In this document: one piece after another, positions 1 through 64,000 of the stretch | How the letters are laid out: the number at the start of each line of letters is the position of its first letter | How positions within the stretch are numbered: the stretch's first letter is position 1 | NCBI GenBank assembly: GCA_964460485.1 | Contig: CAYWRY010000001.1 | Location: 21,761 to 85,760 of the forward strand | DNA: 64,000 nt | Source of the DNA: an uncultured Spirochaetales bacterium | GTDB taxonomy: Bacteria > Myxococcota_A > UBA9160 > UBA6930 | Reading direction: 5' to 3' | Position numbers and translations under genes: made by a program | Notes under the pieces: generated by a model | Database searches by the model: none | The model's input: the letters and a program-made list of their open reading frames with translations, nothing else | Told to the model about the DNA's origin: nothing

Positions 1-167
1 AGCCAGCCGATCTGCGGGCCGTTGCCGTGGGTGACGACCACGGCATGCTCGCGCGCGAGCGCGGCGACGATCTCGGCGGCGCGCGCGACGGCGGTCTGCT
101 GCTGGGCGAGGGTGGCGCCGCCCGGCGGCGCCAGCGCGTGTCCGCCCAGCGCGACCACGAGCCTCAC
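1..167 (-). CDS. arcC: carbamate kinase, N-terminal part only (gene continues past the left edge)
   Basis: Not in the ORF track because there is no stop in the window. The reverse complement of 1..167 reads (GTG)RLVVALGGHALAPPGGATLAQQQTAVARAAEIVAALAREHAVVVTHGNGPQIGWL. This is an amino-acid-kinase N-terminus with the GNGPQ(V/I)G motif typical of carbamate kinase. The GTG at 165-167 overlaps the upstream stop (GTGA). Confidence 0.65.
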   Translation of the reverse strand, partial: MRLVVALGGHALAPPGGATLAQQQTAVARAAEIVAALAREHAVVVTHGNGPQIGW

Positions 168-1498
168 GGCAACGCTCGCGCGAGGAAGCCGTCGACGAAC
201 GCGCCGAGCCCGGGTTCGCGCGTCTCCGCGTACTCGTAGCGCGCGCGCACCACCGGCAGGCGCAGGCCGAGCAGCGCGGCGAGGTCGATGGGCGTGCCGG
301 CCACGATCGCGTCGGCGGGCGCGGCGTTCAGCGTGGCGGCGAGGGCGGCGCGCTGCGCGGCGTTGTAGCCCAGCGCCGGCAGCACGGGCCCGAGGTGCGG
401 GTAGCGCGCGAGCTCGGCCGCGAGCTCCGGGGGAGCGAACGGGCGCGCGTCTACGATCTCTCTCGCGCCCGCGCGCACCGCCGCCACGTAGCCGGCGCCG
501 TACGGCATGCCGCCGTGGGTGAGCGTCGGGCCGTCGTCCACCACCACCACGCGCTTGCCGCGCACGAGCGCGTCGTCGGCCAACGCGACGGGCGAGGCGC
601 CGCGCACGCGCGGCACGTGCGGTGCGATCGCCGCGAGCGCGGCTTCGACGCGCGCCACGCTCTCCGCCGGCGCCGCGTCGGACTTCGCCACGACGAACAC
701 GTCCGCCATCCGCGCCACCGCCTCGCCCGGATGGTGCGTGTCGACGTCGCCCGGACGCAGCGCGTCGGCGAGCACGACGTGGAGGCCGGGGCGCACGAAG
801 GGGAAGTCGTTGTTCCCACCGTCCCAGAGCAGGACGTCGGCCTCTGCTTCCGCCGCGCTCACGATCGCGCGGTAGTCGACGCCGGCGAACACCGTGCAAC
901 CGCGCTCCAGGTACGGCTCGTACTCCTCGCGCTCCTCGATCGTCGCCGCGGCGACGTCGAGGTCGGAGCGCATCGCGAATCGCTGGACGCGCTGCGCGGC
1001 GAGGTCGCCGTAGGGCATCGGGTGGCGCAGCGCGGCGACGCGCAGTCCGCGCACGCGTAGCCGAGCGGCGATCCAGCGCGCGACCTGGCTCTTGCCGCAG
1101 CCCGTGCGCACCGCCGAGACGGCGATCACCGGGCGCGCGGAGCGCAGCATGGTGCGCGGGCCCGCGAGCGAGAAGTCACAGCCGGCGGCGAGCGCGCGCG
1201 AGGCGAGGTGCATCACGTGAGCGTGGGTCACGTCGCTGTAGGCGAACACCACTTCGTGCGCCCCGTGCTTTGCACACAGCGCCTCCAGCGCGGACTCGGG
1301 CTCGATCGGCACCCCGTTCGGATAGAGCGAACCCGCCAGCGAGGCGGGAAAGGTCCGTCCGGCGATGCCCTCGATCTGCGCCGCCGTGAACGCGACGACC
1401 TCCACCGCCGGATCGTCGCGCCAGAGCGTCAGAAAGTCGTGGAAGTCGCGGCCCGCAGCGCCGAGCACCACGAGGCGCCGCCGCTGGCGGGCGCTCAC
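164..1498 (-). CDS. COG2403-type predicted GTPase / cyclic 2,3-diphosphoglycerate synthetase-like protein
   Basis: C-terminal 444 aa of track ORF 164..2470. GTG at 1496-1498 overlaps the upstream stop (GTGA). Translation VVLGAAGRDFHDF...AVRTGCGKSQVARW...LLWDGGNNDFPF is protein-like and matches this family from memory. The rest of the track ORF is Arg/Pro junk. Confidence 0.75.
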   Translation of the reverse strand: MSARQRRRLVVLGAAGRDFHDFLTLWRDDPAVEVVAFTAAQIEGIAGRTFPASLAGSLYPNGVPIEPESALEALCAKHGAHEVVFAYSDVTHAHVMHLASRALAAGCDFSLAGPRTMLRSARPVIAVSAVRTGCGKSQVARWIAARLRVRGLRVAALRHPMPYGDLAAQRVQRFAMRSDLDVAAATIEEREEYEPYLERGCTVFAGVDYRAIVSAAEAEADVLLWDGGNNDFPFVRPGLHVVLADALRPGDVDTHHPGEAVARMADVFVVAKSDAAPAESVARVEAALAAIAPHVPRVRGASPVALADDALVRGKRVVVVDDGPTLTHGGMPYGAGYVAAVRAGAREIVDARPFAPPELAAELARYPHLGPVLPALGYNAAQRAALAATLNAAPADAIVAGTPIDLAALLGLRLPVVRARYEYAETREPGLGAFVDGFLARALP

Positions 1499-2298
1499 GG
1501 CTTCGCGCGCTCTCCGCCCGCGCAGCGCACGCAGGCGGTGCTGCCCGGCAGCGCGCGCAGGCGCGCGACCGGGATGCGGTCGCCGCAGTGGTCGCAGATG
1601 CCGAAGCGCCCCTGCGCCGCGCGCTCGAGGGCGTGGTCGAGGGCCGCGAGCCGCCGCGCCTTGGCAGCCTCGAGCACTTCCGAGAGCTGCTCGTCGGTGC
1701 GCAGCGACGCGGCGTCGGCCTGGTCGCCGGGCTCGCGCCGCTCCTCCGTGCGCCGGCGGTCGCGTTCCGCGAACTGCGCCAGCTCCTTGGCCACCGCGTC
1801 GCGCTCGCGGCGCAGCTCTTTCAGCAGCGTCTGCTCGGGGGGGACCGGCGCGCGCTCCGTGCTGAGACGCTCCGTCCAGAGATGCGTGGCGAGCGCGCGC
1901 AGCGCGTCGGTCTCGGAGAGGATGCCCGCCAGTCGCCCCGCGCCGTCGACGATCGGCAGGCAGCCGATGCGCCGGTCCGCCATGCGCTCGGCGGCGTGCT
2001 GGAGGGAATCGTCGGGGCCGAGCGTGTCGGGCGCGTGAGTCATCAGGTCCGCAACCGTCCAGTTCGCTTCGGCGTCGCGGGCCTCGACGTCGATCGGGCC
2101 GCGCAGGCTCGCGCCGACGGGCAGGGCGCTGCGCAGGTCGTCGAGCGCGAGCACGCCGACCACGCGGCGGTCTCCGTCGACGACCGGGAGGTGGCGGACG
2201 CCGTGGCGAATCATGCGCTCGTGAGCGGCGAGCGCCGACTCGTCGGCGGTGGCGGTGACGGGGTCCCCGCTCATCCAGCTCTTGATGGCGTCGTGCAT
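1495..2298 (-). CDS. CBS-pair domain fused to a DksA/TraR C4 zinc-finger domain
   Basis: C-terminal 267 aa of ORF 1495..3717, starting MHDAIKSW with GGAGGA 6 nt upstream. The N-terminal half is two CBS-like repeats (HLPVVDGDRRVVGVLALDDL, CLPIVDGAGRLAGILSETD). The C-terminal half has a coiled coil, the tip motif DQADAA (DxxDxA) and CDHCGDRIPVARLRALPGSTACVRC (CxxC-N17-CxxC). Confidence 0.85.
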   Translation of the reverse strand: MHDAIKSWMSGDPVTATADESALAAHERMIRHGVRHLPVVDGDRRVVGVLALDDLRSALPVGASLRGPIDVEARDAEANWTVADLMTHAPDTLGPDDSLQHAAERMADRRIGCLPIVDGAGRLAGILSETDALRALATHLWTERLSTERAPVPPEQTLLKELRRERDAVAKELAQFAERDRRRTEERREPGDQADAASLRTDEQLSEVLEAAKARRLAALDHALERAAQGRFGICDHCGDRIPVARLRALPGSTACVRCAGGERAKP

Positions 2299-2333
2299 CG
2301 GGCTTCCTCCTTGCGCGTCGGCGGAAGGCCAGG

Positions 2334-2349
2334 TGCAAGCGTAGTGCCG
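2334..2349 (-). promoter_or_regulatory. sigma-54 (-24/-12) promoter candidate for the CBS-DksA operon
   Basis: Minus strand reads CGGCACTACGCTTGCA (GGCAC-N5-TTGCA, GG to GC spacing exact). There are 36 nt between the GC and the start codon at 2298, and that stretch contains the GGAGGA RBS. Confidence 0.7.
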
Positions 2350-2453
2350 CACGCGGCTCCTTCCGCACACGTTGCGTCCGGACTCGTCCCGGCGGGTCTG
2401 GGTCGCAGCGACCCACCCCGGGCGCGCCGCGGCATGGGCGCGTCGGGGTTCGG

Positions 2454-2469
2454 TGGCATCCTGCGTGCA
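2454..2469 (+). promoter_or_regulatory. sigma-54 promoter candidate for the K+ channel gene
   Basis: TGGCATCCTGCGTGCA with correct GG-N10-GC spacing. Only 16 nt lie between the GC and the ATG at 2485, so the predicted leader is very short. Divergent from the 2334..2349 site. Confidence 0.6.
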
Positions 2470-2484
2470 CGAGGTGCCGCCCAC

Positions 2485-3492
2485 ATGACGACGACCCCGG
2501 CGCAGCGCATCGCCTTCGCAGCCGCCGCGCTCGCGTTGATCGCGGCGTTCGGAACGGCGGGCTACGTGCTGCTCGAGGGGTGGCCGGTCCTCGACGCGCT
2601 CTACATGACGGTGACCACGATGACGACCGTGGGCTACCGCGAGGTCCATCCGCTGAGCCGCGCGGGTCTGGTCTTCACGATGGTGCTGATCGTCGTCGGG
2701 GTGGGCGGAGCCCTCTACCTGCTCACGCAGGTGGCGGAGCTCATCCTGGACCGCCGCCTGCGCGCGGGCCTGCGAAGGAGAGTCATGGAGCGCTCGATCG
2801 GAAGGCTGTCGGGGCACATCGTGGTGTGCGGGTACGGACGCTTCGGCCGCGTCGTGGCCGACGAGCTGCGCCGCGCCGGGGAGCCGGTCGTGGTCGTGGA
2901 CCTCTCGACCGCGCTCGAAGACGAGCTGGCGACGACAGGCCTGCCGTTCGTGATCGGCACGGCGGCGTCCGACGAGACCCTCGAGCGCGCCGGGGTCGCG
3001 CGCGCTCGAGCGATCGTGGTGGCGACCTCCTCGGACGCGGACAACGTCTTCATCACGCTCGCTGCGCGCGAGCTGAATCCCGGGATCCAGATCTACGCGC
3101 GGGGTGAGAGCGACGCCGCTGCCCGGCGCCTCGAGCGCGCGGGCGCATGCTCGGTGACCTCCCCCTTCCGCATCGGCGGCCAGCGCGTGGCGGCCTCGAT
3201 CCTGCGACCTTCCGTGGTCGATTTCCTCGAGATCGGGCGTCCCCGGCAAGGCGGCGAGGTGGACCTCGAGGAGGTGCGCGTCGCGGCGGGGTCCGCCCTC
3301 GTCGGGCGCGCAGTTCGCGATCTGGAAGCCGAGGCAAGCGGCGTGCGGGTCGTGGCCGTCAAGCGCGCCGGCGAGTCGATGTTGCTGGCGCCGGTCGCCG
3401 AAACGACCATCGGCGCCGGCGACCACGTCGTCGTGATCGGGTCGCGGGCGCCGCTGCTCAAGCTCGCGGAGTCTGCTGCGACCGGCCGCTGA
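2485..3492 (+). CDS. two-TM K+-channel-like protein with RCK (TrkA-N/TrkA-C) domains
   Basis: C-terminal 335 aa of ORF 1588..3492. Contains a pore helix and filter MTVTTMTTVGYRE, a Rossmann motif VVCGYGRFG and a TrkA-C-like tail. The filter is non-canonical: GYRE where GYGD is expected. Confidence 0.85.
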   Translation: MTTTPAQRIAFAAAALALIAAFGTAGYVLLEGWPVLDALYMTVTTMTTVGYREVHPLSRAGLVFTMVLIVVGVGGALYLLTQVAELILDRRLRAGLRRRVMERSIGRLSGHIVVCGYGRFGRVVADELRRAGEPVVVVDLSTALEDELATTGLPFVIGTAASDETLERAGVARARAIVVATSSDADNVFITLAARELNPGIQIYARGESDAAARRLERAGACSVTSPFRIGGQRVAASILRPSVVDFLEIGRPRQGGEVDLEEVRVAAGSALVGRAVRDLEAEASGVRVVAVKRAGESMLLAPVAETTIGAGDHVVVIGSRAPLLKLAESAATGR

Positions 3493-3580
3493 TTGGGGCA
3501 TCCGGAGACGGCTCGGCTCCCCGACGGGTCCATCTGCCCCGCCGCGCGGTGCCGGCTGATGCGAGGCCGCGCCTCGGCGC

Positions 3581-3596
3581 GGGCACGCCCTGTGCT
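3581..3596 (+). promoter_or_regulatory. sigma-54 promoter candidate for usp-mgtE
   Basis: GGGCACGCCCTGTGCT (GGCACG-N4-GTGC). There are 27 nt to the ATG at 3623, with GGAGGTG in between. Nearly identical to the 42852..42867 site. Confidence 0.6.
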
Positions 3597-3622
3597 CCGT
3601 TCGACCGGGCGGAGGTGACGTC

Positions 3623-4507
3623 ATGCGTGCCCCCCGCAAGATCGTGGTGGCGACGGACTTCTCCGCCTGCGCAGAGCGCGCGCTCTCGGTGGCGCTCGCG
3701 ATCGGCGCCCACGGCAAGGCCGAGATCCATCTCGTGCACGCGCTCGAGGTGCCCGCGGTGGCCTACACGCCCTACGCGACGGCGCTCCCCGACGACCTGC
3801 TGGCCGCCGCGCGCGAGTCGGCGCAGCGGCGCCTCGCCGGCGCGGAAGCGGGCGTCCGCGCGAGCGGCCTCCCGGTTTCGTCGAGCCTCGCGAGCGTGCC
3901 CGCCGGGTCGGCGATCGCGAGCACGGCCAAGCAGATCGGCGCGGATCTGGTGGTGGTCGGATCGCGTGGGCACACGGGGCTCAAGCGGCTCGCGCTGGGC
4001 AGCGTCGCCGAGCACACGGTGAAGGAGTCGCCAGTTTCAGTGCTGACCGTGCGCGGCGAGGGCCACGCCGAGACGCCGAGAGTGATCGTCGTCGGCGTCG
4101 ACTTCTCGGAGGGCTCCGAGCGCGCGGTGGCCCTCGCCGCGGACTGGGCGCGCAGCTTCGGCGCGCAGCTCCAGCTGGTGAACGGTCTCGCTCTGACGAT
4201 GCCGTTCCTCGCGCCCTACGAGGTGACGGTTCCCGACGCGCTGATCGACGAGAGCTACGCCAATGCGAACAAGCGGCTCGCGGCGATCGCCGAGACGCTG
4301 CGCGACCTCGACGTGCACGCGAGCGTGGTGAGCGCCGCGCCCCACGACGCGCTCGACACGGTCGCCGCGCGCGTGAAGGCGGACCTGATCGTGACCGGCT
4401 CGCGCGGGCTGCGCGGGCTCCGGCACGCGCTGCTGGGCAGCGTGGCCGAGCGCACGCTGCGCCACGCGCCGTGCAGCGTGCTCACCGTGAAGAGCGCCGT
4501 CGCGTAG
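3623..4507 (+). CDS. tandem universal stress protein (two UspA domains)
   Basis: Full track ORF, 294 aa. Both halves have USP hallmarks (KIVVATDFS...VVGSRGHTGLKRLALGSVAEHTV and VIVVGVDFS...VTGSRGLRGLRHALLGSVAERTL). Paralog of 40242..41126. Confidence 0.9.
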   Translation: MRAPRKIVVATDFSACAERALSVALAIGAHGKAEIHLVHALEVPAVAYTPYATALPDDLLAAARESAQRRLAGAEAGVRASGLPVSSSLASVPAGSAIASTAKQIGADLVVVGSRGHTGLKRLALGSVAEHTVKESPVSVLTVRGEGHAETPRVIVVGVDFSEGSERAVALAADWARSFGAQLQLVNGLALTMPFLAPYEVTVPDALIDESYANANKRLAAIAETLRDLDVHASVVSAAPHDALDTVAARVKADLIVTGSRGLRGLRHALLGSVAERTLRHAPCSVLTVKSAVA

Positions 4508-4521
4508 CGCAGGCGCGCGGG

Positions 4522-5520
4522 GTGGAGGTGGAGGCGCAAGCTGCCGCGCCGCGCGAGGGCGCGCTGGTGCTGTTCGAGACGGCCGCGCAGCACGCCACGC
4601 GGCGGGTACCGATCGCGCGCCCGGAGGAAGCCGCCGGCGTGCTGCGCGCCTCGCTCCTGGGACGGCGCTTCGACAGCGCCGCCCACGTGGTGGTGTGCGA
4701 CGCGAACGGACGCTTCCTCGGCCTGCTGCGCACCGAGGACCTGCTGTCGGCGCCCACACACGCGCCGGTGGGCGGGCTGATGGACGCCGCTGCGCCCGTC
4801 GTGGCGCCGGGCGTGGACCAGGAGGTCGCCGCCGTTCGCGCCGCGCAGCGCGGCGAATCGGCGCTCAGCGTCGTCGATGGCGACGGACGCTTCGTGGGGC
4901 TGATTCCGCCGGACCGACTGATCGCGGTCCTGCTCGCCGAGCACGAAGAGGATCTTTCGCACCACGGCGGCTTCCTGGTGCGCGCCGACGCCCTGCGCAC
5001 GAGCGAGGAGCCCGTGCGCATGCGCTTCCGCCATCGCCTGCCATGGCTTCTGCTCGGCCTCGCCTGTGCCCTCGCCGCGGCCGATCTCGTCGCCGGCTTC
5101 GCGACGACGCTCGAGCGGCGCGTCGCGCTCGCGTTCTTCCTGCCCGGCATCGTCTATCTCGCAGACGCCGTCGGCACGCAGACGGAGACGCTGGTCGTGC
5201 GGGCGCTGTCGCTGGGCGTCTCCCTGCGGCGCATGGCCGCGCGCGAGCTGCTGACCGGCTGCGCGATCGGCGTGGCGCTTGCGGCGCTGGCGTTTCCCCT
5301 GCTGTGGCTGCGCTGGCGGGAGGCGGACCTCGCAGCAGCGGTGTCGCTCGCGATGCTCGCCGCGTGCTCCACGGCGACCGTCGCAGCGATGGCGCTGCCG
5401 TGGCTGCTCCAGCGCTCTGGCTTCGACCCCGCCCTCGGCAGCGGCCCGCTCGCGACCGTGCTCCAGGACCTGATCTCGATCCTGCTGTTCTTCGGGATCG
5501 CGGGCGCGATCGCGCCGTGA
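4522..5520 (+). CDS. mgtE: MgtE-family Mg2+ transporter (CBS pair plus MgtE membrane domain, no long N-domain)
   Basis: ORF 4471..5520. The GTG at 4522 was chosen because it lies just after the usp stop, so the start is uncertain. Contains CBS-like repeats, then FFLPGIVYLADAVGTQTETLVVRAL and 5 hydrophobic segments. Confidence 0.8.
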   Translation: MEVEAQAAAPREGALVLFETAAQHATRRVPIARPEEAAGVLRASLLGRRFDSAAHVVVCDANGRFLGLLRTEDLLSAPTHAPVGGLMDAAAPVVAPGVDQEVAAVRAAQRGESALSVVDGDGRFVGLIPPDRLIAVLLAEHEEDLSHHGGFLVRADALRTSEEPVRMRFRHRLPWLLLGLACALAAADLVAGFATTLERRVALAFFLPGIVYLADAVGTQTETLVVRALSLGVSLRRMAARELLTGCAIGVALAALAFPLLWLRWREADLAAAVSLAMLAACSTATVAAMALPWLLQRSGFDPALGSGPLATVLQDLISILLFFGIAGAIAP

Positions 5521-5542
5521 GGCGCCGGGAGCGGCGCTGGGC

Positions 5543-6382
5543 TCAGTGCGGCTGCGACGGCGGGGGCGCGCCGCGGCGGCCCGGCAGGTACTCGACGCCC
5601 GGCTGGCGCCGCACGGGCTGCGGATAGAGGGCCATCAGCTGAAGGACCTCTGCCGGCATCTCGGTGGAGACGCTGAGGCCGAGCTTGCGCGCCTCGTCCA
5701 CGGTGACGGGGTAGTCGTGCGTCCAGCGGCCCTCGGACAGATCGCTCGCGAGCGTGTCGCGCACGTGCTCGGGGAGCCGGTCCGCGGTGATGTCCTGAAT
5801 CGTCTGGCGGAGCTGTTTCAGCGCCATCTCGCTCTGGTCGGCGAGGATCAGGGTCTCGTCGTCGACCTCGGCGATCGGTTTGCGCTCGACGGCGCGCAGG
5901 ATCGAGGCCGCCGGCGCGCCGCCGACCTGCGGATCCGCCGGGCCGAGCACCGCGTGCTCGCTCATCACGATCTCGTCGGCGGCGAGCGCGATCAGCGTGC
6001 CGCCCGACATCGCGTAGTGCGGCACGAACACGGTCACCTTGCCGGGCCGCCGCGCCAGCGCGCGCGCGATCTGCGTCGAGGCCAGCGCGAGGCCGCCGGG
6101 CGTGTGCAGGACGAGATCGATGGGCAGCGCGGGATCGGTGAGATGGATCGCGCGCAGGATCTGCTCCGAGTCGTCCACGTCGATGTACCGGAAGACCGGA
6201 ATGCCGAGGAAGCTCATCGTCTCCTGGCGGTGGACGAGCGAAATGACGCGCGAGCCGCGCGCCTGCTCGATGCGGCCGATCAGGCGCGCGCGCATCGCCT
6301 CGAGCAGGCGTTGCCGGATCATCGGCTGCACCGCGAGCGCCAGGAAAACCAGCCAGATCCACTCGCTCACGCGGCTCTCCAT
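5543..6382 (-). CDS. SDH-family Clp-fold serine protease (periplasmic/membrane-anchored, PF01972-like)
   Basis: C-terminal 279 aa of ORF 5543..6772, starting MESRVSEWIWLVFLALAV (N-terminal TM). Contains LVLHTPGGLALAS and HYAMSGGTLIALAADEIVM, typical of this family from memory. Confidence 0.75.
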   Translation of the reverse strand: MESRVSEWIWLVFLALAVQPMIRQRLLEAMRARLIGRIEQARGSRVISLVHRQETMSFLGIPVFRYIDVDDSEQILRAIHLTDPALPIDLVLHTPGGLALASTQIARALARRPGKVTVFVPHYAMSGGTLIALAADEIVMSEHAVLGPADPQVGGAPAASILRAVERKPIAEVDDETLILADQSEMALKQLRQTIQDITADRLPEHVRDTLASDLSEGRWTHDYPVTVDEARKLGLSVSTEMPAEVLQLMALYPQPVRRQPGVEYLPGRRGAPPPSQPH

Positions 6383-6414
6383 CGCACCGAACCGAGCGTC
6401 GCAGGGCACCAGAT

Positions 6415-6430
6415 AGCAAGCCGCATACCG
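6415..6430 (-). promoter_or_regulatory. sigma-54 promoter candidate for the protease gene
   Basis: Minus strand reads CGGTATGCGGCTTGCT. The spacing is exact and the -12 TTGCT is perfect, but the -24 is GGTAT. There are 33 nt to the start at 6382. Almost identical to the acs site at 22541..22556. Confidence 0.5.
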
Positions 6431-6562
6431 CGCGCGGGCCGCCGGCGCCGCAAGATCGCACAGAAGCCGGGGCCTCGCGCCTCGCATCGCGCCGCGTTGA
6501 GGCACAGGTCCGCAGCCCGCACGGGCCGCGGCAGCCATCGTGTCCGGAGCCAGTGCCGCGCG

Positions 6563-6578
6563 CGGCATGCGCGTTGCA
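6563..6578 (+). promoter_or_regulatory. sigma-54 promoter candidate for the hsp20-CxxCH-groEL-hpf operon
   Basis: CGGCATGCGCGTTGCA (GGCAT-N5-TTGCA). There are 37 nt to the ATG at 6615, with AGGAGG at 6602-6607. Confidence 0.7.
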
Positions 6579-6614
6579 CAGCTTCTCGACGCCACCTTCA
6601 CAGGAGGAATGACG

Positions 6615-7076
6615 ATGGCGGAGAAAGAGAAGCGGGCGATCGCCCGCTGGAACCCGTTCGAGGATCTGGGCTGGTGGTTCCCGAGTCTCTCGCGCACGAG
6701 CGAGGGCGACCTGCTCGAAGACTTCTGGGGCCGTCGCGGCCCCGGGCAGTTTTCGCCGGCGACCGACATCACCGAGGACGACGGCCACTACGTCGTGAGC
6801 GCCGAGCTGCCGGGCATGAAACGCAGCGACATCAGCGTCGACGTCCACGACGGCGTGCTCACGATCCGCGGCGAGAAGAAGAGTGAACGCGAGGAGAAGA
6901 GCGAGAAGCGCCGCTACGTGGAGCGCAGCTTCGGCGCGTTCAGCCGCGCGTTCACCCTGCCGAGCGACGCCGACGAGAGCAAGGTCGAGGCGACCTTCAA
7001 GGATGGCGTCCTCACCGTCACGCTTGCGAAGTCCGAGGCCCGCAAACCTCGCGTCATCGACGTGAAGGCGTCGTGA
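6615..7076 (+). CDS. Hsp20/alpha-crystallin small heat-shock protein
   Basis: ORF 6540..7076. The ATG at 6615 sits 7 nt after AGGAGG. Alpha-crystallin core: DITEDDGHYVVSAELPGMKRSDISVDVHDGVLTIRGEKK...FSRAFTLPSDADESKVEATFKDGVLTVTL. Paralog at 42906..43361. Confidence 0.9.
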   Translation: MAEKEKRAIARWNPFEDLGWWFPSLSRTSEGDLLEDFWGRRGPGQFSPATDITEDDGHYVVSAELPGMKRSDISVDVHDGVLTIRGEKKSEREEKSEKRRYVERSFGAFSRAFTLPSDADESKVEATFKDGVLTVTLAKSEARKPRVIDVKAS

Positions 7077-8266
7077 TGCGATACGCAGCGGGAGTCGCGC
7101 TGGCGACTGGGCTCTCGTTGCTCTCGTGGGCCGCGCGCGCGGAAGCTCCGTCCGATCCGGATGCCGCCGCGCGCGCGGCCATGCAGCGCGTCTACGCGGC
7201 GATGACCGTGCTGTTGCCGGCCTCGGCGAAGGACGGCGGCTTCTCGGATCCCGCGCAGCGCGAGCAGCTGCGCGGCGCGTTCGAGACGCTGCGGGGGGCG
7301 GCCGTCGACCTGCGCGCCCACGGCACGAGCCGCGACGCGAGCTTCGGCCTGCACGCGAGCAACCTCGCCGACGACGCGCTGAACGCCAGCAGCGCCTTCG
7401 CCCTCGGCGACGAGGAGGAGGCGCGCTTCGCCTTCACGTTGCTGACCCAGCGCTGTACCGACTGCCACTCGCGGCTTCCCGACGTACAGGACTCGCCGCT
7501 CGCCGCGCGGCTCGTGCAGCTTCCGGAGGTGAAGGCGCTCGCTCCGCTCGAGCGCGCGCGCGTCGACGTCGCGCTGCGGCGCTTCGACGAGGCGCTCGCC
7601 ACCTGGGAGCAGGCATTTTCCGAGCCGGCGATCCCGCCCGCGGAGCATGAGCTGGCGGGCACGCTGGCCGACTATCTGACGATCGCGCTGCGCGTGAAGG
7701 CCGACGCGCAGCGCCCGCAGGCGGTGCTGCGCAAGTTGGCGAATCGTCCGGACGCGCCGGGCTATCTGCGCAACCGGTTGGTGGCGTGGGCGGTCTCGCT
7801 CGCCCGCGTCGGAGCGGAGCTCGCCCAGTCGACGCCTTCCATCCAGCACGCCCGCGAGTGGGCGATGATGGCGCGCAACCTGTCGGACCTGCCGACCGCC
7901 CGCGACGGGTTGGTCTACGACCTGGCGGCGTCGAGCCTCTTGCTGCGCTGGATCGACGCGCGCGAGAAGGGCAGTCGGGCGCCGCAAGACCTCGAGCTGG
8001 CGACCGCGTACTACGAGCTGGCGGTGATCGAAGACCGCACGGCGTTCTCGATCTGGGCGCCGCGCACGGACGTGTACATGGAGGCGGCGGTGCGCGCCGC
8101 GCCCTCGGGCCCGCTCGCGCGCCGTGCCTACGCGCGGGTCGAGGAGCAGCTCATGACCGAGCTGGGCGCGACCAGCCCCGACGGCTTGCCCGAGCCCGAA
8201 CGCGCGCGCCTCGCGGCGCTGCGCGCGCTGGTCGAGGGCGCCCACGCCGGCGGCAAGGCGAAGTAG
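7073..8266 (+). CDS. secreted helical protein with a single CxxCH motif (function unknown)
   Basis: Full ORF, 397 aa. ATGA overlap with the hsp20 stop. Signal peptide [25 protein letters not shown] and a CTDCH motif. Alignable along its whole length to 30882..32117 (CAGCH). Confidence 0.75.
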
Positions 8267-8310
8267 CCGCCGCACGAAGCTCGGAAGCGAGCACCGGAGG
8301 AGAGTTCGCC

Positions 8311-9933
8311 ATGTCGCACACGCAGATTCTGTTCCGCGACCAGGCCCGCGCGCGGATCCTCGCCGGCGCCGCGCTGCTGGCCGACGCCGTGCGGCCGACG
8401 CTCGGTCCGAAAAGCCGCTGCGTGCTGATCGACAAGAAGTGGGGCACGCCACTGGTCTGCGACGACGGCGTCACGATCGCGAAGGAGATCAACCTGAAAG
8501 ATCCCGAGGAGAACCTCGGCGTGCGCATGCTGCGCCAGGCTTCGGTGCGCACCGGCGACGCGGTCGGCGACGGCACGACCACCTCGACGCTGCTCGCCCA
8601 CGCGATCTTCGCGGAGGGGCTGCGCAACGTGGTCGCGGGGGCGAGCGCCATCGACCTGAAGCGCGGGCTCGAGCGCGGGCTCGCGGCGGCGGTGGAGGCG
8701 CTGCGGGGGCTCTCGAAGCCGGTGAGCAGCGCGAGGGAGAAGGCGCAGGTGGCGACCATCTCCGCCCACAACAATCCGGCGATCGGGAACCTCGTCGCGG
8801 AGGCGCTCGAGAAGGTGGGCGGCGAGGGCATCGTCACCGTCGAGGAGGCGAAGGGCACCGAGACGACGCTCGAGGTCGTCGAGGGCATGCAGTTCGATCG
8901 CGGCTTCCTGTCGCCCTACTTCGTCACGGATCCCCAGAAGCTCGAGGCGGTGCTGGTCGACCCGCTGATCCTGCTCCACGACAAGCGCATCGCGACCATG
9001 AAGGACCTGGTGCCGCTGCTCGAGCGCGTGGTGCGCAACGGCCGCTCGCTCTTGATCGTCGCCGAAGAGGTCGAAGGCGAGGCGCTCGCGACGCTGGTGG
9101 TGAACAAGCTGCGCGGCGCGCTGAGCTGCCTCGCCGTGAAGGCGCCCGGCTTCGGCGACCGCCGCAAGGCGATGCTCCAGGACATGGCGATCCTGACGGG
9201 CGGCAAGGTGATCTCCGACGAGGTCGGCCTCAAGCTCGAGAACGTGGATCTCAGCGACCTCGGCTCCGCCAAGAAGGTGGTGGCCAACCAAGAGGCCACC
9301 ACGCTGATCGACGGCGCGGGCGCGAAGGAGCTGATCGAGGCGCGCTGCACGGAGCTGCGCAAGCAGATCGACGAGTCGAAGTCGGACTACGACAAGGAGA
9401 AGCTGCAAGAGCGGCTCGCGAAGCTCGCGGGCGGCGTGGCGGTGATTCGCGTGGGCGCTCCGTCGGAATCCGAGATGAAGAACCGCAAGGACGCGTTCGA
9501 CGACGCGATCGCCTCCACGAAGGCCGCCATCGCCGAAGGCATCGTGCCGGGCGGCGGCCTGCCGCTGCTGCGCATCGCGGAGGCGGTGCTGCGCGAGGAG
9601 AAGAAGTGCGAGGGCGACGAGGCGACCGGACTGCGCATCCTGCGCAGCGCACTGGAAGCGCCCGCGCGCCAGATCGCGCTCAACTCCGGTGCGGACGCCG
9701 GCGTGGTCGTGGACCGTCTGCGCAGCGGCAGCGGCGCGTTCGGCTTCGACGCGCGCCACGGGGACTACGTCGATCTCGTGGAGGCGGGCATCATCGACCC
9801 GACCAAGGTCGTGCGCATCGCGCTGGAGAACGCGGTCTCGGTGGCGGGTACGCTGCTGCTGGCGGAAGCCACGCTCACCGAAATCGAGGACGACAAGAAG
9901 GAAGGGCAGCCCGAGCTGCCGGCGGGGATGTGA
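8311..9933 (+). CDS. groEL: chaperonin GroEL (divergent, no adjacent groES)
   Basis: C-terminal 540 aa of ORF 7786..9933. GGAGGAG lies upstream of the ATG at 8311. Contains [30 protein letters not shown] and [15 protein letters not shown]. The C-terminus ends [10 protein letters not shown] without a GGM repeat. Confidence 0.9.
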
Positions 9934-9937
9934 CGCC

Positions 9938-10471
9938 ATGGAGATTCACTGGCGCAACGCGAAAGAGCTCTCGGGCGACGTGCGCGCGAAGGCGGAGGAG
10001 CAGCTCGCGAAGCTCGCCGAGCATCATCGCGACATGATCGACCTGACCGTCGACGTGGAGCGCAAGAGCGCGCATCACAAGCTGGGCAAACGCCGCGTCG
10101 AGATCCGTTGCCAGGCGCGCGGGACGAACCTTGTCGCGAACGGCGAGGCCGACGAGCTCGGGCTCGCGCTGCGCGACGCTCTGCGCACCTTCCGGCGCGA
10201 AGTCGAGAAGCTGCGGGACCGGCGCCGCGACGCGCGCGCCGAGCGCCCGGCCGAGCCGCCGCTGCGCGGCGTGATCGATCGCGTGGAGCGCGCGGGCGGC
10301 TTCGGCTTCCTCATCACCGACGCCGGCGAGCGCGTCTACTTCCACCGCAACGCGGTGGGCGGCGGGCTCGACTTCGATCGCCTCGAGGGCGGCGAGACCG
10401 TGGCCTTGAACTACGAAGCCGGCGGCGAGGGCCTGCAAGCCACGTTCGTGCGCTCGCTCGAGCCGGGCTGA
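9938..10471 (+). CDS. HPF/RaiA-like ribosome-associated domain fused to a cold-shock (CSD) domain
   Basis: C-terminal 177 aa of ORF 9689..10471. The ATG is 5 nt after the groEL stop. N-terminal MEIHWRN..VRAKAEEQLAKLAEHHRDMIDLTVDVE...VEIRCQARGTNLVANGEADELGLALRDALRTFRREVEKLRD follows the HPF/YfiA pattern. C-terminal GVIDRVERAGGFGFLITDAGERVYFHRNAV...GETVALNYEAGGEGLQATFV follows the CspA pattern. Confidence 0.75.
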   Translation: MEIHWRNAKELSGDVRAKAEEQLAKLAEHHRDMIDLTVDVERKSAHHKLGKRRVEIRCQARGTNLVANGEADELGLALRDALRTFRREVEKLRDRRRDARAERPAEPPLRGVIDRVERAGGFGFLITDAGERVYFHRNAVGGGLDFDRLEGGETVALNYEAGGEGLQATFVRSLEPG

Positions 10472-10707
10472 GCGCGGCGCTCTGGAGTCCCGTGGGCTGC
10501 GCCACCCGGTCACGCGGCGACCGTCTGCTCCGGCACCAGCCGAATGCGGCGCTCGTCGACCATGCGCGCGAGCACGGCGGCGAAGCCGCGGAGCGCGGGC
10601 CCGTCACCGAGTGGGCGAGCGGTTCGGCCGCGTTCGCGCGGCACACCGTCGTCGCCTCGCGCGTGCCCGCGACGATCGAGGACGTGCGCGCGCGCGGAGG
10701 GCCTGGC

Positions 10708-11262
10708 GTGAGGGGCGGAGTCGTGACGGCTGCCCTGTGCGCAATGCTGGCCTGCGCGGCGCCGCTCGGTCCCGTGCGCGAGGCAGCGGCCCGCGAGCGC
10801 GGCGCCGCGGCGATAGCGCCGTTCAAGCAGCGCCTGCTCGCCGAGCTCACCGCGGCGCTCGCGAGCGGCGGCGCCGAGAACGCGCTCGACGTGTGCCGTC
10901 TGCGCGCGCCGGCGCTCGCGCGCGAGGTGAGCACTGCGGCGGCGCGCGTGGGGCGCACGAGCCACAAGCTGCGCAATCCCGACAACGCGCCGCCCGCGTG
11001 GGCGGCGCCGCTGCTCGCGAGTTACGTGGCGGGCGAGCGCACGAACGAGTCGAGCGTCGTTCCGCTGCGCCGCGGCGGCGCCGGCTACGTCGAGCCGATC
11101 TTCACGGGTCCGCTCTGCCTGACTTGTCACGGCGAGCAAATCGCGCCGTCGCTCAGGGCGAAGCTGAGCGCGCTCTATCCCGAGGATCGCGCCACCGGCT
11201 TCCGCGCGGGAGAGCTGCGCGGGCTCTTCTGGGTCGAGCTCGCCGCGGAGGACACGCCCTGA
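10708..11262 (+). CDS. DUF3365 (Tll0287-like) c-type-heme periplasmic domain protein
   Basis: ORF 10108..11262. GTG at 10708 sits 7 nt after GGAGG, but the start is uncertain. Signal-like VVTAALCAMLACAAP, a CLTCHG heme-c motif and GELRGLFWVEL. Confidence 0.65.
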   Translation: MRGGVVTAALCAMLACAAPLGPVREAAARERGAAAIAPFKQRLLAELTAALASGGAENALDVCRLRAPALAREVSTAAARVGRTSHKLRNPDNAPPAWAAPLLASYVAGERTNESSVVPLRRGGAGYVEPIFTGPLCLTCHGEQIAPSLRAKLSALYPEDRATGFRAGELRGLFWVELAAEDTP

Positions 11263-11313
11263 TTCTCGCTCGGCGTGTGCGGCCGGAGCAGCCGCGTGCC
11301 CGCCGCGAAGCTC

Positions 11314-11784
11314 TCACTCGCGCTTCGCCAGCCGCACGATCTTCGGGAGCGCGAGCCTCCTCCAGTCGGCGAAGCGCATGCGCACCGCTTCGTCGTGGGT
11401 GCCGCCGTTGAAGGTGATCTGCTCGTCTTGCTCGAGCGCCTCGCTCGCGTAGACGGGAAGGTCGTAGAGCACGCCGAAAGGCGGCGCGGCGCCCGGCTCG
11501 CAGTCGGGGCAGAGCGTCTTCAGGTCCGTCTCGGTCGCGACGCGGACCTGTTTCGCGCCGAGCGCCTTGCGCAGCTTCGAGGGCGCCAGGTGCTCGTTCG
11601 CCGGCATCACCGCCATCGCCGGCTTGCCGTCGATCCACACGAACACCGTCTTCGCGAACGCTTGCAGCGGCGTGAAGGTGTCGAGCGCCGTCTTCGCGGC
11701 GTGGAAGTCGCGGCGGTGATGGATCTGCGTGTAGTCGACACCCGCGGCGTCGAGCAGCTGCTGGAGTCGGCCGAGTCCGGACAT
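11314..11784 (-). CDS. YbaK/EbsC-like aminoacyl-tRNA deacylase domain protein
   Basis: C-terminal 156 aa of ORF 11314..11973. MSGLGRLQQLLDAAGVDYTQIHH...AKTVFVWIDGKPAMAVMPANEHLAPSKLRKALGA...FNGGTHDEAVRM, with GGAGG upstream. Confidence 0.65.
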   Translation of the reverse strand: MSGLGRLQQLLDAAGVDYTQIHHRRDFHAAKTALDTFTPLQAFAKTVFVWIDGKPAMAVMPANEHLAPSKLRKALGAKQVRVATETDLKTLCPDCEPGAAPPFGVLYDLPVYASEALEQDEQITFNGGTHDEAVRMRFADWRRLALPKIVRLAKRE

Positions 11785-11806
11785 GGCACCTCCCCGGGGT
11801 TTCTCC

Positions 11807-12919
11807 CTAATAGATCGACCAGCGACGCACACCCATCGCGCGCGCCACGCGCGCGAGCGCGAGCTCTTCGGCCGCGGCGTGCGGCGTCGCGCGGCTCTCG
11901 CGCGCGGCGACGAGCACGGCCTCCGTGTTCGCTCGGATGCGCTCCTCGATCGCCGCGAACGCCTGGCTCTCACTCGCCCCGTGATGCTCGGCGGAGGCGC
12001 AGATCACGCCGCCGGCGTTGGCGATGAAGTCGGGCAGCACGACCACGCCGCGCTGGGCGAGCGCGACCTCGGCGTCCGCCGTCACGGCGATGTTCGCGCC
12101 GGGCGCGACGACGCGCGCGCGCAGGCGGCCGGCGTCGGCGCCTCGAATCGCGTCGGGCCGCGCGGCCGGGATCCAGATCTCGCAGTCGAGGGCGAGCAGG
12201 GCCGCCGCGGAGACCGGCTTCGCGCCCGCGAACTCCGCCACCGCACGCCCGCTGCGCTTCCACGCGATCAGCGCCTCCACATCGAGGCCGCCGGCGTGCG
12301 CGATCGCGCCCTTCGAGTCGGCCGCGCCCACCAGCACCGCACCCGCGCGGGCGAGCTGCCGCGCCGCGTGAATGCCCACCGAGCCGAAGCCCTGCACGAC
12401 GAAGCGCGCGCCCGCGAGGGCAAAGCCGGCGTGCTGCGCCGCGATCTCCACCGCGTGGCGCAGGCCGAAACCGGTAGCCCCCAGCTCGTCGAGCGGGATG
12501 CCGCCCAGCTCGCGCGGCAGGCCGACCGCGCGGCCGATCTCGTCGCGCACCCAGGCCATGCAAGCTTCGTCGGTGCCCATGTCGGGGCCGAAGATGTAGT
12601 CGCGCTCGCCGCGCAGCGCGCAGGCGAAGGCGCGCACGAGCGCCTCCTTCTGGGCGCGCGGCATGTGCGGATCGCCGACCAGCACCGACTTGCCGCCGCC
12701 GTGGGGCAGGCCGGCAGCCGCGTTCTTCAGCGTCATCGCGCGCGCGAGGCGGAAGCATTCATCGAGGCTCGCGTCCGGCGCGATGCGCAGCCCGCCGATC
12801 GACGGTCCCGCCGCCACGTTGTCGACCACCAGGATCCCGCGCAGCCCGAGCTTCGGCTGCTGGACGTGGATCACCTTGGCAGGGCCCCACGCGTCGGCGA
12901 GCGCGAACGGGTCGCTCAC
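11807..12919 (-). CDS. Glu/Leu/Phe/Val dehydrogenase family protein
   Basis: C-terminal 370 aa of ORF 11807..13039. GTG at 12919 with GGAGG upstream. Contains the GLPHGGGKSVL catalytic-Lys motif and an NAD fold VVQGFGSVG. Confidence 0.85.
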   Translation of the reverse strand: MSDPFALADAWGPAKVIHVQQPKLGLRGILVVDNVAAGPSIGGLRIAPDASLDECFRLARAMTLKNAAAGLPHGGGKSVLVGDPHMPRAQKEALVRAFACALRGERDYIFGPDMGTDEACMAWVRDEIGRAVGLPRELGGIPLDELGATGFGLRHAVEIAAQHAGFALAGARFVVQGFGSVGIHAARQLARAGAVLVGAADSKGAIAHAGGLDVEALIAWKRSGRAVAEFAGAKPVSAAALLALDCEIWIPAARPDAIRGADAGRLRARVVAPGANIAVTADAEVALAQRGVVVLPDFIANAGGVICASAEHHGASESQAFAAIEERIRANTEAVLVAARESRATPHAAAEELALARVARAMGVRRWSIY

Positions 12920-12946
12920 TTCACGGCGCCTCCGCGCCCGCGATAG

Positions 12947-12962
12947 AGCAAGGCCCGTTCCA
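12947..12962 (-). promoter_or_regulatory. sigma-54 promoter candidate for the dehydrogenase-ybaK-like operon
   Basis: Minus strand reads TGGAACGGGCCTTGCT with exact spacing and a perfect -12 TTGCT. There are 28 nt to the GTG at 12919. Confidence 0.55.
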
Positions 12963-13105
12963 ACGCGCACGTCTCCTCGCGTCCGCGAGCCGCGCGCTTC
13001 TGCGGTCGATGGCGGGCAGTCTCCGCTGCGACGCCCCAAACTGAGTCACAGTGCCACGCTCGATCCGGGCCCCGGACGCCAAGCGGTTATCCGCCGCCGG
13101 CCGCG

Positions 13106-13121
13106 CGGCACGTCGCTTGCT
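13106..13121 (+). promoter_or_regulatory. sigma-54 promoter candidate for the APH/AAA kinase gene
   Basis: CGGCACGTCGCTTGCT, a near-consensus GGCACG-N4-TTGCT. There are 28 nt to the ATG at 13149, with GGGAGG in between. Confidence 0.7.
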
Positions 13122-13148
13122 GACCGGACGGAAGGGAGGCGCGGCGCG

Positions 13149-14837
13149 ATGTCCGAGGACGGCCTGACTCCCGCCCAGCTCGCCTCGCTCGCGACCGCCG
13201 CCGCGTACCCGGGCGACCCGAGCGCCGCGGGCGGCGTGCGCTGGATCCAGACGCATCTCTCCCACGTGTTCCTGACGAGCGATCGCGTCTACAAGCTGCG
13301 CAAGGCGACGCGCCTCTCGTTCGTGGACTTCGCTGCGCGCGCCGAGCGCAACGCCGACTGCCTGCGCGAGGTCGCACTGAACCGCCGACTGGCGCCGGAC
13401 GTGTACCTCGGCGTCGCGCCGGTGCGCGCGGCGGGGCAGCGGGTCGAGATCGGCCCGGTCGGCGAGGCCCTCGTGCCGGGCTGCGAGCACGTGGTCGTGA
13501 TGCGGCGGCTGCCGGAAGGCGCCGACGCGCTCTCGCGGCTCGAGCGCGGCGCGCTCGGCGCGCGAGATCTCGACCTCGTCGCCGCGCGCATCGCGGCCTT
13601 CCACGCCGCGCACGGTCTCGGTGCACCAGCGCCCTTCGCGGCGGCGGAGTGGGCGTCGCGCGTCGCGGCGCCGATGCGAGGGAACGTGGCGTCGCTGCGC
13701 GAGTCGGCGCGCGTGCGGGTCGCCGCGAGCGCGGAGGTGGAGGCCCTCGCCGCGGAGACCGAGCGCGCGATCGCCGCGCACGCCGGGGCGATCGAGCGCA
13801 GGCGCTGCGAGGGCCGCGCGGTCGAGGGCCACGGCGACCTCCACCTCCAGCACGTCTGGTTCGAGGCGTCGCCTGACAGCCCAGACGCGCCGCCACGCCT
13901 CTCGCTGATCGACTGCCTCGAGTTCAAGGAAGAATGGCGCCAGATCGACGCCGCGAGCGAGGTGGCGTTCCTGGCCATGGATCTCGCGTACCGCGGCGCT
14001 CGCCCGCTCGGCGAGCGCTTCCTGCGCAAGTACGCCGCGCTGCGCGACGACTTCGGCCTCTACGACGTCGTGGACTTCTTCGTCGCCTATCGCGCCGCCG
14101 TGCGCGCGAAGGTGGCCGCCTTGGCGGCCTGTGATCCCGCGATCGCGCCGGGGCAGCGCGAGCGCGCCGTGGAGAGCGCGGCGCGACACCTGGCGCTCGC
14201 GCGCGAAGCGCTGCGGCCGCCCGCGGCTGCGCCGCTGCTCGTCGTGTGCGGCAGCGTGGGCACGGGCAAGAGCACCCTCGCGGAGGAACTCGCCGACGCG
14301 ACCGGCGGCGCTGTCGTCTCGTCGGACCGCACGCGCAAGGCGCTCGCGGGCATCGCTCCCGAGAGCCGCGCGCAGGCGCGCGCGGGCGCTCCGCTCTACG
14401 CCGACGCCGTGACCGACCGCGTCTACGCCGCGCTGCTGGAGCGCGCCGCCCCCGTGCTCGGCTCGGGGCGCGCCGCCGTGCTCGACGCCACGTTCGCGCG
14501 CGCGAAGCACCGCCTGGCCGCGCGCGACTTCGCCGCGGCGCGCGGCGTTCGCGCGCTGCTGGTCGAGGCGACCTGCGACGAGGCCGTCGCGCGCGAGCGC
14601 GTCGCCCGCCGCGCCGCGCTCGGTGCCGATCCTTCCGATGCAGGACCCGAACGCGTCGCGCCGAGTCGCGCGGCCTTCGAGCCGATCCGCGAATGGCCCG
14701 CCGCAGACCGACTCTCGGTCCGGACGGATTCCGGCACGGCGGACGAGCGAGCTGCGGCCCTACGGATTTGGGTCGAGGCGCATTCGGCTGGGCGCCCGCC
14801 AGATCCTCCGGCCGGCGCGCGGGCTCCTTTCGCCTGA
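13149..14837 (+). CDS. bifunctional aminoglycoside-phosphotransferase-like / P-loop (AAA) ATP-binding protein
   Basis: C-terminal 562 aa of ORF 12663..14837. The APH-type kinase motif HGDLHLQHVWF and IDCLEF are followed by a P-loop, VCGSVGTGKSTLA. Confidence 0.8.
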   Translation: MSEDGLTPAQLASLATAAAYPGDPSAAGGVRWIQTHLSHVFLTSDRVYKLRKATRLSFVDFAARAERNADCLREVALNRRLAPDVYLGVAPVRAAGQRVEIGPVGEALVPGCEHVVVMRRLPEGADALSRLERGALGARDLDLVAARIAAFHAAHGLGAPAPFAAAEWASRVAAPMRGNVASLRESARVRVAASAEVEALAAETERAIAAHAGAIERRRCEGRAVEGHGDLHLQHVWFEASPDSPDAPPRLSLIDCLEFKEEWRQIDAASEVAFLAMDLAYRGARPLGERFLRKYAALRDDFGLYDVVDFFVAYRAAVRAKVAALAACDPAIAPGQRERAVESAARHLALAREALRPPAAAPLLVVCGSVGTGKSTLAEELADATGGAVVSSDRTRKALAGIAPESRAQARAGAPLYADAVTDRVYAALLERAAPVLGSGRAAVLDATFARAKHRLAARDFAAARGVRALLVEATCDEAVARERVARRAALGADPSDAGPERVAPSRAAFEPIREWPAADRLSVRTDSGTADERAAALRIWVEAHSAGRPPDPPAGARAPFA

Positions 14838-14839
14838 AC

Positions 14840-14855
14840 GGGCACGCGGGATGCA
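14840..14855 (+). promoter_or_regulatory. sigma-54 promoter candidate for cfa-oxidoreductase
   Basis: GGGCACGCGGGATGCA (GGCACG-N4-ATGCA), starting 3 nt after the upstream stop. There are 50 nt to the ATG at 14905, with GGAGGGGAGG in between. Confidence 0.5.
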
Positions 14856-14904
14856 GATAGGCTGTGCGGGCAGGGGGTGGCGAGGACGCAGGAGGGGAGG
14901 TCCG

Positions 14905-16104
14905 ATGGCTCGGTTCCCAATGGCCCCACTCGCAAAGGCATGCGCCGCACGCATCCACCGCGCGCTCGGGAGCCCGCCGCTCCGCATGGAGCTGCCGGCA
15001 GGCGAGGCGGTGGGCCCTCCCGCCGGAGCGGCGGTCGCAACCCTGCGCTTCCGCGACCTGCGCGCGCCCCTCGCCCTGGCGCTGGATCCGGACTTCGCGC
15101 TCGGCGAGCTCTACGCGCGCGGCCGGATCGAGGTCGACGGATCGCTCGTCGAGCTGCTCTGTCTCACCGACCGCGTGCCCACCGGCACGGGTCCGCTCGG
15201 CCGACTGCTCGCGCGGCGCTCGCCGCCGGGCGCGTCGCGCCAGGCGCTCGGGCGGGCGGCCGGCAACGCGCGCCGTCATTACGACGTGGGCAACGAGTTC
15301 TACGCGCTCTGGCTCGACGAGCGCATGGTCTACACCTGCGCGTACTTCGCGCAGCCGGGCATGACGCTCGAGGAAGCGCAGCTCGCGAAGCTCGACCACG
15401 TCTGCCGCAAGCTGCGGCTGCGTCCGGATCAGCGCGTGCTCGAGCTCGGCTCCGGCTGGGGCGCCCTCGCGATCCACATGGCACGCCGCTTCGGGGCGCG
15501 CGTGCGCGCCTTCAATGTTTCGCTCGAGCAGGTGAGCTGGGCGCGCGAGCAGGCGGAGAAGCAGGGCGTGGCCTCGCGCGTGGAGTTCGTGCTCGACGAC
15601 TACCGAAACGCGGCAGGCCGATACGACGCGCTCGCCTCGGTGGGCATGCTCGAGCACGTGGGCCCGGCCCACTACGAGGAGCTGGGGCGCGTGATCGCGC
15701 GAACGCTCGCGCCCGAGGGGCTCGGGCTCATCCACACGATCGGGCGCTCGCGCCCGCAGCCGCTCAACCGCTGGGTCGCGACGCGCGTCTTCCCGAACGC
15801 CCATCCGCCGTCGCTCTCCGAGATGATGCGCATCTTCGAGCCGCAGGACTTCGCCGTGCTCGACGTCGAGAATCTGCGCCTCCACTACGAGCGAACCGCG
15901 ACCGAGTGGCTCGCACGCTACCAGCGCAATCGGCGCTTGATCGCCGAGCGCGTGCCGGAGGAGACGGCGCGCGGCTTCGAACTCTATCTCGCCGGCACCG
16001 TCGCCGCGTTCCGCTGCGCGTGGATGTGCCTCTATCAGGTCGTGTTCACGCGCGCGAAGAACGCGGCGATTCCGTGGACGCGCGCCGACCTCTACAGCCA
16101 CTAG
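14905..16104 (+). CDS. cfa: cyclopropane-fatty-acyl-phospholipid synthase family SAM methyltransferase
   Basis: C-terminal 399 aa of ORF 14623..16104. Contains HYDVGNEFYALWLD, YTCAYF, the SAM motif VLELGSGWG and MLEHVG. Confidence 0.85.
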   Translation: MARFPMAPLAKACAARIHRALGSPPLRMELPAGEAVGPPAGAAVATLRFRDLRAPLALALDPDFALGELYARGRIEVDGSLVELLCLTDRVPTGTGPLGRLLARRSPPGASRQALGRAAGNARRHYDVGNEFYALWLDERMVYTCAYFAQPGMTLEEAQLAKLDHVCRKLRLRPDQRVLELGSGWGALAIHMARRFGARVRAFNVSLEQVSWAREQAEKQGVASRVEFVLDDYRNAAGRYDALASVGMLEHVGPAHYEELGRVIARTLAPEGLGLIHTIGRSRPQPLNRWVATRVFPNAHPPSLSEMMRIFEPQDFAVLDVENLRLHYERTATEWLARYQRNRRLIAERVPEETARGFELYLAGTVAAFRCAWMCLYQVVFTRAKNAAIPWTRADLYSH

Positions 16105-16114
16105 GGCCGGGTTC

Positions 16115-17218
16115 GTGGAGCGCGTGGACGTGCTGATCGTCGGCGGCGGCCCCGCCGGGTCGTCGCTCGCGTTTGGGCTGCGCGGCAGCGGGCTGCGCGT
16201 GCGCGTGATGGACCGCGCGCGCTTCCCGCGCGACAAGACCTGCGCCGGCTGGGTGACGCCGGCAGTGTGGAGCGCGCTGGGAATCGATCCCGCCGCGTAC
16301 GCGGCCGCGGGCCGCACGCTCCAGCCGATCCGCGGCTTCGAGATTCGCCGCATGGGCGACGCACCCGCCCGCGCCCGCAGCGACGCGGTCGTCAGCCACG
16401 GAATCCGCCGCTGCGAGCTCGACGCTTTCCTCCTCGCGCGCTGCGGGGCCGAGCTGCGTCTCGGCGAGGGCGTGCGCGCGATCGAGCGAGCCGCGGACGG
16501 CTGGAGCGTGAACGGCGAGGTCCATTCGCGCCTCGTCGTCGGCGCGGGAGGTCATTTCTGTCCGGTGGCCCGAGCGCTGCAGGCCGGGCAGCCCAAGGAG
16601 CAGCCGATCGCGGCGCAGGAGCTGGAGCTGCCGATCTCCGCGGACGAGATCCGCGCGATCGGCGTCGACGCGGAGCTGCCGGAGATCCAGTTCACGCGCG
16701 ACCTCGCCGGCTACGCGTGGGTGTTTCGCAAGGGCGACTACTTGAACGTCGGGCTCGGGCGCCGCGGAGGCACGAGCGTCGGCGCCGAGCTGCGCGCTTT
16801 CCTGCGCGCGCGCGGGCTGCCGGAAGCGTGGAGCGGCGCCGTGAGAGGTCACGCGTACCTCACGTACGGCTCGACGCGCCGCCCGCTCGTGCGCGAGCGC
16901 GTCGCGCTCGTTGGAGACGCCGCCGGCCTCGCCTATCCGAAGAGCGGGGAAGGGATCCGGCCGGCGGTGGAGTCGGGCTTGTTGCTGGCGCGCGCGATCG
17001 CGCGCGCTGGCGACCCGGGCGATCCGCGCGCGCTCGCCGCCTACGAGCGCGCGCTGCTCGCGCGCTTCGGCGTGCGCGGCGACGGCGCAGCCCAGGGCGG
17101 CGTTGCGCGCTGGGAGGCTGCGGTCGCCGGGCGGCTCTTCGCGAGCCGCTGGTTCGCGCGGCGCGTGGTGGTGGACCGCTGGTTCCTGAACGCGGGGCAG
17201 GCTGCGCTCGCGGCCTAG
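16115..17218 (+). CDS. geranylgeranyl-reductase-family FAD-dependent oxidoreductase
   Basis: Full ORF, 367 aa, GTG start. Contains DVLIVGGGPAGSS, CAGWV and LVGDAAGLAYPKSGEGI. Confidence 0.8.
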   Translation: MERVDVLIVGGGPAGSSLAFGLRGSGLRVRVMDRARFPRDKTCAGWVTPAVWSALGIDPAAYAAAGRTLQPIRGFEIRRMGDAPARARSDAVVSHGIRRCELDAFLLARCGAELRLGEGVRAIERAADGWSVNGEVHSRLVVGAGGHFCPVARALQAGQPKEQPIAAQELELPISADEIRAIGVDAELPEIQFTRDLAGYAWVFRKGDYLNVGLGRRGGTSVGAELRAFLRARGLPEAWSGAVRGHAYLTYGSTRRPLVRERVALVGDAAGLAYPKSGEGIRPAVESGLLLARAIARAGDPGDPRALAAYERALLARFGVRGDGAAQGGVARWEAAVAGRLFASRWFARRVVVDRWFLNAGQAALAA

Positions 17219-17243
17219 CGTGGTCGGCGATCGCTCGAGCGCC

Positions 17244-17265
17244 CTCGGCGCGCCGCGCCGCCGAG
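17244..17265. terminator. hairpin between convergent genes (possible bidirectional terminator)
   Basis: CTCGGCG-cgccgcgc-CGCCGAG: 7-bp stem, 8-nt loop, no U tract. Lies between the stop at 17218 (+) and the stop at 17281 (-). Confidence 0.3.
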
Positions 17266-17280
17266 CGCGTCGGCACGCGC

Positions 17281-17526
17281 TCAGCGGGCGCGCGCAGCGA
17301 CGTAGGCCGCCGCTGCGTCGAGCGTCGCGACCTGCGCGTAGTCCGACTCCGGTACGTCGACGCCCGTGCGCTCGTGGATGGCGACGAGGGCGTTCAGGAA
17401 GTCCAGCGAGTCGATGTCGAGCTGCTCGCGAAGGTCGGCGCGCGGGTCGACGGCCGAGAAGTCCACCTCCGGCGCGTAGCGCGCGAAGACCTCGCACAGG
17501 AGCGCGCGCGCCTCGGAGTTCGTCAT
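17281..17526 (-). CDS. acyl carrier protein (phosphopantetheine-binding)
   Basis: C-terminal 81 aa of ORF 17281..17670. ATGA overlap with the E2 stop. Contains the DIDSLDFLNALVAI Ser attachment motif. Confidence 0.8.
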   Translation of the reverse strand: MTNSEARALLCEVFARYAPEVDFSAVDPRADLREQLDIDSLDFLNALVAIHERTGVDVPESDYAQVATLDAAAAYVAARAR

Positions 17527-18833
17527 GCCAGCTTCTCCGGCTCGAGCAGGGCGCGCTCCAGTGCCCTGAGAAACACTGCACCGCGGTGGCCGTTGCTCAC
17601 GCGATGATCGGCGGCCAGCGTCGCCTGCACGATCGTGCGCACGCACAGTCCGCCCTCGCGATCCACCCACGGTCGCGGCGCAGGCGCGCCGAAGCCGACG
17701 ATCGCCACCTGCGGCGGGTAGATCACGGCGTGCACCGAGTCGACGCCGCCGTCACCGAGGCTCGTGACCGTGAGCGTTGCGCTCGCCATCTCCGAGGCGC
17801 GCAGCTTTCCGCTGCGCGCGCGCTCGCCGAGCTCGCGCAGCGCGCGCATCAACTCGCCGAGCGGCTTCGCGCCGGCGTCGAGGATCGCCGGCGCCACGAG
17901 GCCGCCGCCGCGCAGCGCGATCGCAACGCCCAGATGCAGCGCGGGCGCCGCGCGGAACGCGCCGCGCTCGTAGTGGCCGTTCAGCTCCGGCACCGCCGGC
18001 AGCGCCAGCGCGACGGCGCGTAGCAGCAGCGCCGCGGGCAGGATGCGCTCGGCAACCGGACGCTCGCGGTTGCGCGACTCGAGCCACGCGAGCGCGGGGG
18101 TGAGATCGAGGGCCGCGCTCAGGTAGTAGTGGGGGATCTCGCGCTTCGAGCGCTCCATCAGCGCCGCGATCACCCGCTGTCGCGAAGCGCTGCGGTCGGC
18201 GGCGGGCTGGGGCGGCGCAGAGGGGGGAGGAATCGGCGTCACTGCCTGCACGGCAGCGCTCCTGGGCGCGGCGCTTGCCGCCGCACGCACGTCGTCGGCG
18301 GTGATCGCGCCGCCGGGCCCGCTTCCGGCGAGGCGCGCAAGCTCGACGCTCAGCTCGCTCGCGAGGCGTCGCGCGAGGGGCGTCGCGTGCAGACGTTCGC
18401 CCGTCGGCGTCGCGCCGGCTGGCGGTGCGGGCCGGCGCGCGCCGAGCGGCGGCGGCGCGTCTGCGCGAAGCGGCGCGCCCAGGGGCGGCGGTGCTGCCGC
18501 CGCGGGAACTGCGGCCGCACGCGCGGGCTCGGGCGCTGCGGCGATCGCCCCGGGCGCCGTCGCTCGCGCGGCGCCCCCGCCGCGAATCAGCGCCAGCGGC
18601 CCGCCGACGGGCACCTTGTCGCCGACGGACGCGATCAGCCGCTCGACCACGCCGTCGTCGAAGATCTCCACCTCCATCTCGGCCTTCTCGGTCTCCACGT
18701 CGACGACGATGTCGCCGCGGGCGACGCGATCGCCGGGCGCGACGCGCCAAGCGAGGACGGTGCCCGTCTCCATGTCCGCGCCGAGCGAGGGCATCAGGAA
18801 CTCGCGCGTCGCGGCGGCGCTCGCCTCAGCCAC
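17523..18833 (-). CDS. 2-oxoacid dehydrogenase E2 (dihydrolipoamide acyltransferase)
   Basis: Full ORF, 436 aa. Lipoyl domain [13 protein letters not shown], an Ala/Pro linker, an E3-binding-like segment and the catalytic DHRVSNG. Confidence 0.9.
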
Positions 18834-19806
18834 GGCGGCCGACCGTGGCCTCAGCGGCTGCGACGATCCGCGCGACGGAGGGAAGCGCGGCGTCCTCGAG
18901 GTGCTTCGCGTACGGCACCGGCACTTCGGCGCTGCACACGCGCGCGACTGGGGCGTCGAGCTCGAAGAACGCCCGCTCCTGGATGCGCGCCGCGATCTCC
19001 GCCGAGAGGCTGCCGCTGCGCCAGCCCTCGTCGACGACCACGGCGCGGTGAGTGCGCGCCACCGCCGCGAGGATCGCCGGCTCGTCGAGCGGCCGGAGCG
19101 AGCGCAGGTCGAGCACGCGCGCGGAGATGCCGCGCTGCGCGAGCGCTGCCGCGGCCTCGAGCGTCTTCGGCAGCGAGCTGCCGTAGCTGATCAGCGCCAC
19201 GTCGTCGCCTTCGCGCCGGATGCGCGCGTCGTGGATCGAGACCGGTCCAGCGTCCTCGGGCAGCTCGCCCTCGGCGTTCAGCAGCGCGGTGGCTTCGAAG
19301 ATCAGCACGGGGTTCGGATCGCGCAGCGCGGTGGCGAGCATGCCGTAGGCGTCCTCGTGGGTTCCCGGCGCGAGCACCTTGATGCCGGGAATGTGCGCGT
19401 ACCAGCCTTCGAGACTGTGGGAGTGCTGCGCGGCGAGCTGGCGGCCGCCCCCGGTCGCCATGCGGATCACGAGCGGCACCGCGAGCTGGCCGCCGGACAT
19501 GTGCAGCAGCGTCGCCGCGTTGTTCACGATCTGGTCGAGCGCCAGGAGGCTGAAGTTCACGGTCATGATCTCGACGATCGGGCGCATGCCGTTCAAGGCC
19601 GCGCCGATGCCGGCGCCGACGAAGGCGGACTCGGAGAGCGGCGTGTCGCGCACGCGCTCCGGGCCGAACTCGGCGAGCAGCCCCTTGCTCACCGCGAAGC
19701 AGCCGCCGTAGGCGCCCACGTCCTCGCCCATCAAGAAGACGCGCTCGTCGCGCGCGAGCGCCTCGCGCAGCCCGCGCCGCAGCGCCTCGCGGTAGCTGAG
19801 CTTCAC
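18826..19806 (-). CDS. 2-oxoacid dehydrogenase E1 beta subunit
   Basis: C-terminal 326 aa of ORF 18826..20892. GTG at 19806 (GTGA overlap) with GGAGG upstream. Contains [15 protein letters not shown] and [20 protein letters not shown]. Confidence 0.9.
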
Positions 19807-20777
19807 GACGCCTCCGCGAGCACGAAGCGCTCGAGATCTTCGAGCGGCTCGAGCGGCGCGGCCTCCGCGAAGGCAACCGCGTCGGCGAGCTCGCCGGCGA
19901 TCTCGCGCTCCAGGGCTTCCTGGGCGGCGTCGTCCCAGGCGCCGGCCGCGCGAAGGGACGCCGCGAGCGCCGCGATCGGATCGCGCCGCTTCCACTGCTC
20001 GACCTCGGCCTTGTCTCGGTAGAGCTCGGGGTCGTACATCGAGTGCGCGCGGAAGCGATAGGTGCGCAGCTCGAGGAAGCACGGCGCGCCGCCGCGCGCA
20101 TAGGCGACCGCGCGTCGGGCCGCCGCGTCCACGGCGAGCGCATCCATGCCGTCGACGCTCCACGCGGGCATCTCGTAGCTCGCCGCCTTGATCGCGAGAT
20201 TCGTCTCCGACTCCGAGCGCGCGAGCGCGGTGCCCATCGCATAGAGATTGTTCTCGCAGCAGAAAACCACCGGCAGCTGCCAGAGCGCGGCGAGGTTCAT
20301 GGACTCGTGGAACTCGCCCTCGGCCATCGCACCCTCGCCGAAGAAGCAGGCGGTCACGCAGGGCCGCGCGCGCATGCGGTCGGCGAGCGCGATGCCGACT
20401 GCGAGTGGGATCCCGCCGCCCACGATCGCGTTGCCGCCGTAGAAGCGCTTCGACGCGTCGAACAGGTGCATCGAGCCGCCGCGCCCGCGGCTGCAGCCGG
20501 CAACCTTGCCGAACATCTCCGCCATCAGCGCGCGCATGGAGAGGCCGCGCGCGAGCGCGTGGCCGTGCTCGCGGTAGGTGGAGACGACCCCATCCTCCGC
20601 CGCGAGCGCGCCCATCACGCCGGCCGCGACCGCCTCTTCGCCCACGTACAGGTGCAGGAAGCCGCGGATCTTGCTCGCGGAGTAGAGCTCCGCGCACTTC
20701 TCCTCGAAGCGCCGGATGCGCAGCATCTCGCGCAGCAGCGCGCGCCCGCGCTCGCTCGCGCCGGCGGGCGCGCTCAC
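19803..20777 (-). CDS. 2-oxoacid dehydrogenase E1 alpha subunit (TPP-dependent)
   Basis: C-terminal 324 aa of ORF 19803..21755. GTG at 20777 (GTGA overlap). Contains [19 protein letters not shown] and the TPP motif [33 protein letters not shown]. Confidence 0.9.
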
Positions 20778-22528
20778 GACTCCGGCTCCAGGGTCGAGAG
20801 GTCGCCTTCGGGCAGGCCGAGCTCGCGCGCCTTGAGCAGGCGGCGCAGCACCTTGCCGCTGCGCGTCTTCGGCAGCGCGTCGACGAAGGCAATCTCCTTC
20901 GGCGCCACCGCGGGCCCGAGCCGCGCGCGCGCGAAGCCGAGCAGCTCGCGAAGCAGCGCCTCGCTCGGGGCGACGCCCGGCCGCAGGGCGACGAAGGCCT
21001 TGATCACCGCGCCGGCGATCGGGTCGGGCTTCCCGATCACGCCGGCCTCGAGCACGGCCGGGTGAGCCATCAGCGCGCTCTCCACCTCGAAGGGGCCGAC
21101 GAGGTGCCCGGAGGACTTGATCACGTCGTCCGCCCGGCCCACGAACCAGTAGTAACCGTCGGCGTCGGCGCGCACGAGGTCGCCGGACAGGTACCAGCCG
21201 TCCGCGAAGCACTTGCGGTAGCGCTCCTCCTCGCCCAGGTAGGCGCGGAACATCGACGGCCAGCCCGCGCGCAGCGCGAGCTCGCCCTGCGCATCCGGCT
21301 CCGTCAGCACGCGCACCCGGTCGCCCTCGCGCGCGATCACGGCGGCCTCGATCCCCGGCAGCGGCTTGCCCATCGAGCCGGGCTTGATCGGGAGCGCCGC
21401 GTAGTTCGCGACCATGATCCCGCCGGTTTCCGTTTGCCACCAGTTGTCGTGGATGGGCAGCCCGAACGCCTCGATGCCCCAGTGCACGGCCTCGGGGTTC
21501 AGCGGCTCGCCTACGCTCGCAACGAAGCGCAGCGCCGGCAGCCGTCGCTCGCGCGCGAGCGCGCTGCCCGCCTTGATCAGCATGCGCACCGCGGTGGGCG
21601 CCGTGTACCAGACGCTCACGCGCTCGCGCTCCAGCGTCTCGTACCAGCGGCGCGGCTCGAACTCGGCTTCGTCGACGATGGACGTGAGGCCGAGCGCGAG
21701 CGGCGCCACGATTCCGTAAGAAGTGCCCGTCACCCAGCCGGGATCGGCCGTGCACCAGAACACGTCGCCGGGCTGGAGGTCGAGGGCGAAGCGCGCCGTC
21801 GCCACGTGCGCAACGACCGCTTCGTGCACGTGCAGGGCGCCCTTCGGCTTGCCCGTGGTGCCGCTGGTGAAGTGCAGCAGGGCCGGGTCCTCGGGCCGCG
21901 TGGGTGCGATCGCATGCTCCGGCTTCTCCGCCGCGAGCAGTGCGTCGAGATCGAGCGTGCCCGGCGGCAGCGTCTCGCCGGGAGCGCAGCCCGCGAGCAG
22001 CACGTGGGCGAGCCCCGGCACGCGCGCTCGGATGGGCGCGACCTTGCGCGCGTAGAGAGCGGGGGTCGTGACGAGCACGCGGCCGTCGCCGAGCGCGAGC
22101 CGCTGCTGGACCGGCTCGGGGCCGAACGCCGAGAACATCGGGCAGAAGACCGCGCGCTGGCGGAGCGCTCCGAGCGCCGCGACGTAGAGCGCCGGGATCC
22201 GGCCCGCGAGCGTGAAGACGCGCTCGCCCGGGGCGACGCCCAGCCGCGCCAGCAGGTTCGCGAAGCGGGCCGCGTACCCCGTCAGCTCGCGGAACGTGAG
22301 GTCCCGCGGCGCGCCGCTCTTGGGCAGCCAGCGCAGCGCCACGCGGTTCGCGTTCGCTCCGCCGGCGTGCCGGTCGAGCGCCTCGTGAGCGATGTTGAGG
22401 CCCGCGCCGCCGGGCAGCCCGTCGAGCAGGCTCCGCGCGTCACTCCAGCGGAAACGCGCGCGCTCTCGCTCGTAATCGGCGAGGTTGGGCGGACGCACCA
22501 GGGACTTCTCGATCGTTCCGGACGCCAC
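20774..22528 (-). CDS. AMP-forming acyl/acetyl-CoA synthetase
   Basis: Full ORF, 584 aa, GTG start. Contains [27 protein letters not shown] and [11 protein letters not shown]. Confidence 0.9.
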
Positions 22529-22540
22529 GGCCTGGCGCGG

Positions 22541-22556
22541 AGCAAGCCGCGTACCG
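22541..22556 (-). promoter_or_regulatory. sigma-54 promoter candidate for the acs-E1-E2-ACP operon
   Basis: Minus strand reads CGGTACGCGGCTTGCT with exact spacing and a perfect -12. Only 13 nt lie between the GC and the GTG at 22528, so the transcript would be essentially leaderless. Confidence 0.55.
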
Positions 22557-22659
22557 GCCGCGCTGGCTCCTGTGCGGAGCGGGCGTCCTCGGGCAAGGGA
22601 TCCGGATCGGCGCCCGGGGCGACCTGCCCCGGCTCAGGGCGATCGCGAGGCGCGCCGTC

Positions 22660-23214
22660 TCACCAGCGGCGGACGCGACCCACGTCAATGTGGACGAAGC
22701 TCGGGCCGGGGTAGAAGCCGACGCCGCCGCCGCCCAGCCCGAGCGCGACGTCCCGCAGCGTCTGCAATTCGCAGCCCGGCAGCCGCACGTCGATGGCTTG
22801 TCCGACCATGTGAAGGCTGCGCCGCGCGACGCCTCCGCTGCGCGCCGCCAGCGCCGAGTTCGTCGCCGCCGAGCGATAGCCGGAGATCACGTGAAACGCC
22901 TCGCGCGACTCGAGCTGTGTGTGGAGGCGATGGAGCAGGTCGAGCAGGCGCAAGTCGATCGCGTGGACGTCGCCCGAGTAGTGGTCGCGCAGCAGGTGGT
23001 CGATGGCGGCGAGTCCCTCGCGCACCGGCTGGCCGCCAGCCCAGTAGACGACGCGGCCGCGCTCGCCAGTGTGCGTGTGGAAGAAGGCGAGGGCGCGCTC
23101 GTCCGCTGGGGCGGCGCGCACGGCGCGCGGGACCACGAGCGCGGCAGCGCCCAGCGCGGCGTCGCGCAGGAGCGCGCGCCGCGAGAGCGAGGCGCCGGGA
23201 AGCTCGTCCGTCAC
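22660..23214 (-). CDS. DUF882 / peptidase M15A (YcbK/MepK-like) with Tat signal
   Basis: Full ORF, 184 aa, GTG start (GTGA overlap). Contains SRRALLRDAALGAAALVVP, SGYRSAATN and HMVGQAIDV. Confidence 0.85.
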   Translation of the reverse strand: MTDELPGASLSRRALLRDAALGAAALVVPRAVRAAPADERALAFFHTHTGERGRVVYWAGGQPVREGLAAIDHLLRDHYSGDVHAIDLRLLDLLHRLHTQLESREAFHVISGYRSAATNSALAARSGGVARRSLHMVGQAIDVRLPGCELQTLRDVALGLGGGGVGFYPGPSFVHIDVGRVRRW

Positions 23215-24149
23215 GAGCAGGGTCCCCCCAGCGCGCCGAGCGTCACGTCGATGGCGACGCCTTCCTGCGCCCCCAGCACTTCTCTCGCACGCGCCCAGTC
23301 GATTCGCTTCGTCAGGCCGTTCTCAGCGGCGAGCAGCTCGAGGCGCGCCGGCGCGCGTTCGCTCCGGCGATAGGCATCGGGGTGCACCTCGAGGCACACG
23401 CGCCCGTCGGCGAGCGCGCCCAGCAGCAGCGGCTCGTACACGATCGTCACCGTCTCGCCGAGGGGCGTACGCTCGTAGAGCGCCGCCGCGTCGTCCGGAT
23501 GCAGGCGGATGCAGCCGTGGGTGCGGAGCGCGTAGACGCTCGCGGGCGCGTTGGTGCCGTGAATGCCGCAGCTCGACCGCGACAGCCCGAGCCAGTGGCG
23601 GCCGAGCGGATTCTCGGGACCGGGCGGAACGATCGTCTTCACGGGCTTCCCCTCGCGGCGCATCTCGTCCTGGATCGAGAGCGGGACGATCCACGGCTTG
23701 TCGGTCGCGCGCGCCTCGATCTCGAACTCGCCGATCGGCGTGCGCCAGCTTGGCCGTCCCGCGGCGACGGGGTACGCGGCGACCACCGCCCCTCGGCGGC
23801 GCTGGAAGAGCATGCGTTGCGGCACGTTGATCAGGATCGCGTCGGCGGAGAGCATCGCCGTGACCGCCGGCACGAGGTGCGGATTCTCGACGCGCAGCGT
23901 CTGGCCGAGGGCGAGGCGCGCGTCCGCGGCGAGTCCGTTTGCGCGGGCGAGGGCGGGCACCGACACACCGAAACGCGCGGCCACGCTCGTCAGGGAGTCG
24001 CCCGCCGCCGCCGCGACCTCGTGCACGCCGCCCATGCGCTCGCGCGCGAGGGACGGCGCCGCGGCCGGCTCCAGCACGGATGCGCGCGCGCTCCCGCACA
24101 GCGCGAGGCCGGCGAGGAGCAGCGACGCCATGCGCCGCGCCGGTCTCAC
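23211..24149 (-). CDS. L,D-transpeptidase (YkuD) with LysM domain
   Basis: Full ORF, 312 aa. GTG at 24149 gives a GTGA overlap; an alternative ATG lies at 24131. Has a signal peptide, LysM HEVAAAAGDSLTSVAARFGVSVPALARANGL and the catalytic THGCIRL. Confidence 0.85.
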   Translation of the reverse strand: MRPARRMASLLLAGLALCGSARASVLEPAAAPSLARERMGGVHEVAAAAGDSLTSVAARFGVSVPALARANGLAADARLALGQTLRVENPHLVPAVTAMLSADAILINVPQRMLFQRRRGAVVAAYPVAAGRPSWRTPIGEFEIEARATDKPWIVPLSIQDEMRREGKPVKTIVPPGPENPLGRHWLGLSRSSCGIHGTNAPASVYALRTHGCIRLHPDDAAALYERTPLGETVTIVYEPLLLGALADGRVCLEVHPDAYRRSERAPARLELLAAENGLTKRIDWARAREVLGAQEGVAIDVTLGALGGPCS

Positions 24150-24613
24150 TTCGGCGGAGCGGCGGGTGCGGCGGCGGCCTTCTCGGGCTGGCCTGCGAGC
24201 GCGCGGCTCGCGTCCTCGAGCGCGCGATCGAGGGTCGTCACCTCGTCCACGTCGCCGCGCCGGATCTGGTCCGCGAGCTGGCTAAGCGCTTTCTCGGCGG
24301 TCTCGAGGCGCCGCCGGTCCTCGCCGGCGCTGCGCTGCGCGAAGTAAGCGAAGCCGACCGCCGCCTTCTCCAGCTCGTCGGCGGCATAGCTGCGCCGGTC
24401 CTTCACGAAGCCGCGCCGCGCGCGGGTCATGTGCACGTCAGGTTCCTGAACCCTCACGAAGGTCTCGTGCTGCCGGATGAACACCTTGTCGCTGCCGATG
24501 AACCAGCGCTTGGTGTCCGCGTGGGCGTCAGCGCCCGGCAGGAGCGCGAGTCCGAGTCCGAGGGCGGCCGCGCGCAGGAGAGCGGTTCGGGAAGGTCGAA
24601 TCGGCATGGTCAT
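24146..24613 (-). CDS. secreted hypothetical protein
   Basis: C-terminal 155 aa of ORF 24146..25003. MTMPIRPSRTALLRAAALGLGLALLPGADAHA signal, with GGAGG 7 nt upstream. Helical, acidic/basic, Ala/Pro tail. No family recognised. Confidence 0.6.
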   Translation of the reverse strand: MTMPIRPSRTALLRAAALGLGLALLPGADAHADTKRWFIGSDKVFIRQHETFVRVQEPDVHMTRARRGFVKDRRSYAADELEKAAVGFAYFAQRSAGEDRRRLETAEKALSQLADQIRRGDVDEVTTLDRALEDASRALAGQPEKAAAAPAAPPK

Positions 24614-24645
24614 CTCGAATCCTCCACTGACATCGAACCGCTTCC

Positions 24646-24661
24646 AGCAAGGTTCGTTCCG
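24646..24661 (-). promoter_or_regulatory. sigma-54 promoter candidate for the hypothetical-ldt-DUF882 operon
   Basis: Minus strand reads CGGAACGAACCTTGCT with exact spacing and a perfect -12 TTGCT. There are 33 nt to the start at 24613. Confidence 0.5.
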
Positions 24662-24723
24662 TCTCCGCTGGCTCCCCGGATGGCGCCACCGGGCGGGCCG
24701 CGCGCCCCGAGCCGAGGTCGAGT

Positions 24724-24739
24724 CGGCATGGCCGATGCA
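24724..24739 (+). promoter_or_regulatory. sigma-54 promoter candidate for the PRT-malic enzyme operon
   Basis: CGGCATGGCCGATGCA. There are 26 nt to the ATG at 24765, with AGGAGG at 24753-24758. Divergent from 24646..24661. Confidence 0.55.
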
Positions 24740-24764
24740 CAATCGCCCGCGCAGGAGGGCGCGC

Positions 24765-25409
24765 ATGTTCGAGAACCGCAGCGACGCGGGCCGCCAGCTC
24801 GCGAGGCGCCTCGCTCGCTTCCGGGGCCACGACGTCGTCGTGCTCGCCCTCCCGCGTGGCGGCGTGCCGGTCGCGTTCGAGGTTGCGCAGGCGCTCGGCG
24901 CTCCCCTCGATTTGCTGCTCGTACGAAAGCTCGGCGCGCCGGGGCACCCGGAGCTCGCCGCCGGTGCGATCGTGGACGGCGAGACGCTCGAGATCGTCGC
25001 CAACGAGGACGTGCTGCGGCTGACGGGTGCGGACCACGCGTTTCTCGAGCGCGTCGCGCAGCGCGAGCTCGCCGAGCTGGAGCGCCGCCGCGCGCTGTAC
25101 TTGGGCGCGCGGCCGCCGCTCGCGGTGAAGGGCCGGACGGCGATCGTCGTCGACGACGGCGTGGCGACCGGTGCGACGGTGCGCGCCGCGCTGCGGGGCC
25201 TGCGCCGGCGCGCGCCCGCGCGCGTCGTGCTCGCCGTGCCGGTGGCTGCGCCGGAGGCGCTCGCGTCGCTCGCCGCCGAAGCGGACGAGACCGAGTGCCT
25301 CGAGGCGCCCGCGAGCTTCGGCGCCGTGGGCTCCTTCTACCGCGACTTCCGCCAGACCGGCGACGCGGAGGTGATCGCGCTGCTGGAGCGCGCAGCGAAG
25401 CCGGCATGA
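24765..25409 (+). CDS. phosphoribosyltransferase-family protein
   Basis: C-terminal 214 aa of ORF 24477..25409. Contains MFENRSDAGRQLARRL...VVVLALPRGGVPVA and the PRPP-binding loop AIVVDDGVATGAT. Confidence 0.8.
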   Translation: MFENRSDAGRQLARRLARFRGHDVVVLALPRGGVPVAFEVAQALGAPLDLLLVRKLGAPGHPELAAGAIVDGETLEIVANEDVLRLTGADHAFLERVAQRELAELERRRALYLGARPPLAVKGRTAIVVDDGVATGATVRAALRGLRRRAPARVVLAVPVAAPEALASLAAEADETECLEAPASFGAVGSFYRDFRQTGDAEVIALLERAAKPA

Positions 25410-26761
25410 GCGAACGCGAACCGGCGCCGCAGCCCGAGCTCGAGACGCCCACGCAGGCCGCACTGCGCCTCGGTCCGCTCTACCGTGGCAAGCTGCAGAC
25501 GGTGCCGAAGGTGCCGGTGCGCGGGCTCGGCGACTTCGCGCTCTGGTACACGCCGGGCGTCGCCGCGCAGTCGCGCGCGGTCGCGGCGCAGCCGGCGCTC
25601 GTCTTCGAGCACACCAACAAGTCGAACCTCGTGGCGGTCGTCTCCGACGGGACGCGCGTGCTCGGCCTGGGCGACATCGGCCCGCTCGCGGCGCTGCCCG
25701 TGATGGAGGGCAAGGCGCTCCTGTTTCGCGTGCTGGGCGGCGTCGACGCGGTCGCGCTGTGCCTCGACACCAAGGACCCCGACGAGCTGGTGCGCACGGT
25801 CGAGATTCTCGCGCCCTCCTTCGGCGGCGTGAACCTCGAGGACATCGCGCAGCCGAAGTGCTTCGACGTGCTGGCGCGGCTGCGCGAGCGGCTCGACGTC
25901 CCCGTCTGGCACGACGACCAGCAGGGCACGGCGACCGTCGTGCTCGCGGCCGTGCGCGCGGCGCTGCGGGTCGTCGGCAAGCGCCTCGCCGACGCGAAGC
26001 TCGCGTTCGTCGGCTGCGGCGCCGCGAACACGGCCAGCGTACGGCTGCTGCGCGTGGCGGGCGCCGACCCGCGCGCGATGGTGATCTGCGACCGCAGCGG
26101 CGTGCTGCACCCGCTGCGCTCCGATCTCGACGCGCTGCGCGCGCGGGCTCCGCACAAGTGGGAGCTCGCGCACGTCACCAACGCCGAGCGCGTCACCGGC
26201 GGTGTGCGCGAAGCGCTGCGGGGCGCGGACGTGTGCATCGCGTTCAGCGAAGCGCGGCCCGGCGTGATCCGCCCCGAGTGGGTCGGCGAGATGGCGCGCG
26301 ATGCCGTGGTGTTCGCGTGCGCCAACCCGGAGCCGGAGATCTGGCCCGCCGACGCGCTCGCGGCCGGAGCGCGCATCGTGGCGACGGGCCGCAGCGACTT
26401 CGCCAACCAGCTCAACAACTCGCTGGTCTTCCCCGGCATGTTCCGCGGCGCGCTCGACGTGCAAGCGCGTGCGATCAGCGAGGGCATGGCGCTCGCCGCG
26501 GCCGAGGCGCTGGAGCGGCTCGCGGAGGGACGCGGCCTGCGCGAGGGCCGCATCCTGCCGCTGGTCACCGACGAGGAGACCGCGGTGCGCGTGGCCGTCG
26601 CGGCCGGGGGCGCGGCTTGCGCCGAAGGGCTCGCGCTCGCGCCGAAGGACGAAGCGGAGCGGGGCCGCGAGGCGCGCCGCGCGATCGGCGACGCGCGCGC
26701 GCAGCTGGACGCGCTCGTCGCCGCGGGCCTCGTGCGGCTGCCGGAGCACGCCCCGCGTTAG
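25406..26761 (+). CDS. NAD(P)-dependent malic enzyme (short form)
   Basis: C-terminal 451 aa of ORF 23939..26761. ATGA overlap with the upstream stop. Contains LYTPGVA, VVSDGTRVLGLGDIG, PVMEGKALLF, NLEDI, DDQQGTA and NNSLVFPG. Confidence 0.9.
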   Translation: MSEREPAPQPELETPTQAALRLGPLYRGKLQTVPKVPVRGLGDFALWYTPGVAAQSRAVAAQPALVFEHTNKSNLVAVVSDGTRVLGLGDIGPLAALPVMEGKALLFRVLGGVDAVALCLDTKDPDELVRTVEILAPSFGGVNLEDIAQPKCFDVLARLRERLDVPVWHDDQQGTATVVLAAVRAALRVVGKRLADAKLAFVGCGAANTASVRLLRVAGADPRAMVICDRSGVLHPLRSDLDALRARAPHKWELAHVTNAERVTGGVREALRGADVCIAFSEARPGVIRPEWVGEMARDAVVFACANPEPEIWPADALAAGARIVATGRSDFANQLNNSLVFPGMFRGALDVQARAISEGMALAAAEALERLAEGRGLREGRILPLVTDEETAVRVAVAAGGAACAEGLALAPKDEAERGREARRAIGDARAQLDALVAAGLVRLPEHAPR

Positions 26762-29445
26762 GCCGCTGCGCCCGCGCGCCGCGCGCCAAGCGCTCGCAGG
26801 AGCGTGGTCGCTGCCAGCGAGCCGAGGCTCGCGGCGAGCACGAGCAAGAGAGCGCGGGCGGGAAGGGGCGCGAGCGCGAGCACGCCCGCGAACGCGGGCA
26901 GGGTGCCCGCGGCCGCAATCAGGCCCGCGCACAGCGCGACGGCGCCCCACGCCCACGGGTTGCGCGTGACCTCGCTGCGCCACACGCGCGAGCCCGCTCC
27001 GCGCATGTCGAACACGTGCCAGAGCTGTGCGAGCGCGAGGGTGTAGAACGAGACGGTGACGACTTCGGCCTCGCCCAGGCCGAGCCCGCGCGAGGCCAGC
27101 GCCATGGCCGCGAACACGCTCGCGCTGATCGCGAGGCTCCCCCGCAGCGCCGCGCGCCAGTGCGCGGCCGCGAGCAGCGCTTCGCGCGGGTCGCGGGGCG
27201 GGCGATGCATCACGCCCTCCGGGCCCTCGGAAGCGCCGAGCGCGAGCGCCGGGAAGACGTCCGTCACGAAGTTTAGGAAGAGGATCTGGAGCGGCAGCAG
27301 CGGCAGCGGGGCGCGCAGCGCGGCGGCGAGGCCGACCACGAGGATCTCGCTGAGGTTGCACGCCACCAGGTAGATCACGAACGCGCGGATGTTCCCGAAA
27401 ATCACCCGGCCCTGGTGGACGGCGGCGACGATCGTCGCGAAGGCGTCGTCGCGCAGGACGAGGTCCGCCGCCTCGCGCGCGACCGCCGTGCCGCGCTCGC
27501 CCATCGCGATGCCGATGTCCGCCTTGCGCAGGGCCGGCGCGTCGTTCACGCCGTCGCCCGTCATCGCTACCACCGCGCCGTGCGCCTGGTGCAGGGCGAT
27601 CAACGCGAGCTTCTGCTCCGGGCTCGCGCGCGCCACGATCGGCGCCGCGAGCGCCGCCTCGCCGCTCGCGGCGAGCGCGTCCCCCCGCAGCACGGGCGCG
27701 TTCGCGTCGTGCACGAGCCCCACGGCGAGCGCGACGGTGCGCGCGGTCGCGGGCTGGTCGCCGGTCGCCATCACCACGCGGATGCCGGCGCCGCGGCAGG
27801 CCGCGAGCGCGCCTCGCACGTTCGGGCGCGGAGGGTCGAGCAGACCGACGAGGCCGAGCAGCGTCAGCCCCGCGTAGGGATCCTCGTCGGCGCGTGCCGC
27901 GCGACGCTCCGCGACTGCGAGCACGCGCAGCCCGCGGAGCGCCATCTCCTCGTTTCGCGCCAGCCAGCGAGCGCGCACCTCGCTGTCGAGGGCGCGCGCG
28001 GCCGCGCCGTCGGCGACGGCGCTGCACGCGGCGAGCACGGGCTCGGGCGCTCCCTTCACGGCGACGCGGAACGCCTCGGCTTCGCGGTGGACGGACGCCA
28101 TCATCTTCTGCGCCGGGTCGAAGGCGACGCTGCGCACCTCCGGCAGGCGCGCCACGAGCGCTTCGCGCTCGATGCCCGCCTCGCGCGCGGCGGCCAGGAG
28201 CGCGAGCTCGAGCGGATCTCCGACCGCCTCTGCGCCGTCGGCGAGCGCGGCGTCGTTGCACAGCGCGCCCGCTTCGAGCGCGCGCCTCAGCTCGAGCTCG
28301 GCGCCGGCGTCCAGCGGGCTGCCGTCGCGCGAGAAGGCGCGCGCGCCGGTGGCGACGCGCATTGCGCCGCCCGGCAGCGCGAGCTCGACCACCGTCAGGC
28401 GGTTCTCGGTGAGCGTGCCCGTCTTGTCGACGATCACGACGCCCGTGGCGCCGAGCGTCTCCACCGCCGCGAGCCGATTCACGAGGGCGTTGCGCTTTGC
28501 CATGCGGCGCACGCCGCGCGCGAGGGCGAGCGTCGCGATCACCGGAAGTCCCTCGGGCACGGCGGCGACGGCGAGCGCGAGGGCGGTCTCCACCATCACC
28601 GCCGGGTCGCGCTGCGCGGCGACGCCCGCGCCGATCACGAGCGCGGCGACGGCCACCGCGAGGACGAGCAGGCGGCGGCCCAGCCGGTCGAGGCGCCGCT
28701 CGAGCGGCGTCGGCGCGTCGGGCACTGCCTCGACGAGCCGGGCGATGCGTCCTAGCTCGGTGCTCGCGCCGGTGGCCACCACCACCGCTTCGCCCGAGCC
28801 GCGCGTCAGGGCCGAACCCTTGAAGAGCATGCCCGGCCGCTCGGCGAGCGGCGCAGCGGCGTCGACCGGCTCCGCGCGCTTGGCGACCGGCAGCGATTCG
28901 CCGGTGAGCAGCGACTCGTCCGCCTGGAGCTTCGAGCCCGACAGGATGCGCAGGTCCGCCGCGATCAAGTCGCCGGCTTCCAGCAGCACGATGTCTCCGG
29001 GCACGATGCGGTCCGCGTCGACGCGCTGGCTCCGGCCGTCGCGGCGCACGCTCGCCCGCTCGACGCCGAGCCTGCGCAGCGCCTCCACGGCGCGCACCGA
29101 CCGCAGCTCCGTCGCGAAGCCGATCGCGGCGTTGATCGCCAGCACGACGCCGATCGCCGCCGCCTCGAGGCGGTGCCCGGACGCGAGCGAGAGCCCGACG
29201 CCCACCGCGAGCATCGCCACCACGACGCTCTCGAACTGCGCAGCGAGCACGGCGAGCGCGCTGCGCGTGCGCGCCCGGCGCAGCTGATTCGGCCCGAAGC
29301 GCGAAAGGCGCGCCTGCGCTTCGGCGCTCGACAGGCCGCTGCGCGCGTCGACGGCCAAGGCCGCGAGCAGGGCGTGCGGTTCCGCCGCATGGGGAGCAGC
29401 GGGCGGAGCTTGCGGTGCCGCTGCGGGCGTCGGCGCGCGCTGCAT
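26758..29445 (-). CDS. cation-transporting P-type ATPase (P2-like)
   Basis: Full ORF, 895 aa. Contains LTGESLPV, DKTGTLT, MTGDGVNDAPAL and multiple TM segments. Its stop overlaps the convergent malic enzyme stop. Confidence 0.9.
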   Translation of the reverse strand: MQRAPTPAAAPQAPPAAPHAAEPHALLAALAVDARSGLSSAEAQARLSRFGPNQLRRARTRSALAVLAAQFESVVVAMLAVGVGLSLASGHRLEAAAIGVVLAINAAIGFATELRSVRAVEALRRLGVERASVRRDGRSQRVDADRIVPGDIVLLEAGDLIAADLRILSGSKLQADESLLTGESLPVAKRAEPVDAAAPLAERPGMLFKGSALTRGSGEAVVVATGASTELGRIARLVEAVPDAPTPLERRLDRLGRRLLVLAVAVAALVIGAGVAAQRDPAVMVETALALAVAAVPEGLPVIATLALARGVRRMAKRNALVNRLAAVETLGATGVVIVDKTGTLTENRLTVVELALPGGAMRVATGARAFSRDGSPLDAGAELELRRALEAGALCNDAALADGAEAVGDPLELALLAAAREAGIEREALVARLPEVRSVAFDPAQKMMASVHREAEAFRVAVKGAPEPVLAACSAVADGAAARALDSEVRARWLARNEEMALRGLRVLAVAERRAARADEDPYAGLTLLGLVGLLDPPRPNVRGALAACRGAGIRVVMATGDQPATARTVALAVGLVHDANAPVLRGDALAASGEAALAAPIVARASPEQKLALIALHQAHGAVVAMTGDGVNDAPALRKADIGIAMGERGTAVAREAADLVLRDDAFATIVAAVHQGRVIFGNIRAFVIYLVACNLSEILVVGLAAALRAPLPLLPLQILFLNFVTDVFPALALGASEGPEGVMHRPPRDPREALLAAAHWRAALRGSLAISASVFAAMALASRGLGLGEAEVVTVSFYTLALAQLWHVFDMRGAGSRVWRSEVTRNPWAWGAVALCAGLIAAAGTLPAFAGVLALAPLPARALLLVLAASLGSLAATTLLRALGARRAGAAA

Positions 29446-29495
29446 GCGGCGAGATTCGCGCGGCGCGTCCCCGGAGACGCCGCGCGCCGAGTCGC

Positions 29496-29975
29496 TCAGA
29501 GCGCGGCTTTCGCGAGCAGCGGCAGCAAGTCGAAGGTCGAGATCACGCCCACCAGCGCGCCGTGGTCAGTCACCCAGATGCGATGGATGCGGTCGCGATG
29601 CATGCGCGCCGCCACCTCGCCGATCGGCATGCTTGCGCTGACAGTCGCCGCGCCGGGCGTCATCACCTCCTCGGCGGTCACCTGGCGCAGCCGATCCTGG
29701 AAGTCCGCCGGCGCGCCGCGGCTCCAGTCCGGGCCGGAGAACTCCACCAGCTCGCGCAGGTACTCGCTGCCGAAGGCTCCCGACTCGGCCTGCTCGATCG
29801 CCGCGTTCACCAGGTCGGTCGAGGTGATCACACCGAGCACGCGGCCTTGGTCGTCGATCACCGGCGCGCCGTGGATCTCCTCGTCGCCGAACAGCCGGTG
29901 CACCTCGGCGAGCGGCGTCTCGGGCGACACCGAGATCACGGGGCTCTGCATTACGTCGCGCGCGCACACCGCCAT
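29496..29975 (-). CDS. stand-alone CBS-pair protein
   Basis: C-terminal 159 aa of ORF 29496..30461. MAVCARDVMQSPVISV...HGAPVIDDQGRVLGVITSTDL...HRIWVTDHGALVGVISTFDL, with GGGAGG upstream. Confidence 0.8.
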   Translation of the reverse strand: MAVCARDVMQSPVISVSPETPLAEVHRLFGDEEIHGAPVIDDQGRVLGVITSTDLVNAAIEQAESGAFGSEYLRELVEFSGPDWSRGAPADFQDRLRQVTAEEVMTPGAATVSASMPIGEVAARMHRDRIHRIWVTDHGALVGVISTFDLLPLLAKAAL

Positions 29976-29995
29976 CGCTCCCCTCCCGGCCGGGC

Positions 29996-30421
29996 TCAGC
30001 CGGCCTCCTTCGCCATCAGGGCTTCCTCGCGTCGCTCGTGCAGCACGAGGCGCGGCAGCCAGGCTCCGAGCAGGGTATCGCCGGCCGCGAGGTCGCGTGC
30101 GCGCAGGGCGGCGGCGACTTCGACCACCGCCCCGCGCAGAGCCTCGTGGTCGCGCACGAACTCCGCCAGCTCGTCGGCGGTCGCGGCGTCGCGACCGTGG
30201 AGCGCCGGGAAGTAGACCTGCTCCTCGAGCGTGAAGTGCGCCTCGAGCGCATCGGCGAAGCGCGCGAAGGATTGCTCCGCGCCCGCGGCGTCGCCCCGCG
30301 CCAGCGCGTTCTCGAAGACCTCGTGGAACTCGTCGAGCTGGTGGTGCTGCGAGGCGATGCGAAGCGCCTCGCGGCGCAGCCGGAGCCCGAGGCCGGAGTC
30401 GTTCGAGGTCGGGTCCGTCAC
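29996..30421 (-). CDS. hemerythrin-like (HHE cation-binding) domain protein
   Basis: Full ORF, 141 aa, GTG start. His/Glu-rich four-helix pattern: QHHQLDEFHEVFE...LEAHFTLEEQVYFPAL...FVRDHEAL...HERREE. Confidence 0.7.
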   Translation of the reverse strand: MTDPTSNDSGLGLRLRREALRIASQHHQLDEFHEVFENALARGDAAGAEQSFARFADALEAHFTLEEQVYFPALHGRDAATADELAEFVRDHEALRGAVVEVAAALRARDLAAGDTLLGAWLPRLVLHERREEALMAKEAG

Positions 30422-30456
30422 TGCCAGTCCGCCTGGGCGTTCGAGAATGAGTTCGA

Positions 30457-30472
30457 GGCAATCGTCGTGCCG
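30457..30472 (-). promoter_or_regulatory. sigma-54 promoter candidate for the hemerythrin-CBS-ATPase operon
   Basis: Minus strand reads CGGCACGACGATTGCC (GGCACG-N4-TTGC, near consensus). There are 36 nt to the GTG at 30421. Confidence 0.7.
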
Positions 30473-30587
30473 CGTGCGGCGCCGCGGGCTGACCGCGCGG
30501 GCGTGGCGTGCGGGACGGTTCGCCCGCTCGTCGGGGCGCGCCGCATCAGGCCGGGCGCTCCCACCGGGCGACGATCCCCGCCCGCGG

Positions 30588-30603
30588 CGGCACGAACGCT
30601 GCT
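30588..30603 (+). promoter_or_regulatory. sigma-54 promoter candidate for the DUF4404 gene
   Basis: CGGCACGAACGCTGCT. Only 13 nt lie between the GC and the ATG at 30616, so the transcript is predicted leaderless. Divergent from 30457..30472. Confidence 0.6.
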
Positions 30604-30615
30604 ATCTCGACCCGC

Positions 30616-30867
30616 ATGCCCACCCGCGACGTTCACGACGCCGTCGAGAAGCTTCACACCGCGCTCGCGGACGCCCCGACGCTCACGCCCGAGCTGCGTA
30701 GCGAGCTCGAGAGCGTGCTGCGCGACGTCGAGCGCGCGCTCGGAGGGCGCGAGCGGCCGCTGGCAACGCGCGCGACCGAGCTGACCGCGCGCTTCGAGGC
30801 GAGCCATCCCCGCCTGGCCGAATCCCTCGCCGCGCTCGCCCGTGCGCTCGCCGGCGTGGGGATCTGA
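30616..30867 (+). CDS. DUF4404-like small protein
   Basis: C-terminal 83 aa of ORF 30508..30867. MPTRDVHDAVEKLHTALADAPTLTPELRSELESVLRDVERAL...SHPRLAESLAALARALAGVGI fits the DUF4404 pattern from memory. Confidence 0.65.
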   Translation: MPTRDVHDAVEKLHTALADAPTLTPELRSELESVLRDVERALGGRERPLATRATELTARFEASHPRLAESLAALARALAGVGI

Positions 30868-30881
30868 CGCGCCACCACGCT

Positions 30882-32117
30882 TCACGGCTGCGCCTGGCGC
30901 AGCCCGGCGAGCGCGCGCAGCTCGGCGAGCCAATCGGTCACGTCGCGCGGGACGTCGAGCCCGGCCGAGCCCATCCAGCCGAGCACCGTCTGCTCCTCGA
31001 GCACGCCGTAGGCGTCGCGCGCGATGTCGCTGTTCGGCGCCGCGCGGATCGCGCTCTCGAGATAGGCCTCCGCCTGCGGCAGACCGCGGGACGGGTCGTT
31101 GCGGAGCTCGGCGAGGCCGAGCAGGTAGCTCGCCTCCGCGCGCTCGTCGGGGTTCGCGAGGCCGCGCGCGAGCGCGCGGTGCAAGAGCGCCGAGGCGACC
31201 AGGTCGTGCACGAGCGCGCTCCGATCCGCGGGAAAGCGCCGGCGCGCCTCCGCCTTGGCCAGCACCTCGCGCGCCTCGACCAGCGTCGAGGCCTGCTCGT
31301 AGGGAGCGAGTTGAGCCAGCGCCTCGCGCCAGCTCGCGAAGAGCTGGCCGAGATAGGGCGGGGCGTCGCCGCGCGCGGCGAGCGCCGCCAGCATGCGTCC
31401 TGCGCGCGCATAGTCGCTGCGCACGCGCAGGGCGACCACCAGGTAGTCCTCGAGCGCGCCCTCGAAGTCGAGCGCCGAGAGCGAGGTCGAGCGCGCGGCG
31501 AAAAGCTTCTCGTAGGTTTCGAGCGCTGCGTCGAACTGGCGCGTTGCGATCAGCAGCCGCGCGCGCGCGGTGGGCGGCGCGCTCTGCATGCGCGCGGTGA
31601 GCGGGACGCCCACCGCGTGCTCGCGGGGATCGGGCAGGCGCACGTGACAGCCGGCGCAGTCGTCCACCACCTGGTTCAGCAGGAAACGCGCCTCGTCGGA
31701 GCTGCCCGCCTGAAAGCGCTTCGCGATCTCGGTCGCGTCCTCGGAGAGCCGGCGGGCGAAGAATCGGAAGCCGGGCGTGTCGTCGCCCCCGTGGAGCTCG
31801 AGCGCCGAGGCGTTGCGGGAGAGCTCGCGCAGCGCGCCGCGCAGCTCCTCGCGCGCGGCGGGCGAGGCGAACGTCTCCTGATCCTGTGCGTACGGCAGTG
31901 CGATCTCGAGCGCCGAGACGATGCCCACCATGCGCGCGGGGGTGTTCGGCAGCTCCTCGGCCGCCGGCTGCTGAGGCGCACAAGCGGTCGAGGTGGCGAA
32001 CAGGACGACGAAAGAGAATGGGACGAAACGCCCCGCTCCGCGTCCGATCGCCTCGATGCGCGCCCCGCCATCGCAGCTCGCCACGTGCGCCGCCCCCGCC
32101 GTTTCCGAGTCCTTCAC
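30882..32117 (-). CDS. secreted/lipoprotein-like helical protein with a single CxxCH motif (paralog of 7073..8266)
   Basis: C-terminal ~411 aa of the 1448-aa track ORF 30882..35228. GTG at 32117 sits 9 nt after GGAGG; an alternative GTG lies at 32084. Hydrophobic FVPFSFVVLFATSTAC, then DDCAGCHVRLP. Collinear similarity to 7073..8266 runs to the C-terminus (...LAELRALAG vs ...[10 protein letters not shown]). Confidence 0.7.
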   Translation of the reverse strand: MKDSETAGAAHVASCDGGARIEAIGRGAGRFVPFSFVVLFATSTACAPQQPAAEELPNTPARMVGIVSALEIALPYAQDQETFASPAAREELRGALRELSRNASALELHGGDDTPGFRFFARRLSEDATEIAKRFQAGSSDEARFLLNQVVDDCAGCHVRLPDPREHAVGVPLTARMQSAPPTARARLLIATRQFDAALETYEKLFAARSTSLSALDFEGALEDYLVVALRVRSDYARAGRMLAALAARGDAPPYLGQLFASWREALAQLAPYEQASTLVEAREVLAKAEARRRFPADRSALVHDLVASALLHRALARGLANPDERAEASYLLGLAELRNDPSRGLPQAEAYLESAIRAAPNSDIARDAYGVLEEQTVLGWMGSAGLDVPRDVTDWLAELRALAGLRQAQP

Positions 32118-32148
32118 GTGCTTCCACCTCCGGTGTCGTTCGCAGGAC

Positions 32149-32164
32149 TGCAGGCAACATGCCG
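32149..32164 (-). promoter_or_regulatory. sigma-54 promoter candidate for the CxxCH paralog 2 gene
   Basis: Minus strand reads CGGCATGTTGCCTGCA with exact spacing. There are 32 nt to the GTG at 32117, containing GGAGG. Confidence 0.55.
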
Positions 32165-32173
32165 CTCCTCGCT

Positions 32174-32189
32174 TGGCATCGCCCCTGCA
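32174..32189 (+). promoter_or_regulatory. sigma-54 promoter candidate for the small membrane protein gene
   Basis: TGGCATCGCCCCTGCA. There are 15 nt to the ATG at 32204. It is back-to-back with 32149..32164, only 9 bp apart. Confidence 0.6.
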
Positions 32190-32203
32190 GAACGCATGGC
32201 GGC

Positions 32204-32494
32204 ATGAGTCCACGCGCTCGTCACGCCGCCATCGCCTGCGCGCTCGGGGCCGCGTTGGCGCTCGCCGGGGCCTTCGCGCTCGTCGGCCTTCGCCTGTACG
32301 CCATGTTCGAGCGCACGCTTCGGATCTTTGCAGGCGACGCGGGCACGCGGCCGCCGACCGGCCCTGACCTCGCGGCGGTGATGCTCGCCGTCGTGGCCGC
32401 GCTGCTCGCGTTCGGCGCGATCGCGCTCGCCGTCGCGGGGCGCCGCGCGGCGTTGGCCGTCGAGCGCGCGTCGCTGATCGAGCTCGGCGCCTGA
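32204..32494 (+). CDS. small two-TM membrane protein (hypothetical)
   Basis: C-terminal 96 aa of ORF 31886..32494. MSPRARHAAIACALGAALALAGAFALVGL...LAAVMLAVVAALLAFGAIALAV. GC3-rich codons and a dedicated promoter match support it. No family recognised. Confidence 0.45.
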   Translation: MSPRARHAAIACALGAALALAGAFALVGLRLYAMFERTLRIFAGDAGTRPPTGPDLAAVMLAVVAALLAFGAIALAVAGRRAALAVERASLIELGA

Positions 32495-32517
32495 GCGCGG
32501 CCTCGAGGGCGGATCGG

Positions 32518-32533
32518 CGGCACGCTTCCTGCT
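32518..32533 (+). promoter_or_regulatory. sigma-54 promoter candidate for the coiled-coil/prs-like/AMP-phosphorylase-like/beta-CASP operon
   Basis: CGGCACGCTTCCTGCT (GGCACG-N4-CTGCT). There are 42 nt to the ATG at 32575, with GAGGAGGA in between. Confidence 0.7.
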
Positions 32534-32574
32534 CCGGTTTGGGCGGTCGAGGCCCCGAGGCCGAGGAGGATCCG

Positions 32575-32838
32575 ATGACGCTTCGCGACGTGCTGAAAGA
32601 GGAGCTCGATGCGTTCCGCGAGCTGCGGGACGAGCTCCGCGTGCAGTCCCAGCTCGGCAAGGCGGAGGCCCGCGATCGCCTGCGCGAGCTCGAGCAGCGC
32701 TGGCACAAGCTCGAAGGGCGGCTCGACGGCGTCCGCAAGGATGCAAAGGGCGACGCCGAAGACGTCCGCGAAGCCCTGCGGCTGCTCGCGCGCGAGCTGA
32801 AGGAAGGCTTCGAGCACGTGCGGTCGCGGCTGTCGTAG
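32575..32838 (+). CDS. small coiled-coil protein (hypothetical)
   Basis: ORF 32539..32838. The ATG at 32575 sits 4 nt after GAGGAGGA. MTLRDVLKEELDAFRELRDELRVQSQLGKAEARDRLRELEQRWHKLEGRL... is highly charged and helical. Confidence 0.6.
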   Translation: MTLRDVLKEELDAFRELRDELRVQSQLGKAEARDRLRELEQRWHKLEGRLDGVRKDAKGDAEDVREALRLLARELKEGFEHVRSRLS

Positions 32839-32864
32839 CTCGCTCGGCCCGAGGCGCAGAAGTC

Positions 32865-33776
32865 ATGCTGATGCGAACGACGCGCCTGGCAGTGCACTGC
32901 TTTCCGGATTCGCTCGTGTTCGCTCGCAAGCTCGCGAGCGCGCTCGGGGCCACCCTCTCGCGCGTCGCGCTGCATTACTTCCCCGACGGCGAGACGCGCG
33001 TGCGAATCGAGCCCGGCAGCGGGGACGCGCTGCTCGTTCGCTCGCTGCACGATCCCAACGCGAAGCTGTTCGAGCTGCTGCTCGCGGCGTCGGCGCTGCG
33101 CGAGGGCGGCGCGCCCAGCGTCACGCTGGTCGCCCCCTACCTGCCGTACATGCGGCAGGACCGCGCCTTCGCGCCCGGAGAGGCCGTGTCCCAGCGCGTG
33201 CTGGGTCGACTGCTCGGCAGCAACTTCGAGCGCGTGATCTCCGTCGAGCCGCACCTGCACCGCATTGGCTCGCTCGCCGAGGTGTTCCCCTGCGAGACGC
33301 TCGCGCTCTCGGCGGCGCCGGCGATCGCGCGCTGGCTCGCCGCACAGCGCGAGCCCTGCTGGGTGGTGGGCCCCGACGAGGAATCGGAGCGCTGGGTGCG
33401 CGCGATCGGCGAGGCGGCGAAGCTGCCGCACGCGGTCGCGAGGAAGCAGCGCGCAGGCGACGACGCGGTGCTCGTCAGCTTGCCGCGCGGAGTGCGCGCT
33501 CCCTGTGCGCGCGCGGTGATCGTGGACGACATCGCCAGCTCCGGCGCCACCCTCGCAGCCGCTGCGCGCGCCCTCTACGAGGCCGGCGCAGAGTCCGTCG
33601 ACGCGGTCGTCGCCCACGCGATCTTCGCGCCGGGCGCGGAGGCGCGGCTGCGCGAGGCGCGCATCGGGCGCTTCGTCTCCTGCGACACGCTTCCGCATCC
33701 GACCAATGCAATCGAGGTGGCGGGCATCATCGCCGACGCCCTGCTCGCGGGCTCGGTCGCCCACGCGACCGTCTGA
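32865..33776 (+). CDS. ribose-phosphate pyrophosphokinase (PRPP synthetase) family protein
   Basis: Full ORF, 303 aa. Contains YFPDGETRVRI, LVAPYLPYMRQDR and the PRPP loop VIVDDIASSGATL. Confidence 0.8.
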   Translation: MLMRTTRLAVHCFPDSLVFARKLASALGATLSRVALHYFPDGETRVRIEPGSGDALLVRSLHDPNAKLFELLLAASALREGGAPSVTLVAPYLPYMRQDRAFAPGEAVSQRVLGRLLGSNFERVISVEPHLHRIGSLAEVFPCETLALSAAPAIARWLAAQREPCWVVGPDEESERWVRAIGEAAKLPHAVARKQRAGDDAVLVSLPRGVRAPCARAVIVDDIASSGATLAAAARALYEAGAESVDAVVAHAIFAPGAEARLREARIGRFVSCDTLPHPTNAIEVAGIIADALLAGSVAHATV

Positions 33777-35267
33777 ATGTTCCGCCTGAAGCGCATGTGC
33801 ATCGACACGCTCTCGGAGCACGTCGTGTTCATCCACGAGAGCGCCGTCGCGGAGGGCCGCCTCGGCTTCCAGCCCCTCGACCGCGTGCGCCTCCTCGACG
33901 GCAACGGCCGCGAGCTGACGGGTGTCCTCAACTTCTGTCGAGACGCGCTGTTGGCGCGCGACGAGATCGGGCTCTCCGACGTCGCCTTCCGCGACTTCGG
34001 GCTTCCGGAAGGGGCGCGCGTGCGCGCGACCCAGGCACCCGCACCCGACAGCGTCGAGCACGTGCGGCACAAGCTGCGCGGCGGCCGCCTCGCGCGCGCG
34101 GACTTCGACGCCGTGCTGCGCGACGTGTGCGCTCGCCGCTACTCGAAGCCCGAGCTCTCGATGTTCGTGCTCGCCTGCTCGCTGCGGCAGCTCGACCGGG
34201 CCGAGCTGGTGGCGTTCACCGAGGCGATGGTCGCCTGCGGCTCGCGGCTGGCCTGGGACGCCGAGGTCGTCGTCGACAAGCATTCGATCGGCGGCGTGCC
34301 GGGGAATCGCACCACCATGGTCGTGGTGCCGATCGTGACGTCGCTGGGCCTCACCATGCCGAAGACGTCGTCTCGCGCGATCACGAGCCCGAGCGGAACC
34401 GCGGACACGATGGCGACGCTTGCGGAGGTCGCGCTCTCGCCGGAGACCATTCGCCGCGTTGTGGAGCAGACCGGCGGCTGCATCGCCTGGGGCGGCGCCC
34501 TCGACCTGGCGCCGGCGGACGACGTGCTGATCACCGTCGAGCGCCCGATGGGCATCGACACCGAGGCGCAGATGATCGCGTCGATCCTCTCGAAGAAGAA
34601 GACGGCGGGCGCGACCCACGCGCTGATCGACGTGCCCGTGGGACCGAGCGCGAAGGTGCGCAGCCACCGCGCCGGAGAGGAGTTGGCCGAGCTGTTCCGC
34701 CACGTGGGCGAAGCCGTCGGGCTCACGCTCGACGTCGTGCTGACGGAGGCGCACGGGCCGATCGGCTGCGGCGTCGGGCCGCGCCTCGAAGCGCTCGACG
34801 TGCTCGCGGTGCTGGAGCGCAAGCCCGACGCGCCGCGCGACCTGCGCGAGAAGAGCCTGTTCCTCGCGGCGCGGCTGCTCGAGCGCGCGGGCGCCGTGCC
34901 CGACGCGGGTGGCTACCGCGCGGCGCAGGAGGCGCTCGACTCGGGCGCCGCCCTCGAGCGCTTCTCGGCGATTCGCGCGCTCCAGGGAGCGCGCGACCTC
35001 CCGCCGCCCGCGCCCTTCACGGCCGTCGTGCCCGCGCCCAGCGACGGCCGCGTCCGCGCGCTGGATTGCCTGCGCATCGCGCGCATCGCGAGGCTCGCCG
35101 GCGCGCCGGCGAATCCCGCGGCGGGGCTGCGTGTGCTCTGCCGCGTGGGCGACGTGGTCGCGCGCGGCGAGCCGCTGCTCGAGGTCCACGCGCTGAGCGA
35201 GGCGCAGCTCGGCTTCGCGGTGGCGCACGCCGAGCAGGCGCCCGACCTCGTCGAGATCGGGTTCTGA
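33777..35267 (+). CDS. thymidine phosphorylase family protein of the AMP-phosphorylase-like type (long N-terminal domain)
   Basis: Full ORF, 496 aa. The ATG immediately follows the upstream stop. The N-terminal ~90 aa are collinear with the archaeal AMP phosphorylase N-domain as I recall it. Core motifs: DKHSIGGVPGNRTT, SSRAITSPSGTADT and SKKKTAGA. Confidence 0.8.
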   Translation: MFRLKRMCIDTLSEHVVFIHESAVAEGRLGFQPLDRVRLLDGNGRELTGVLNFCRDALLARDEIGLSDVAFRDFGLPEGARVRATQAPAPDSVEHVRHKLRGGRLARADFDAVLRDVCARRYSKPELSMFVLACSLRQLDRAELVAFTEAMVACGSRLAWDAEVVVDKHSIGGVPGNRTTMVVVPIVTSLGLTMPKTSSRAITSPSGTADTMATLAEVALSPETIRRVVEQTGGCIAWGGALDLAPADDVLITVERPMGIDTEAQMIASILSKKKTAGATHALIDVPVGPSAKVRSHRAGEELAELFRHVGEAVGLTLDVVLTEAHGPIGCGVGPRLEALDVLAVLERKPDAPRDLREKSLFLAARLLERAGAVPDAGGYRAAQEALDSGAALERFSAIRALQGARDLPPPAPFTAVVPAPSDGRVRALDCLRIARIARLAGAPANPAAGLRVLCRVGDVVARGEPLLEVHALSEAQLGFAVAHAEQAPDLVEIGF

Positions 35268-35299
35268 GCGCGACGCCGGCGGGTGCAGCGGGAGGTCGC

Positions 35300-36691
35300 G
35301 TGAGCGCCACGCTTCAGTTCCTCGGCGCCGCCGAGACCGTGACCGGCAGCCGGTTCCTGCTGCGCACGCGCCGCGCGCGCGTGCTGGTCGACTGCGGGCT
35401 GTTCCAGGGCCCGAAGGCGTTGCGCCTGCGCAACTGGGCGCCGTTCCCGATTCCGCCCCGCGAGCTCGACGCGGTCGTGCTCACGCACGCGCACGTCGAC
35501 CACGCGGGCTTCGTGCCGCGCCTGGTCGCGGAGGGGTTCCGCGGTCCCGTGTTCGCAACGCGCGGGACCGAGGCGCTCTGCGGTGTCGTGCTGCCGGACA
35601 GCGGGCGCCTGCACGAAGAGGACGCCAGCGTCGCCAACGCGGAGGGCTGGTCGCGGCACGCGCCCGCGCTGCCGCTCTACACCGAGGAGGATGCGCTGCG
35701 CGCGCTCGAGCGCTTCCGCCGCGTGGAGACGGATGCGTGGTTCGACGTCGCGCCCGGCGTGCGCGGCCGCTTCGCCCGCGCCGGCCACATCCTCGGGGCC
35801 GCGTCGCTCGTCCTGGAGGATGAGGCGTCCGGGCGGCGGGTTGGGTTCTCGGGAGACCTGGGTCGCCCCGCGCACCCGCTGCTCCGGCCGCCCGAGCCCA
35901 TGCCGCGCGTCGACGCGCTGGTGTGCGAGTCGACCTACGGCGACCGCAAGCACCCGCCCAGCGCGGAGGTGGTGGCGGCGCTCGGCGCCGCGATCGCGCG
36001 CACCGCGGCGCGCGGCGGGGTGACGCTGATCCCCGCGTTCGCCGTCGACCGCACCGAGGTCATGCTCCTCCACTTGCGCGAGCTCATGCAGAGCGGCGCC
36101 GCGCCGCGCCTACCGGTCTACGTGGACAGCCCGATGGCGCTCGCGGCGCTCGCCATCTACCGGCGCGCGATCTCCGAGCGCTGGCCCGAGATTCGCGCCG
36201 ATCTGCGGGGTGACGGGACGCTCTTCGATCCCGGCGACCTGCGCGAGGTGCGCACGCTGGCGCAGTCGCGCGAGCTGCAGGCCGGCGGCATCGGGCCGTG
36301 CATCATCGTGTCCGCCTCGGGCATGGCGACCGGCGGTCGCGTGCTGCGCCATCTGGCGCGGCACCTGCCCGACCCGCGTGCGAGCGTCGCGCTGGTCGGT
36401 TATCAGGTGCCCGGCACGCGCGGGCACCGGCTCTTGCGCGGCGAGCGCGCCGTCAAGATGCTGGGGCGCTACGTGCCCGTGCGCGCGGAGGTGGTGAACC
36501 TCGCCGGCTTCTCGGTGCACGCGGACGCGGACGAGACGCTCGCCTGGCTCGGCAGCGCCGAGGCCGCGCCGGAAATCTGCTACGCGGTGCATGGCGAGCC
36601 GGAGCCGACGCGCGCGCTGGCCGCGCGCATCGACGCCGAGCTCGGCTGGGCGGCGGTCGCGCCGCGCGATGGCGAGCGCGTGGGGATCTGA
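35300..36691 (+). CDS. MBL-fold beta-CASP family hydrolase (RNA-metabolising type)
   Basis: C-terminal 463 aa of ORF 33797..36691. GTG at 35300 follows GGAGG. Contains GSRFLL, THAHVDHAG, CESTYGD and FSVHADADE. Confidence 0.85.
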   Translation: MSATLQFLGAAETVTGSRFLLRTRRARVLVDCGLFQGPKALRLRNWAPFPIPPRELDAVVLTHAHVDHAGFVPRLVAEGFRGPVFATRGTEALCGVVLPDSGRLHEEDASVANAEGWSRHAPALPLYTEEDALRALERFRRVETDAWFDVAPGVRGRFARAGHILGAASLVLEDEASGRRVGFSGDLGRPAHPLLRPPEPMPRVDALVCESTYGDRKHPPSAEVVAALGAAIARTAARGGVTLIPAFAVDRTEVMLLHLRELMQSGAAPRLPVYVDSPMALAALAIYRRAISERWPEIRADLRGDGTLFDPGDLREVRTLAQSRELQAGGIGPCIIVSASGMATGGRVLRHLARHLPDPRASVALVGYQVPGTRGHRLLRGERAVKMLGRYVPVRAEVVNLAGFSVHADADETLAWLGSAEAAPEICYAVHGEPEPTRALAARIDAELGWAAVAPRDGERVGI

Positions 36692-36786
36692 GGACGCGGA
36701 GCGGCCGCGCTCGGTCAGCGCGCGCAGCTCACCGGCGGAGGCCCCGGGGCCGCACTGCTCGGCTCGCGCAGCGGCCGCCGCCGTGC

Positions 36787-37293
36787 TCACCGCCTCCACG
36801 TCACGCGCACGAGGTTTTCGCGCGACGAGGCCGGGACGCGCAGCGTGCCGCGGTGGGCGCGGCGGAGCGCAGCCCCGATCCCGCGCGCCAGCTTGGAGTC
36901 GGTGGTCGCGATCTCGAGGCCGTCGGCCGTCGCCTGGATCGACGCGATGCGCTTCAGCGGGTGCTCGGCGCGCTCGCGCTCTTCGACGTTGCGCGCCAGG
37001 TGCTCGAGCTCTTCGCGATGCTCGGCGACGTACGCACCATGCATCTCCACCACGCCCGCCGGATAGCCGTCCGCGATGCGCTTGCAGGCAGGGCACACCA
37101 CCGGCGCCGCGTCGGCCGGAGCCGCCCCCCAGGCCCAGCGCCCGTTCCGGTAGATCGCGCGGCACTCGCTGCACGCGCTCGGGTCGGGAAGCTTGCGCCG
37201 CAGCGCATAGGGGTCCGAGCGCAGGGGCTTCTTCTGCGCATCCTGGCGCGGCAGGGATCCGGCAGCGTGAGTCTTCGAGCGTTGGCGTCGCAT
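36787..37293 (-). CDS. small Cys-cluster protein (CxxC...CxxC), BCAM0308-like
   Basis: C-terminal 168 aa of ORF 36787..37452. GAGGAGGA lies upstream of the ATG at 37293. CSECRAIYRNGRWAW...VCPACKRIADGYPAGVVEM. The family name is from memory of an NCBI label and needs checking. Confidence 0.65.
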   Translation of the reverse strand: MRRQRSKTHAAGSLPRQDAQKKPLRSDPYALRRKLPDPSACSECRAIYRNGRWAWGAAPADAAPVVCPACKRIADGYPAGVVEMHGAYVAEHREELEHLARNVEERERAEHPLKRIASIQATADGLEIATTDSKLARGIGAALRRAHRGTLRVPASSRENLVRVTWRR

Positions 37294-37316
37294 GGGTCCT
37301 CCTCGGGCGGAGAGAA

Positions 37317-37332
37317 TGCACGGCCCGTACCG
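37317..37332 (-). promoter_or_regulatory. sigma-54 promoter candidate for the BCAM0308-like gene
   Basis: Minus strand reads CGGTACGGGCCGTGCA with exact spacing. There are 24 nt to the ATG at 37293. Confidence 0.45.
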
Positions 37333-37450
37333 CGGGCGCTGGGCGGGCCCCGCCCGGTGGTGCCGCCGCGCGGCGGGCGGCGTTCGGGCCCCTGCGCGGC
37401 GCCCCGCACGGTGTTTGATTGCCGCGGAGCGCCGGCCCATAGTTCGAGCC

Positions 37451-38695
37451 ATGAACTTCGATCGCGAGTCCCTCCTCGCGTTCTACGAGCTCAGCGACAC
37501 GGAGATCGCCCGCCTCGCCGAGCTGCGGCCGATGCTCGAGAAGCGTGCCGACAGCTTGGTCGCCGCCTTCTACCGGCACCTGCTGGGCTTCCCCGAGACG
37601 CGCAAGCTGCTGCGCGATCCGCGGGTCACCGAGCGGCTGCTGGGGGAGCAGAAGCGCTACCTGCTGAGCCTCGCCTCGCCCACGATCGACGACGCGTACC
37701 TGGAGCAGAGACGCCAGATCGGCGTGGCGCACGAGCGCATCGGGCTCGCGCCGACCTGGTACCTGGGCGCCTATTCGCTCTACGAGGCGCTGCTCGTCCC
37801 CATCTTGCTCGAGGAGTACTCATCGAACCTGGAGCGCGCCCGCGGGCTGCTCATGACCCTGCGGCGGCGGCTGCATCTCGACGCGGCGCTCGCGCTCGAG
37901 ACCTACGTGGACCGTCGCGAGCGGGATCTCGAGTACCTGAACCAGCAGCTTGCCGAGGCGAGCCGCAAGCTCGCGCGCGACCTCGAGAGCACCGGCGTCG
38001 AGCTGCGCTCGAGCCGCGCGCGGGCGCAGGCGGCCGAGCGGCTCGCCTCGATCGGCACCCTCGTCGCCGGCCTCGCCCACGAGATCGGCACGCCCATGGG
38101 CGTGATCCAGGGCCACGCCAAGCTGCTCGAGAACGCCGTGCAGGACGAGAGCGGGCGCTGGCGCCTGCGGACGATTCAGGCACAGATCTCGCGGATCGCG
38201 CGGATCATGGAGAGCCTGCTCAACATGGCGCGGCCCTCCGCGCGGCGTACCCGCGTCCTGGTTGCGCTGCCGGCGGTGCTCGACAACACGCTGGCTTTCC
38301 TGACGGAGCGGCTCACGCGGCGGCGCGTCGAGGTGGTGCGCGACTACGCCGAGACGCCGTCGATCCGCGCCGACCCCGAGGCGCTCCAGCAGATCTTCCT
38401 GAACCTGGTGATGAACGCGATCGACGCCATGCCAAGCGGCGGAGAGCTGCGCGTCTCGATCGCCCCGATCGAGGCCGGCGCGGAGGTGCGCATCGCGGAC
38501 AACGGGAGCGGCATGCCCCCCGAGGCGCGCGAGCGGATCTTCGACCCGTTCTTCACGACGAAGGAGGCCGGCCAGGGCCACGGGCTCGGCCTCGCGGTCG
38601 CCCAAGGCATCGCCCACGACCACGGCGGCGAAATCACCCTGGTCCGCTCCGGCCCGGGCGGCACCGAGTTTCGCGTCACGCTCGCGGCTGAGTGA
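37451..38695 (+). CDS. globin-coupled (protoglobin domain) sensor histidine kinase, cytoplasmic
   Basis: C-terminal 414 aa of ORF 37292..38695. The N-terminal sensor-globin pattern includes the proximal-His region RRQIGVAHERIGLAPTWYLGAY. This is followed by a coiled coil, H-box LAHEIGTP, N-box NLVMNAIDAM and G-boxes DNGSGM and GHGLGL. Confidence 0.85.
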   Translation: MNFDRESLLAFYELSDTEIARLAELRPMLEKRADSLVAAFYRHLLGFPETRKLLRDPRVTERLLGEQKRYLLSLASPTIDDAYLEQRRQIGVAHERIGLAPTWYLGAYSLYEALLVPILLEEYSSNLERARGLLMTLRRRLHLDAALALETYVDRRERDLEYLNQQLAEASRKLARDLESTGVELRSSRARAQAAERLASIGTLVAGLAHEIGTPMGVIQGHAKLLENAVQDESGRWRLRTIQAQISRIARIMESLLNMARPSARRTRVLVALPAVLDNTLAFLTERLTRRRVEVVRDYAETPSIRADPEALQQIFLNLVMNAIDAMPSGGELRVSIAPIEAGAEVRIADNGSGMPPEARERIFDPFFTTKEAGQGHGLGLAVAQGIAHDHGGEITLVRSGPGGTEFRVTLAAE

Positions 38696-38798
38696 GCGGG
38701 GGACCCGGGGCTGGGGCACGGCGTCGCCGCCCGCGGCGTGATGTGGTGCAGAATGCCTCGCAACGGGAGGTTCGAGGTGCCGCATCGGCTGGCGCCAT

Positions 38799-38814
38799 TG
38801 GCATGAAGCCTGCT
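38799..38814 (+). promoter_or_regulatory. sigma-54 promoter candidate for the activator gene itself
   Basis: TGGCATGAAGCCTGCT. There are 15 nt between the GC and the ATG at 38829, so the leader is predicted to be very short. Implies autoregulation. Confidence 0.6.
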
Positions 38815-38828
38815 CCAACTAGAACCGC

Positions 38829-40238
38829 ATGCGACACACGGCTCAGATCCTCATCGTCGACGATGACCGCGCCATGCGCGAAATGCTTGCCTCGCTGTTC
38901 AAGGAGCGCGGGCTCTGGGTGGAAGAGGCGAGCTCCGCTCGCGCTGCACTCGAGCTCGCGGCGGAGCGCGAGTTCGACGTGGTGCTCTCCGACATCCGCA
39001 TGCCCGGCCTCTCGGGCATCGAGCTGGTGGGACAGCTGCGCCGGCTGCGTCCCAACACGCCGGTCGTGCTGATGACGGCATTCGGCACGATCGACTCGGC
39101 GGTCGAGGCGATGCGCGCGGGCGCCTTCGACTACATCACCAAGCCCTTCGAGCCGGAAGCGGTGAGCTTCGCCGTGGATCGCGCCATCGAGCGCGCGGCC
39201 CTGGCGCGCGAGAACGAGACGCTGCGGCGCGCGGTGCAGACCACCGGCGAGCTGGGCGAGTTGATCGGCTCGAGCGCTGCGATGCGCGACATCATCGCGC
39301 TGATCCAGCGCGTGGGTCACAGCCGCGCGAGCGTGCTGATCACGGGCGAGAGCGGCACGGGAAAGGAGGTGATCGCGCGGACGCTGCACTTCCACGGCGC
39401 GCGTCGCGAGATGCCGTTCGTGCCGATCAACTGCACGGCGATTCCCGAGGGCCTGCTCGAGAGCGAGCTGTTCGGTCACGTGCGCGGCGCCTTCACCGGC
39501 GCGCACACCAACAAGCGCGGCCTGTTCGAGAAGGCCAATGGCGGGACGCTGTTCCTCGACGAGGTCGGCGACATGGGCCTCGCGCTCCAGGGCAAGCTGC
39601 TGCGCGTGCTCCAGGATCGCGAGATCCGGCCGGTGGGCGGTACCCAGACGATCAAGGTGGACGTGCGCATCATCGCGGCCACCAACAAGGACCTGCCCGC
39701 CGAGATCGCCGCCGGGCGTTTCCGCGAGGACCTGTTCTACCGGCTGAACGTCGTGCCCATCCACGTCCCGCCCCTGCGCGAGCGCACCGACGACATCCCG
39801 GCGCTGGTGGAGGCCTTCCTGCGGCGCCACGGCGAGGGGCGCAAGCGCTTCGTCTCCGCCGAGGCGATGGCCGTGCTGCGCGCGCAGCCGTGGCGCGGCA
39901 ACGCCCGCGAGCTGGAGAACACGATCGAGCGCGCGATCGCGCTGACGGACGTGGAGACGCTGGGCCCCGCCGACATCCCGCTGCCGGCGAGCACCGGGGG
40001 TCCGCCCGCGACAGGAGCCTCCGCAGGAGCGCCGGTGGATCTCGACACCCTGCTGCGCGCTGCGGCGGCGCGCGGCACGAGCCTGCGCGACCTCGACGAG
40101 AAGTACACGGCCATCGTGCTCGCCCACACGGGGGGCAACAAGGTGCGCGCGTCGCAGATCCTCGGCATCGACCGGAAGACGCTCTACCGTCGCGCCGAGC
40201 GCCGCGCCCGCGAAGAGGGCGCGAGCGACGAGGAGTGA
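38829..40238 (+). CDS. sigma-54-dependent response regulator (NtrC family: REC-AAA+-HTH)
   Basis: Full ORF, 469 aa. REC domain ILIVDDD...SDIRMPG, Walker A GESGTGKE, the sigma-54 contact loop GAFTGA, FLDEVG and a C-terminal Fis-type HTH NKVRASQILGIDRKTLYRR. Confidence 0.92.
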   Translation: MRHTAQILIVDDDRAMREMLASLFKERGLWVEEASSARAALELAAEREFDVVLSDIRMPGLSGIELVGQLRRLRPNTPVVLMTAFGTIDSAVEAMRAGAFDYITKPFEPEAVSFAVDRAIERAALARENETLRRAVQTTGELGELIGSSAAMRDIIALIQRVGHSRASVLITGESGTGKEVIARTLHFHGARREMPFVPINCTAIPEGLLESELFGHVRGAFTGAHTNKRGLFEKANGGTLFLDEVGDMGLALQGKLLRVLQDREIRPVGGTQTIKVDVRIIAATNKDLPAEIAAGRFREDLFYRLNVVPIHVPPLRERTDDIPALVEAFLRRHGEGRKRFVSAEAMAVLRAQPWRGNARELENTIERAIALTDVETLGPADIPLPASTGGPPATGASAGAPVDLDTLLRAAAARGTSLRDLDEKYTAIVLAHTGGNKVRASQILGIDRKTLYRRAERRAREEGASDEE

Positions 40239-40241
40239 CGC

Positions 40242-41126
40242 GTGAAGAGCCCCCGCAAGATCCTGGTGGCGACCGACTTCTCCGCCGGCGCCGAGCGCGC
40301 GTTGGACACGGCGCTCGCGCTCGCCGCTCCAGCGAAGGGCGAAGTGCACGTGGTGCACGCGCTCGAGATCCCGCTGCCGATGTTCGAGCCCTACGCGGTC
40401 GCGCTTCCGCCGGAGCTGATCGGCGCCGCCCGCAAGACGGCGCAAGAGAAGCTCGCCGCGGCCGGCGAGAAGGTGCGCGCGCGCGGTCTCACCGGCACGA
40501 CCTTCCTCGGCGAGGTGCCGGCTTCGATGTGCGTCGCCGAGCGCGCCAAGGCAATCGGCGCGGATCTGGCGGTGATCGGCACCCACGGCCACACCGGCTT
40601 CAAGCGCTTCCTGCTCGGCAGCGTCGCGGAGCGCACGGTGAAGGAATCTCCGGTCTCGGTGCTCACGGTGAAGGGCGAGGGGCGCGCCGAGGCGCCCAAG
40701 ACGATCGTGATCGGCGTCGACTTCTCGAAGCACTCCCAGGAAGCCGTGGAGCTGGCCGCGGACTGGGCGCGGGCGTTCGGCGCGACTCTCTACCTGGTGC
40801 ACGGCCTCGAGCTGCGCATGCCGTTCGTCACTCCGTACGAGGTATCGGTGCCGGACGCGCTCATCGACGCCGCCTACGCGGAGGGCAAGAAGCGCCTCCA
40901 GGAGCTGGCCGGGAAGCTCACGGGCGTGAACGTGCGCACGGAGCTCGCGAGCGCACCCGCCCACGCGGCCCTCGACGGCGTGGCAGAACGCGTCCGCGCG
41001 GACTTGATCGTGACCGGCTCGCGCGGCCTCGGCGGCATCAAGCATGCGGTGCTCGGCAGCGTCGCGGAGCGCACGCTGCGCCACGCGCCGTGCAGCGTGC
41101 TCACGGTGAAGTCGCACATCGGGTGA
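40242..41126 (+). CDS. tandem universal stress protein (paralog of 3623..4507)
   Basis: Full ORF, 294 aa. GTG is 4 nt after the activator stop. Roughly 60% identical by eye to 3623..4507 and the same length. Confidence 0.9.
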   Translation: MKSPRKILVATDFSAGAERALDTALALAAPAKGEVHVVHALEIPLPMFEPYAVALPPELIGAARKTAQEKLAAAGEKVRARGLTGTTFLGEVPASMCVAERAKAIGADLAVIGTHGHTGFKRFLLGSVAERTVKESPVSVLTVKGEGRAEAPKTIVIGVDFSKHSQEAVELAADWARAFGATLYLVHGLELRMPFVTPYEVSVPDALIDAAYAEGKKRLQELAGKLTGVNVRTELASAPAHAALDGVAERVRADLIVTGSRGLGGIKHAVLGSVAERTLRHAPCSVLTVKSHIG

Positions 41127-41215
41127 CGCGGCGCCGCTCGCGCGGCGGCGAGGCGAAGCATGGGGATCGGTGAGGCGCCGCGAATCCGGCTCGCCGCTCG
41201 CGCCGGCGCGCGCTG

Positions 41216-42808
41216 ATGAGTGCGCTGAGCCAAGTGGGATCGATGCTCGCGCTCGGCGTGGCGCTGCTGCTGTTCGGGATGTGGCTGCTGCGCGAGGGGA
41301 TGCGCGAGTTCGCCGGCGCGCGGCTCCAGCGCTGGCTCACGCGCGTGACCCAGAGCCCACTGCGCGGCGCGCTGGCCGGGGCGGCCGCCACGGCGGCGGT
41401 GCAGTCGTCGAGCGCGACGATCGTCACGGCGATCGGCTTCGCGAGCACGGGTCTACTCGAGTTCTCGCAGGCGCTCGGGATCGTCTTCGGCGCGAACGTC
41501 GGCACGACGCTGACCGGCTGGCTGGTGCTCGCCGTCGGGATCCGCTGGAAGCTCGTCTTCGCAGCGCCGCTGCTCGCCCTCGTGGGCGTCTGGCTGCATC
41601 TCTATGCCCAGCGCCGCCTCGCCAGCGCCGGCCGCGTGATCGGCGGACTCGCGCTCGCGCTGCTCGGCATCGAGGCGCTCGGCAGCGCCCTCTCCGGAGA
41701 CGCGGTGGCGAGCGCACTCGCGGCAGTTCCGGGCGACTCCCTCGGCTCCCGGCTCGCGCTGGTCGCCATCGGCACCGGGATCACGCTGGTCGCGCAGTCC
41801 TCCTCGGCGGGCGTGGCCGCGGCGCTCGCGGCCGTGCATGCGGGGGCGCTCGACCTCGGCCAGGCCGCCGCGGTGGTGATCGGCTTCGACCTCGGCACGA
41901 CGGGCAGCGCCGTGCTCGCCTCGCTGCGCGGCTCGCTCGCCGCGCGCCGCACCAGCTTCGCGCACGTGATCTTCAACGTGTTCACCGCGCTGGGCGCGCT
42001 GCTGCTGCTGCCCGCGCTTTCCGTGCTGCTCGCGGCCCTTGCGCGCAGCGGGCACGCGCTGTCCCCGGAGGTCGCGCTCGTGGCCTTCCACTCGACCTTC
42101 AACCTGGCCGGCGCGGCCGCGGCGATCCCGCTGGCGGGCCCGTTCGCCGCGCTCGTCGAGCGTCTCGTCCCCGAGCGGCGGCGCACGCTCACGCGCCGGC
42201 TCGACGCGCGGCTGCTGCGGGAGCCCGACGTCGCCCTCGACGCGGCGTCGGCGACGCTCGGCGAGATCGCGCTCCAGGCGTTCGCGCGGCTCGAGGGCAT
42301 GCTCGCCGGAACGCCGTGCGATCCCGGCGAGATCGAGCTGCTCGAGAGCGCGCTCGTGGAGACCCAGCAGTTCGTGGCCCGGATCCGGTGTGAGGCGAGC
42401 GAGGCGCAGGCGCTCGTCTCCGCGCTGCACGCCGTCGACGAGCTGCACCGCCTGCTCGATCGCATGCAGCAGGAGGGACGCGTCGCGCCCTTCGCCGAGG
42501 ACGCCGAGCTGGCGGGGCGTGCGCGCGCGCTTTCGGCTGCGCTGCCCCGGCCCCTGGAGGCGCGCGAGCGCGCCGAGGGCGGAGTGGAGCGCGCCGCCGC
42601 CGAGCTCGCCGCGGAGCGCAGCGCTCACCGCGAGCGCATCCTCGCGGCGGCCAGTCGCGGCGAGCTCACGCCCGCGGCGGCCCTCGACCGCATGGACAGC
42701 TGGCGCTGGCTGGAGCGTTGCGCTCACCACGCGTGGCGGATCGTCCACCACATTGGCCGAGTCGGCGCCTCGAGCGGCGCCGAGCGCGAGCCCGCAGAGC
42801 CCTCTTGA
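41216..42808 (+). CDS. Na/Pi cotransporter family protein with PhoU-like C-terminal region
   Basis: Full ORF, 530 aa. Repeated QSSSAT/QSSSAG motifs, GANVGTT/GFDLGTT and multiple TM segments. Confidence 0.85.
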   Translation: MSALSQVGSMLALGVALLLFGMWLLREGMREFAGARLQRWLTRVTQSPLRGALAGAAATAAVQSSSATIVTAIGFASTGLLEFSQALGIVFGANVGTTLTGWLVLAVGIRWKLVFAAPLLALVGVWLHLYAQRRLASAGRVIGGLALALLGIEALGSALSGDAVASALAAVPGDSLGSRLALVAIGTGITLVAQSSSAGVAAALAAVHAGALDLGQAAAVVIGFDLGTTGSAVLASLRGSLAARRTSFAHVIFNVFTALGALLLLPALSVLLAALARSGHALSPEVALVAFHSTFNLAGAAAAIPLAGPFAALVERLVPERRRTLTRRLDARLLREPDVALDAASATLGEIALQAFARLEGMLAGTPCDPGEIELLESALVETQQFVARIRCEASEAQALVSALHAVDELHRLLDRMQQEGRVAPFAEDAELAGRARALSAALPRPLEARERAEGGVERAAAELAAERSAHRERILAAASRGELTPAAALDRMDSWRWLERCAHHAWRIVHHIGRVGASSGAEREPAEPS

Positions 42809-42851
42809 GCCGCGCGTGGCGCGCGCCGGCTGCGCCCGCGAGCGCATCGCC

Positions 42852-42867
42852 GGGCACGCCTCGTGCA
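42852..42867 (+). promoter_or_regulatory. sigma-54 promoter candidate for the second hsp20
   Basis: GGGCACGCCTCGTGCA. There are 39 nt to the ATG at 42906, with GAGGAGG in between. Very similar to the usp site at 3581..3596. Confidence 0.6.
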
Positions 42868-42905
42868 CTCGGATCGCAGTGCAAGAAGCGTACGAGGAGG
42901 CGTCC

Positions 42906-43361
42906 ATGGCCGAGAGCAGGCGGCCCGGTGTTGCGACGCACGGGCCCGCCAGAGTCGACCCACCGGCGGAGGGCGCGGGCGCGCGAGTCTATCCCCGCGA
43001 GTTCCTGGAGGCGTTCTGGGGCCACGGCGGGCGGGAGTTGCCCGTACTCGACGTGTGCGAGGGCGAGGACGGCTACGTCGTGAGCGCCGAGCTGCCCGGC
43101 GTGAGCCGCGAGGACGTGACCGTCGAGGTGCTCGGGCACGTGCTCACGATCCGGGGCGAGAAGAAGCGTGCGTGCGAGCGGGAGGCCGAACGCTGCCGCG
43201 TCGTCGAGCGCACGTTCGGCGCGTTCTCGCGCAGCTTCACGCTGCCCGCGGACGCGAACGCAGAGCGCATCTCCGCCACGCTCGAGCACGGTGTGCTGAC
43301 CGTGACGGTGGCCAAGCAATGCGAGCGGGCGCCGCGCGTGATCGAGGTCGGCTCGAGCTGA
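42906..43361 (+). CDS. Hsp20/alpha-crystallin small heat-shock protein (second copy)
   Basis: C-terminal 151 aa of ORF 42039..43361. LDVCEGEDGYVVSAELPGVSREDVTVEVLGHVLTIRGEKK...FSRSFTLPADANAERISATLEHGVLTVTV. Confidence 0.9.
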   Translation: MAESRRPGVATHGPARVDPPAEGAGARVYPREFLEAFWGHGGRELPVLDVCEGEDGYVVSAELPGVSREDVTVEVLGHVLTIRGEKKRACEREAERCRVVERTFGAFSRSFTLPADANAERISATLEHGVLTVTVAKQCERAPRVIEVGSS

Positions 43362-43384
43362 CGCCCTCGCGCCTGCGGAGGGCG
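43362..43384 (+). terminator. hairpin immediately after the hsp20 stop (possible terminator; marks the right end of the island)
   Basis: CGCCCTC-gcgcctgcg-GAGGGCG: 7-bp stem, 9-nt loop, no U tract. Confidence 0.35.
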
Positions 43385-43428
43385 AACGCGTGCGCCGCCG
43401 CGGCGCGCAGGCGCTCTAAGATGCGCGC

Positions 43429-44373
43429 GTGCCGTCGCCCATCCACGCCTACGTCCCCTTCGCCGCCGCGCTGCGGCCACTGCTGGAGAAGCACTTCCCA
43501 GGCCGCGAGGTCGTCTGCTGGAGCAAGCCCGAAGAGTTCGCCGCAGGCCTCGGCGAGGCGACCTACCTGTTCGCGCTGCTCCCGCCCCGCGACCAGTGGG
43601 CGCGCGCCGAGAAGCTGCGGCTGATCCAGGCTTTCGGTGCGGGCGTCGACTACCTGCTGCCGGCCGTCGGGCTGCCGGAGCGCGTCGTGATCGCCAATCA
43701 GCGCGGCATGTCGGCGGAGCCCATGGCCGAGTTCGCGCTCGCGCTGGTGCTCGCGCTCGTGAAGCGGCTGCCGGTCTTCGTGAGCGCCCAGCGCGCGCAC
43801 CGCTGGGAGCGACATCTGCCCGAGCGCGCGGCGGGGAAGACGCTCGGCGTGCTCGGCCTCGGTGCGATCGGGCTCGCGCTCGCCGAGCGCGCCCACGCGC
43901 TCGGCATGCGCGTGATCGGCACCCAGCGCGTGCCGAAGGAGCATCCGGCGGTCGCGCGCGTCGAGCCCCAGTCGGGCACCGAGCGCGTGCTCGCGGAGAG
44001 CGACGTGGTGGTGATCCTCGTGCCGCTCACGGACGAGACGCGTGGCTCGATCGGCGCAGCGCAGCTCGCGCGCATGAAGCCCAGCGCGTACCTCGTCAAC
44101 CTCGCGCGCGGTGGCATCGTCGACGAGGCGGCGCTGGGACGCGCGCTGGCGGACGGCCGGATCGCCGGCGCGGCCTTCGACGTGTTCGCCACCGAGCCGC
44201 TGCCTGCCGACCACCCGCTCTGGGACGCGCCGAACTTCTGGGTGACGCCGCACGTCGCCGGCGGCTTCCCCGAGCTGCTCGAGACGTCGGTGCGCCTGTT
44301 CGCAGACAACGTCGCGCGGCTCGAGCGGGGCGAGGCGGTGGCCTCGGCGGTCGACCGCGTGCGGGGGTATTAG
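43429..44373 (+). CDS. D-isomer-specific 2-hydroxyacid dehydrogenase family protein
   Basis: Full ORF, 314 aa, GTG start. Contains GVLGLGAIG, LVNLARGGIVDE and TPHVAG. Confidence 0.85.
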   Translation: MPSPIHAYVPFAAALRPLLEKHFPGREVVCWSKPEEFAAGLGEATYLFALLPPRDQWARAEKLRLIQAFGAGVDYLLPAVGLPERVVIANQRGMSAEPMAEFALALVLALVKRLPVFVSAQRAHRWERHLPERAAGKTLGVLGLGAIGLALAERAHALGMRVIGTQRVPKEHPAVARVEPQSGTERVLAESDVVVILVPLTDETRGSIGAAQLARMKPSAYLVNLARGGIVDEAALGRALADGRIAGAAFDVFATEPLPADHPLWDAPNFWVTPHVAGGFPELLETSVRLFADNVARLERGEAVASAVDRVRGY

Positions 44374-44477
44374 GGTCGCGTGCGCGCCTTGCAGCTCTCG
44401 CGCAGCCTCGCGAGCAGGGGCGTACGCCGGCGCGTCGCGCCCGTGCTCGCGGGCGCCGCGCGGATGCGAGCCGCCTC

Positions 44478-45641
44478 GTGAGCACGCGCCCCCTCGAGCG
44501 CGCGCGTGCGAACCGGGCCATCAGCTTCTACGAGCTGGCCGACCGCCTGCTGTTGCGGCCGCTCGGTCCGGAGCTGGGCCACAAGCTGGCGCTGCTCGCG
44601 CTCGCCGCGCGCTTCTCCTTCGCGACGCCACAGGTGAACGATCCGTATCCCTGGCGGGGCCTCACCTTCCCGAATCGCGTGGGCGTCGCCGCGGGCTTCG
44701 ACAAGAACGGCTTCGCGCTCACGGGGCTCGCCGAGATCGGCGCCGGTTTCGCCGAGATCGGAACGATCCTCACGCGACCCTGGCCCGGCAACGCGCTGCG
44801 GCCGCGCATGGCGCGGCTCGACTCCGTGCGCGGCATCTGGAACCGCCTCGGCTTCCCGAGCATCGGCGTCGCGCGCGTCGCGGAACGTCTCGCCCGCTTC
44901 CGGCGCGGCGACATTCTGATCGGCTGCAACATCGCTCCGCACCCGCTGACGCTGCGCGCGGCCGGAGAGCCGGGCTTCGCGGCTCGCGTCCGCGCAGAGC
45001 TGGACGAGCTCGTCACGCAGCTTCACCCGTTCGCGAAGTTCTTCGTGGTCAACATGAGCTCGCCGAACACGAGCGGCCTGCGCGGCGTGCTCTACGGCGA
45101 GGGCTTCGCCCAGGAGATCGTCGCGCCGCTGCGCGCGCGGGTGGTGCGGCTCTCGGAGGAGCGCGGGCAGAAGTGGCCCACGCCGCTGCTCGTGAAGCTT
45201 CCGCCCGAGACCCCGGAGCGCGAGCCGTGGACCGCCGCGACGCTGCGCCCGCTCGCCGGCCCGCTCGCCCACGCCGAGGTGTGCGACGGCTTCGTCGCCG
45301 TGAACACGTCCAGCGGGCTCGCGCTGCAGAAGGCGCCGGCGGCGCGGCCCGACGCGCCGGGCGGCGTCTCGGGGGCGCCGCTCTTCCCGCTCGCGCTCGG
45401 CGCGATGCGCGCGCTGGTGGAGATCGCATTGCCGGGGCAGCTGCGCATCGGCGTCGGCGGCGTGATGCGGCCCGAGGATGCGGTCGCCCTCGTCGACGTG
45501 GGCGCGAACCTGGTCGAGCTCTACTCGGGGATGATCTATCAGGGGCCGACGCTCCTCTGGAAGTGCGCCGACGCGGTGCAGGAGTACGCCGAGGTGGTGG
45601 AATACGGGCTCCCGCCGCGCGCGGAGCGGCCGAAGCTCTGA
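44478..45641 (+). CDS. pyrD: dihydroorotate dehydrogenase (quinone, class 2-like)
   Basis: C-terminal 387 aa of ORF 43596..45641. GTG at 44478, start uncertain. Contains AAGFDKNG, NMSSPNTSGLR and GVGGV. Confidence 0.75.
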   Translation: MSTRPLERARANRAISFYELADRLLLRPLGPELGHKLALLALAARFSFATPQVNDPYPWRGLTFPNRVGVAAGFDKNGFALTGLAEIGAGFAEIGTILTRPWPGNALRPRMARLDSVRGIWNRLGFPSIGVARVAERLARFRRGDILIGCNIAPHPLTLRAAGEPGFAARVRAELDELVTQLHPFAKFFVVNMSSPNTSGLRGVLYGEGFAQEIVAPLRARVVRLSEERGQKWPTPLLVKLPPETPEREPWTAATLRPLAGPLAHAEVCDGFVAVNTSSGLALQKAPAARPDAPGGVSGAPLFPLALGAMRALVEIALPGQLRIGVGGVMRPEDAVALVDVGANLVELYSGMIYQGPTLLWKCADAVQEYAEVVEYGLPPRAERPKL

Positions 45642-45642
45642 G

Positions 45643-46056
45643 CTAGGGCTCGCGCGGCTCGAGTCGAATCGCCACATGGCCGCCCGCGTCGGCGCCGCTC
45701 GCGCGCAGCAGCTCTTCAGACCAGCCGTACTTCGCCAGCATCAGCTCGTCGATGCGCGCGACGGACTCGGGCGCGTCGACCACCGTCGCGCGGAACGCGC
45801 GTGTCTGGCCGCTGCGCTCGAGCTCGACGTCGGGGTTCGAGCGGATGCGCGGCAGCCAGGTGGCGTTGCTCGCGCCCGTGCGCAGCCAGGCGTGGCCGGC
45901 GTCGTCCACGACCCAGAGTCGCGTCTCGTGTTCGCCGTCCTCGCCGTGCGAGTGCAGCACCACCACTTCGACGCGCTCGGCCATCGCCACGTACAGCACG
46001 CCGAGCGTCACGACCGCGAGTGCGAGCGCGAGCGCGAGGCCTTTCAGGATCTTCAC
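45643..46056 (-). CDS. membrane-anchored hypothetical protein
   Basis: Full ORF, 137 aa. N-terminal TM MKILKGLALALALAVVTLGVLYVA, followed by a protein-like soluble domain. No family recognised. Confidence 0.6.
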   Translation of the reverse strand: MKILKGLALALALAVVTLGVLYVAMAERVEVVVLHSHGEDGEHETRLWVVDDAGHAWLRTGASNATWLPRIRSNPDVELERSGQTRAFRATVVDAPESVARIDELMLAKYGWSEELLRASGADAGGHVAIRLEPREP

Positions 46057-46084
46057 GGGGACTCCTCGGAGGCGCGCGGGGAGG

Positions 46085-47056
46085 TCAGAGCGTCAGCACC
46101 ATCACCGCCTTCGCGGTGTGCATGCGGTTCTCGGCCTGGTCGAAGACGCGGCTGCGAGGATGCTCGAACACGTCGTCGTCCACCTCGCGCAGTTCCGGAT
46201 GGGCACGGCCGAACTCGGTCGCGTCGTCGTGGAGGGCCGGCAGGCAGTGCAGGTAGATCGTGTCGTCGCGGCCGGTGAGGGCCACCAGCTTGCGGGTCAC
46301 GCGGTAGTCGCGCAGCAGCGCGGCGCGCTCTGCGACCAGGTGCTCCTCGCCCATCGACACCCACACGTCGTTGTAGACCGCGTCGCAGCCCGACAGCGCC
46401 TCGTGGGGATCCTCGGTGATCGTGATGTCCGCGCCGACGGAAGCGTGCGCGAACAGCTCCTTCACCAGCGCGGGGCTGGGCTGCAGCGCGCGCGGCGCGA
46501 GCACGCGCAGGTCGACGCCCATCTTCGCCGCGCCCACCATCAGCGAGGTGACGACGTTGTTGCGGCCGTCGCCCACGTAGCAGAGCTTGGTGCCGCGGAT
46601 GTGCCCCACGTTCTCGCGCAGGGTGAGCAGGTCGGCGAGCACCTGCGTCGGGTGGTAGGTGTCGCACAGCGCGTTCCACACCGGAATCCCGGCGTGCTGG
46701 GAGAGCTCGCGCACGAGCGCGTGCTGGAAGCCGCGAAACACGATGCCGTCGAACAGGCGGCCGAGCACGCGCGCGATGTCCTTCACCGACTCCTTCTCGC
46801 CGAAGCGGATGTCGGCGGGCGGCAGCACCTCGAGGTTCGCGCCCTCGTCCGCGGCAGCCACCGCGAAGGACGCGCGCGTGCGCGCGGAGGGCTTCAGGAA
46901 GATCAACGCGATGTTCTTGTTGGCGAGGCGCCGCGGATAGATTCCGGCGCGGCGCGCGGCCTTCAGGTCGGCGGCGGTGTCGACCATCAACGCGATCTCG
47001 TCTGCGCTGAAGTCCCGCAGCGTGAGGAGACTGCGCCCCTTGAGTGAGATGGGCAT
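46085..47056 (-). CDS. argF: ornithine carbamoyltransferase
   Basis: C-terminal 323 aa of ORF 46085..47374, with AGGAG upstream. Contains KPSARTRASF, HPTQ, DVWVSMG and HCLPA. An anabolic versus catabolic (arcB) role cannot be decided from sequence. Confidence 0.9.
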   Translation of the reverse strand: MPISLKGRSLLTLRDFSADEIALMVDTAADLKAARRAGIYPRRLANKNIALIFLKPSARTRASFAVAAADEGANLEVLPPADIRFGEKESVKDIARVLGRLFDGIVFRGFQHALVRELSQHAGIPVWNALCDTYHPTQVLADLLTLRENVGHIRGTKLCYVGDGRNNVVTSLMVGAAKMGVDLRVLAPRALQPSPALVKELFAHASVGADITITEDPHEALSGCDAVYNDVWVSMGEEHLVAERAALLRDYRVTRKLVALTGRDDTIYLHCLPALHDDATEFGRAHPELREVDDDVFEHPRSRVFDQAENRMHTAKAVMVLTL

Positions 47057-47215
47057 GCTTCGCTCCTGCGCGGGGGCTGGGAGGCGACGCATCCTATCGA
47101 AGCGGTCCCGCGAGGCTACTAAGGTCCGCGCCACCCAGCGGAGCAGCGCGTCGCCCGGAGACGGGTTCGGGGAGCGAGGCGCCGCCGGCGACGAGGAGCC
47201 TCGGGGCGTCCGGGA

Positions 47216-47659
47216 ATGCGCGTCATCTATCTGAGCCCGGACGAGCTCGATGCGCCGCCGCCGCCCTATCGCACGGGGGCGGGCGGGCGCGTGTGGCTGA
47301 GCGAGCGCGGCGAGCTCGAAACGGACGAGCGAGTCCGCCTCTCCGCGAACACCGTGCACGCGCTCGAGGGCCACGGCGTGCTGGAAGCGCTCAACCGCCT
47401 GCCGCTCGAGCTCGGCCGGCTTGGTGGGGGCCGCGACGTGCTCGTGCCGCAGTCCGCGCTCGACGACGCGGCCGACATCCTCAGCGAGGCCGACCGCAAG
47501 ACCTACGGGGCCAGCTACGAGTTCGTCGTCGCGCAGGGGGATGGCGTCGAGTGGCGCATCCGCATCGAGAACCGCGAGTACCAGCGCGCGCTGGCGCGGC
47601 TGCGCGATCTGATCGTCGCCGCCAGCCGCCAGGGCTTCGCGGTGTGGCTGCGAATCTGA
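47216..47659 (+). CDS. hypothetical protein
   Basis: Full ORF, 147 aa, with balanced, protein-like composition (MRVIYLSPDELD...YEFVVAQGDGVEWRIRIENREYQRALARL). No family recognised. Confidence 0.55.
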   Translation: MRVIYLSPDELDAPPPPYRTGAGGRVWLSERGELETDERVRLSANTVHALEGHGVLEALNRLPLELGRLGGGRDVLVPQSALDDAADILSEADRKTYGASYEFVVAQGDGVEWRIRIENREYQRALARLRDLIVAASRQGFAVWLRI

Positions 47660-47819
47660 GGGCGAGCGCGCAGCGCGCTAGCTCAGTTCGTGAAGCCGCG
47701 CGCGATCCGCGCCGCGACGCAGTGCAGATCTCGCGCAGAGAGCCGCAGGCCAATGGAGCCCGAAAAGACTGGCCGCCGCCGCGCTGGCCCTGATACACAG
47801 CGCGCCTCACGAGGTACGC

Positions 47820-48647
47820 ATGCCCGCATCGCCGCTCGTCTCCGAGCCGTCCCCCGGCGTTCGGCTGATCACGTTGAATCGCCCGGAGAAGAAGAACGCG
47901 TTCGACGACGCGCAATGGGACGGCTTCGCGGACGCGCTGCGCGCGGCGAACGCCGACGACGATGTGGCGGCCGCGGTCGTCACCGGCGCGGGCGGCGACT
48001 TCTCGGCGGGCGTCGACCTGAGCTCCTTCGCCGGTGGGCTGCGCGCGCGCCCGGGGCCCTTCGCGAGCGGCTACGACAACACCATGGACGCGCTCGTCGC
48101 CTTCGAGAAGCCGCTGCTCGCCGCGGCGAGCGGCGTGTGCGTCGGCTTCGGCGCGACCTTCCTCTTCCACTGCGATTGCGTCCATCTCGGCGAGAGCGCG
48201 CGGCTGCGACTGCCGTTCGTACGGCTCGGCCTCGTGCCGGAGGGCGCGAGCAGCTTCCTGCTGCAGGCGCTCGTGGGGCCACGCCGCGCCGGCGAGCTGA
48301 TGTACACGGCCGCGTGGATCCCCGCGGCCCGCGCGCTCGAGCTCGGGCTCGCGACCTCGGTGCACGGTGACGCCGACGTGCTCGAGGTGGCGTTGCGCCG
48401 GGCGCGCGAGATCGCGCAGTTCCCGGTGTCGGCGCTGCGCGAGACGAAGCGCACGCTGAAGGCGGGCCTCGCGGCGGGCGTGCGCGGCGCGCTCGCCGCG
48501 GAGGCGGCCGGCATGAGGGCGCAGGCCGGCTCGGTCGAGAACGTGGAGGCCGTGCGCGCGTTCATCGAAAAGCGCGAGCCGGACTATCGGGCGGCGCGCG
48601 CCAGGGCGCGCGAGGCCCGCGCGGGCGGCGCGCGGGAGAAGACGTGA
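47820..48647 (+). CDS. enoyl-CoA hydratase/isomerase family protein
   Basis: Full ORF, 275 aa. Contains ITLNRPEKKNAF, VVTGAGGDFSAGVDL and GFGATFL. Confidence 0.85.
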   Translation: MPASPLVSEPSPGVRLITLNRPEKKNAFDDAQWDGFADALRAANADDDVAAAVVTGAGGDFSAGVDLSSFAGGLRARPGPFASGYDNTMDALVAFEKPLLAAASGVCVGFGATFLFHCDCVHLGESARLRLPFVRLGLVPEGASSFLLQALVGPRRAGELMYTAAWIPAARALELGLATSVHGDADVLEVALRRAREIAQFPVSALRETKRTLKAGLAAGVRGALAAEAAGMRAQAGSVENVEAVRAFIEKREPDYRAARARAREARAGGAREKT

Positions 48648-49492
48648 GCAAGCCCGTCGCGTTCATCACCGGTGCCTCGCGCGGAATCGGCAAGGCGACT
48701 GCTCTCGCGCTCGCCGAGCGGGGTTACGACCTCGTGATCTCCGCGCGCAGCGTCCACGGCGGCGAGCAGCACGAGTACTCGCCCACCGCGCAGCATTCGC
48801 TCTTGCGGGCGATGCCGGGCAGCCTCGCCGAGACCGAGCAGCTCGCGCGCGCGCGCGGCGCCGAGGTACGGGCGCTGCCCATGGACCTGCTCGACCGCGA
48901 GAGCACGCGCGCCGCGGCGCGAGGCGCGCTCGCCGCGTTCGGGCGCGTCGACGTGCTGGTGAACAACGCGATCTATCAGGGTCCGGGCGTGATGGACCGC
49001 GTGCTCGCGCTCGACCTAGAGCACGTCGAACGCGTGCTGCTCGGCAACGTCACCCATCAGCTGCTGGTGGTGCAGGAGATCCTGCCGCACATGCTCGCCC
49101 GCAAGCGCGGGGCGATCGTGAACCTCGTCTCCGCGGCGGGCATGGGCGACCCGCCGCCGGGTAGCGGCGCCTGGGGCTTCGCCTACGGCGCGTCCAAGGC
49201 GGCGCTGATCCGCATGGCGGGCGTGCTCGCTTCGGAGCACGCCGGCGCGGGCGTCTCCTTCTTCAACCTCGAGCCGGGGCTGGTGCTCACCGAATCCATG
49301 CGCGAGCAGGGGCTCACGGAAGATCTCCTGCGCGCGGTGCCCGGCGGCGGCGCGCCGCCGGTGGTGCCCGCGGCGGTGATCGCCTGGCTCGTCACGAGCC
49401 CCGACGCGGCGCGCTGGCACGGCAAGACGATCCACGCGCAGCCTGCGGCGAAGGAGCTGCGCCTCGTGCCGGGCTGGCCGGCCGAGGCGTGA
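48644..49492 (+). CDS. SDR-family oxidoreductase
   Basis: Full ORF, 282 aa, GTG start overlapping the upstream stop. Contains ITGASRGIG, NNA and YGASKAAL. Confidence 0.85.
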   Translation: MSKPVAFITGASRGIGKATALALAERGYDLVISARSVHGGEQHEYSPTAQHSLLRAMPGSLAETEQLARARGAEVRALPMDLLDRESTRAAARGALAAFGRVDVLVNNAIYQGPGVMDRVLALDLEHVERVLLGNVTHQLLVVQEILPHMLARKRGAIVNLVSAAGMGDPPPGSGAWGFAYGASKAALIRMAGVLASEHAGAGVSFFNLEPGLVLTESMREQGLTEDLLRAVPGGGAPPVVPAAVIAWLVTSPDAARWHGKTIHAQPAAKELRLVPGWPAEA

Positions 49493-50997
49493 GCGCGCGC
49501 CGGCGCCTGGCGCTCGCGCTGCTCGCGGCGGCGCTCACCACCTGCGCGTTTCCGCCGCTCGGCGTCTGGCCGCTCGCGCTCGTCATGCTCGCGCCGCTCG
49601 CGCTCGCGCTCGCGAGCGCCGGGCCGCTCGCGGCGTTCGCCGTCACCTTCCTCTACTCGCTGGCGATGGGCCTTTCGATCGTGCGCTGGCTCGTGCATGC
49701 GCTGGCCGGCGGTTACGGCGTCGCTGCCGCCTCCGCCTGGGCCTTCACGGCCGGGCTCGTGGCGCTCTACGCGCTCGCGCCGGCCGCGGCGATGGCGGCC
49801 TTCGCCGCGCTGCGCCCGCGGCTCTCGCCCGCGCTCGCGCCGCTCGCCTTGGCGGCGCTCTACGCGTTCTCCGAGTGGCTGCGCGGCGCGCCGCTCGGAC
49901 TGCCGTGGCTCTACGCTGCCCACGCCCTGGCGCCCGCGGCGAGCCTGATCCAGAGCGCGGATCTGTTCGGCGCGGCGGGCGTCAGCTTCCTCGCCGTCGC
50001 GCTCGCGAGCGGAATCGGCTTTGCCGTCGCTGCGCGCGACTGGCGGCCGCTCGCGGCGCCCGTTGCGCTGTGGGTGCTCGCGCTCTCCTACGGCGCGGCG
50101 CGGGTGGCGACGCTCGCGGAGGGGGAGCTGCTGCGCGTGGGGGTGGTGCAAGCGTCGATCGCGCAAGCACAGCGCTGGCGCGAGGGGCTCGCCCTGGCTC
50201 ACGTCGAGGACCAGCTCGCGCTCACGCGGGAGCTGCTCGATCGCGCCGGCGAGCTCGACGTCGTCGTGTGGCCCGAGACGGCGATCGACGACGTGCTCGA
50301 GCGCGACGCGCGCCTGCTCGCCGCGCTGCGCCGGCAGGTGGAGGCGAGTCGCGTGCCCATCGTCGCGGGCGCCCAGCGCCAGATCGGCGGCGTCTCGAAC
50401 TCGGCGTTCCTCGTCATCCCGCGCGCCGGCCTGATCGAGAGCTACGAGAAGCAGCGCCTCGTGCCCTTCGCCGAGTACGCGCCGGCGTGGGGCGGCCCGC
50501 TGAGCGGGCTGCTCGCGCCGCTCGGCGAGCGCATTCCGTATCGCGCCGGCACGCAGGCCCGAGTCTTCCGTCGCCTCGGCACGCCGTTCGCGACGCCGAT
50601 CTGCTTCGAGATCACCGACGCCGCGCTGGTGCGCCGGCTCGCGACGAGCGGCGCGCGCGTGCTCTTCAATCTCTCCAACGACGCGTGGTTCGGGCGCACC
50701 GGCTACGCGGAGATGCACCTCGCCCACGCCGTCTTCCGCGCCGTCGAGCTGCGCACGCCCGTGGTGCGCGCGACGAGCTCGGGCGTCTCGGCACTGATCG
50801 ACGCGCGCGGCGCGGTGACCGAGCGCCTCGGCGTCGGCGCGCGCGGCTCGCTGCGCGGCGCCGTGCGCGCGAACGCGACGCCCAGCGCGGTCGCGCGCTG
50901 GGGCGACGCCCCGGGTCTCGGCGTGCTGGCGCTCGCCACGGCGCTGCCGGTCGCGCTGCGGCGGCGAATGCGGGAGCGCGGCAAAGCGCGAGCGTGA
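49489..50997 (+). CDS. lnt: apolipoprotein N-acyltransferase
   Basis: Full ORF, 502 aa. N-terminal multi-TM region, then a CN-hydrolase domain with WPETA, KQRLVPFAEY and PICFE. Confidence 0.85.
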   Translation: MSARRRLALALLAAALTTCAFPPLGVWPLALVMLAPLALALASAGPLAAFAVTFLYSLAMGLSIVRWLVHALAGGYGVAAASAWAFTAGLVALYALAPAAAMAAFAALRPRLSPALAPLALAALYAFSEWLRGAPLGLPWLYAAHALAPAASLIQSADLFGAAGVSFLAVALASGIGFAVAARDWRPLAAPVALWVLALSYGAARVATLAEGELLRVGVVQASIAQAQRWREGLALAHVEDQLALTRELLDRAGELDVVVWPETAIDDVLERDARLLAALRRQVEASRVPIVAGAQRQIGGVSNSAFLVIPRAGLIESYEKQRLVPFAEYAPAWGGPLSGLLAPLGERIPYRAGTQARVFRRLGTPFATPICFEITDAALVRRLATSGARVLFNLSNDAWFGRTGYAEMHLAHAVFRAVELRTPVVRATSSGVSALIDARGAVTERLGVGARGSLRGAVRANATPSAVARWGDAPGLGVLALATALPVALRRRMRERGKARA

Positions 50998-51045
50998 GCG
51001 CGGTGCGCGCGCGTCGCGAACGATCCTCGACCGAGCGCCGCGCCG

Positions 51046-53919
51046 CTACTGCGCGTTCGGGCCGTTGTCGCACTCTCCGGCGGTTCCCGCGCAGATCGGC
51101 AGCTCGTTCGAGAACAGCCCCAACGGATTCTGCACCTGGAGCAGGTGCAGACCGGCGCCCGGGTTGTTCACGAGGTCGATCGTCACGTTGCCCGGATTGC
51201 AGAAGCCGCCCGCGCTGCCCGCGGAGCAGGTCAGGGTTCCGGTCGCGAGCGCGCCGTCGACGAAGATCGTGGCCGCCGTCGATACGTCCTCGCCGCGCAC
51301 GTTGAAGGCCGGCGGGCTGCCGGTGGCGGAGAAAAGCGGCAGCGGCGGATCGCCGATCGCCGTGGCCGCGGTGGGCGTCCCGGCGGTGGAGAGCAGCGGC
51401 TGGCGCGAGGTGTTCGCGTTGGCGCGCAGATGGGCGGTGAGCGTGAGGAACGTCGTGCCGTTGGCGGCCTCGGCCCGCAGCGCGGCGGGCGTCAGCGAGA
51501 AGGAGTCGGCCGCGTACACGGCGCCGTTGAAGCTGACGAGCAGCGTCGTGCCCAGCCGGCGGCCGATGCCGCGCAGGTTCACCGCGCCGCGCGCGTCTGC
51601 GGCTTCGAGCGCGCTCATCAAGGTGAGCGTCTCGGGCAGATTCGCCGTGACGGTGTTCAGCGTCAGCTGGCGGCCGGTCGCGCCCGAGGTGCCGGTGCTG
51701 GCCTCCTCGAACATCTCGAAGATGTGCTGCGGCCGGACGCCGTAAACCGCGTCGAACACGAAGAAGGCCGCGCCGAACGTCGTCTGCTCGCGGAAGCCGA
51801 GGTTCGGGTCCCACTCGAAGCCAGGCTCGTTGCCGGCCGTGGCGAAGGCGAGGATCTCCTCCGCGTTCGTGACGCCGAGCGAGAACTGGAGCGTGCGATC
51901 GGTGAGTCCGCGCATGGTGGGTGCGTCGAAGCCGTTCAGCGTGGCCGAGTTGGTGGAGGCGCCGAGCGGCAGGGCGTGGCAGCCGCCGTCGGCATCGGCG
52001 CAGGAGCGCGGCTGGCCGGGACCGTCCTGATTCACGAAGAAGTCGGCGAAGCCCTTGCGCGCGGAGACGGCCACCCCGCCCTGGGTCGCGGGCGTCGCGT
52101 CCGAGAGGCGCGAGAGGTTGTCGCCCACGCGCCGCGCGCGCGCCGGCGGGTATGCGACCGAGGCCAGGAAGCTCGCCATGTCGTCGCGCTCCTGCGCGCT
52201 GAGCTCGTTGCCGCCCGGCGGGCAGGAGCCGCTCTGGTCGCACATCACGCCGGAGAGGCTGCCGTTCACGAGATCGAGGAAGCAGTCGTGATCGCCGTCC
52301 GCGTCGCCGAGCGCGCAGTCGGTTCCGCCGGACCCGGCGAACCCCACCGAGCCGTTGCCGCCGCCGAAGGGGTCGCCCAGCGTGCCATCCCAGTGCAGCG
52401 GCAGCGTGTTCTTCAGGCCGCGGATCGGCATGGTGGTGCGCGGCTCGTCGCCGCTCGGGCAACCGATCGCCGCGCACTCGCCGCCGATCCGCCACAGCAG
52501 CTGGTCCACGTTCGCGTCTGGGTGGCAGCTCGCGCACGAGAAGTTTCCGGTCGTGGACGCGAACGCGTTGTTGAAGGCAATCGCGCCGCGCCGCACCGCC
52601 GCCGGCGTCGGATCGCGGCCGACCGGGAGCGTCGCGACCGGCGCGAGCGCGCCGCCGGGACCGAGGGCGATCTGCGTGACCGTGTTGTCGAGCGAGCTCA
52701 GCACGTAGGCGGTGCCCGTCGCCCCGCTCGGCGAGTGGAGGGCGATGCCCTTCGGAATCGCGCCCACGTCGAGCACGGCCAGCGGCGCTCCGGCGGGCAA
52801 GCTCGACGAGAAGCTCGCCACGCGGCTCGCGCCGGCGGCGGTCATCAGCACCACCGACCCGTCGCCCGACAGCGCGATGCCGTAGGGCGTGGCGAGCGAG
52901 TTCGAATGGGTCGTCGGGATCGGCTCGACGGCGGACACCGTCGGCGCGCCGCAGCCGCTCGCGTCGCACGTCACCGCGGCGAGCTCGTTGTCGAACATGC
53001 GGTTGTCGAGCGTCGCCAGCACCTCGCGGTGTGCGCCGTTCACGGCGTTGCGCGCGTCGGTCTGGGCGACGAACGCGCGGCCGTTCGCGTCGACGGCGAG
53101 GCCGTAGAGCAGCGTGCCGAGGCCGGAGACGACCGCGACCTCCTGGTCGTTCGCCGTGTCGTAGACGAACAGGTCGCGATCGGGCGCCTGCGGGTCGATC
53201 TGGATGTTCTTCGCAGCGCCGGGCAGGTTCGGCTCGGTGACGAAGGTCTGGAGCTGCGGCAGGCCGATCGAGCACTGGGGACCGGTCGGCACGCCCACGG
53301 GGCAGGCCGAGATCTCGCTCTGGTTGCCGCTCTCGAAGGCGGCCACGTAGAGCAGGCCGTTGCGCACGGCGATCGCGCGCGGCTCGGAGCCGCGGACGGG
53401 AATGAAGCCGGTCACCTGATAGGTCGCGGTGTCGATCACGGCGATCAGGTCGCGGGAGGAGAGCGCGACGTAGGCCTTCGCGTTGCCGGCGAAGGCGATG
53501 CCGGCCGGCTCGTCGAACAGCGTGGCCAGCGCCGCATCGAGCACCTGGATCGTCTCGACGACCTCGCGGTAGCTCGCGCTGCCGGGCGTCACGTCGATCA
53601 CGCTGATCGAGTCGCTGACGTGGTTCGAGACCCAGACCTCGCTGCCGTCGGGCCTCACCGCCACCGAGACGGGCTCGAGGCCGACGTCGACGTTGCGCAC
53701 GGAACGGAACGGCGAGGTGGTGAGGATCTGGAGCGTGTTGCTCGTCGTGTTCGCGACGTAGACCTCGTGGCCGCTGGCGGAGACCGCGATCGGGTTCACC
53801 TGCGGGCTCGCGAAGTTCTGGTAGCCGGGCACCTCGTGGACGGAGGCGCCGCCGGCGAGGCCAGCAGCGGGCAAACAGAGTACGAGAGCGGCGGCCGCGA
53901 CGCGCAGCGACATGGGCAC
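51046..53919 (-). CDS. large secreted protein: YVTN-type beta-propeller repeats plus a CxxCH (cytochrome-c-peroxidase-like) region and a C-terminal beta-rich domain
   Basis: Full ORF, 957 aa. Signal MPMSLRVAAAALVLCLPAAGLAGGA. Repeated xVYVANxxSNTLxV-like propeller blades, NFSCASCHPDANVDQLLW, then SCADADGGCHALPLG. Confidence 0.8.
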   Translation of the reverse strand: MPMSLRVAAAALVLCLPAAGLAGGASVHEVPGYQNFASPQVNPIAVSASGHEVYVANTTSNTLQILTTSPFRSVRNVDVGLEPVSVAVRPDGSEVWVSNHVSDSISVIDVTPGSASYREVVETIQVLDAALATLFDEPAGIAFAGNAKAYVALSSRDLIAVIDTATYQVTGFIPVRGSEPRAIAVRNGLLYVAAFESGNQSEISACPVGVPTGPQCSIGLPQLQTFVTEPNLPGAAKNIQIDPQAPDRDLFVYDTANDQEVAVVSGLGTLLYGLAVDANGRAFVAQTDARNAVNGAHREVLATLDNRMFDNELAAVTCDASGCGAPTVSAVEPIPTTHSNSLATPYGIALSGDGSVVLMTAAGASRVASFSSSLPAGAPLAVLDVGAIPKGIALHSPSGATGTAYVLSSLDNTVTQIALGPGGALAPVATLPVGRDPTPAAVRRGAIAFNNAFASTTGNFSCASCHPDANVDQLLWRIGGECAAIGCPSGDEPRTTMPIRGLKNTLPLHWDGTLGDPFGGGNGSVGFAGSGGTDCALGDADGDHDCFLDLVNGSLSGVMCDQSGSCPPGGNELSAQERDDMASFLASVAYPPARARRVGDNLSRLSDATPATQGGVAVSARKGFADFFVNQDGPGQPRSCADADGGCHALPLGASTNSATLNGFDAPTMRGLTDRTLQFSLGVTNAEEILAFATAGNEPGFEWDPNLGFREQTTFGAAFFVFDAVYGVRPQHIFEMFEEASTGTSGATGRQLTLNTVTANLPETLTLMSALEAADARGAVNLRGIGRRLGTTLLVSFNGAVYAADSFSLTPAALRAEAANGTTFLTLTAHLRANANTSRQPLLSTAGTPTAATAIGDPPLPLFSATGSPPAFNVRGEDVSTAATIFVDGALATGTLTCSAGSAGGFCNPGNVTIDLVNNPGAGLHLLQVQNPLGLFSNELPICAGTAGECDNGPNAQ

Positions 53920-54059
53920 CTCGTGCGATCGGACGCAGCGTCCGCGGTTGCGCTGCGTGCGGGCCGCATCTTACGTCGCGCGAACCCGCAGCGGGCGCGC
54001 AAGTTGCGTGGAGTTCGGGTTACGCTGTGCGACCCCGAGTCACAACCGAGGAGTCCGCC

Positions 54060-54365
54060 GTGATCGTGATTCACGCTTCCGTGCTGCTCGACCCTGCGAA
54101 GACCGAGGCCGCGACCGCGGCCGCGAAGGAGATGATGGCCGAATCGCGCAAGGAGGCCGGCTGCCACGCCTACACGTTCACGCGCGATCTCAGCGAGCCC
54201 GGGCGCTTCTACGTCATCGAGGAGTGGGAGAGCGACGAGGCGCTGGCGGTGCACTTCAAGACGCCGCACATGGCGAAGTTCCAGTCGGTGATGCCGGGGT
54301 TCGGGATCAAGGAGATGAAGGCGGAGCGGTTCGTGGTGTCTTCTCACGGTCCGCTGAGGCCGTGA
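54060..54365 (+). CDS. antibiotic-biosynthesis-monooxygenase (ABM) domain protein
   Basis: ORF 54027..54365. GTG at 54060 sits 6 nt after GAGGAG; an alternative GTG lies at 54027. VIVIHASVLLDP...FYVIEEWESDEALAVHFKTPHM. Confidence 0.7.
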   Translation: MIVIHASVLLDPAKTEAATAAAKEMMAESRKEAGCHAYTFTRDLSEPGRFYVIEEWESDEALAVHFKTPHMAKFQSVMPGFGIKEMKAERFVVSSHGPLRP

Positions 54366-54511
54366 GAGGTCGATACCGGCGCCGCGGCTGCTCGTGCTGG
54401 GCGCGCTCGCGCGCTCGTCGAGGGAGGGAGGGCGCGGATCGGCGCGGCCTACGGCCGCGCCTGCCGCGCGCTGCGCGTCGATTCGCGTGGCAGTGGAGAC
54501 GCGCGGCCGGG

Positions 54512-54976
54512 TCAAGAACGCTTGCGCTGGGCGGCGGCGAGCTCGTCGAGGTGGAGGTGGTGGGAGAGGTCGCCGAGCAGGTCCATCCGGATGTGGCGCT
54601 CGGAGAAGCGCCAGGCGCCGTCGACCTTCGCGAAGCGGTCGTGGTAGCGGCCGGCGACGACGATCTGGAGCGGCTGGCCGGGGGCCGCTTGCAGGACGGT
54701 GAAGCGAGAGCGGGCACTGGCGGTCGCGCCGCCGGGGGCGATCTCCACGAGCACGTTCGTGGTGACGTGCTGGGTCCGCGGCGTCCCGTCGGCGTAGAGC
54801 CGGATCAGCGAGGCGTTGAGGGCTGCGACTTGACGCCAGTCCGTGAGGGGCGGCTGGTCGCCAGCGCAGTAGATGGCGTGCTCGAAGAGGCGTGCCATGC
54901 CCTCGAGGTCGCCGCTGTCGATGCGCTCGGCGTAGCTGAAGAGGAGATTGCGGATCGCCTGCTCGTCGCTCGTCAC
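54512..54976 (-). CDS. SnoaL-like / NTF2-fold protein
   Basis: C-terminal 154 aa of ORF 54512..55225, GTG at 54976. DEQAIRNLLFSYAERIDSGDLEGMARLF...GRYHDRFAKVDGAWRFSER. Confidence 0.7.
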   Translation of the reverse strand: MTSDEQAIRNLLFSYAERIDSGDLEGMARLFEHAIYCAGDQPPLTDWRQVAALNASLIRLYADGTPRTQHVTTNVLVEIAPGGATASARSRFTVLQAAPGQPLQIVVAGRYHDRFAKVDGAWRFSERHIRMDLLGDLSHHLHLDELAAAQRKRS

Positions 54977-55050
54977 GGAGAGGTCCTCGCCGTCAGCCCG
55001 CGGTCTGCGCGCAGTCGAGCGCCAGCTTGCCTGCGAAGCGCGCGGCGGAG

Positions 55051-56118
55051 TCAGTCGGGGAAATGCGGCATCACCTCTTTCGTGAGCAGGCGCAGCGACT
55101 CGTCCCACCACGCGGGCTCGCCGCTGAAGTCGTAGATCATCGCGAGCAGCGTCCCGAAGCCGCCGGTCGCGTCTGCGAGGCTGCGCAGCTTGCGCGTCAC
55201 GCTGTCCGGCGAGCCGACCAGCCACGAGCGCTCGATCAGGTAGTCGACGCTCAGCAGCCGCTCGGGATCGCCGGGATGGAGGAAGTGCTTCGCCATGCCG
55301 CTGCCCACGTAGAACGGCAAGAGATATTCGCGCCAGCAGCGCCCGAGCGCTCCCTCGCGAGCGCGGCGCTGCGCCTCCGCGTCCGTCGGCGCCACGTAGA
55401 CCTCGCGCACGAGGCGCCAGTCGGCGCGCCGCGGCGTGCGGCCGCTGCGCCGCGCGCCTTCCTCCACGGAGCTCCAGTGCGATGCGGTGTGCGCGTCGTT
55501 CAGCGAGATCGAGAGCGGCAGGAAGCCGCGCTCGCCGGCGAGCTTCAGCGTCTCGGAGCCGGCGGAGAGGCCCGCGATGCCGATCGGCGGGTGCGGCTTC
55601 TGGTAGGGCGTCAGATGCAGCTTCAGGAACTCGAAGCCCGAGGCGGGCTTGCTCACTCTCCAGAACGCGCCGTCGAAGTCGAAGGGCTCGCCGCGCCAGA
55701 GGCGCAGCATGATGTCGAGCGATTCGAGCGTCATACGCCGGTTCTCGCCGCCGGCGGCATCGACGCCGTAGAGGGCGAGATCGCTCGGCAGCGCGCTAAT
55801 CCCGACGCCGAGCATGTAACGCCCGCGCGCCAGGTGATCGAGGAAGGCGATGCGGTGCGCGAGCTCGATCGGGTGGTGGTAGGGCAAGAGGTGTGCGCCC
55901 GGGCAGAGCTTGATCTGCGAGGTGCGCAGCAGCGCCTGCGCGATCAGCAGATCCGGGGCGGGCACGGGCTCCCAGGGTGCGGTGAAGTGCTCGCCGATCC
56001 ACGCTTCCGAGAAACCGGAGCGGTCGAGCTGCTCGAGCTGTGCGAGGTCCCACTGGAGCGCGTCGTAGAGCGGGCGCTCGGGCGGATGGGACGGCATGAA
56101 GAACGCGCCGAGCTTCAC
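55051..56118 (-). CDS. LLM-class (luciferase-like) flavin-dependent oxidoreductase
   Basis: C-terminal 355 aa of ORF 55051..57828. GTG at 56118 (GTGA overlap). VKLGAFFMPSHPPERP...FSEAWIGEHF... Confidence 0.8.
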   Translation of the reverse strand: MKLGAFFMPSHPPERPLYDALQWDLAQLEQLDRSGFSEAWIGEHFTAPWEPVPAPDLLIAQALLRTSQIKLCPGAHLLPYHHPIELAHRIAFLDHLARGRYMLGVGISALPSDLALYGVDAAGGENRRMTLESLDIMLRLWRGEPFDFDGAFWRVSKPASGFEFLKLHLTPYQKPHPPIGIAGLSAGSETLKLAGERGFLPLSISLNDAHTASHWSSVEEGARRSGRTPRRADWRLVREVYVAPTDAEAQRRAREGALGRCWREYLLPFYVGSGMAKHFLHPGDPERLLSVDYLIERSWLVGSPDSVTRKLRSLADATGGFGTLLAMIYDFSGEPAWWDESLRLLTKEVMPHFPD

Positions 56119-57635
56119 GGCAACTCCTCGCCGTAGAGCGCGGACGCCCAGAGCCGCCGGTTCGCTTCGTTCGGTGCGCGCACCACGCGGCACGGGTCGT
56201 CGATCTCCAGGGTGGCGCGCGCCGCGGCGTCGTAGCGCGGCCAGCCGCAGGCGAGGCCTGGGTGGGCCGGATCGCCCGTGCGGGCGAACGCGGACCAAGC
56301 ATCCATCGTGGCCCGAACGACGCGCCGCGCGCGCGCGTCGTCGCCAGCGAACGCGGCGAGCGCGGGCGAATCCGCGTGCGTGCCCAGCGCGAAGGGCACG
56401 TCGAGGGCGTGACAGGCGCCGAGCGCGCCAGCGCGCAGCGGAGAGCGCCAGGCGAAGCGATACATCCAGGTGTCGGGGCACACGCGCGCTCGCGCCTCGG
56501 CGAGCGCGGCGCTCGGCACGAACAGGCTCGCGTCCGTCTCGAGCGCGAAGAAGCGATCGAGGGGCGTCGCGCCCGAGTACGCGGCGACGATCTTCTGCGC
56601 GGCGGCCGCGCGCGCGTCGCGATCCCCGGAGAGCTTCGAAGCGACGAAGGGCGCGAGCGCGGCCTCCGGCATGGCGCCGAAGCCGGGCACGAGCTGGAAG
56701 AGGCGCATCTCGTCGGCGGTCGTGCCGATCGCGAGCGCGATGTCGGGCGCGCTGCCCGCCGCCACCGCCCGCATCGGCCACTCGGGCAGCGAGTCGCCGT
56801 CGACGACGGGCGCGAAGAACATCCCGATGCGCCGCGCGCCCGCCTCGGCGCACTGCTGCTGCGCCGCGAGGATGCGCTCCGCGGGCAGCGAGCGCAGCCA
56901 GGCGAGATCGCGCACGTCGCCGCCGAGCTTCTCGCCGAGCTGCGCCGCGCGCTCGGCGCCCTCCGCTGCGCTCAGCTGCCCGGCGGGCGCCGCGCTCTGC
57001 ACGATCGCGCGCGCGAACAGCCCGCGCGCGGCGGGCATCGCGAGCAGCGCCACGATGCTGCCCGCGCCCGCGCTCTCGCCGAACACGCTGACGCGCGCCG
57101 GGTCGCCGCCGAACGCCGCGATCTCGCGCTGGATGAAGCGCAGTGCCGCGAGCTGGTCGAGCAACCCGAGGTTCGAGCGGCCGTCGCCGAGGTGCAGGAA
57201 GCCGAGCGCGCCGACCCGGTAGTTCAAGGTCACGACGATCACGTCGCCGCGCGCCGCCAGCGCAGCGCCCTGATAAGCGGGCCCCGCCGCCGTGCCGCTC
57301 GCGAACGCCCCGCCGTGCAGCCAGACCATCACGGCGCGCGGCTCGCGCGCGGGCGCGCTCGGTCTCCACACGTTCAGCGTGAGGCAGTCCTCGCTCTGCG
57401 GGTGCTCGGCGAGCAGCCCGAGATCGAAGGAGAGTCCGTCGCGCGGCTGGAGGGGGGCGGGGCCGTGGGCGACGCACGCGCGCGCGCCGAGCCAGGGCCG
57501 CGCGGGCTGGGGCGGCTCGAAGCGCAGCACACCCACCGGCGGCGCCGCGTAGGGGATACCGAGGAACGTCTGGGCGCTGCCGCGGGCGAAGCCGCGCAGC
57601 GTGCCGAGCGAGGTCGCAATTTCGGGTGCAGTCAC
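56115..57635 (-). CDS. carboxylesterase type B family protein
   Basis: C-terminal 506 aa of ORF 56115..57794, GTG at 57635. Contains FLGIPYAAPP, EDCLTLNVW, WLHGGAF and the nucleophile elbow FGESAGA. Confidence 0.85.
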   Translation of the reverse strand: MTAPEIATSLGTLRGFARGSAQTFLGIPYAAPPVGVLRFEPPQPARPWLGARACVAHGPAPLQPRDGLSFDLGLLAEHPQSEDCLTLNVWRPSAPAREPRAVMVWLHGGAFASGTAAGPAYQGAALAARGDVIVVTLNYRVGALGFLHLGDGRSNLGLLDQLAALRFIQREIAAFGGDPARVSVFGESAGAGSIVALLAMPAARGLFARAIVQSAAPAGQLSAAEGAERAAQLGEKLGGDVRDLAWLRSLPAERILAAQQQCAEAGARRIGMFFAPVVDGDSLPEWPMRAVAAGSAPDIALAIGTTADEMRLFQLVPGFGAMPEAALAPFVASKLSGDRDARAAAAQKIVAAYSGATPLDRFFALETDASLFVPSAALAEARARVCPDTWMYRFAWRSPLRAGALGACHALDVPFALGTHADSPALAAFAGDDARARRVVRATMDAWSAFARTGDPAHPGLACGWPRYDAAARATLEIDDPCRVVRAPNEANRRLWASALYGEELP

Positions 57636-57808
57636 GGCGAGCACGGTGGCGCACGCGCGCGTGCGGCGGCAAACGGGTCGCGCGCGCAATGCGCGCGCGC
57701 TCGCACTGCCCCGGCCCCGGCTCGCGCGAGGACGCATTCTGCGAACGCGGTTGCGGTGGGGACGCGCGGCGCGCGAGTAGAGTGGGACTCCCAAGCCGGA
57801 GATGCCCC

Positions 57809-59068
57809 ATGGACTTCGAGATTCCCAAAGAGATCGCCGACTACCTCGGCGTGCTCGACGCCTTCATCGAGCTCGAGATCAAGCCGCTCGAACGCGAGAA
57901 CGACAACGTCCGCTTCTTCGACCACCGTCGCGAGCACTCGCGCACGGACTGGGACAACGACGGCGAGCCGCGCCCCGAATGGGAGGCGCTGCTGCGCGAG
58001 ATGCGGCGGCGCGCCGACGCCGCGGGCCACCTGCGCTTCGCGCTGCCGAAGGAGCTGGGCGGCAAGGACGGCTCGAACCTCGCGATGGCGATCATCCGCG
58101 AGCACCTCGCCACGAAGGGGCTCGGGCTGCACAACGACCTGCAGAACGAGGCTTCGATCGTCGGCAACTTCCCGACCGTGCTGATGATGTGGCACCGCGG
58201 TACGCCGGATCAGAAGAGGGAGTTCCTGCCCGGGATGTTGGACGGGACGCGCCGCGTCGCGTTCGGGCTCACCGAGCCGAACCACGGCAGCGATGCACTG
58301 TTCCTCGAGACGACGGCGGTGAAGCAGGGCAACGAGTGGGTGATCAACGGCATGAAGCGCTTCAACAGCGGCATGCACCACGCCACCCACGACATGGTGT
58401 TCGCGCGCACGAGCGGCAAACCCGGCGATCCGCGCGGCATCACCTGCTTCCTGGTCCCCACCGACTCGCCCGGGCTGAAGGTCGAGTTCCAGTGGTGGAC
58501 CTTCAACATGCCGACCGATCACGCGGAGGTGTCGCTGCAGGACGTGCGCGTCGACGACTCCGCGATCCTCGGCGGCCTCGGCGAAGGCCTCGACATGGCG
58601 CAAATGTTCGTGCACGAGAACCGCATCCGGCAGGCGGCCTCGAGCCTCGGCGCGGGGCAATACTGCATCCTCGAGGCGGTGAAGTACGCGAAGGAGCGCA
58701 AGACCTGGGGCAAGCCGCTGGCCGTCAATCAGGCGATCCAGTGGCCGCTCGCCGAGCTGCACACCGACGCGGAGTTCATCCGCAACACGATCCGCCGCGT
58801 CGCCTGGGCGATGGACAGCCGCAAGGACCCCTCGCGCGTGGACGCGAAGCTGTCGGCGCAGATCGCGATGGTGAACTACCGCGCGAACCAGTTCTGCTGC
58901 AAGGCCGCGGACGCCGCGATCCAGACCCACGGCGGCATCGGCTACACGCGCCACAAGCCCTTCGAGCACATCTACCGCCACCACCGCCGCTACCGCATCA
59001 CCGAGGGCTCGGACGAGGTGCAAATCCGCAAAGTGGCGCAGCAGCTGTTCGGGCGCATCACCTCGTAA
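57809..59068 (+). CDS. acyl-CoA dehydrogenase family protein
   Basis: C-terminal 419 aa of ORF 57626..59068. MDFEIPKEIADY...FGLTEPNHGSD...THGGIGYT...ITEGSDEVQ. Confidence 0.85.
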   Translation: MDFEIPKEIADYLGVLDAFIELEIKPLERENDNVRFFDHRREHSRTDWDNDGEPRPEWEALLREMRRRADAAGHLRFALPKELGGKDGSNLAMAIIREHLATKGLGLHNDLQNEASIVGNFPTVLMMWHRGTPDQKREFLPGMLDGTRRVAFGLTEPNHGSDALFLETTAVKQGNEWVINGMKRFNSGMHHATHDMVFARTSGKPGDPRGITCFLVPTDSPGLKVEFQWWTFNMPTDHAEVSLQDVRVDDSAILGGLGEGLDMAQMFVHENRIRQAASSLGAGQYCILEAVKYAKERKTWGKPLAVNQAIQWPLAELHTDAEFIRNTIRRVAWAMDSRKDPSRVDAKLSAQIAMVNYRANQFCCKAADAAIQTHGGIGYTRHKPFEHIYRHHRRYRITEGSDEVQIRKVAQQLFGRITS

Positions 59069-59094
59069 CAAGTCGCTCCGCCACCGCGCTCGCT

Positions 59095-59128
59095 GCGGGC
59101 ATTCCCCTCCCGGAGGGCGCCCGCTTTC
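59095..59128 (+). terminator. rho-independent-type terminator after the ACAD gene
   Basis: GCGGGC-attCCCTcccggAGGGc-GCCCGC followed by TTTC. It is a nested GC-rich hairpin 27 nt after the stop. Confidence 0.5.
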
Positions 59129-59201
59129 ATGCTGGCTTCATACGCGCGCTCGCGGATTCGCGTAGTCGTCTGATCGCACGCAACCAGAAGGAGGACGTGC
59201 G

Positions 59202-59825
59202 ATGGCGAAGCGAGCGATGCGGGCGATTCGCTGGCTGGGAGAGGGCGCATTCGGCGCGGCGGTGGCCGCCGCCGTGTTCGCCGCGCTGACGGGAATGATC
59301 GGGCGTGGGCCGGGTGCGAGCTGGCGGGCAGTCGATGCGCGCCCAATCGTGTTCAGCCTCTCGCTGCCCGAAGAGCGGCAGGAGGCGAAGCGCCCCGAGA
59401 AGCCGGTGCGAGCGGAGCACCTTCTGCCGCCGGTGAACTCGGGCACGCACCTCCGTTGCATCGGGCCCGACGCCATCCGCGACGCGCCGAGGCTGCGCTG
59501 GGTCGCGCTGGAGCCCCGCTCGCAGCGCATCGACGTCGGGCCGGCCGGCTCCGACGTGGAGGTGCCCACGCCCTGGGTTCGCATCCCGCCCGAGTACCCG
59601 CCGAACGGTCGCGGCGACGGCAGCGTGCTCGTGCGCTTCGACGTGACGAGGCTCGGCAGCGTGGCCAACGCCCGCGTCGTCGAGTCGACGCCGCCCGGCA
59701 TGTTCGACCGAGCCGCCCTGCGTGCGATCGAGCGCTGGCGCTACCGACCCGCGGTCGTCGACGGGGTGCCCGTCGAGCGGCGCGGTCTTCAGGTGCGGCT
59801 GCGTTTCGAGCTCGAGACGACCTGA
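59202..59825 (+). CDS. TonB C-terminal-domain protein (energy transducer TonB family)
   Basis: Full ORF, 207 aa. N-terminal TM AFGAAVAAAVFAALTGMI. C-terminal PEYPPNGRGDGSVLVRFDVTRLGSVANARVVESTPPGMFDRAALRAIERWRYRP. Confidence 0.75.
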   Translation: MAKRAMRAIRWLGEGAFGAAVAAAVFAALTGMIGRGPGASWRAVDARPIVFSLSLPEERQEAKRPEKPVRAEHLLPPVNSGTHLRCIGPDAIRDAPRLRWVALEPRSQRIDVGPAGSDVEVPTPWVRIPPEYPPNGRGDGSVLVRFDVTRLGSVANARVVESTPPGMFDRAALRAIERWRYRPAVVDGVPVERRGLQVRLRFELETT

Positions 59826-59873
59826 CCGAATCGCGCAGGCCGCCGCCGCACGGGGCGCGGCCGGCGCGCGGGC

Positions 59874-60257
59874 TCAAGCCGCGACTTCCTCTTCGACCTC
59901 TTCCTCGACCTCGTACTCCGAGCCCTCCAGCTCCTTCGCGTTCTCGGCCGTGTCTTCCTTCGCGATCTCGATCTTCTCGGGCTTGCCGCCGGCGTGGGTC
60001 GCGATCAGGTGGTCCGCATGGACCTCCTGCACGAGCAGCACGCGGTCGTCGACCAGCAGCTCCCAGCCCGCGGCCACCGCGACCGGCACGACCAGCAGGC
60101 GGCGCAACCCGAACGCCCGCCACCGCACGCGGCGGCGGATGCGGCGCCGGCGCACGCGGCGGCGCACGCGGCGCCGGTGGCGGTGGCGCGGGCCCGCGAA
60201 GGCGGGCGAGGCACAGAGCGCGACGACGGTGGCGAGCAGCTGGCGTCGAGACAGCAT
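59874..60257 (-). CDS. small Tat-signal protein with a poly-arginine tract and an acidic tail (hypothetical)
   Basis: C-terminal 127 aa of ORF 59874..60563, with GAGGAG upstream of the ATG at 60257. MLSRRQLLATVVALCASPAFAG, then PRHRHRRRVRRRVRRRRIRRRVRWR, a hydrophobic segment, and the tail EGSEYEVEEEVEEEVAA. Confidence 0.5.
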   Translation of the reverse strand: MLSRRQLLATVVALCASPAFAGPRHRHRRRVRRRVRRRRIRRRVRWRAFGLRRLLVVPVAVAAGWELLVDDRVLLVQEVHADHLIATHAGGKPEKIEIAKEDTAENAKELEGSEYEVEEEVEEEVAA

Positions 60258-60345
60258 GAAGTCTCCTCGGTGCGGTGCGCCGCGAGGCGGCCCGTTCAGC
60301 ATTGAACCATTGTCGGCCGGCGGCGTTGCGCGATGAAGGGCTTCG

Positions 60346-61260
60346 TCAGCGGGATGCGCGATCGGAGCGGGCCTTGCGCCGGCCCCTGCCGCCCGCCTGC
60401 GCGCGGAGCCAGCCCCGGAACGCCCGGATCGCCGGCTCCTCTGCGCGGCTCGGCAGACACACGACGTAATAGGCGAACGGAGCCGGCTCCGTGCGCGCGA
60501 AGGGCTGCACGAGGCGGCCGGCACGCAGGTCCGCTTCCGCGAGGCGAAGGCGCGCCAGCGCAACGCCGTGCCCGGCGACCGCCGCCTGCACGAGCTGCCC
60601 CGAGTCCTCGAACGAGGCCGCGCTCGGCCGGCGCGCCGCGCAGGCCGGCCGCGGCGAGCCAGTCGCGCCAGCCCGCGTGCGAGCCGTCGTGCAGGAGCGT
60701 GTGACGCCGGAGGTCTTCGGGCCGCGCGAGGGCGCGCCGCGGGCTCGCGACCGGCGCGATCTCGTCGCGCGGCAGCAGCTCGACGTGGAGGCCGGGGTAC
60801 TCGCCGCGGCCACAGCGGATCGCGACGTCCACGGGGTCGCGCGCCAGATCCGCCAGCTCGGGCGACGAGTGGAGCGCGAGGTCGACGCGCGGGTGCTTCG
60901 CGCGGAAGTCGCCGAGGCGGGGCACCAGCCAGCTGGCCGCGAAGCTCGGCAGCACGCTCACGCGCAGCGCGGCGGCGCCGCGCCTCGGCACGAGAGCGCG
61001 CGTCGCCGCGTCGAGCGCGTCGAAGGCCTCGCGCACCGCGGGCAGGTAGCGGGCGCCGGCAGGCGCGAGGCGCAGCGCGCGATGCAGGCGCACGAACAGC
61101 TTCACGCCGAGGGCGTCCTCGGGCGCGCGCACCTGACGGCTGATCGCGCCTCCTGCGTCACTTGCAGCTCCGCGCCAGCCGCCTTGAACGAAAGCCGGCG
61201 CGCCGCCGCCTCGAAGGCGCGCAGCGCGTTCAGCGGCGGGAGGAAGCGGCGCAGGCTCAC
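60346..61260 (-). pseudogene. LysR-family (GcvA-like) transcriptional regulator interrupted by two compensating frameshifts
   Basis: Three track ORFs tile one LysR. The HTH LPPLNALRAFEAAARRLSFKAAGAELQVTQ is in the frame of 61102..61317. GAISRQVRAPEDALGVKLF...LLHDGSHAGWRDWLAAAGL is in the frame of 60296..61132. SFEDSGQLVQAAVAGHGVALARLRLAEADLRAGRLVQPF...FRGWL is in the frame of 60346..60813. The first and last segments share a frame and the total is 915 nt. The shifts lie near 61148-61156 and 60615-60630. Confidence 0.6.
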
Positions 61261-61334
61261 GCGCGCAAACCTATTGCAACGCGCGAGAACATTTCCTTGG
61301 ACGCGACGCGCGCGCACGGGTATCCGATCCGGCC

Positions 61335-61967
61335 ATGCTCACGCTCTACGACTACCTGGAATCCGGCAACGGCTACAAGGCGCGGCTGATCCTGCACCTG
61401 CGCGGGCTCCCGTTCCGCCGCGTCGAGCTGGACATCCTGAAAGGCGAGACGCGCACGCCCCAGTTCCTCGCCAAGAACCCGAACGGCCGCATTCCCGCGG
61501 TCGAGCTCGAGGACGGGCGTGTGCTGTTCGAGTCGAACGCGATCCTCTCGTACTTCGCGGACGGCACGCCGCTCGCCGGCCGAGACGCCTGGGAACGCGC
61601 GCAGATCCTGCAGTGGATGTTCTTCGAGCAGTACAGCCACGAGCCGAACGTCGCGACGCTGCGCTTCTGGCACCTGGCCAAGCTGCTCTCGAAGAAGGCG
61701 CCGGCGGAGATCGCCGCGAAGCAGTCGGGCGGCGAGGCGGCGCTGGCCATCCTCGATGCACAGCTTGCCTCGCGCGACTGGCTCGTCGGCGGGCGCTTCA
61801 CGATCGCCGACGTCGCGTTGTTCGCCTACACGCACGTGGCCGGGGAGGGCGGCTTCGATCTCGGGCGCTGGCCGGCCGTGCAGCGCTGGATCGGGCGCGT
61901 GGAAGCGCAGCCGGGCTTCGTGCCGATCACCGAGGACTTCGGCGTGCCCGCCTCGCCGATGCCCTAG
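61335..61967 (+). CDS. glutathione S-transferase
   Basis: Full ORF, 210 aa. Contains NPNGRIPAVELEDGRVLFESNAILSYF and a C-terminal helical domain. Divergent from the LysR pseudogene. Confidence 0.85.
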   Translation: MLTLYDYLESGNGYKARLILHLRGLPFRRVELDILKGETRTPQFLAKNPNGRIPAVELEDGRVLFESNAILSYFADGTPLAGRDAWERAQILQWMFFEQYSHEPNVATLRFWHLAKLLSKKAPAEIAAKQSGGEAALAILDAQLASRDWLVGGRFTIADVALFAYTHVAGEGGFDLGRWPAVQRWIGRVEAQPGFVPITEDFGVPASPMP

Positions 61968-61976
61968 CGGCCGCGG

Positions 61977-62444
61977 CTATGCCGCCCGCGCCAGCATCCC
62001 GCCGAGGATCCCGCACGCCGTCAGAAAGCCGAACAGCGCGCCCGCCATCGCGAAGCGGCCCGCCAGGCGGTGGCGCGCGGCGAGCTCGCGCGGCGCGGGA
62101 GGGTCGCCGGCCTGCTGCGTCACGCGGCGCGTGCGCGCCAGCCGGCGGCCCAGCGCGAAGGCACAGCCGCCGGCCACGAGCATCGTCGCGACGAAGATCT
62201 CGTGGACGTAGAGATTCCCGCGCGCGAGCGCCGACCAAGCGGCGACGTCCTCGCCGCCGAGCAGCGCGACCTTCGCGAGGTAGGCCACCAGGAACGCCGC
62301 GATCCAGAACCCCGCTCGCGTCATCGCGCGGCGGTGGTCCGCTACGCGGTTCTCGCGGATCGCGCGCATGCCGCGCATGCCGAGCGCCAGCACGAGGGCC
62401 ATGTTCGCCAGCGCCCAGCACCAGAAGAGCAGCTTCGGAGACAT
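61977..62444 (-). CDS. DUF420-like four-TM membrane protein
   Basis: ORF 61977..62465. I prefer the internal ATG at 62444 (MSPKLLFWCW). Four hydrophobic segments and ADHRRAMTRAGFWIAAFLVAYL resemble DUF420 from memory. Confidence 0.5.
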   Translation of the reverse strand: MSPKLLFWCWALANMALVLALGMRGMRAIRENRVADHRRAMTRAGFWIAAFLVAYLAKVALLGGEDVAAWSALARGNLYVHEIFVATMLVAGGCAFALGRRLARTRRVTQQAGDPPAPRELAARHRLAGRFAMAGALFGFLTACGILGGMLARAA

Positions 62445-62550
62445 CGCGGGCGCACAGTAGAGCACGCCGCGCGGCGCCAGGCATCGGCGCGCGCGTCGCG
62501 GCGGGCGCGCGCTGCGGGCATCATGGGCCTCCGCTCTCGCTGGAGGATCC

Positions 62551-63750
62551 GTGACGCAGCCGACTCCGCCGATGCCGATCGACCTGCTCGACGGCGACTT
62601 CTACGCGCGCGATCCGCACGCCGCCTTCCGCTGGCTGCGCGCGAACGCGCCCGTGTTCTGGGACGAGAAGAACGGCGTCTGGGGGATCACGCGGCACGCG
62701 CACGTGCAGGAGGTGGCGAAGGCGCCGCAGCTCTTCTGCAGCAGCGGCGGCTCGCGGCCCGACTCGCCGCCGATCCCGTCGATGATCAACATGGACGACC
62801 CCATGCACCGGCGGCGGCGCGCGCTCGTGAACCGCGGCTTCACGCCGCGGCGCATCGAGGAGCAGGAGCAGCTCGCGCGCAGCGCGAGCCGGCGGCTGCT
62901 CGCCGCGGTCGCGGCGCGTGGCGAGTGCGACTGGGTGCGCGACGTCGCTCGGCACCTGCCCATGATCATGATCGGCGACATGCTGGGGGTCGCCGAGGCC
63001 GACCACGAGAAGCTGCTGAAGTGGTCCGACGACATGCTGCTCGGCACCAACGTGAACGCGACGCCCGAGGCGCGCGCTGCCGCGATGAAGGCCGGCGCGG
63101 AGTGGATCACCTACCACGCGCAGGTCGTGGCAGACCGGCGCGCGAAGCCGCCCGGCGACGACCTGATCAGCACGCTCGTCCATGCGCAGATCGAAGGCGA
63201 GCGCCTCGACGGCGAGGCGCTGCGGCAGGAGGCCCTGCTGATCCTCATCGGCGGCGACGAGACCACGCGCCACGTCTTGACGGGAGGCCTCTACGAGCTG
63301 CTGCGCCACCCCGAGCAGAAGCGGGCGCTGGCGCGCGAGCCTAAGCGCATCCCGACCGCGGTCGAGGAGATGCTGCGCTGGGTCACGCCCATCCAGAACA
63401 TGAACCGCACGGCGACCCGCGACGTGGATTTCCACGGCGCGAGAATCCGCAGGGGCGACAAGCTCTTGCTGCTCTACCCCTCAGCCAATCGCGACGAGGC
63501 GGTGTTCGACGACCCGTTCCGCTTCGACGTCGCCCGCGAACCGAACGAGCACCTCGCCTTCGGCGGCTACGGCCCGCACTTCTGCCTCGGGGCGTCGCTG
63601 GCTCGCCTGGAGCTGCGCGTGATGTTCGAAGAGCTGCTGGCGCACTTCCCGGACGTCGAGCTCGCGACCGCGGGTGAGCCCGAGCGCCGCAAGTCGAACT
63701 TCATCGTGGGCTTCGAGCGCCTGCCGATTCGCTGGCGGGCGCGCGCCTGA
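62551..63750 (+). CDS. cytochrome P450
   Basis: Full ORF, 399 aa, GTG start. I-helix GGDETT, EEMLRW, and the heme loop FGGYGPHFCLGASLA. Confidence 0.9.
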   Translation: MTQPTPPMPIDLLDGDFYARDPHAAFRWLRANAPVFWDEKNGVWGITRHAHVQEVAKAPQLFCSSGGSRPDSPPIPSMINMDDPMHRRRRALVNRGFTPRRIEEQEQLARSASRRLLAAVAARGECDWVRDVARHLPMIMIGDMLGVAEADHEKLLKWSDDMLLGTNVNATPEARAAAMKAGAEWITYHAQVVADRRAKPPGDDLISTLVHAQIEGERLDGEALRQEALLILIGGDETTRHVLTGGLYELLRHPEQKRALAREPKRIPTAVEEMLRWVTPIQNMNRTATRDVDFHGARIRRGDKLLLLYPSANRDEAVFDDPFRFDVAREPNEHLAFGGYGPHFCLGASLARLELRVMFEELLAHFPDVELATAGEPERRKSNFIVGFERLPIRWRARA

Positions 63751-64000
63751 GGCGGGGGCCAGGGGCGGCGCGGATGTGCCGGGAGGAGCCGCCCCCGACG
63801 ACGGAAGTCAGGGATGCGCACCCACTTCGTGCCACGTCTCGCCAGAACCAGGGGCCGCTGGCTGGCGAGTCGCGTGTTTCGAGGCGACGTCCTCCCGGCG
63901 CGAGCCATGACACCACGCGAATCCCTCGGCACGCTGTGAAGTGATTCACAAGCGCGCCCGCGGGCGCGCGCGTCCTGCACCACGGAGCCCACGTTGTCCT

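Follow-up and report, generated by a model that had tools for sequence, protein, structure and literature searches.

Does a single heme-based sensor kinase, together with the sigma-54 activator encoded beside it, govern the cluster of stress genes in which both genes lie? An earlier note on this DNA (64,000 nucleotides, hereafter the window) had placed a globin-coupled histidine kinase and an NtrC-family activator inside a promoter-dense island and proposed them as its master switch. Our analysis favours, with a probability of roughly 0.7, a direct two-component switch of uncultured Myxococcota, in which the kinase would act on the adjacent activator and the activator on a sigma-54 regulon; a portion of a large island of stress genes is probably turned on by the pair.

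The kinase gene (37451..38695, + strand) encodes a soluble histidine kinase of 414 aa with Pfam matches to Protoglobin (residues 7-157, E 2.7e-35), HisKA (202-263) and HATPase_c (308-412). The sensor globin domain (37469..37921) carries a distal Tyr41 and a proximal His94, and the kinase core (38054..38686) carries the phospho-acceptor His210 (codon 38078..38080). When the globin was aligned with HemAT (E 6e-16), Tyr41 fell on the distal B10 Tyr and His94 on the F8 His; the latter residue, within the motif IGVAHERIGL, matches the proximal His of both HemAT (IASIHLRIGL) and AfGcHK (IGRVHVRIGL). All three residues, Tyr41, His94 and His210, are invariant in an alignment of 18 kinase family members. 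Since no hydrophobic segment was found in the kinase (Kyte-Doolittle 19-mer, maximum value 1.29), we regard it as cytoplasmic, and the description of a cytoplasmic kinase with an N-terminal sensor globin, including the proximal-His region, is borne out. The protein is a probable gas-sensing heme kinase, judging from its domains and heme-pocket residues, and an identical protein is present on JGI metagenome contigs. The best solved relative of the kinase core is ZraS (E 4e-31), whose partner ZraR is itself an NtrC-family activator.

The kinase had been described as the one unit with no -24/-12 match and as possibly constitutive. The first point stands, as no sigma-54 match was found upstream of the kinase ATG in any of 78 loci, but the gene does not lack a promoter: a sigma-70-like element, TTGATT-17-CATAGT, can be read at 37415..37443 (+). 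Its -10 hexamer ends 7 nt 5′ of the ATG, which implies a leaderless kinase mRNA. This promoter scored below threshold in a generic promoter scan; TTGACA is kept at the matching position in three close relatives (L005, L006 and L008), and TTGAC precedes the kinase ATG in 58/78 loci, mostly at -34..-38. The missing sigma-54 site and the conserved sigma-70-type -35 box are what would be expected of constitutive expression. The divergent NMD3-like gene (36787..37293) has a sigma-54 site at 37317..37332 (-), found in promoter scans and conserved in the same three relatives.

The neighbouring gene (38829..40238, +) encodes an NtrC-family enhancer-binding protein of 469 aa, organized as REC (Asp55), AAA+ (GAFTGA) and a Fis-type HTH, with Pfam matches to Response_reg, Sigma54_activat (E 6e-72), AAA_lid_14 and HTH_8. 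The GAFTGA loop lies at nt 39486..39503 and the Walker A motif GESGTGK at 39345, and the best solved relative is NtrC1 (E 1e-100). The adjoining activator of the earlier note is thereby confirmed, and each profile it had named (Protoglobin, HisKA and HATPase_c for the kinase, Sigma54_activat for the activator) was matched. A tandem universal stress protein with two Usp domains (40242..41126, +) was also correctly described; its start lies 3 nt past the activator stop codon, which places it in the same operon, and a USP gene follows the activator in roughly 40% of loci with an adjacent activator. The Na/Pi cotransporter family gene that comes next (41216..42808, +; Pfam annotation of a JGI gene call) is probably the final gene of this operon, since promoter scans detected no sigma-54 site ahead of it.

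A relative is encoded in 567 species genomes, from which we examined the best 80 loci, 64 of them informative for adjacency. In 53 of these 64, all from uncultured Myxococcota, the gene that immediately follows the kinase in the same orientation is an activator orthologue (58-94% identity); in one further locus the adjacent activator is frameshifted, and in four it lies within 10 kb. Within a 20-kb locus the globin and the kinase core each occur only once, as the REC domain usually does, and almost never is there another REC or kinase domain within 10 kb of the pair. This adjacency and the near absence of competitors support the view that the two proteins form a cognate sensor-kinase/activator pair. 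That they are neighbours by chance is very unlikely: beyond the general fact that adjacency is no proof of partnership, nothing speaks for it, and the arrangement persists in 53 of 64 species even though the proteins have diverged to 50-60% identity, with no competing REC or kinase domain nearby.

The activator gene is preceded by an exact consensus sigma-54 promoter, TGGCATGAAGCCTGCT (38799..38814, +), one of two exact TGGCAYN5YTGCW matches in the window, where 0.06 would be expected. Fourteen nt separate it from the ATG, giving a leader of about 4 nt. In about 50 of the 54 orthologous loci the element stands 12-18 nt 5′ of the activator's ATG, so that the transcript would be nearly leaderless, and it is preserved within a spacer that is otherwise diverged. 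Upstream of it we found a 17-bp palindrome, TGnGnCA-N3-TGnCnCA, which mostly occurs as two tandem copies in phase with the helix. Palindromes of at least 14 bits occur upstream of 88% of activator promoters, compared with 1.1% of control positions, and their placement follows the helical repeat (period 10.5 bp, Rayleigh p 3e-10). In the window, motif scans place two such enhancer-like palindromes within 38712..38760, namely TGGGGCACGGCGTCGCC (38712..38728), centred at -79, and TGGTGCAGAATGCCTCG (38744..38760), centred at -47 and aligned with equivalents in L006 and L008. Promoter and enhancer sites are both conserved, as would be expected for the autoregulation suggested earlier from the -24/-12 match.

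About 20 sigma-54 sites of the window, between 2.3 and 43 kb, are correctly placed. When up to two mismatches were allowed with GG/GC intact, 15 of 21 sites fell in the 5.6 kb of intergenic DNA lying upstream of a gene in the correct orientation, where 0.27 would be expected (Poisson p 2e-21), and with up to three mismatches 20 of 93 did so; the island is promoter-dense, as claimed. The 17-bp pattern (at most one mismatch) has four intergenic matches, and each of them is followed by a sigma-54 site 47-88 bp downstream (p 3e-4). A clade-specific EM motif reached 10.6 bits in the window compared with 5.9-7.9 in shuffles and marks 12 of the 20 promoters at a helically phased distance upstream, although these statistics are optimistic because the GC-shifted form of the palindrome was defined after the data had been seen. 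The AT-rich form learned from other genomes gives only four sites in the window.

Several of the marked promoters are divergent and share their palindromes. The palindrome TGGGTCGCAGCGACCCA (2399..2415), detected only once other promoters had served to define the motif, lies at -58 from the sigma-54 site CGGCACTACGCTTGCA (2334..2349, -) of a CBS and DksA-zinc-finger gene (1495..2298) and at -47 from the site at 2454..2469 (+) of a K+ channel gene (ATG 2485, 15 nt downstream). In the region 6415..6578, the palindrome at 6498..6514 (-76/-57) stands between the site of SDH-protease/NfeD (6415..6430, -) and that of an HSP20-unknown-GroEL-HPF-Tll0287 operon (6563..6578, +), and within 12947..13121 TGAGTCACAGTGCCACG (13042..13058, -88/-56) stands between the sites of glutamate dehydrogenase (12947..12962, -) and an AAA_33/zeta-toxin-like kinase (13106..13121, +). 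Tandem palindromes (30511..30527 and 30532..30548) occupy the region 30457..30603, at -47/-68 relative to one promoter and at -69/-48 relative to its divergent partner; these promoters serve a hemerythrin-CBS-P-type ATPase operon (30457..30472, -) and an 83-aa ORF (30588..30603, +), and they are kept together with the GGGACGnnTCGCCCG block in the three close relatives. Single promoters with a palindrome include those of the USP-MgtE operon 3623..5520 (site 3581..3596, +; palindrome 3525..3541, -48) and of the AMP-binding / 2-oxoacid dehydrogenase / ACP operon 17281..22528 (site 22541..22556, -; CGGGGCGACCTGCCCCG at 22615..22631, -67). No palindrome is recognisable at the site of a cyclopropane-fatty-acid synthase operon (14840..14855, +) or at the divergent sites 24646..24661 (-) and 24724..24739 (+). 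Among the back-to-back sites within 32149..32189, the first (32149..32164, -) serves a 411-aa unknown protein, and the sole palindrome near the second (32174..32189, +) is 147 nt upstream, at 32019..32035. The scans also gave sites for the operon 32575..36691 (32518..32533, +), which comprises an 87-aa ORF and PRPP-synthetase-like, phosphorylase-like and beta-CASP genes, and for HSP20 at 42906..43361 (42852..42867, +).

The proposal of an island-wide master switch therefore holds only in part, with a plausible palindrome at just 12 of about 20 sites and none recognisable at the other eight. These eight promoters lend some weight to an alternative which we rate as the less probable but still substantial one, namely that the pair is a real two-component system with a small local regulon (its own operon and a few CBS, USP and hemerythrin promoters) while other activators serve most of the island, whose promoters would then be clustered through a common stress theme rather than a single switch. 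The strict motif gives a handful of window sites, a strong palindrome marks only about 10% of sigma-54-like matches in the loci of other genomes, and synteny of the island with the pair is only partial outside L005, L006 and L008. Myxococcota typically encode dozens of sigma-54 activators, so that others could serve part of the island. M. xanthus, for its part, has many NtrC-like regulators (PMC11841059). On the other hand, a six-frame motif search found the 38829..40238 protein to be the only sigma-54 activator in the 64 kb, and plausible phased palindromes are spread over 12 promoters from 2.3 to 39 kb, with a weak one at 54 kb. At other sigma-54 sites in relatives' loci the palindrome is about 10-fold enriched (10.5% vs 1.1%) and again phased (p 7e-7), and the genes it precedes there belong to the CBS, USP, hemerythrin and AAA_33 families, of which the island too is largely composed. 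The CBS, USP and hemerythrin genes behind palindrome-bearing promoters in other genomes make up a regulon, whose extension to the entire island is only partly supported.

Under the direct two-component reading, the soluble sensor-globin kinase would be made constitutively, from its sigma-70-type promoter, as a leaderless mRNA. The gas or redox state of a bound heme, most likely O2 binding or release, would set the kinase/phosphatase balance toward His210, and the phosphoryl group would pass directly to Asp55 of the adjacent activator. The phosphorylated protein, presumably this activator rather than another, would assemble on the phased palindromes, whose sequence is GC-shifted in this genome to about TGGGGCG-N3-CGCCCCA; paired sites are spaced by about 21 bp, and the distance from a site's centre to the -24 element downstream is 47, 57, 68, 78 or 88 bp. 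Through its GAFTGA loop and ATP hydrolysis it would then open sigma-54 promoters. Among these would be those of its own operon (activator, tandem USP and probably the Na/Pi transporter), which would create a positive feedback, and those of a regulon of stress genes comprising the CBS, USP and hemerythrin families and related ones. In this genome the regulon would include at least a large part of the roughly 40-kb cluster with its approximately 20 sigma-54 promoters.

The direction of the response is less firmly indicated. AfGcHK is active as Fe(II)-O2 or Fe(II)-CO and inactive as deoxy Fe(II) (PMC13287260), and a kinase behaving in this way, wired directly and with no inverting NmpS-like step near the pair, would phosphorylate the activator in O2. 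The island would then be the oxygen-exposure response of an oxygen-sensitive organism; alternatively, the sensor could respond to NO or to the heme redox state. We consider a signal other than O2 depletion quite conceivable, if not the favoured option. Against it, the globin differs from the AfGcHK type, and both polarities occur among heme kinases, DosS being inhibited by O2 (PMC13287260). Moreover, hypoxia induces the families seen in the island (USP, HSP20, ribosome hibernation factor, CBS, hemerythrin and P-type ATPase) as members of the NmpR regulon (PMC11841059) and of the DosR regulon of mycobacteria (PMC3177182).

The earlier note knew of no globin sensor described as driving a large sigma-54 regulon through an NtrC-type partner, yet NmpRSTU of M. 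xanthus is a described case: a protoglobin kinase stands at the head of the pathway and an NtrC-like activator at its end, and the sigma-54 regulon comprises 7 promoters and 23 genes, CBS, USP and hemerythrin genes among them (PMC6211767, 2018; PMC11841059, 2025). The phylum and the end components are the same, the targets are similar, down to the P-type ATPase (PMC11841059), and members of these gene families also surround one Nmp-type locus (L085). The present pair could accordingly be the NmpRSTU orthologue, with the NmpS hybrid kinase and NmpT phospho-sink encoded elsewhere and the effect of the kinase indirect and inverted in sign, but we hold this to be improbable. The globin is nearer to HemAT (62 bits) than to the AfGcHK/NmpU type (27 bits to 5OHE, 25% identity), and the activator shares 43% identity with an NmpR-like protein, while its AAA+ domain resembles that protein no more closely than an unrelated GAF-type activator from the same locus. 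No NmpS- or NmpT-like gene was found within 10 kb in 79/80 loci, and so close an arrangement of kinase and activator is what cognate pairs typically show. The enhancer sites also differ: the NmpR site GCGCA-N5-TGCGC shows no enrichment across the window (42 observed vs 36.6 expected), and the TGnGnCA-N3-TGnCnCA palindrome is absent from the sigma-54 sites of two Nmp-type loci used as a control. Finally, nmpU has a sigma-54 promoter (PMC11841059), unlike the present kinase. Going by these sequence comparisons, the pair appears to be a simpler, directly wired relative of NmpRSTU and not its orthologue; what sets it apart is this direct wiring and the lineage of its parts.

The window, with a G+C content of about 74%, recurs unchanged within a 160-kb JGI metagenome contig, and those of its relatives that bear names are uncultured Myxococcota. 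The kinase gene, at 37451..38695 (+), encodes a protein of 414 residues in which Pfam recognizes Protoglobin (PF11563, residues 7-157, E 2.7e-35), HisKA (residues 202-263) and HATPase_c (residues 308-412), three of the families for which the earlier note had suggested a search. The transmitter domain is C-terminal in the same polypeptide, with His210 and the N, G1 and G2 boxes present (Pfam and alignment), and no hydrophobic segment was found anywhere in the 414 residues. In phmmer alignments His94 falls on the proximal His (F8) and Tyr41 on the distal Tyr (B10) of both HemAT and AfGcHK. His94 lies in the motif that the earlier note had quoted for an N-terminal sensor globin, which is confirmed. 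Across 18 aligned relatives, 57-83% identical, neither Tyr41 nor His94 nor the phospho-acceptor His210 varies. By its globin domain, heme-pocket residues and transmitter, the kinase belongs among the globin-coupled sensors, and heme binding and a response to gas are predicted for it. The solved structure most similar to the kinase core is ZraS, which works with ZraR, an activator of the NtrC family.

Relatives of the kinase were sought by a pattern scan with one genome per species, which gave 567 positive genomes, and the counts by locus draw on the best 80 of these 567, all of them metagenome-assembled genomes mostly labelled Myxococcota or Deltaproteobacteria. Within 70 nt upstream of the kinase gene, no sigma-54 match was found in any of 78 loci, and a TTGAC -35 box precedes the kinase ATG in 58 of the 78, mostly at -34 to -38. 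The sequence of the window itself (37415-37451) reads TTGATT-17-CATAGT, ending 7 nt before the ATG, and the -35 box is TTGACA in the three closest relatives, L005, L006 and L008. Since a generic sigma-70 scan of 37250..41300 reported no promoter, the call rests on this conservation instead. The proposal that the sensor is constitutive is thus strongly supported, as is its independence from sigma-54, and the promoter position implies a sigma-70-type transcript that would be leaderless.

Four domains are encoded by the neighboring activator gene (38829..40238, +): a REC domain (Asp55), an AAA+ domain bearing both GESGTGK and GAFTGA, a lid domain and an HTH of the Fis type. Pfam and a motif search (GESGTGK, ESELFGH, GAFTGA) identify it as a complete bacterial enhancer-binding protein of the NtrC family, in agreement with what had been read from the DNA. 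Its residues 6-376 align with NtrC1, the phospho-acceptor Asp55 being read from the sequence, and its closest solved structures are NtrC1, NtrX and ZraR. It is the only sigma-54 activator within the window, and a tandem USP gene begins 3 nt past its stop codon. The -24/-12 element that had been noticed at 38799..38814, TGGCATGAAGCCTGCT, is an exact match to TGGCAYN5YTGCW, a pattern found twice in the 64 kb when 0.06 matches are expected. A sigma-54 element stands 12-18 nt 5′ of the activator ATG in about 50 of 54 loci, and in close relatives it forms an island of identity in an otherwise diverged spacer. Together with the palindromes found upstream of it, this conservation strongly supports the suspected autoregulation of the activator.

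Because the REC fold begins at residue 6, ATG 38829 is taken as the real start, and with the promoter so close the leader of the activator transcript would be only about 2-6 nt long. The same short spacing occurs in the window at 2454+ (ATG 2485) and 30588+ (ATG 30616); in all three places (38799-38831, 2454-2487 and 30588-30618) the -12 element ends only 12-16 nt before the start codon, too close for a Shine-Dalgarno sequence. The mRNAs of both kinase and activator are therefore predicted, from promoter positions, to be leaderless or nearly so. We found no paper on leaderless sigma-54 transcripts in Myxococcus.

Adjacency was counted in the 64 of the best 80 loci that have enough downstream sequence. 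An activator orthologue, full length and 58-94% identical, lies directly 3′ of the kinase on the same strand in 53 of them; in one more locus the adjacent copy is frameshifted, and in four the activator lies within 10 kb. Across the best 80 loci, the sequence within 10 kb of the kinase has only one globin, and a single kinase core in 79 of 80; REC domains number one in 63 loci, none in 11 and more than one in 6. We dismiss chance adjacency, and it is strongly supported that kinase and activator form a cognate pair. A sub-group of loci (L036, L037, L040 and about 15 similar ones) carries a gene for a CBS-like protein of 130-160 residues on the opposite strand between the two, and its sigma-54 promoter diverges from that of the activator with enhancer sites common to both.

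When the activator promoters of about 50 species were aligned, a 17-bp palindrome emerged upstream of them, aaTGtGkCA-N3-TGmCaCAtt, mostly as a pair spaced by about 21 bp. With a threshold of 14 bits, it occurs upstream of 88% of activator promoters, compared with 1.1% of random positions. The palindrome centers lie 46-49, 56-60, 65-69, 76-79 and 86-89 bp upstream of the -24 element, with a period of 10.5 bp (Rayleigh p 3e-10). This 7-3-7 geometry, often in tandem, is that of the classical enteric NtrC site. Upstream of the other sigma-54 matches in these loci the palindrome is about tenfold enriched and again helically phased (p 7e-7), and the genes behind the promoters that bear it encode CBS proteins (at least 11), USPs (7), hemerythrins (3), an AAA_33 kinase and an acyl-activating enzyme. 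It is absent from the sigma-54 sites of two Nmp-type loci.

In the window itself, the matrix built from lower-GC relatives found only four sites, at 13040, 32017, 38742 and one in coding sequence, so a GC-shifted form was derived from footprints in close relatives, which weakens its statistics. These footprints, in the three syntenic relatives, show the palindrome to be GC-shifted in the clade of the window; GGGACGGTTCGCCCG, between the hemerythrin promoter and that of an 83-residue ORF, is conserved in four of four genomes. The degenerate 17-mer YGKGNCR-N3-YGNCMCR, with at most one mismatch, has 21 matches in the window, and all four of the intergenic ones lie 47-88 bp upstream of sigma-54 sites (p 3e-4). 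One copy, TGGGTCGCAGCGACCCA at 2399..2415, lies exactly at -47 and -58 from a promoter pair that played no part in the definition of the motif. An EM motif from four genomes, TGGGGCG-CAG-CGCCCCA, reached 10.6 bits against 5.9-7.9 in shuffled controls, and by this motif 12 of the 20 promoters of the window have a site of 9 bits or more, at positions -47, -57, -68, -76, -88 or -98. No such site was assigned to the other eight: 14840+, 24646-, 24724+, 32149-, 32174+, 32518+, 37317- and 42852+.

Other motif searches in the window gave less. A blind enumeration of spaced dyads upstream of 18 promoters produced nothing convincing; CCACCGGGCGG, picked by eye, is not enriched (87 observed, 94 expected), nor is the published NmpR site GCGCA-N5-TGCGC (42 observed, 36.6 expected). 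As the relaxed motif was shaped after the data had been seen, it provides moderate evidence only that the activator may control a large part of the island, though not all of it. The idea that kinase and activator are the master switch of the island is thus supported only in part, by the 12 promoters with a palindrome.

The gene map of the island was drawn from codon bias and checked against JGI gene calls with Pfam and our own Pfam scans. Sites were required to keep GG-N10-GC with at most two mismatches to TGGCAC-N5-TTGCW. At this threshold 21 sites were found, and 15 of them are intergenic, upstream of a gene and in its orientation, a placement open to 5.6 kb of DNA in which 0.27 would be expected (p 2e-21); allowing three mismatches gave 20 correctly placed sites. 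Nineteen putative sites fall within 2334-42867 and a weak one lies at 53993. Besides the activator promoter, three others in the window keep their sigma-54 element across four genomes. Between 45 and 64 kb we found no signaling proteins, only ordinary metabolic genes.

The genes behind the island sites encode a CBS protein with a DksA-type zinc finger, a K+ channel, USP-MgtE, SDH-protease/NfeD, glutamate dehydrogenase, an AAA_33/zeta-toxin-like kinase, cyclopropane-fatty-acid synthase, an acyl-activating enzyme with a 2-oxoacid dehydrogenase complex and ACP, cell-wall enzymes (YkuD, M15 peptidase), a phosphoribosyltransferase with malic enzyme, hemerythrin-CBS-P-type ATPase, several small ORFs, two paralogues of unknown family, an NMD3-like protein, the activator operon and a second HSP20. 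Two more operons lie behind island sites. The first, at 6609-11262, encodes an HSP20, a protein of unknown kind, a GroEL paralogue that comes without GroES, a ribosome hibernation factor with a weak match to a cold-shock domain (CSD), and a Tll0287-like protein. We considered whether this GroEL-like gene represents an unusual chaperonin class and rejected the idea, as by sequence it is an ordinary GroEL paralogue. The second, at 32865-36691, encodes a PRPP-synthetase-like protein, a Glycos_transf_3 protein of 496 residues that resembles AMP/thymidine phosphorylases, and a beta-CASP metallo-beta-lactamase nuclease; it is kept in the three closest relatives, and its content suggests that nucleotides or RNA are salvaged under stress.

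Several island genes are less easily placed. The paralogues at 7181-8266 (+) and 30882-32117 (-), each about 37% identical to the same relatives and each behind a sigma-54 site, had no Pfam match, and homologues of them occur near the kinase in 13 other genomes. Small ORFs at 30616-30867 (83 residues) and 32575-32838 (87 residues) are kept in relatives, with no Pfam match on record; the sigma-54 promoter of the 83-residue ORF, CGGCACGAACGCTGCTA, is invariant in three of four genomes and differs by one base in the fourth. Directly divergent from the kinase, the gene at 36787-37293 (-) has a weak NMD3-family match (E 4.7e-8) and a conserved sigma-54 promoter, and its relatives are found near the kinase in nine loci.

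The simplest reading of this arrangement is a direct phosphorelay in which the heme-globin kinase would phosphorylate Asp55 of the activator, which would then bind the tandem palindromes and drive open-complex formation by sigma-54, with positive feedback on the activator-USP operon. The sign of the signal can be read in two ways. Binding of O2 or CO makes AfGcHK active, its deoxy form being inactive, and DosS behaves in the reverse manner (PMC13287260); at the kinase locus there is no NmpS-like inverter. Either the kinase is active when unliganded and hypoxia induces the island, a reading that the gene content of the island fits, or the island is a response to oxygen exposure. A bolder reading would be that of a direct heme-globin-to-sigma-54 switch, present in hundreds of uncultured Myxococcota species and here master of a dormancy or hibernation program of about 40 kb and 20 promoters, a sigma-54 counterpart convergent with DosR. 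Such a program would cover the USPs, HSP20s, GroEL paralogue, ribosome hibernation factor, CBS proteins, hemerythrin, ion transporters and nucleotide salvage, several of its transcripts being nearly leaderless. Taken as a whole, it remains tentative, and we would give it roughly one chance in three.

To our knowledge, very little has been established about what globin-coupled kinases control physiologically, the sole worked example being the four-protein Nmp relay. The locus described here is a second design, simpler than that relay and far more widespread, its relatives occurring in 567 species-level genomes, and it offers testable parts: a cognate activator, a phased 17-bp enhancer site, a conserved autoregulatory promoter and a candidate regulon. 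It opens the question of what a heme gas sensor controls in uncultured Myxococcota, and whether a directly wired pair would respond with a sign opposite to that of the Nmp relay. Studies of sigma-54 transcription and of translation initiation could also draw on the dense sigma-54 cluster and the recurrent near-leaderless spacing.

Among known systems, a phmmer search with the kinase globin matched HemAT of B. subtilis (1OR4, E 6e-16), a Vibrio globin-STAS protein (7O0I, 1e-13) and Geobacter GsGCS (2W31, 2e-12), which are the closest solved sensor globins, as well as AfGcHK (5OHE). The first three have the same B10 Tyr and F8 His as the kinase; however, their outputs are a chemotaxis transducer, a STAS or a membrane domain, whereas here the output is a histidine kinase. 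Compared with NtrB-NtrC and ZraS-ZraR, a heme globin takes the place of the PAS or periplasmic input domain, and the promoters are predicted to give nearly leaderless transcripts.

The DosS/DosT-DosR system of M. tuberculosis likewise has heme kinases and an autoregulated response regulator acting on tandem sites, and its regulon contains USPs, the HSP20 hspX, the S30AE hibernation factor Rv0079, the P-type ATPase ctpF and the AAA_33-type Rv2004c (PMC3177182). There, however, heme is held in GAF domains, the regulator is of the NarL/LuxR type and the promoters are sigma-70-type, in contrast to the globin and NtrC-type activator found here. A CBS protein and phosphoribosyltransferases also belong to the DosR regulon. 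No solved chain labelled M. tuberculosis was among the matches listed for the island USP (E at most 1e-8) or for the island CBS protein. On these listed matches we rejected a specific tie of the island to the DosR regulon; the likeness is limited to the families of the target genes and reflects convergence.

AfGcHK of Anaeromyxobacter sp. Fw109-5 (PDB 5OHE; PMC8697598; PMC13287260) is, like our kinase, a soluble sensor globin with HisKA and HATPase_c, and the distal Tyr and proximal His are conserved. Its partner is a REC-REC protein, as described for the M. xanthus homologue NmpT (PMC11841059), whereas here the partner is an NtrC-type activator. In M. xanthus, the AfGcHK homologue NmpU, a protoglobin kinase that needs its heme-binding His96 for activity, has two phosphorylation targets, the hybrid kinase NmpS and the REC-REC protein NmpT; NmpS, when unphosphorylated, phosphorylates the NtrC-like NmpR, so that the sign is inverted (PMC6211767; PMC11841059). 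Because NmpS inverts the AfGcHK-type signal, hypoxia turns NmpR on, and one reporter of the NmpR regulon is induced by hypoxia (PMC6211767; PMC11841059). From tandem GCGCA-N5-TGCGC sites NmpR activates seven sigma-54 promoters and 23 genes, including its own operon (first gene CBS), nmpUTS, a USP gene, a P-type ATPase with cbb3 oxidase, and hemN-hemerythrin (PMC6211767; PMC11841059).

A search of the database with the AfGcHK globin returned only fragments of at most 210 residues, so a frameshifted Nmp-type locus, L085 (ENA contig_75561, 1-20564), was used as proxy for NmpU, NmpS, NmpT and NmpR; a second one, L086, was left out of the protein comparison as too degraded. L085 carries an AfGcHK-like globin kinase gene, probably broken by frameshifts, followed by genes like those for NmpT, NmpS and NmpR. 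On its flanks are genes of families that the island has too (USP, CBS, DksA-type zinc finger, radical SAM, hemerythrin), along with a GAF-type sigma-54 activator adjoining a NorB-like gene. The kinase globin is only 25% identical to the AfGcHK-like globin of L085, compared with at least 49% among orthologues of its own group, and it scores 62 bits to HemAT against 26.7 bits (E 4e-5) to AfGcHK. With so distant a globin, no NmpT/NmpS operon and no sigma-54 promoter, we rejected orthology of the kinase with AfGcHK/NmpU. Orthology of the activator with NmpR was also rejected: it is 43% identical to the NmpR-like protein of L085, a homologue standing in for M. xanthus NmpR, against 58-94% in its own group, and the NmpR consensus is not enriched in the window.

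The two systems nevertheless share a phylum, a soluble protoglobin histidine kinase as sensor and an NtrC-like REC-AAA+-HTH output. In both, tandem palindromes lie upstream of sigma-54 promoters, bound by NmpR there and predicted to be bound by the activator here; NmpR controls its own operon, as the activator would, and CBS, USP, hemerythrin and P-type ATPase genes are common to the NmpR regulon and the candidate regulon here. In contrast to the four-protein relay described in 2018 and 2025, the kinase here adjoins its activator, and no NmpS- or NmpT-like gene was found in the window or, within 10 kb, in 79 of 80 related loci. The enhancer geometry is 7-3-7 rather than GCGCA-N5-TGCGC, about 20 promoters are clustered where those of Nmp are seven and dispersed, and the kinase gene lacks a sigma-54 promoter, whereas nmpUTS has one that NmpR activates. 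The earlier note knew of no sensor globin driving a sigma-54 regulon through an NtrC-type partner, a statement superseded by NmpRSTU (PMC6211767; PMC11841059). What remains new is a direct-wired, widespread and uncharacterized variant whose enhancer site is defined, whose sigma-54 promoters would give near-leaderless transcripts and whose sigma-54 stress island is unusually dense.
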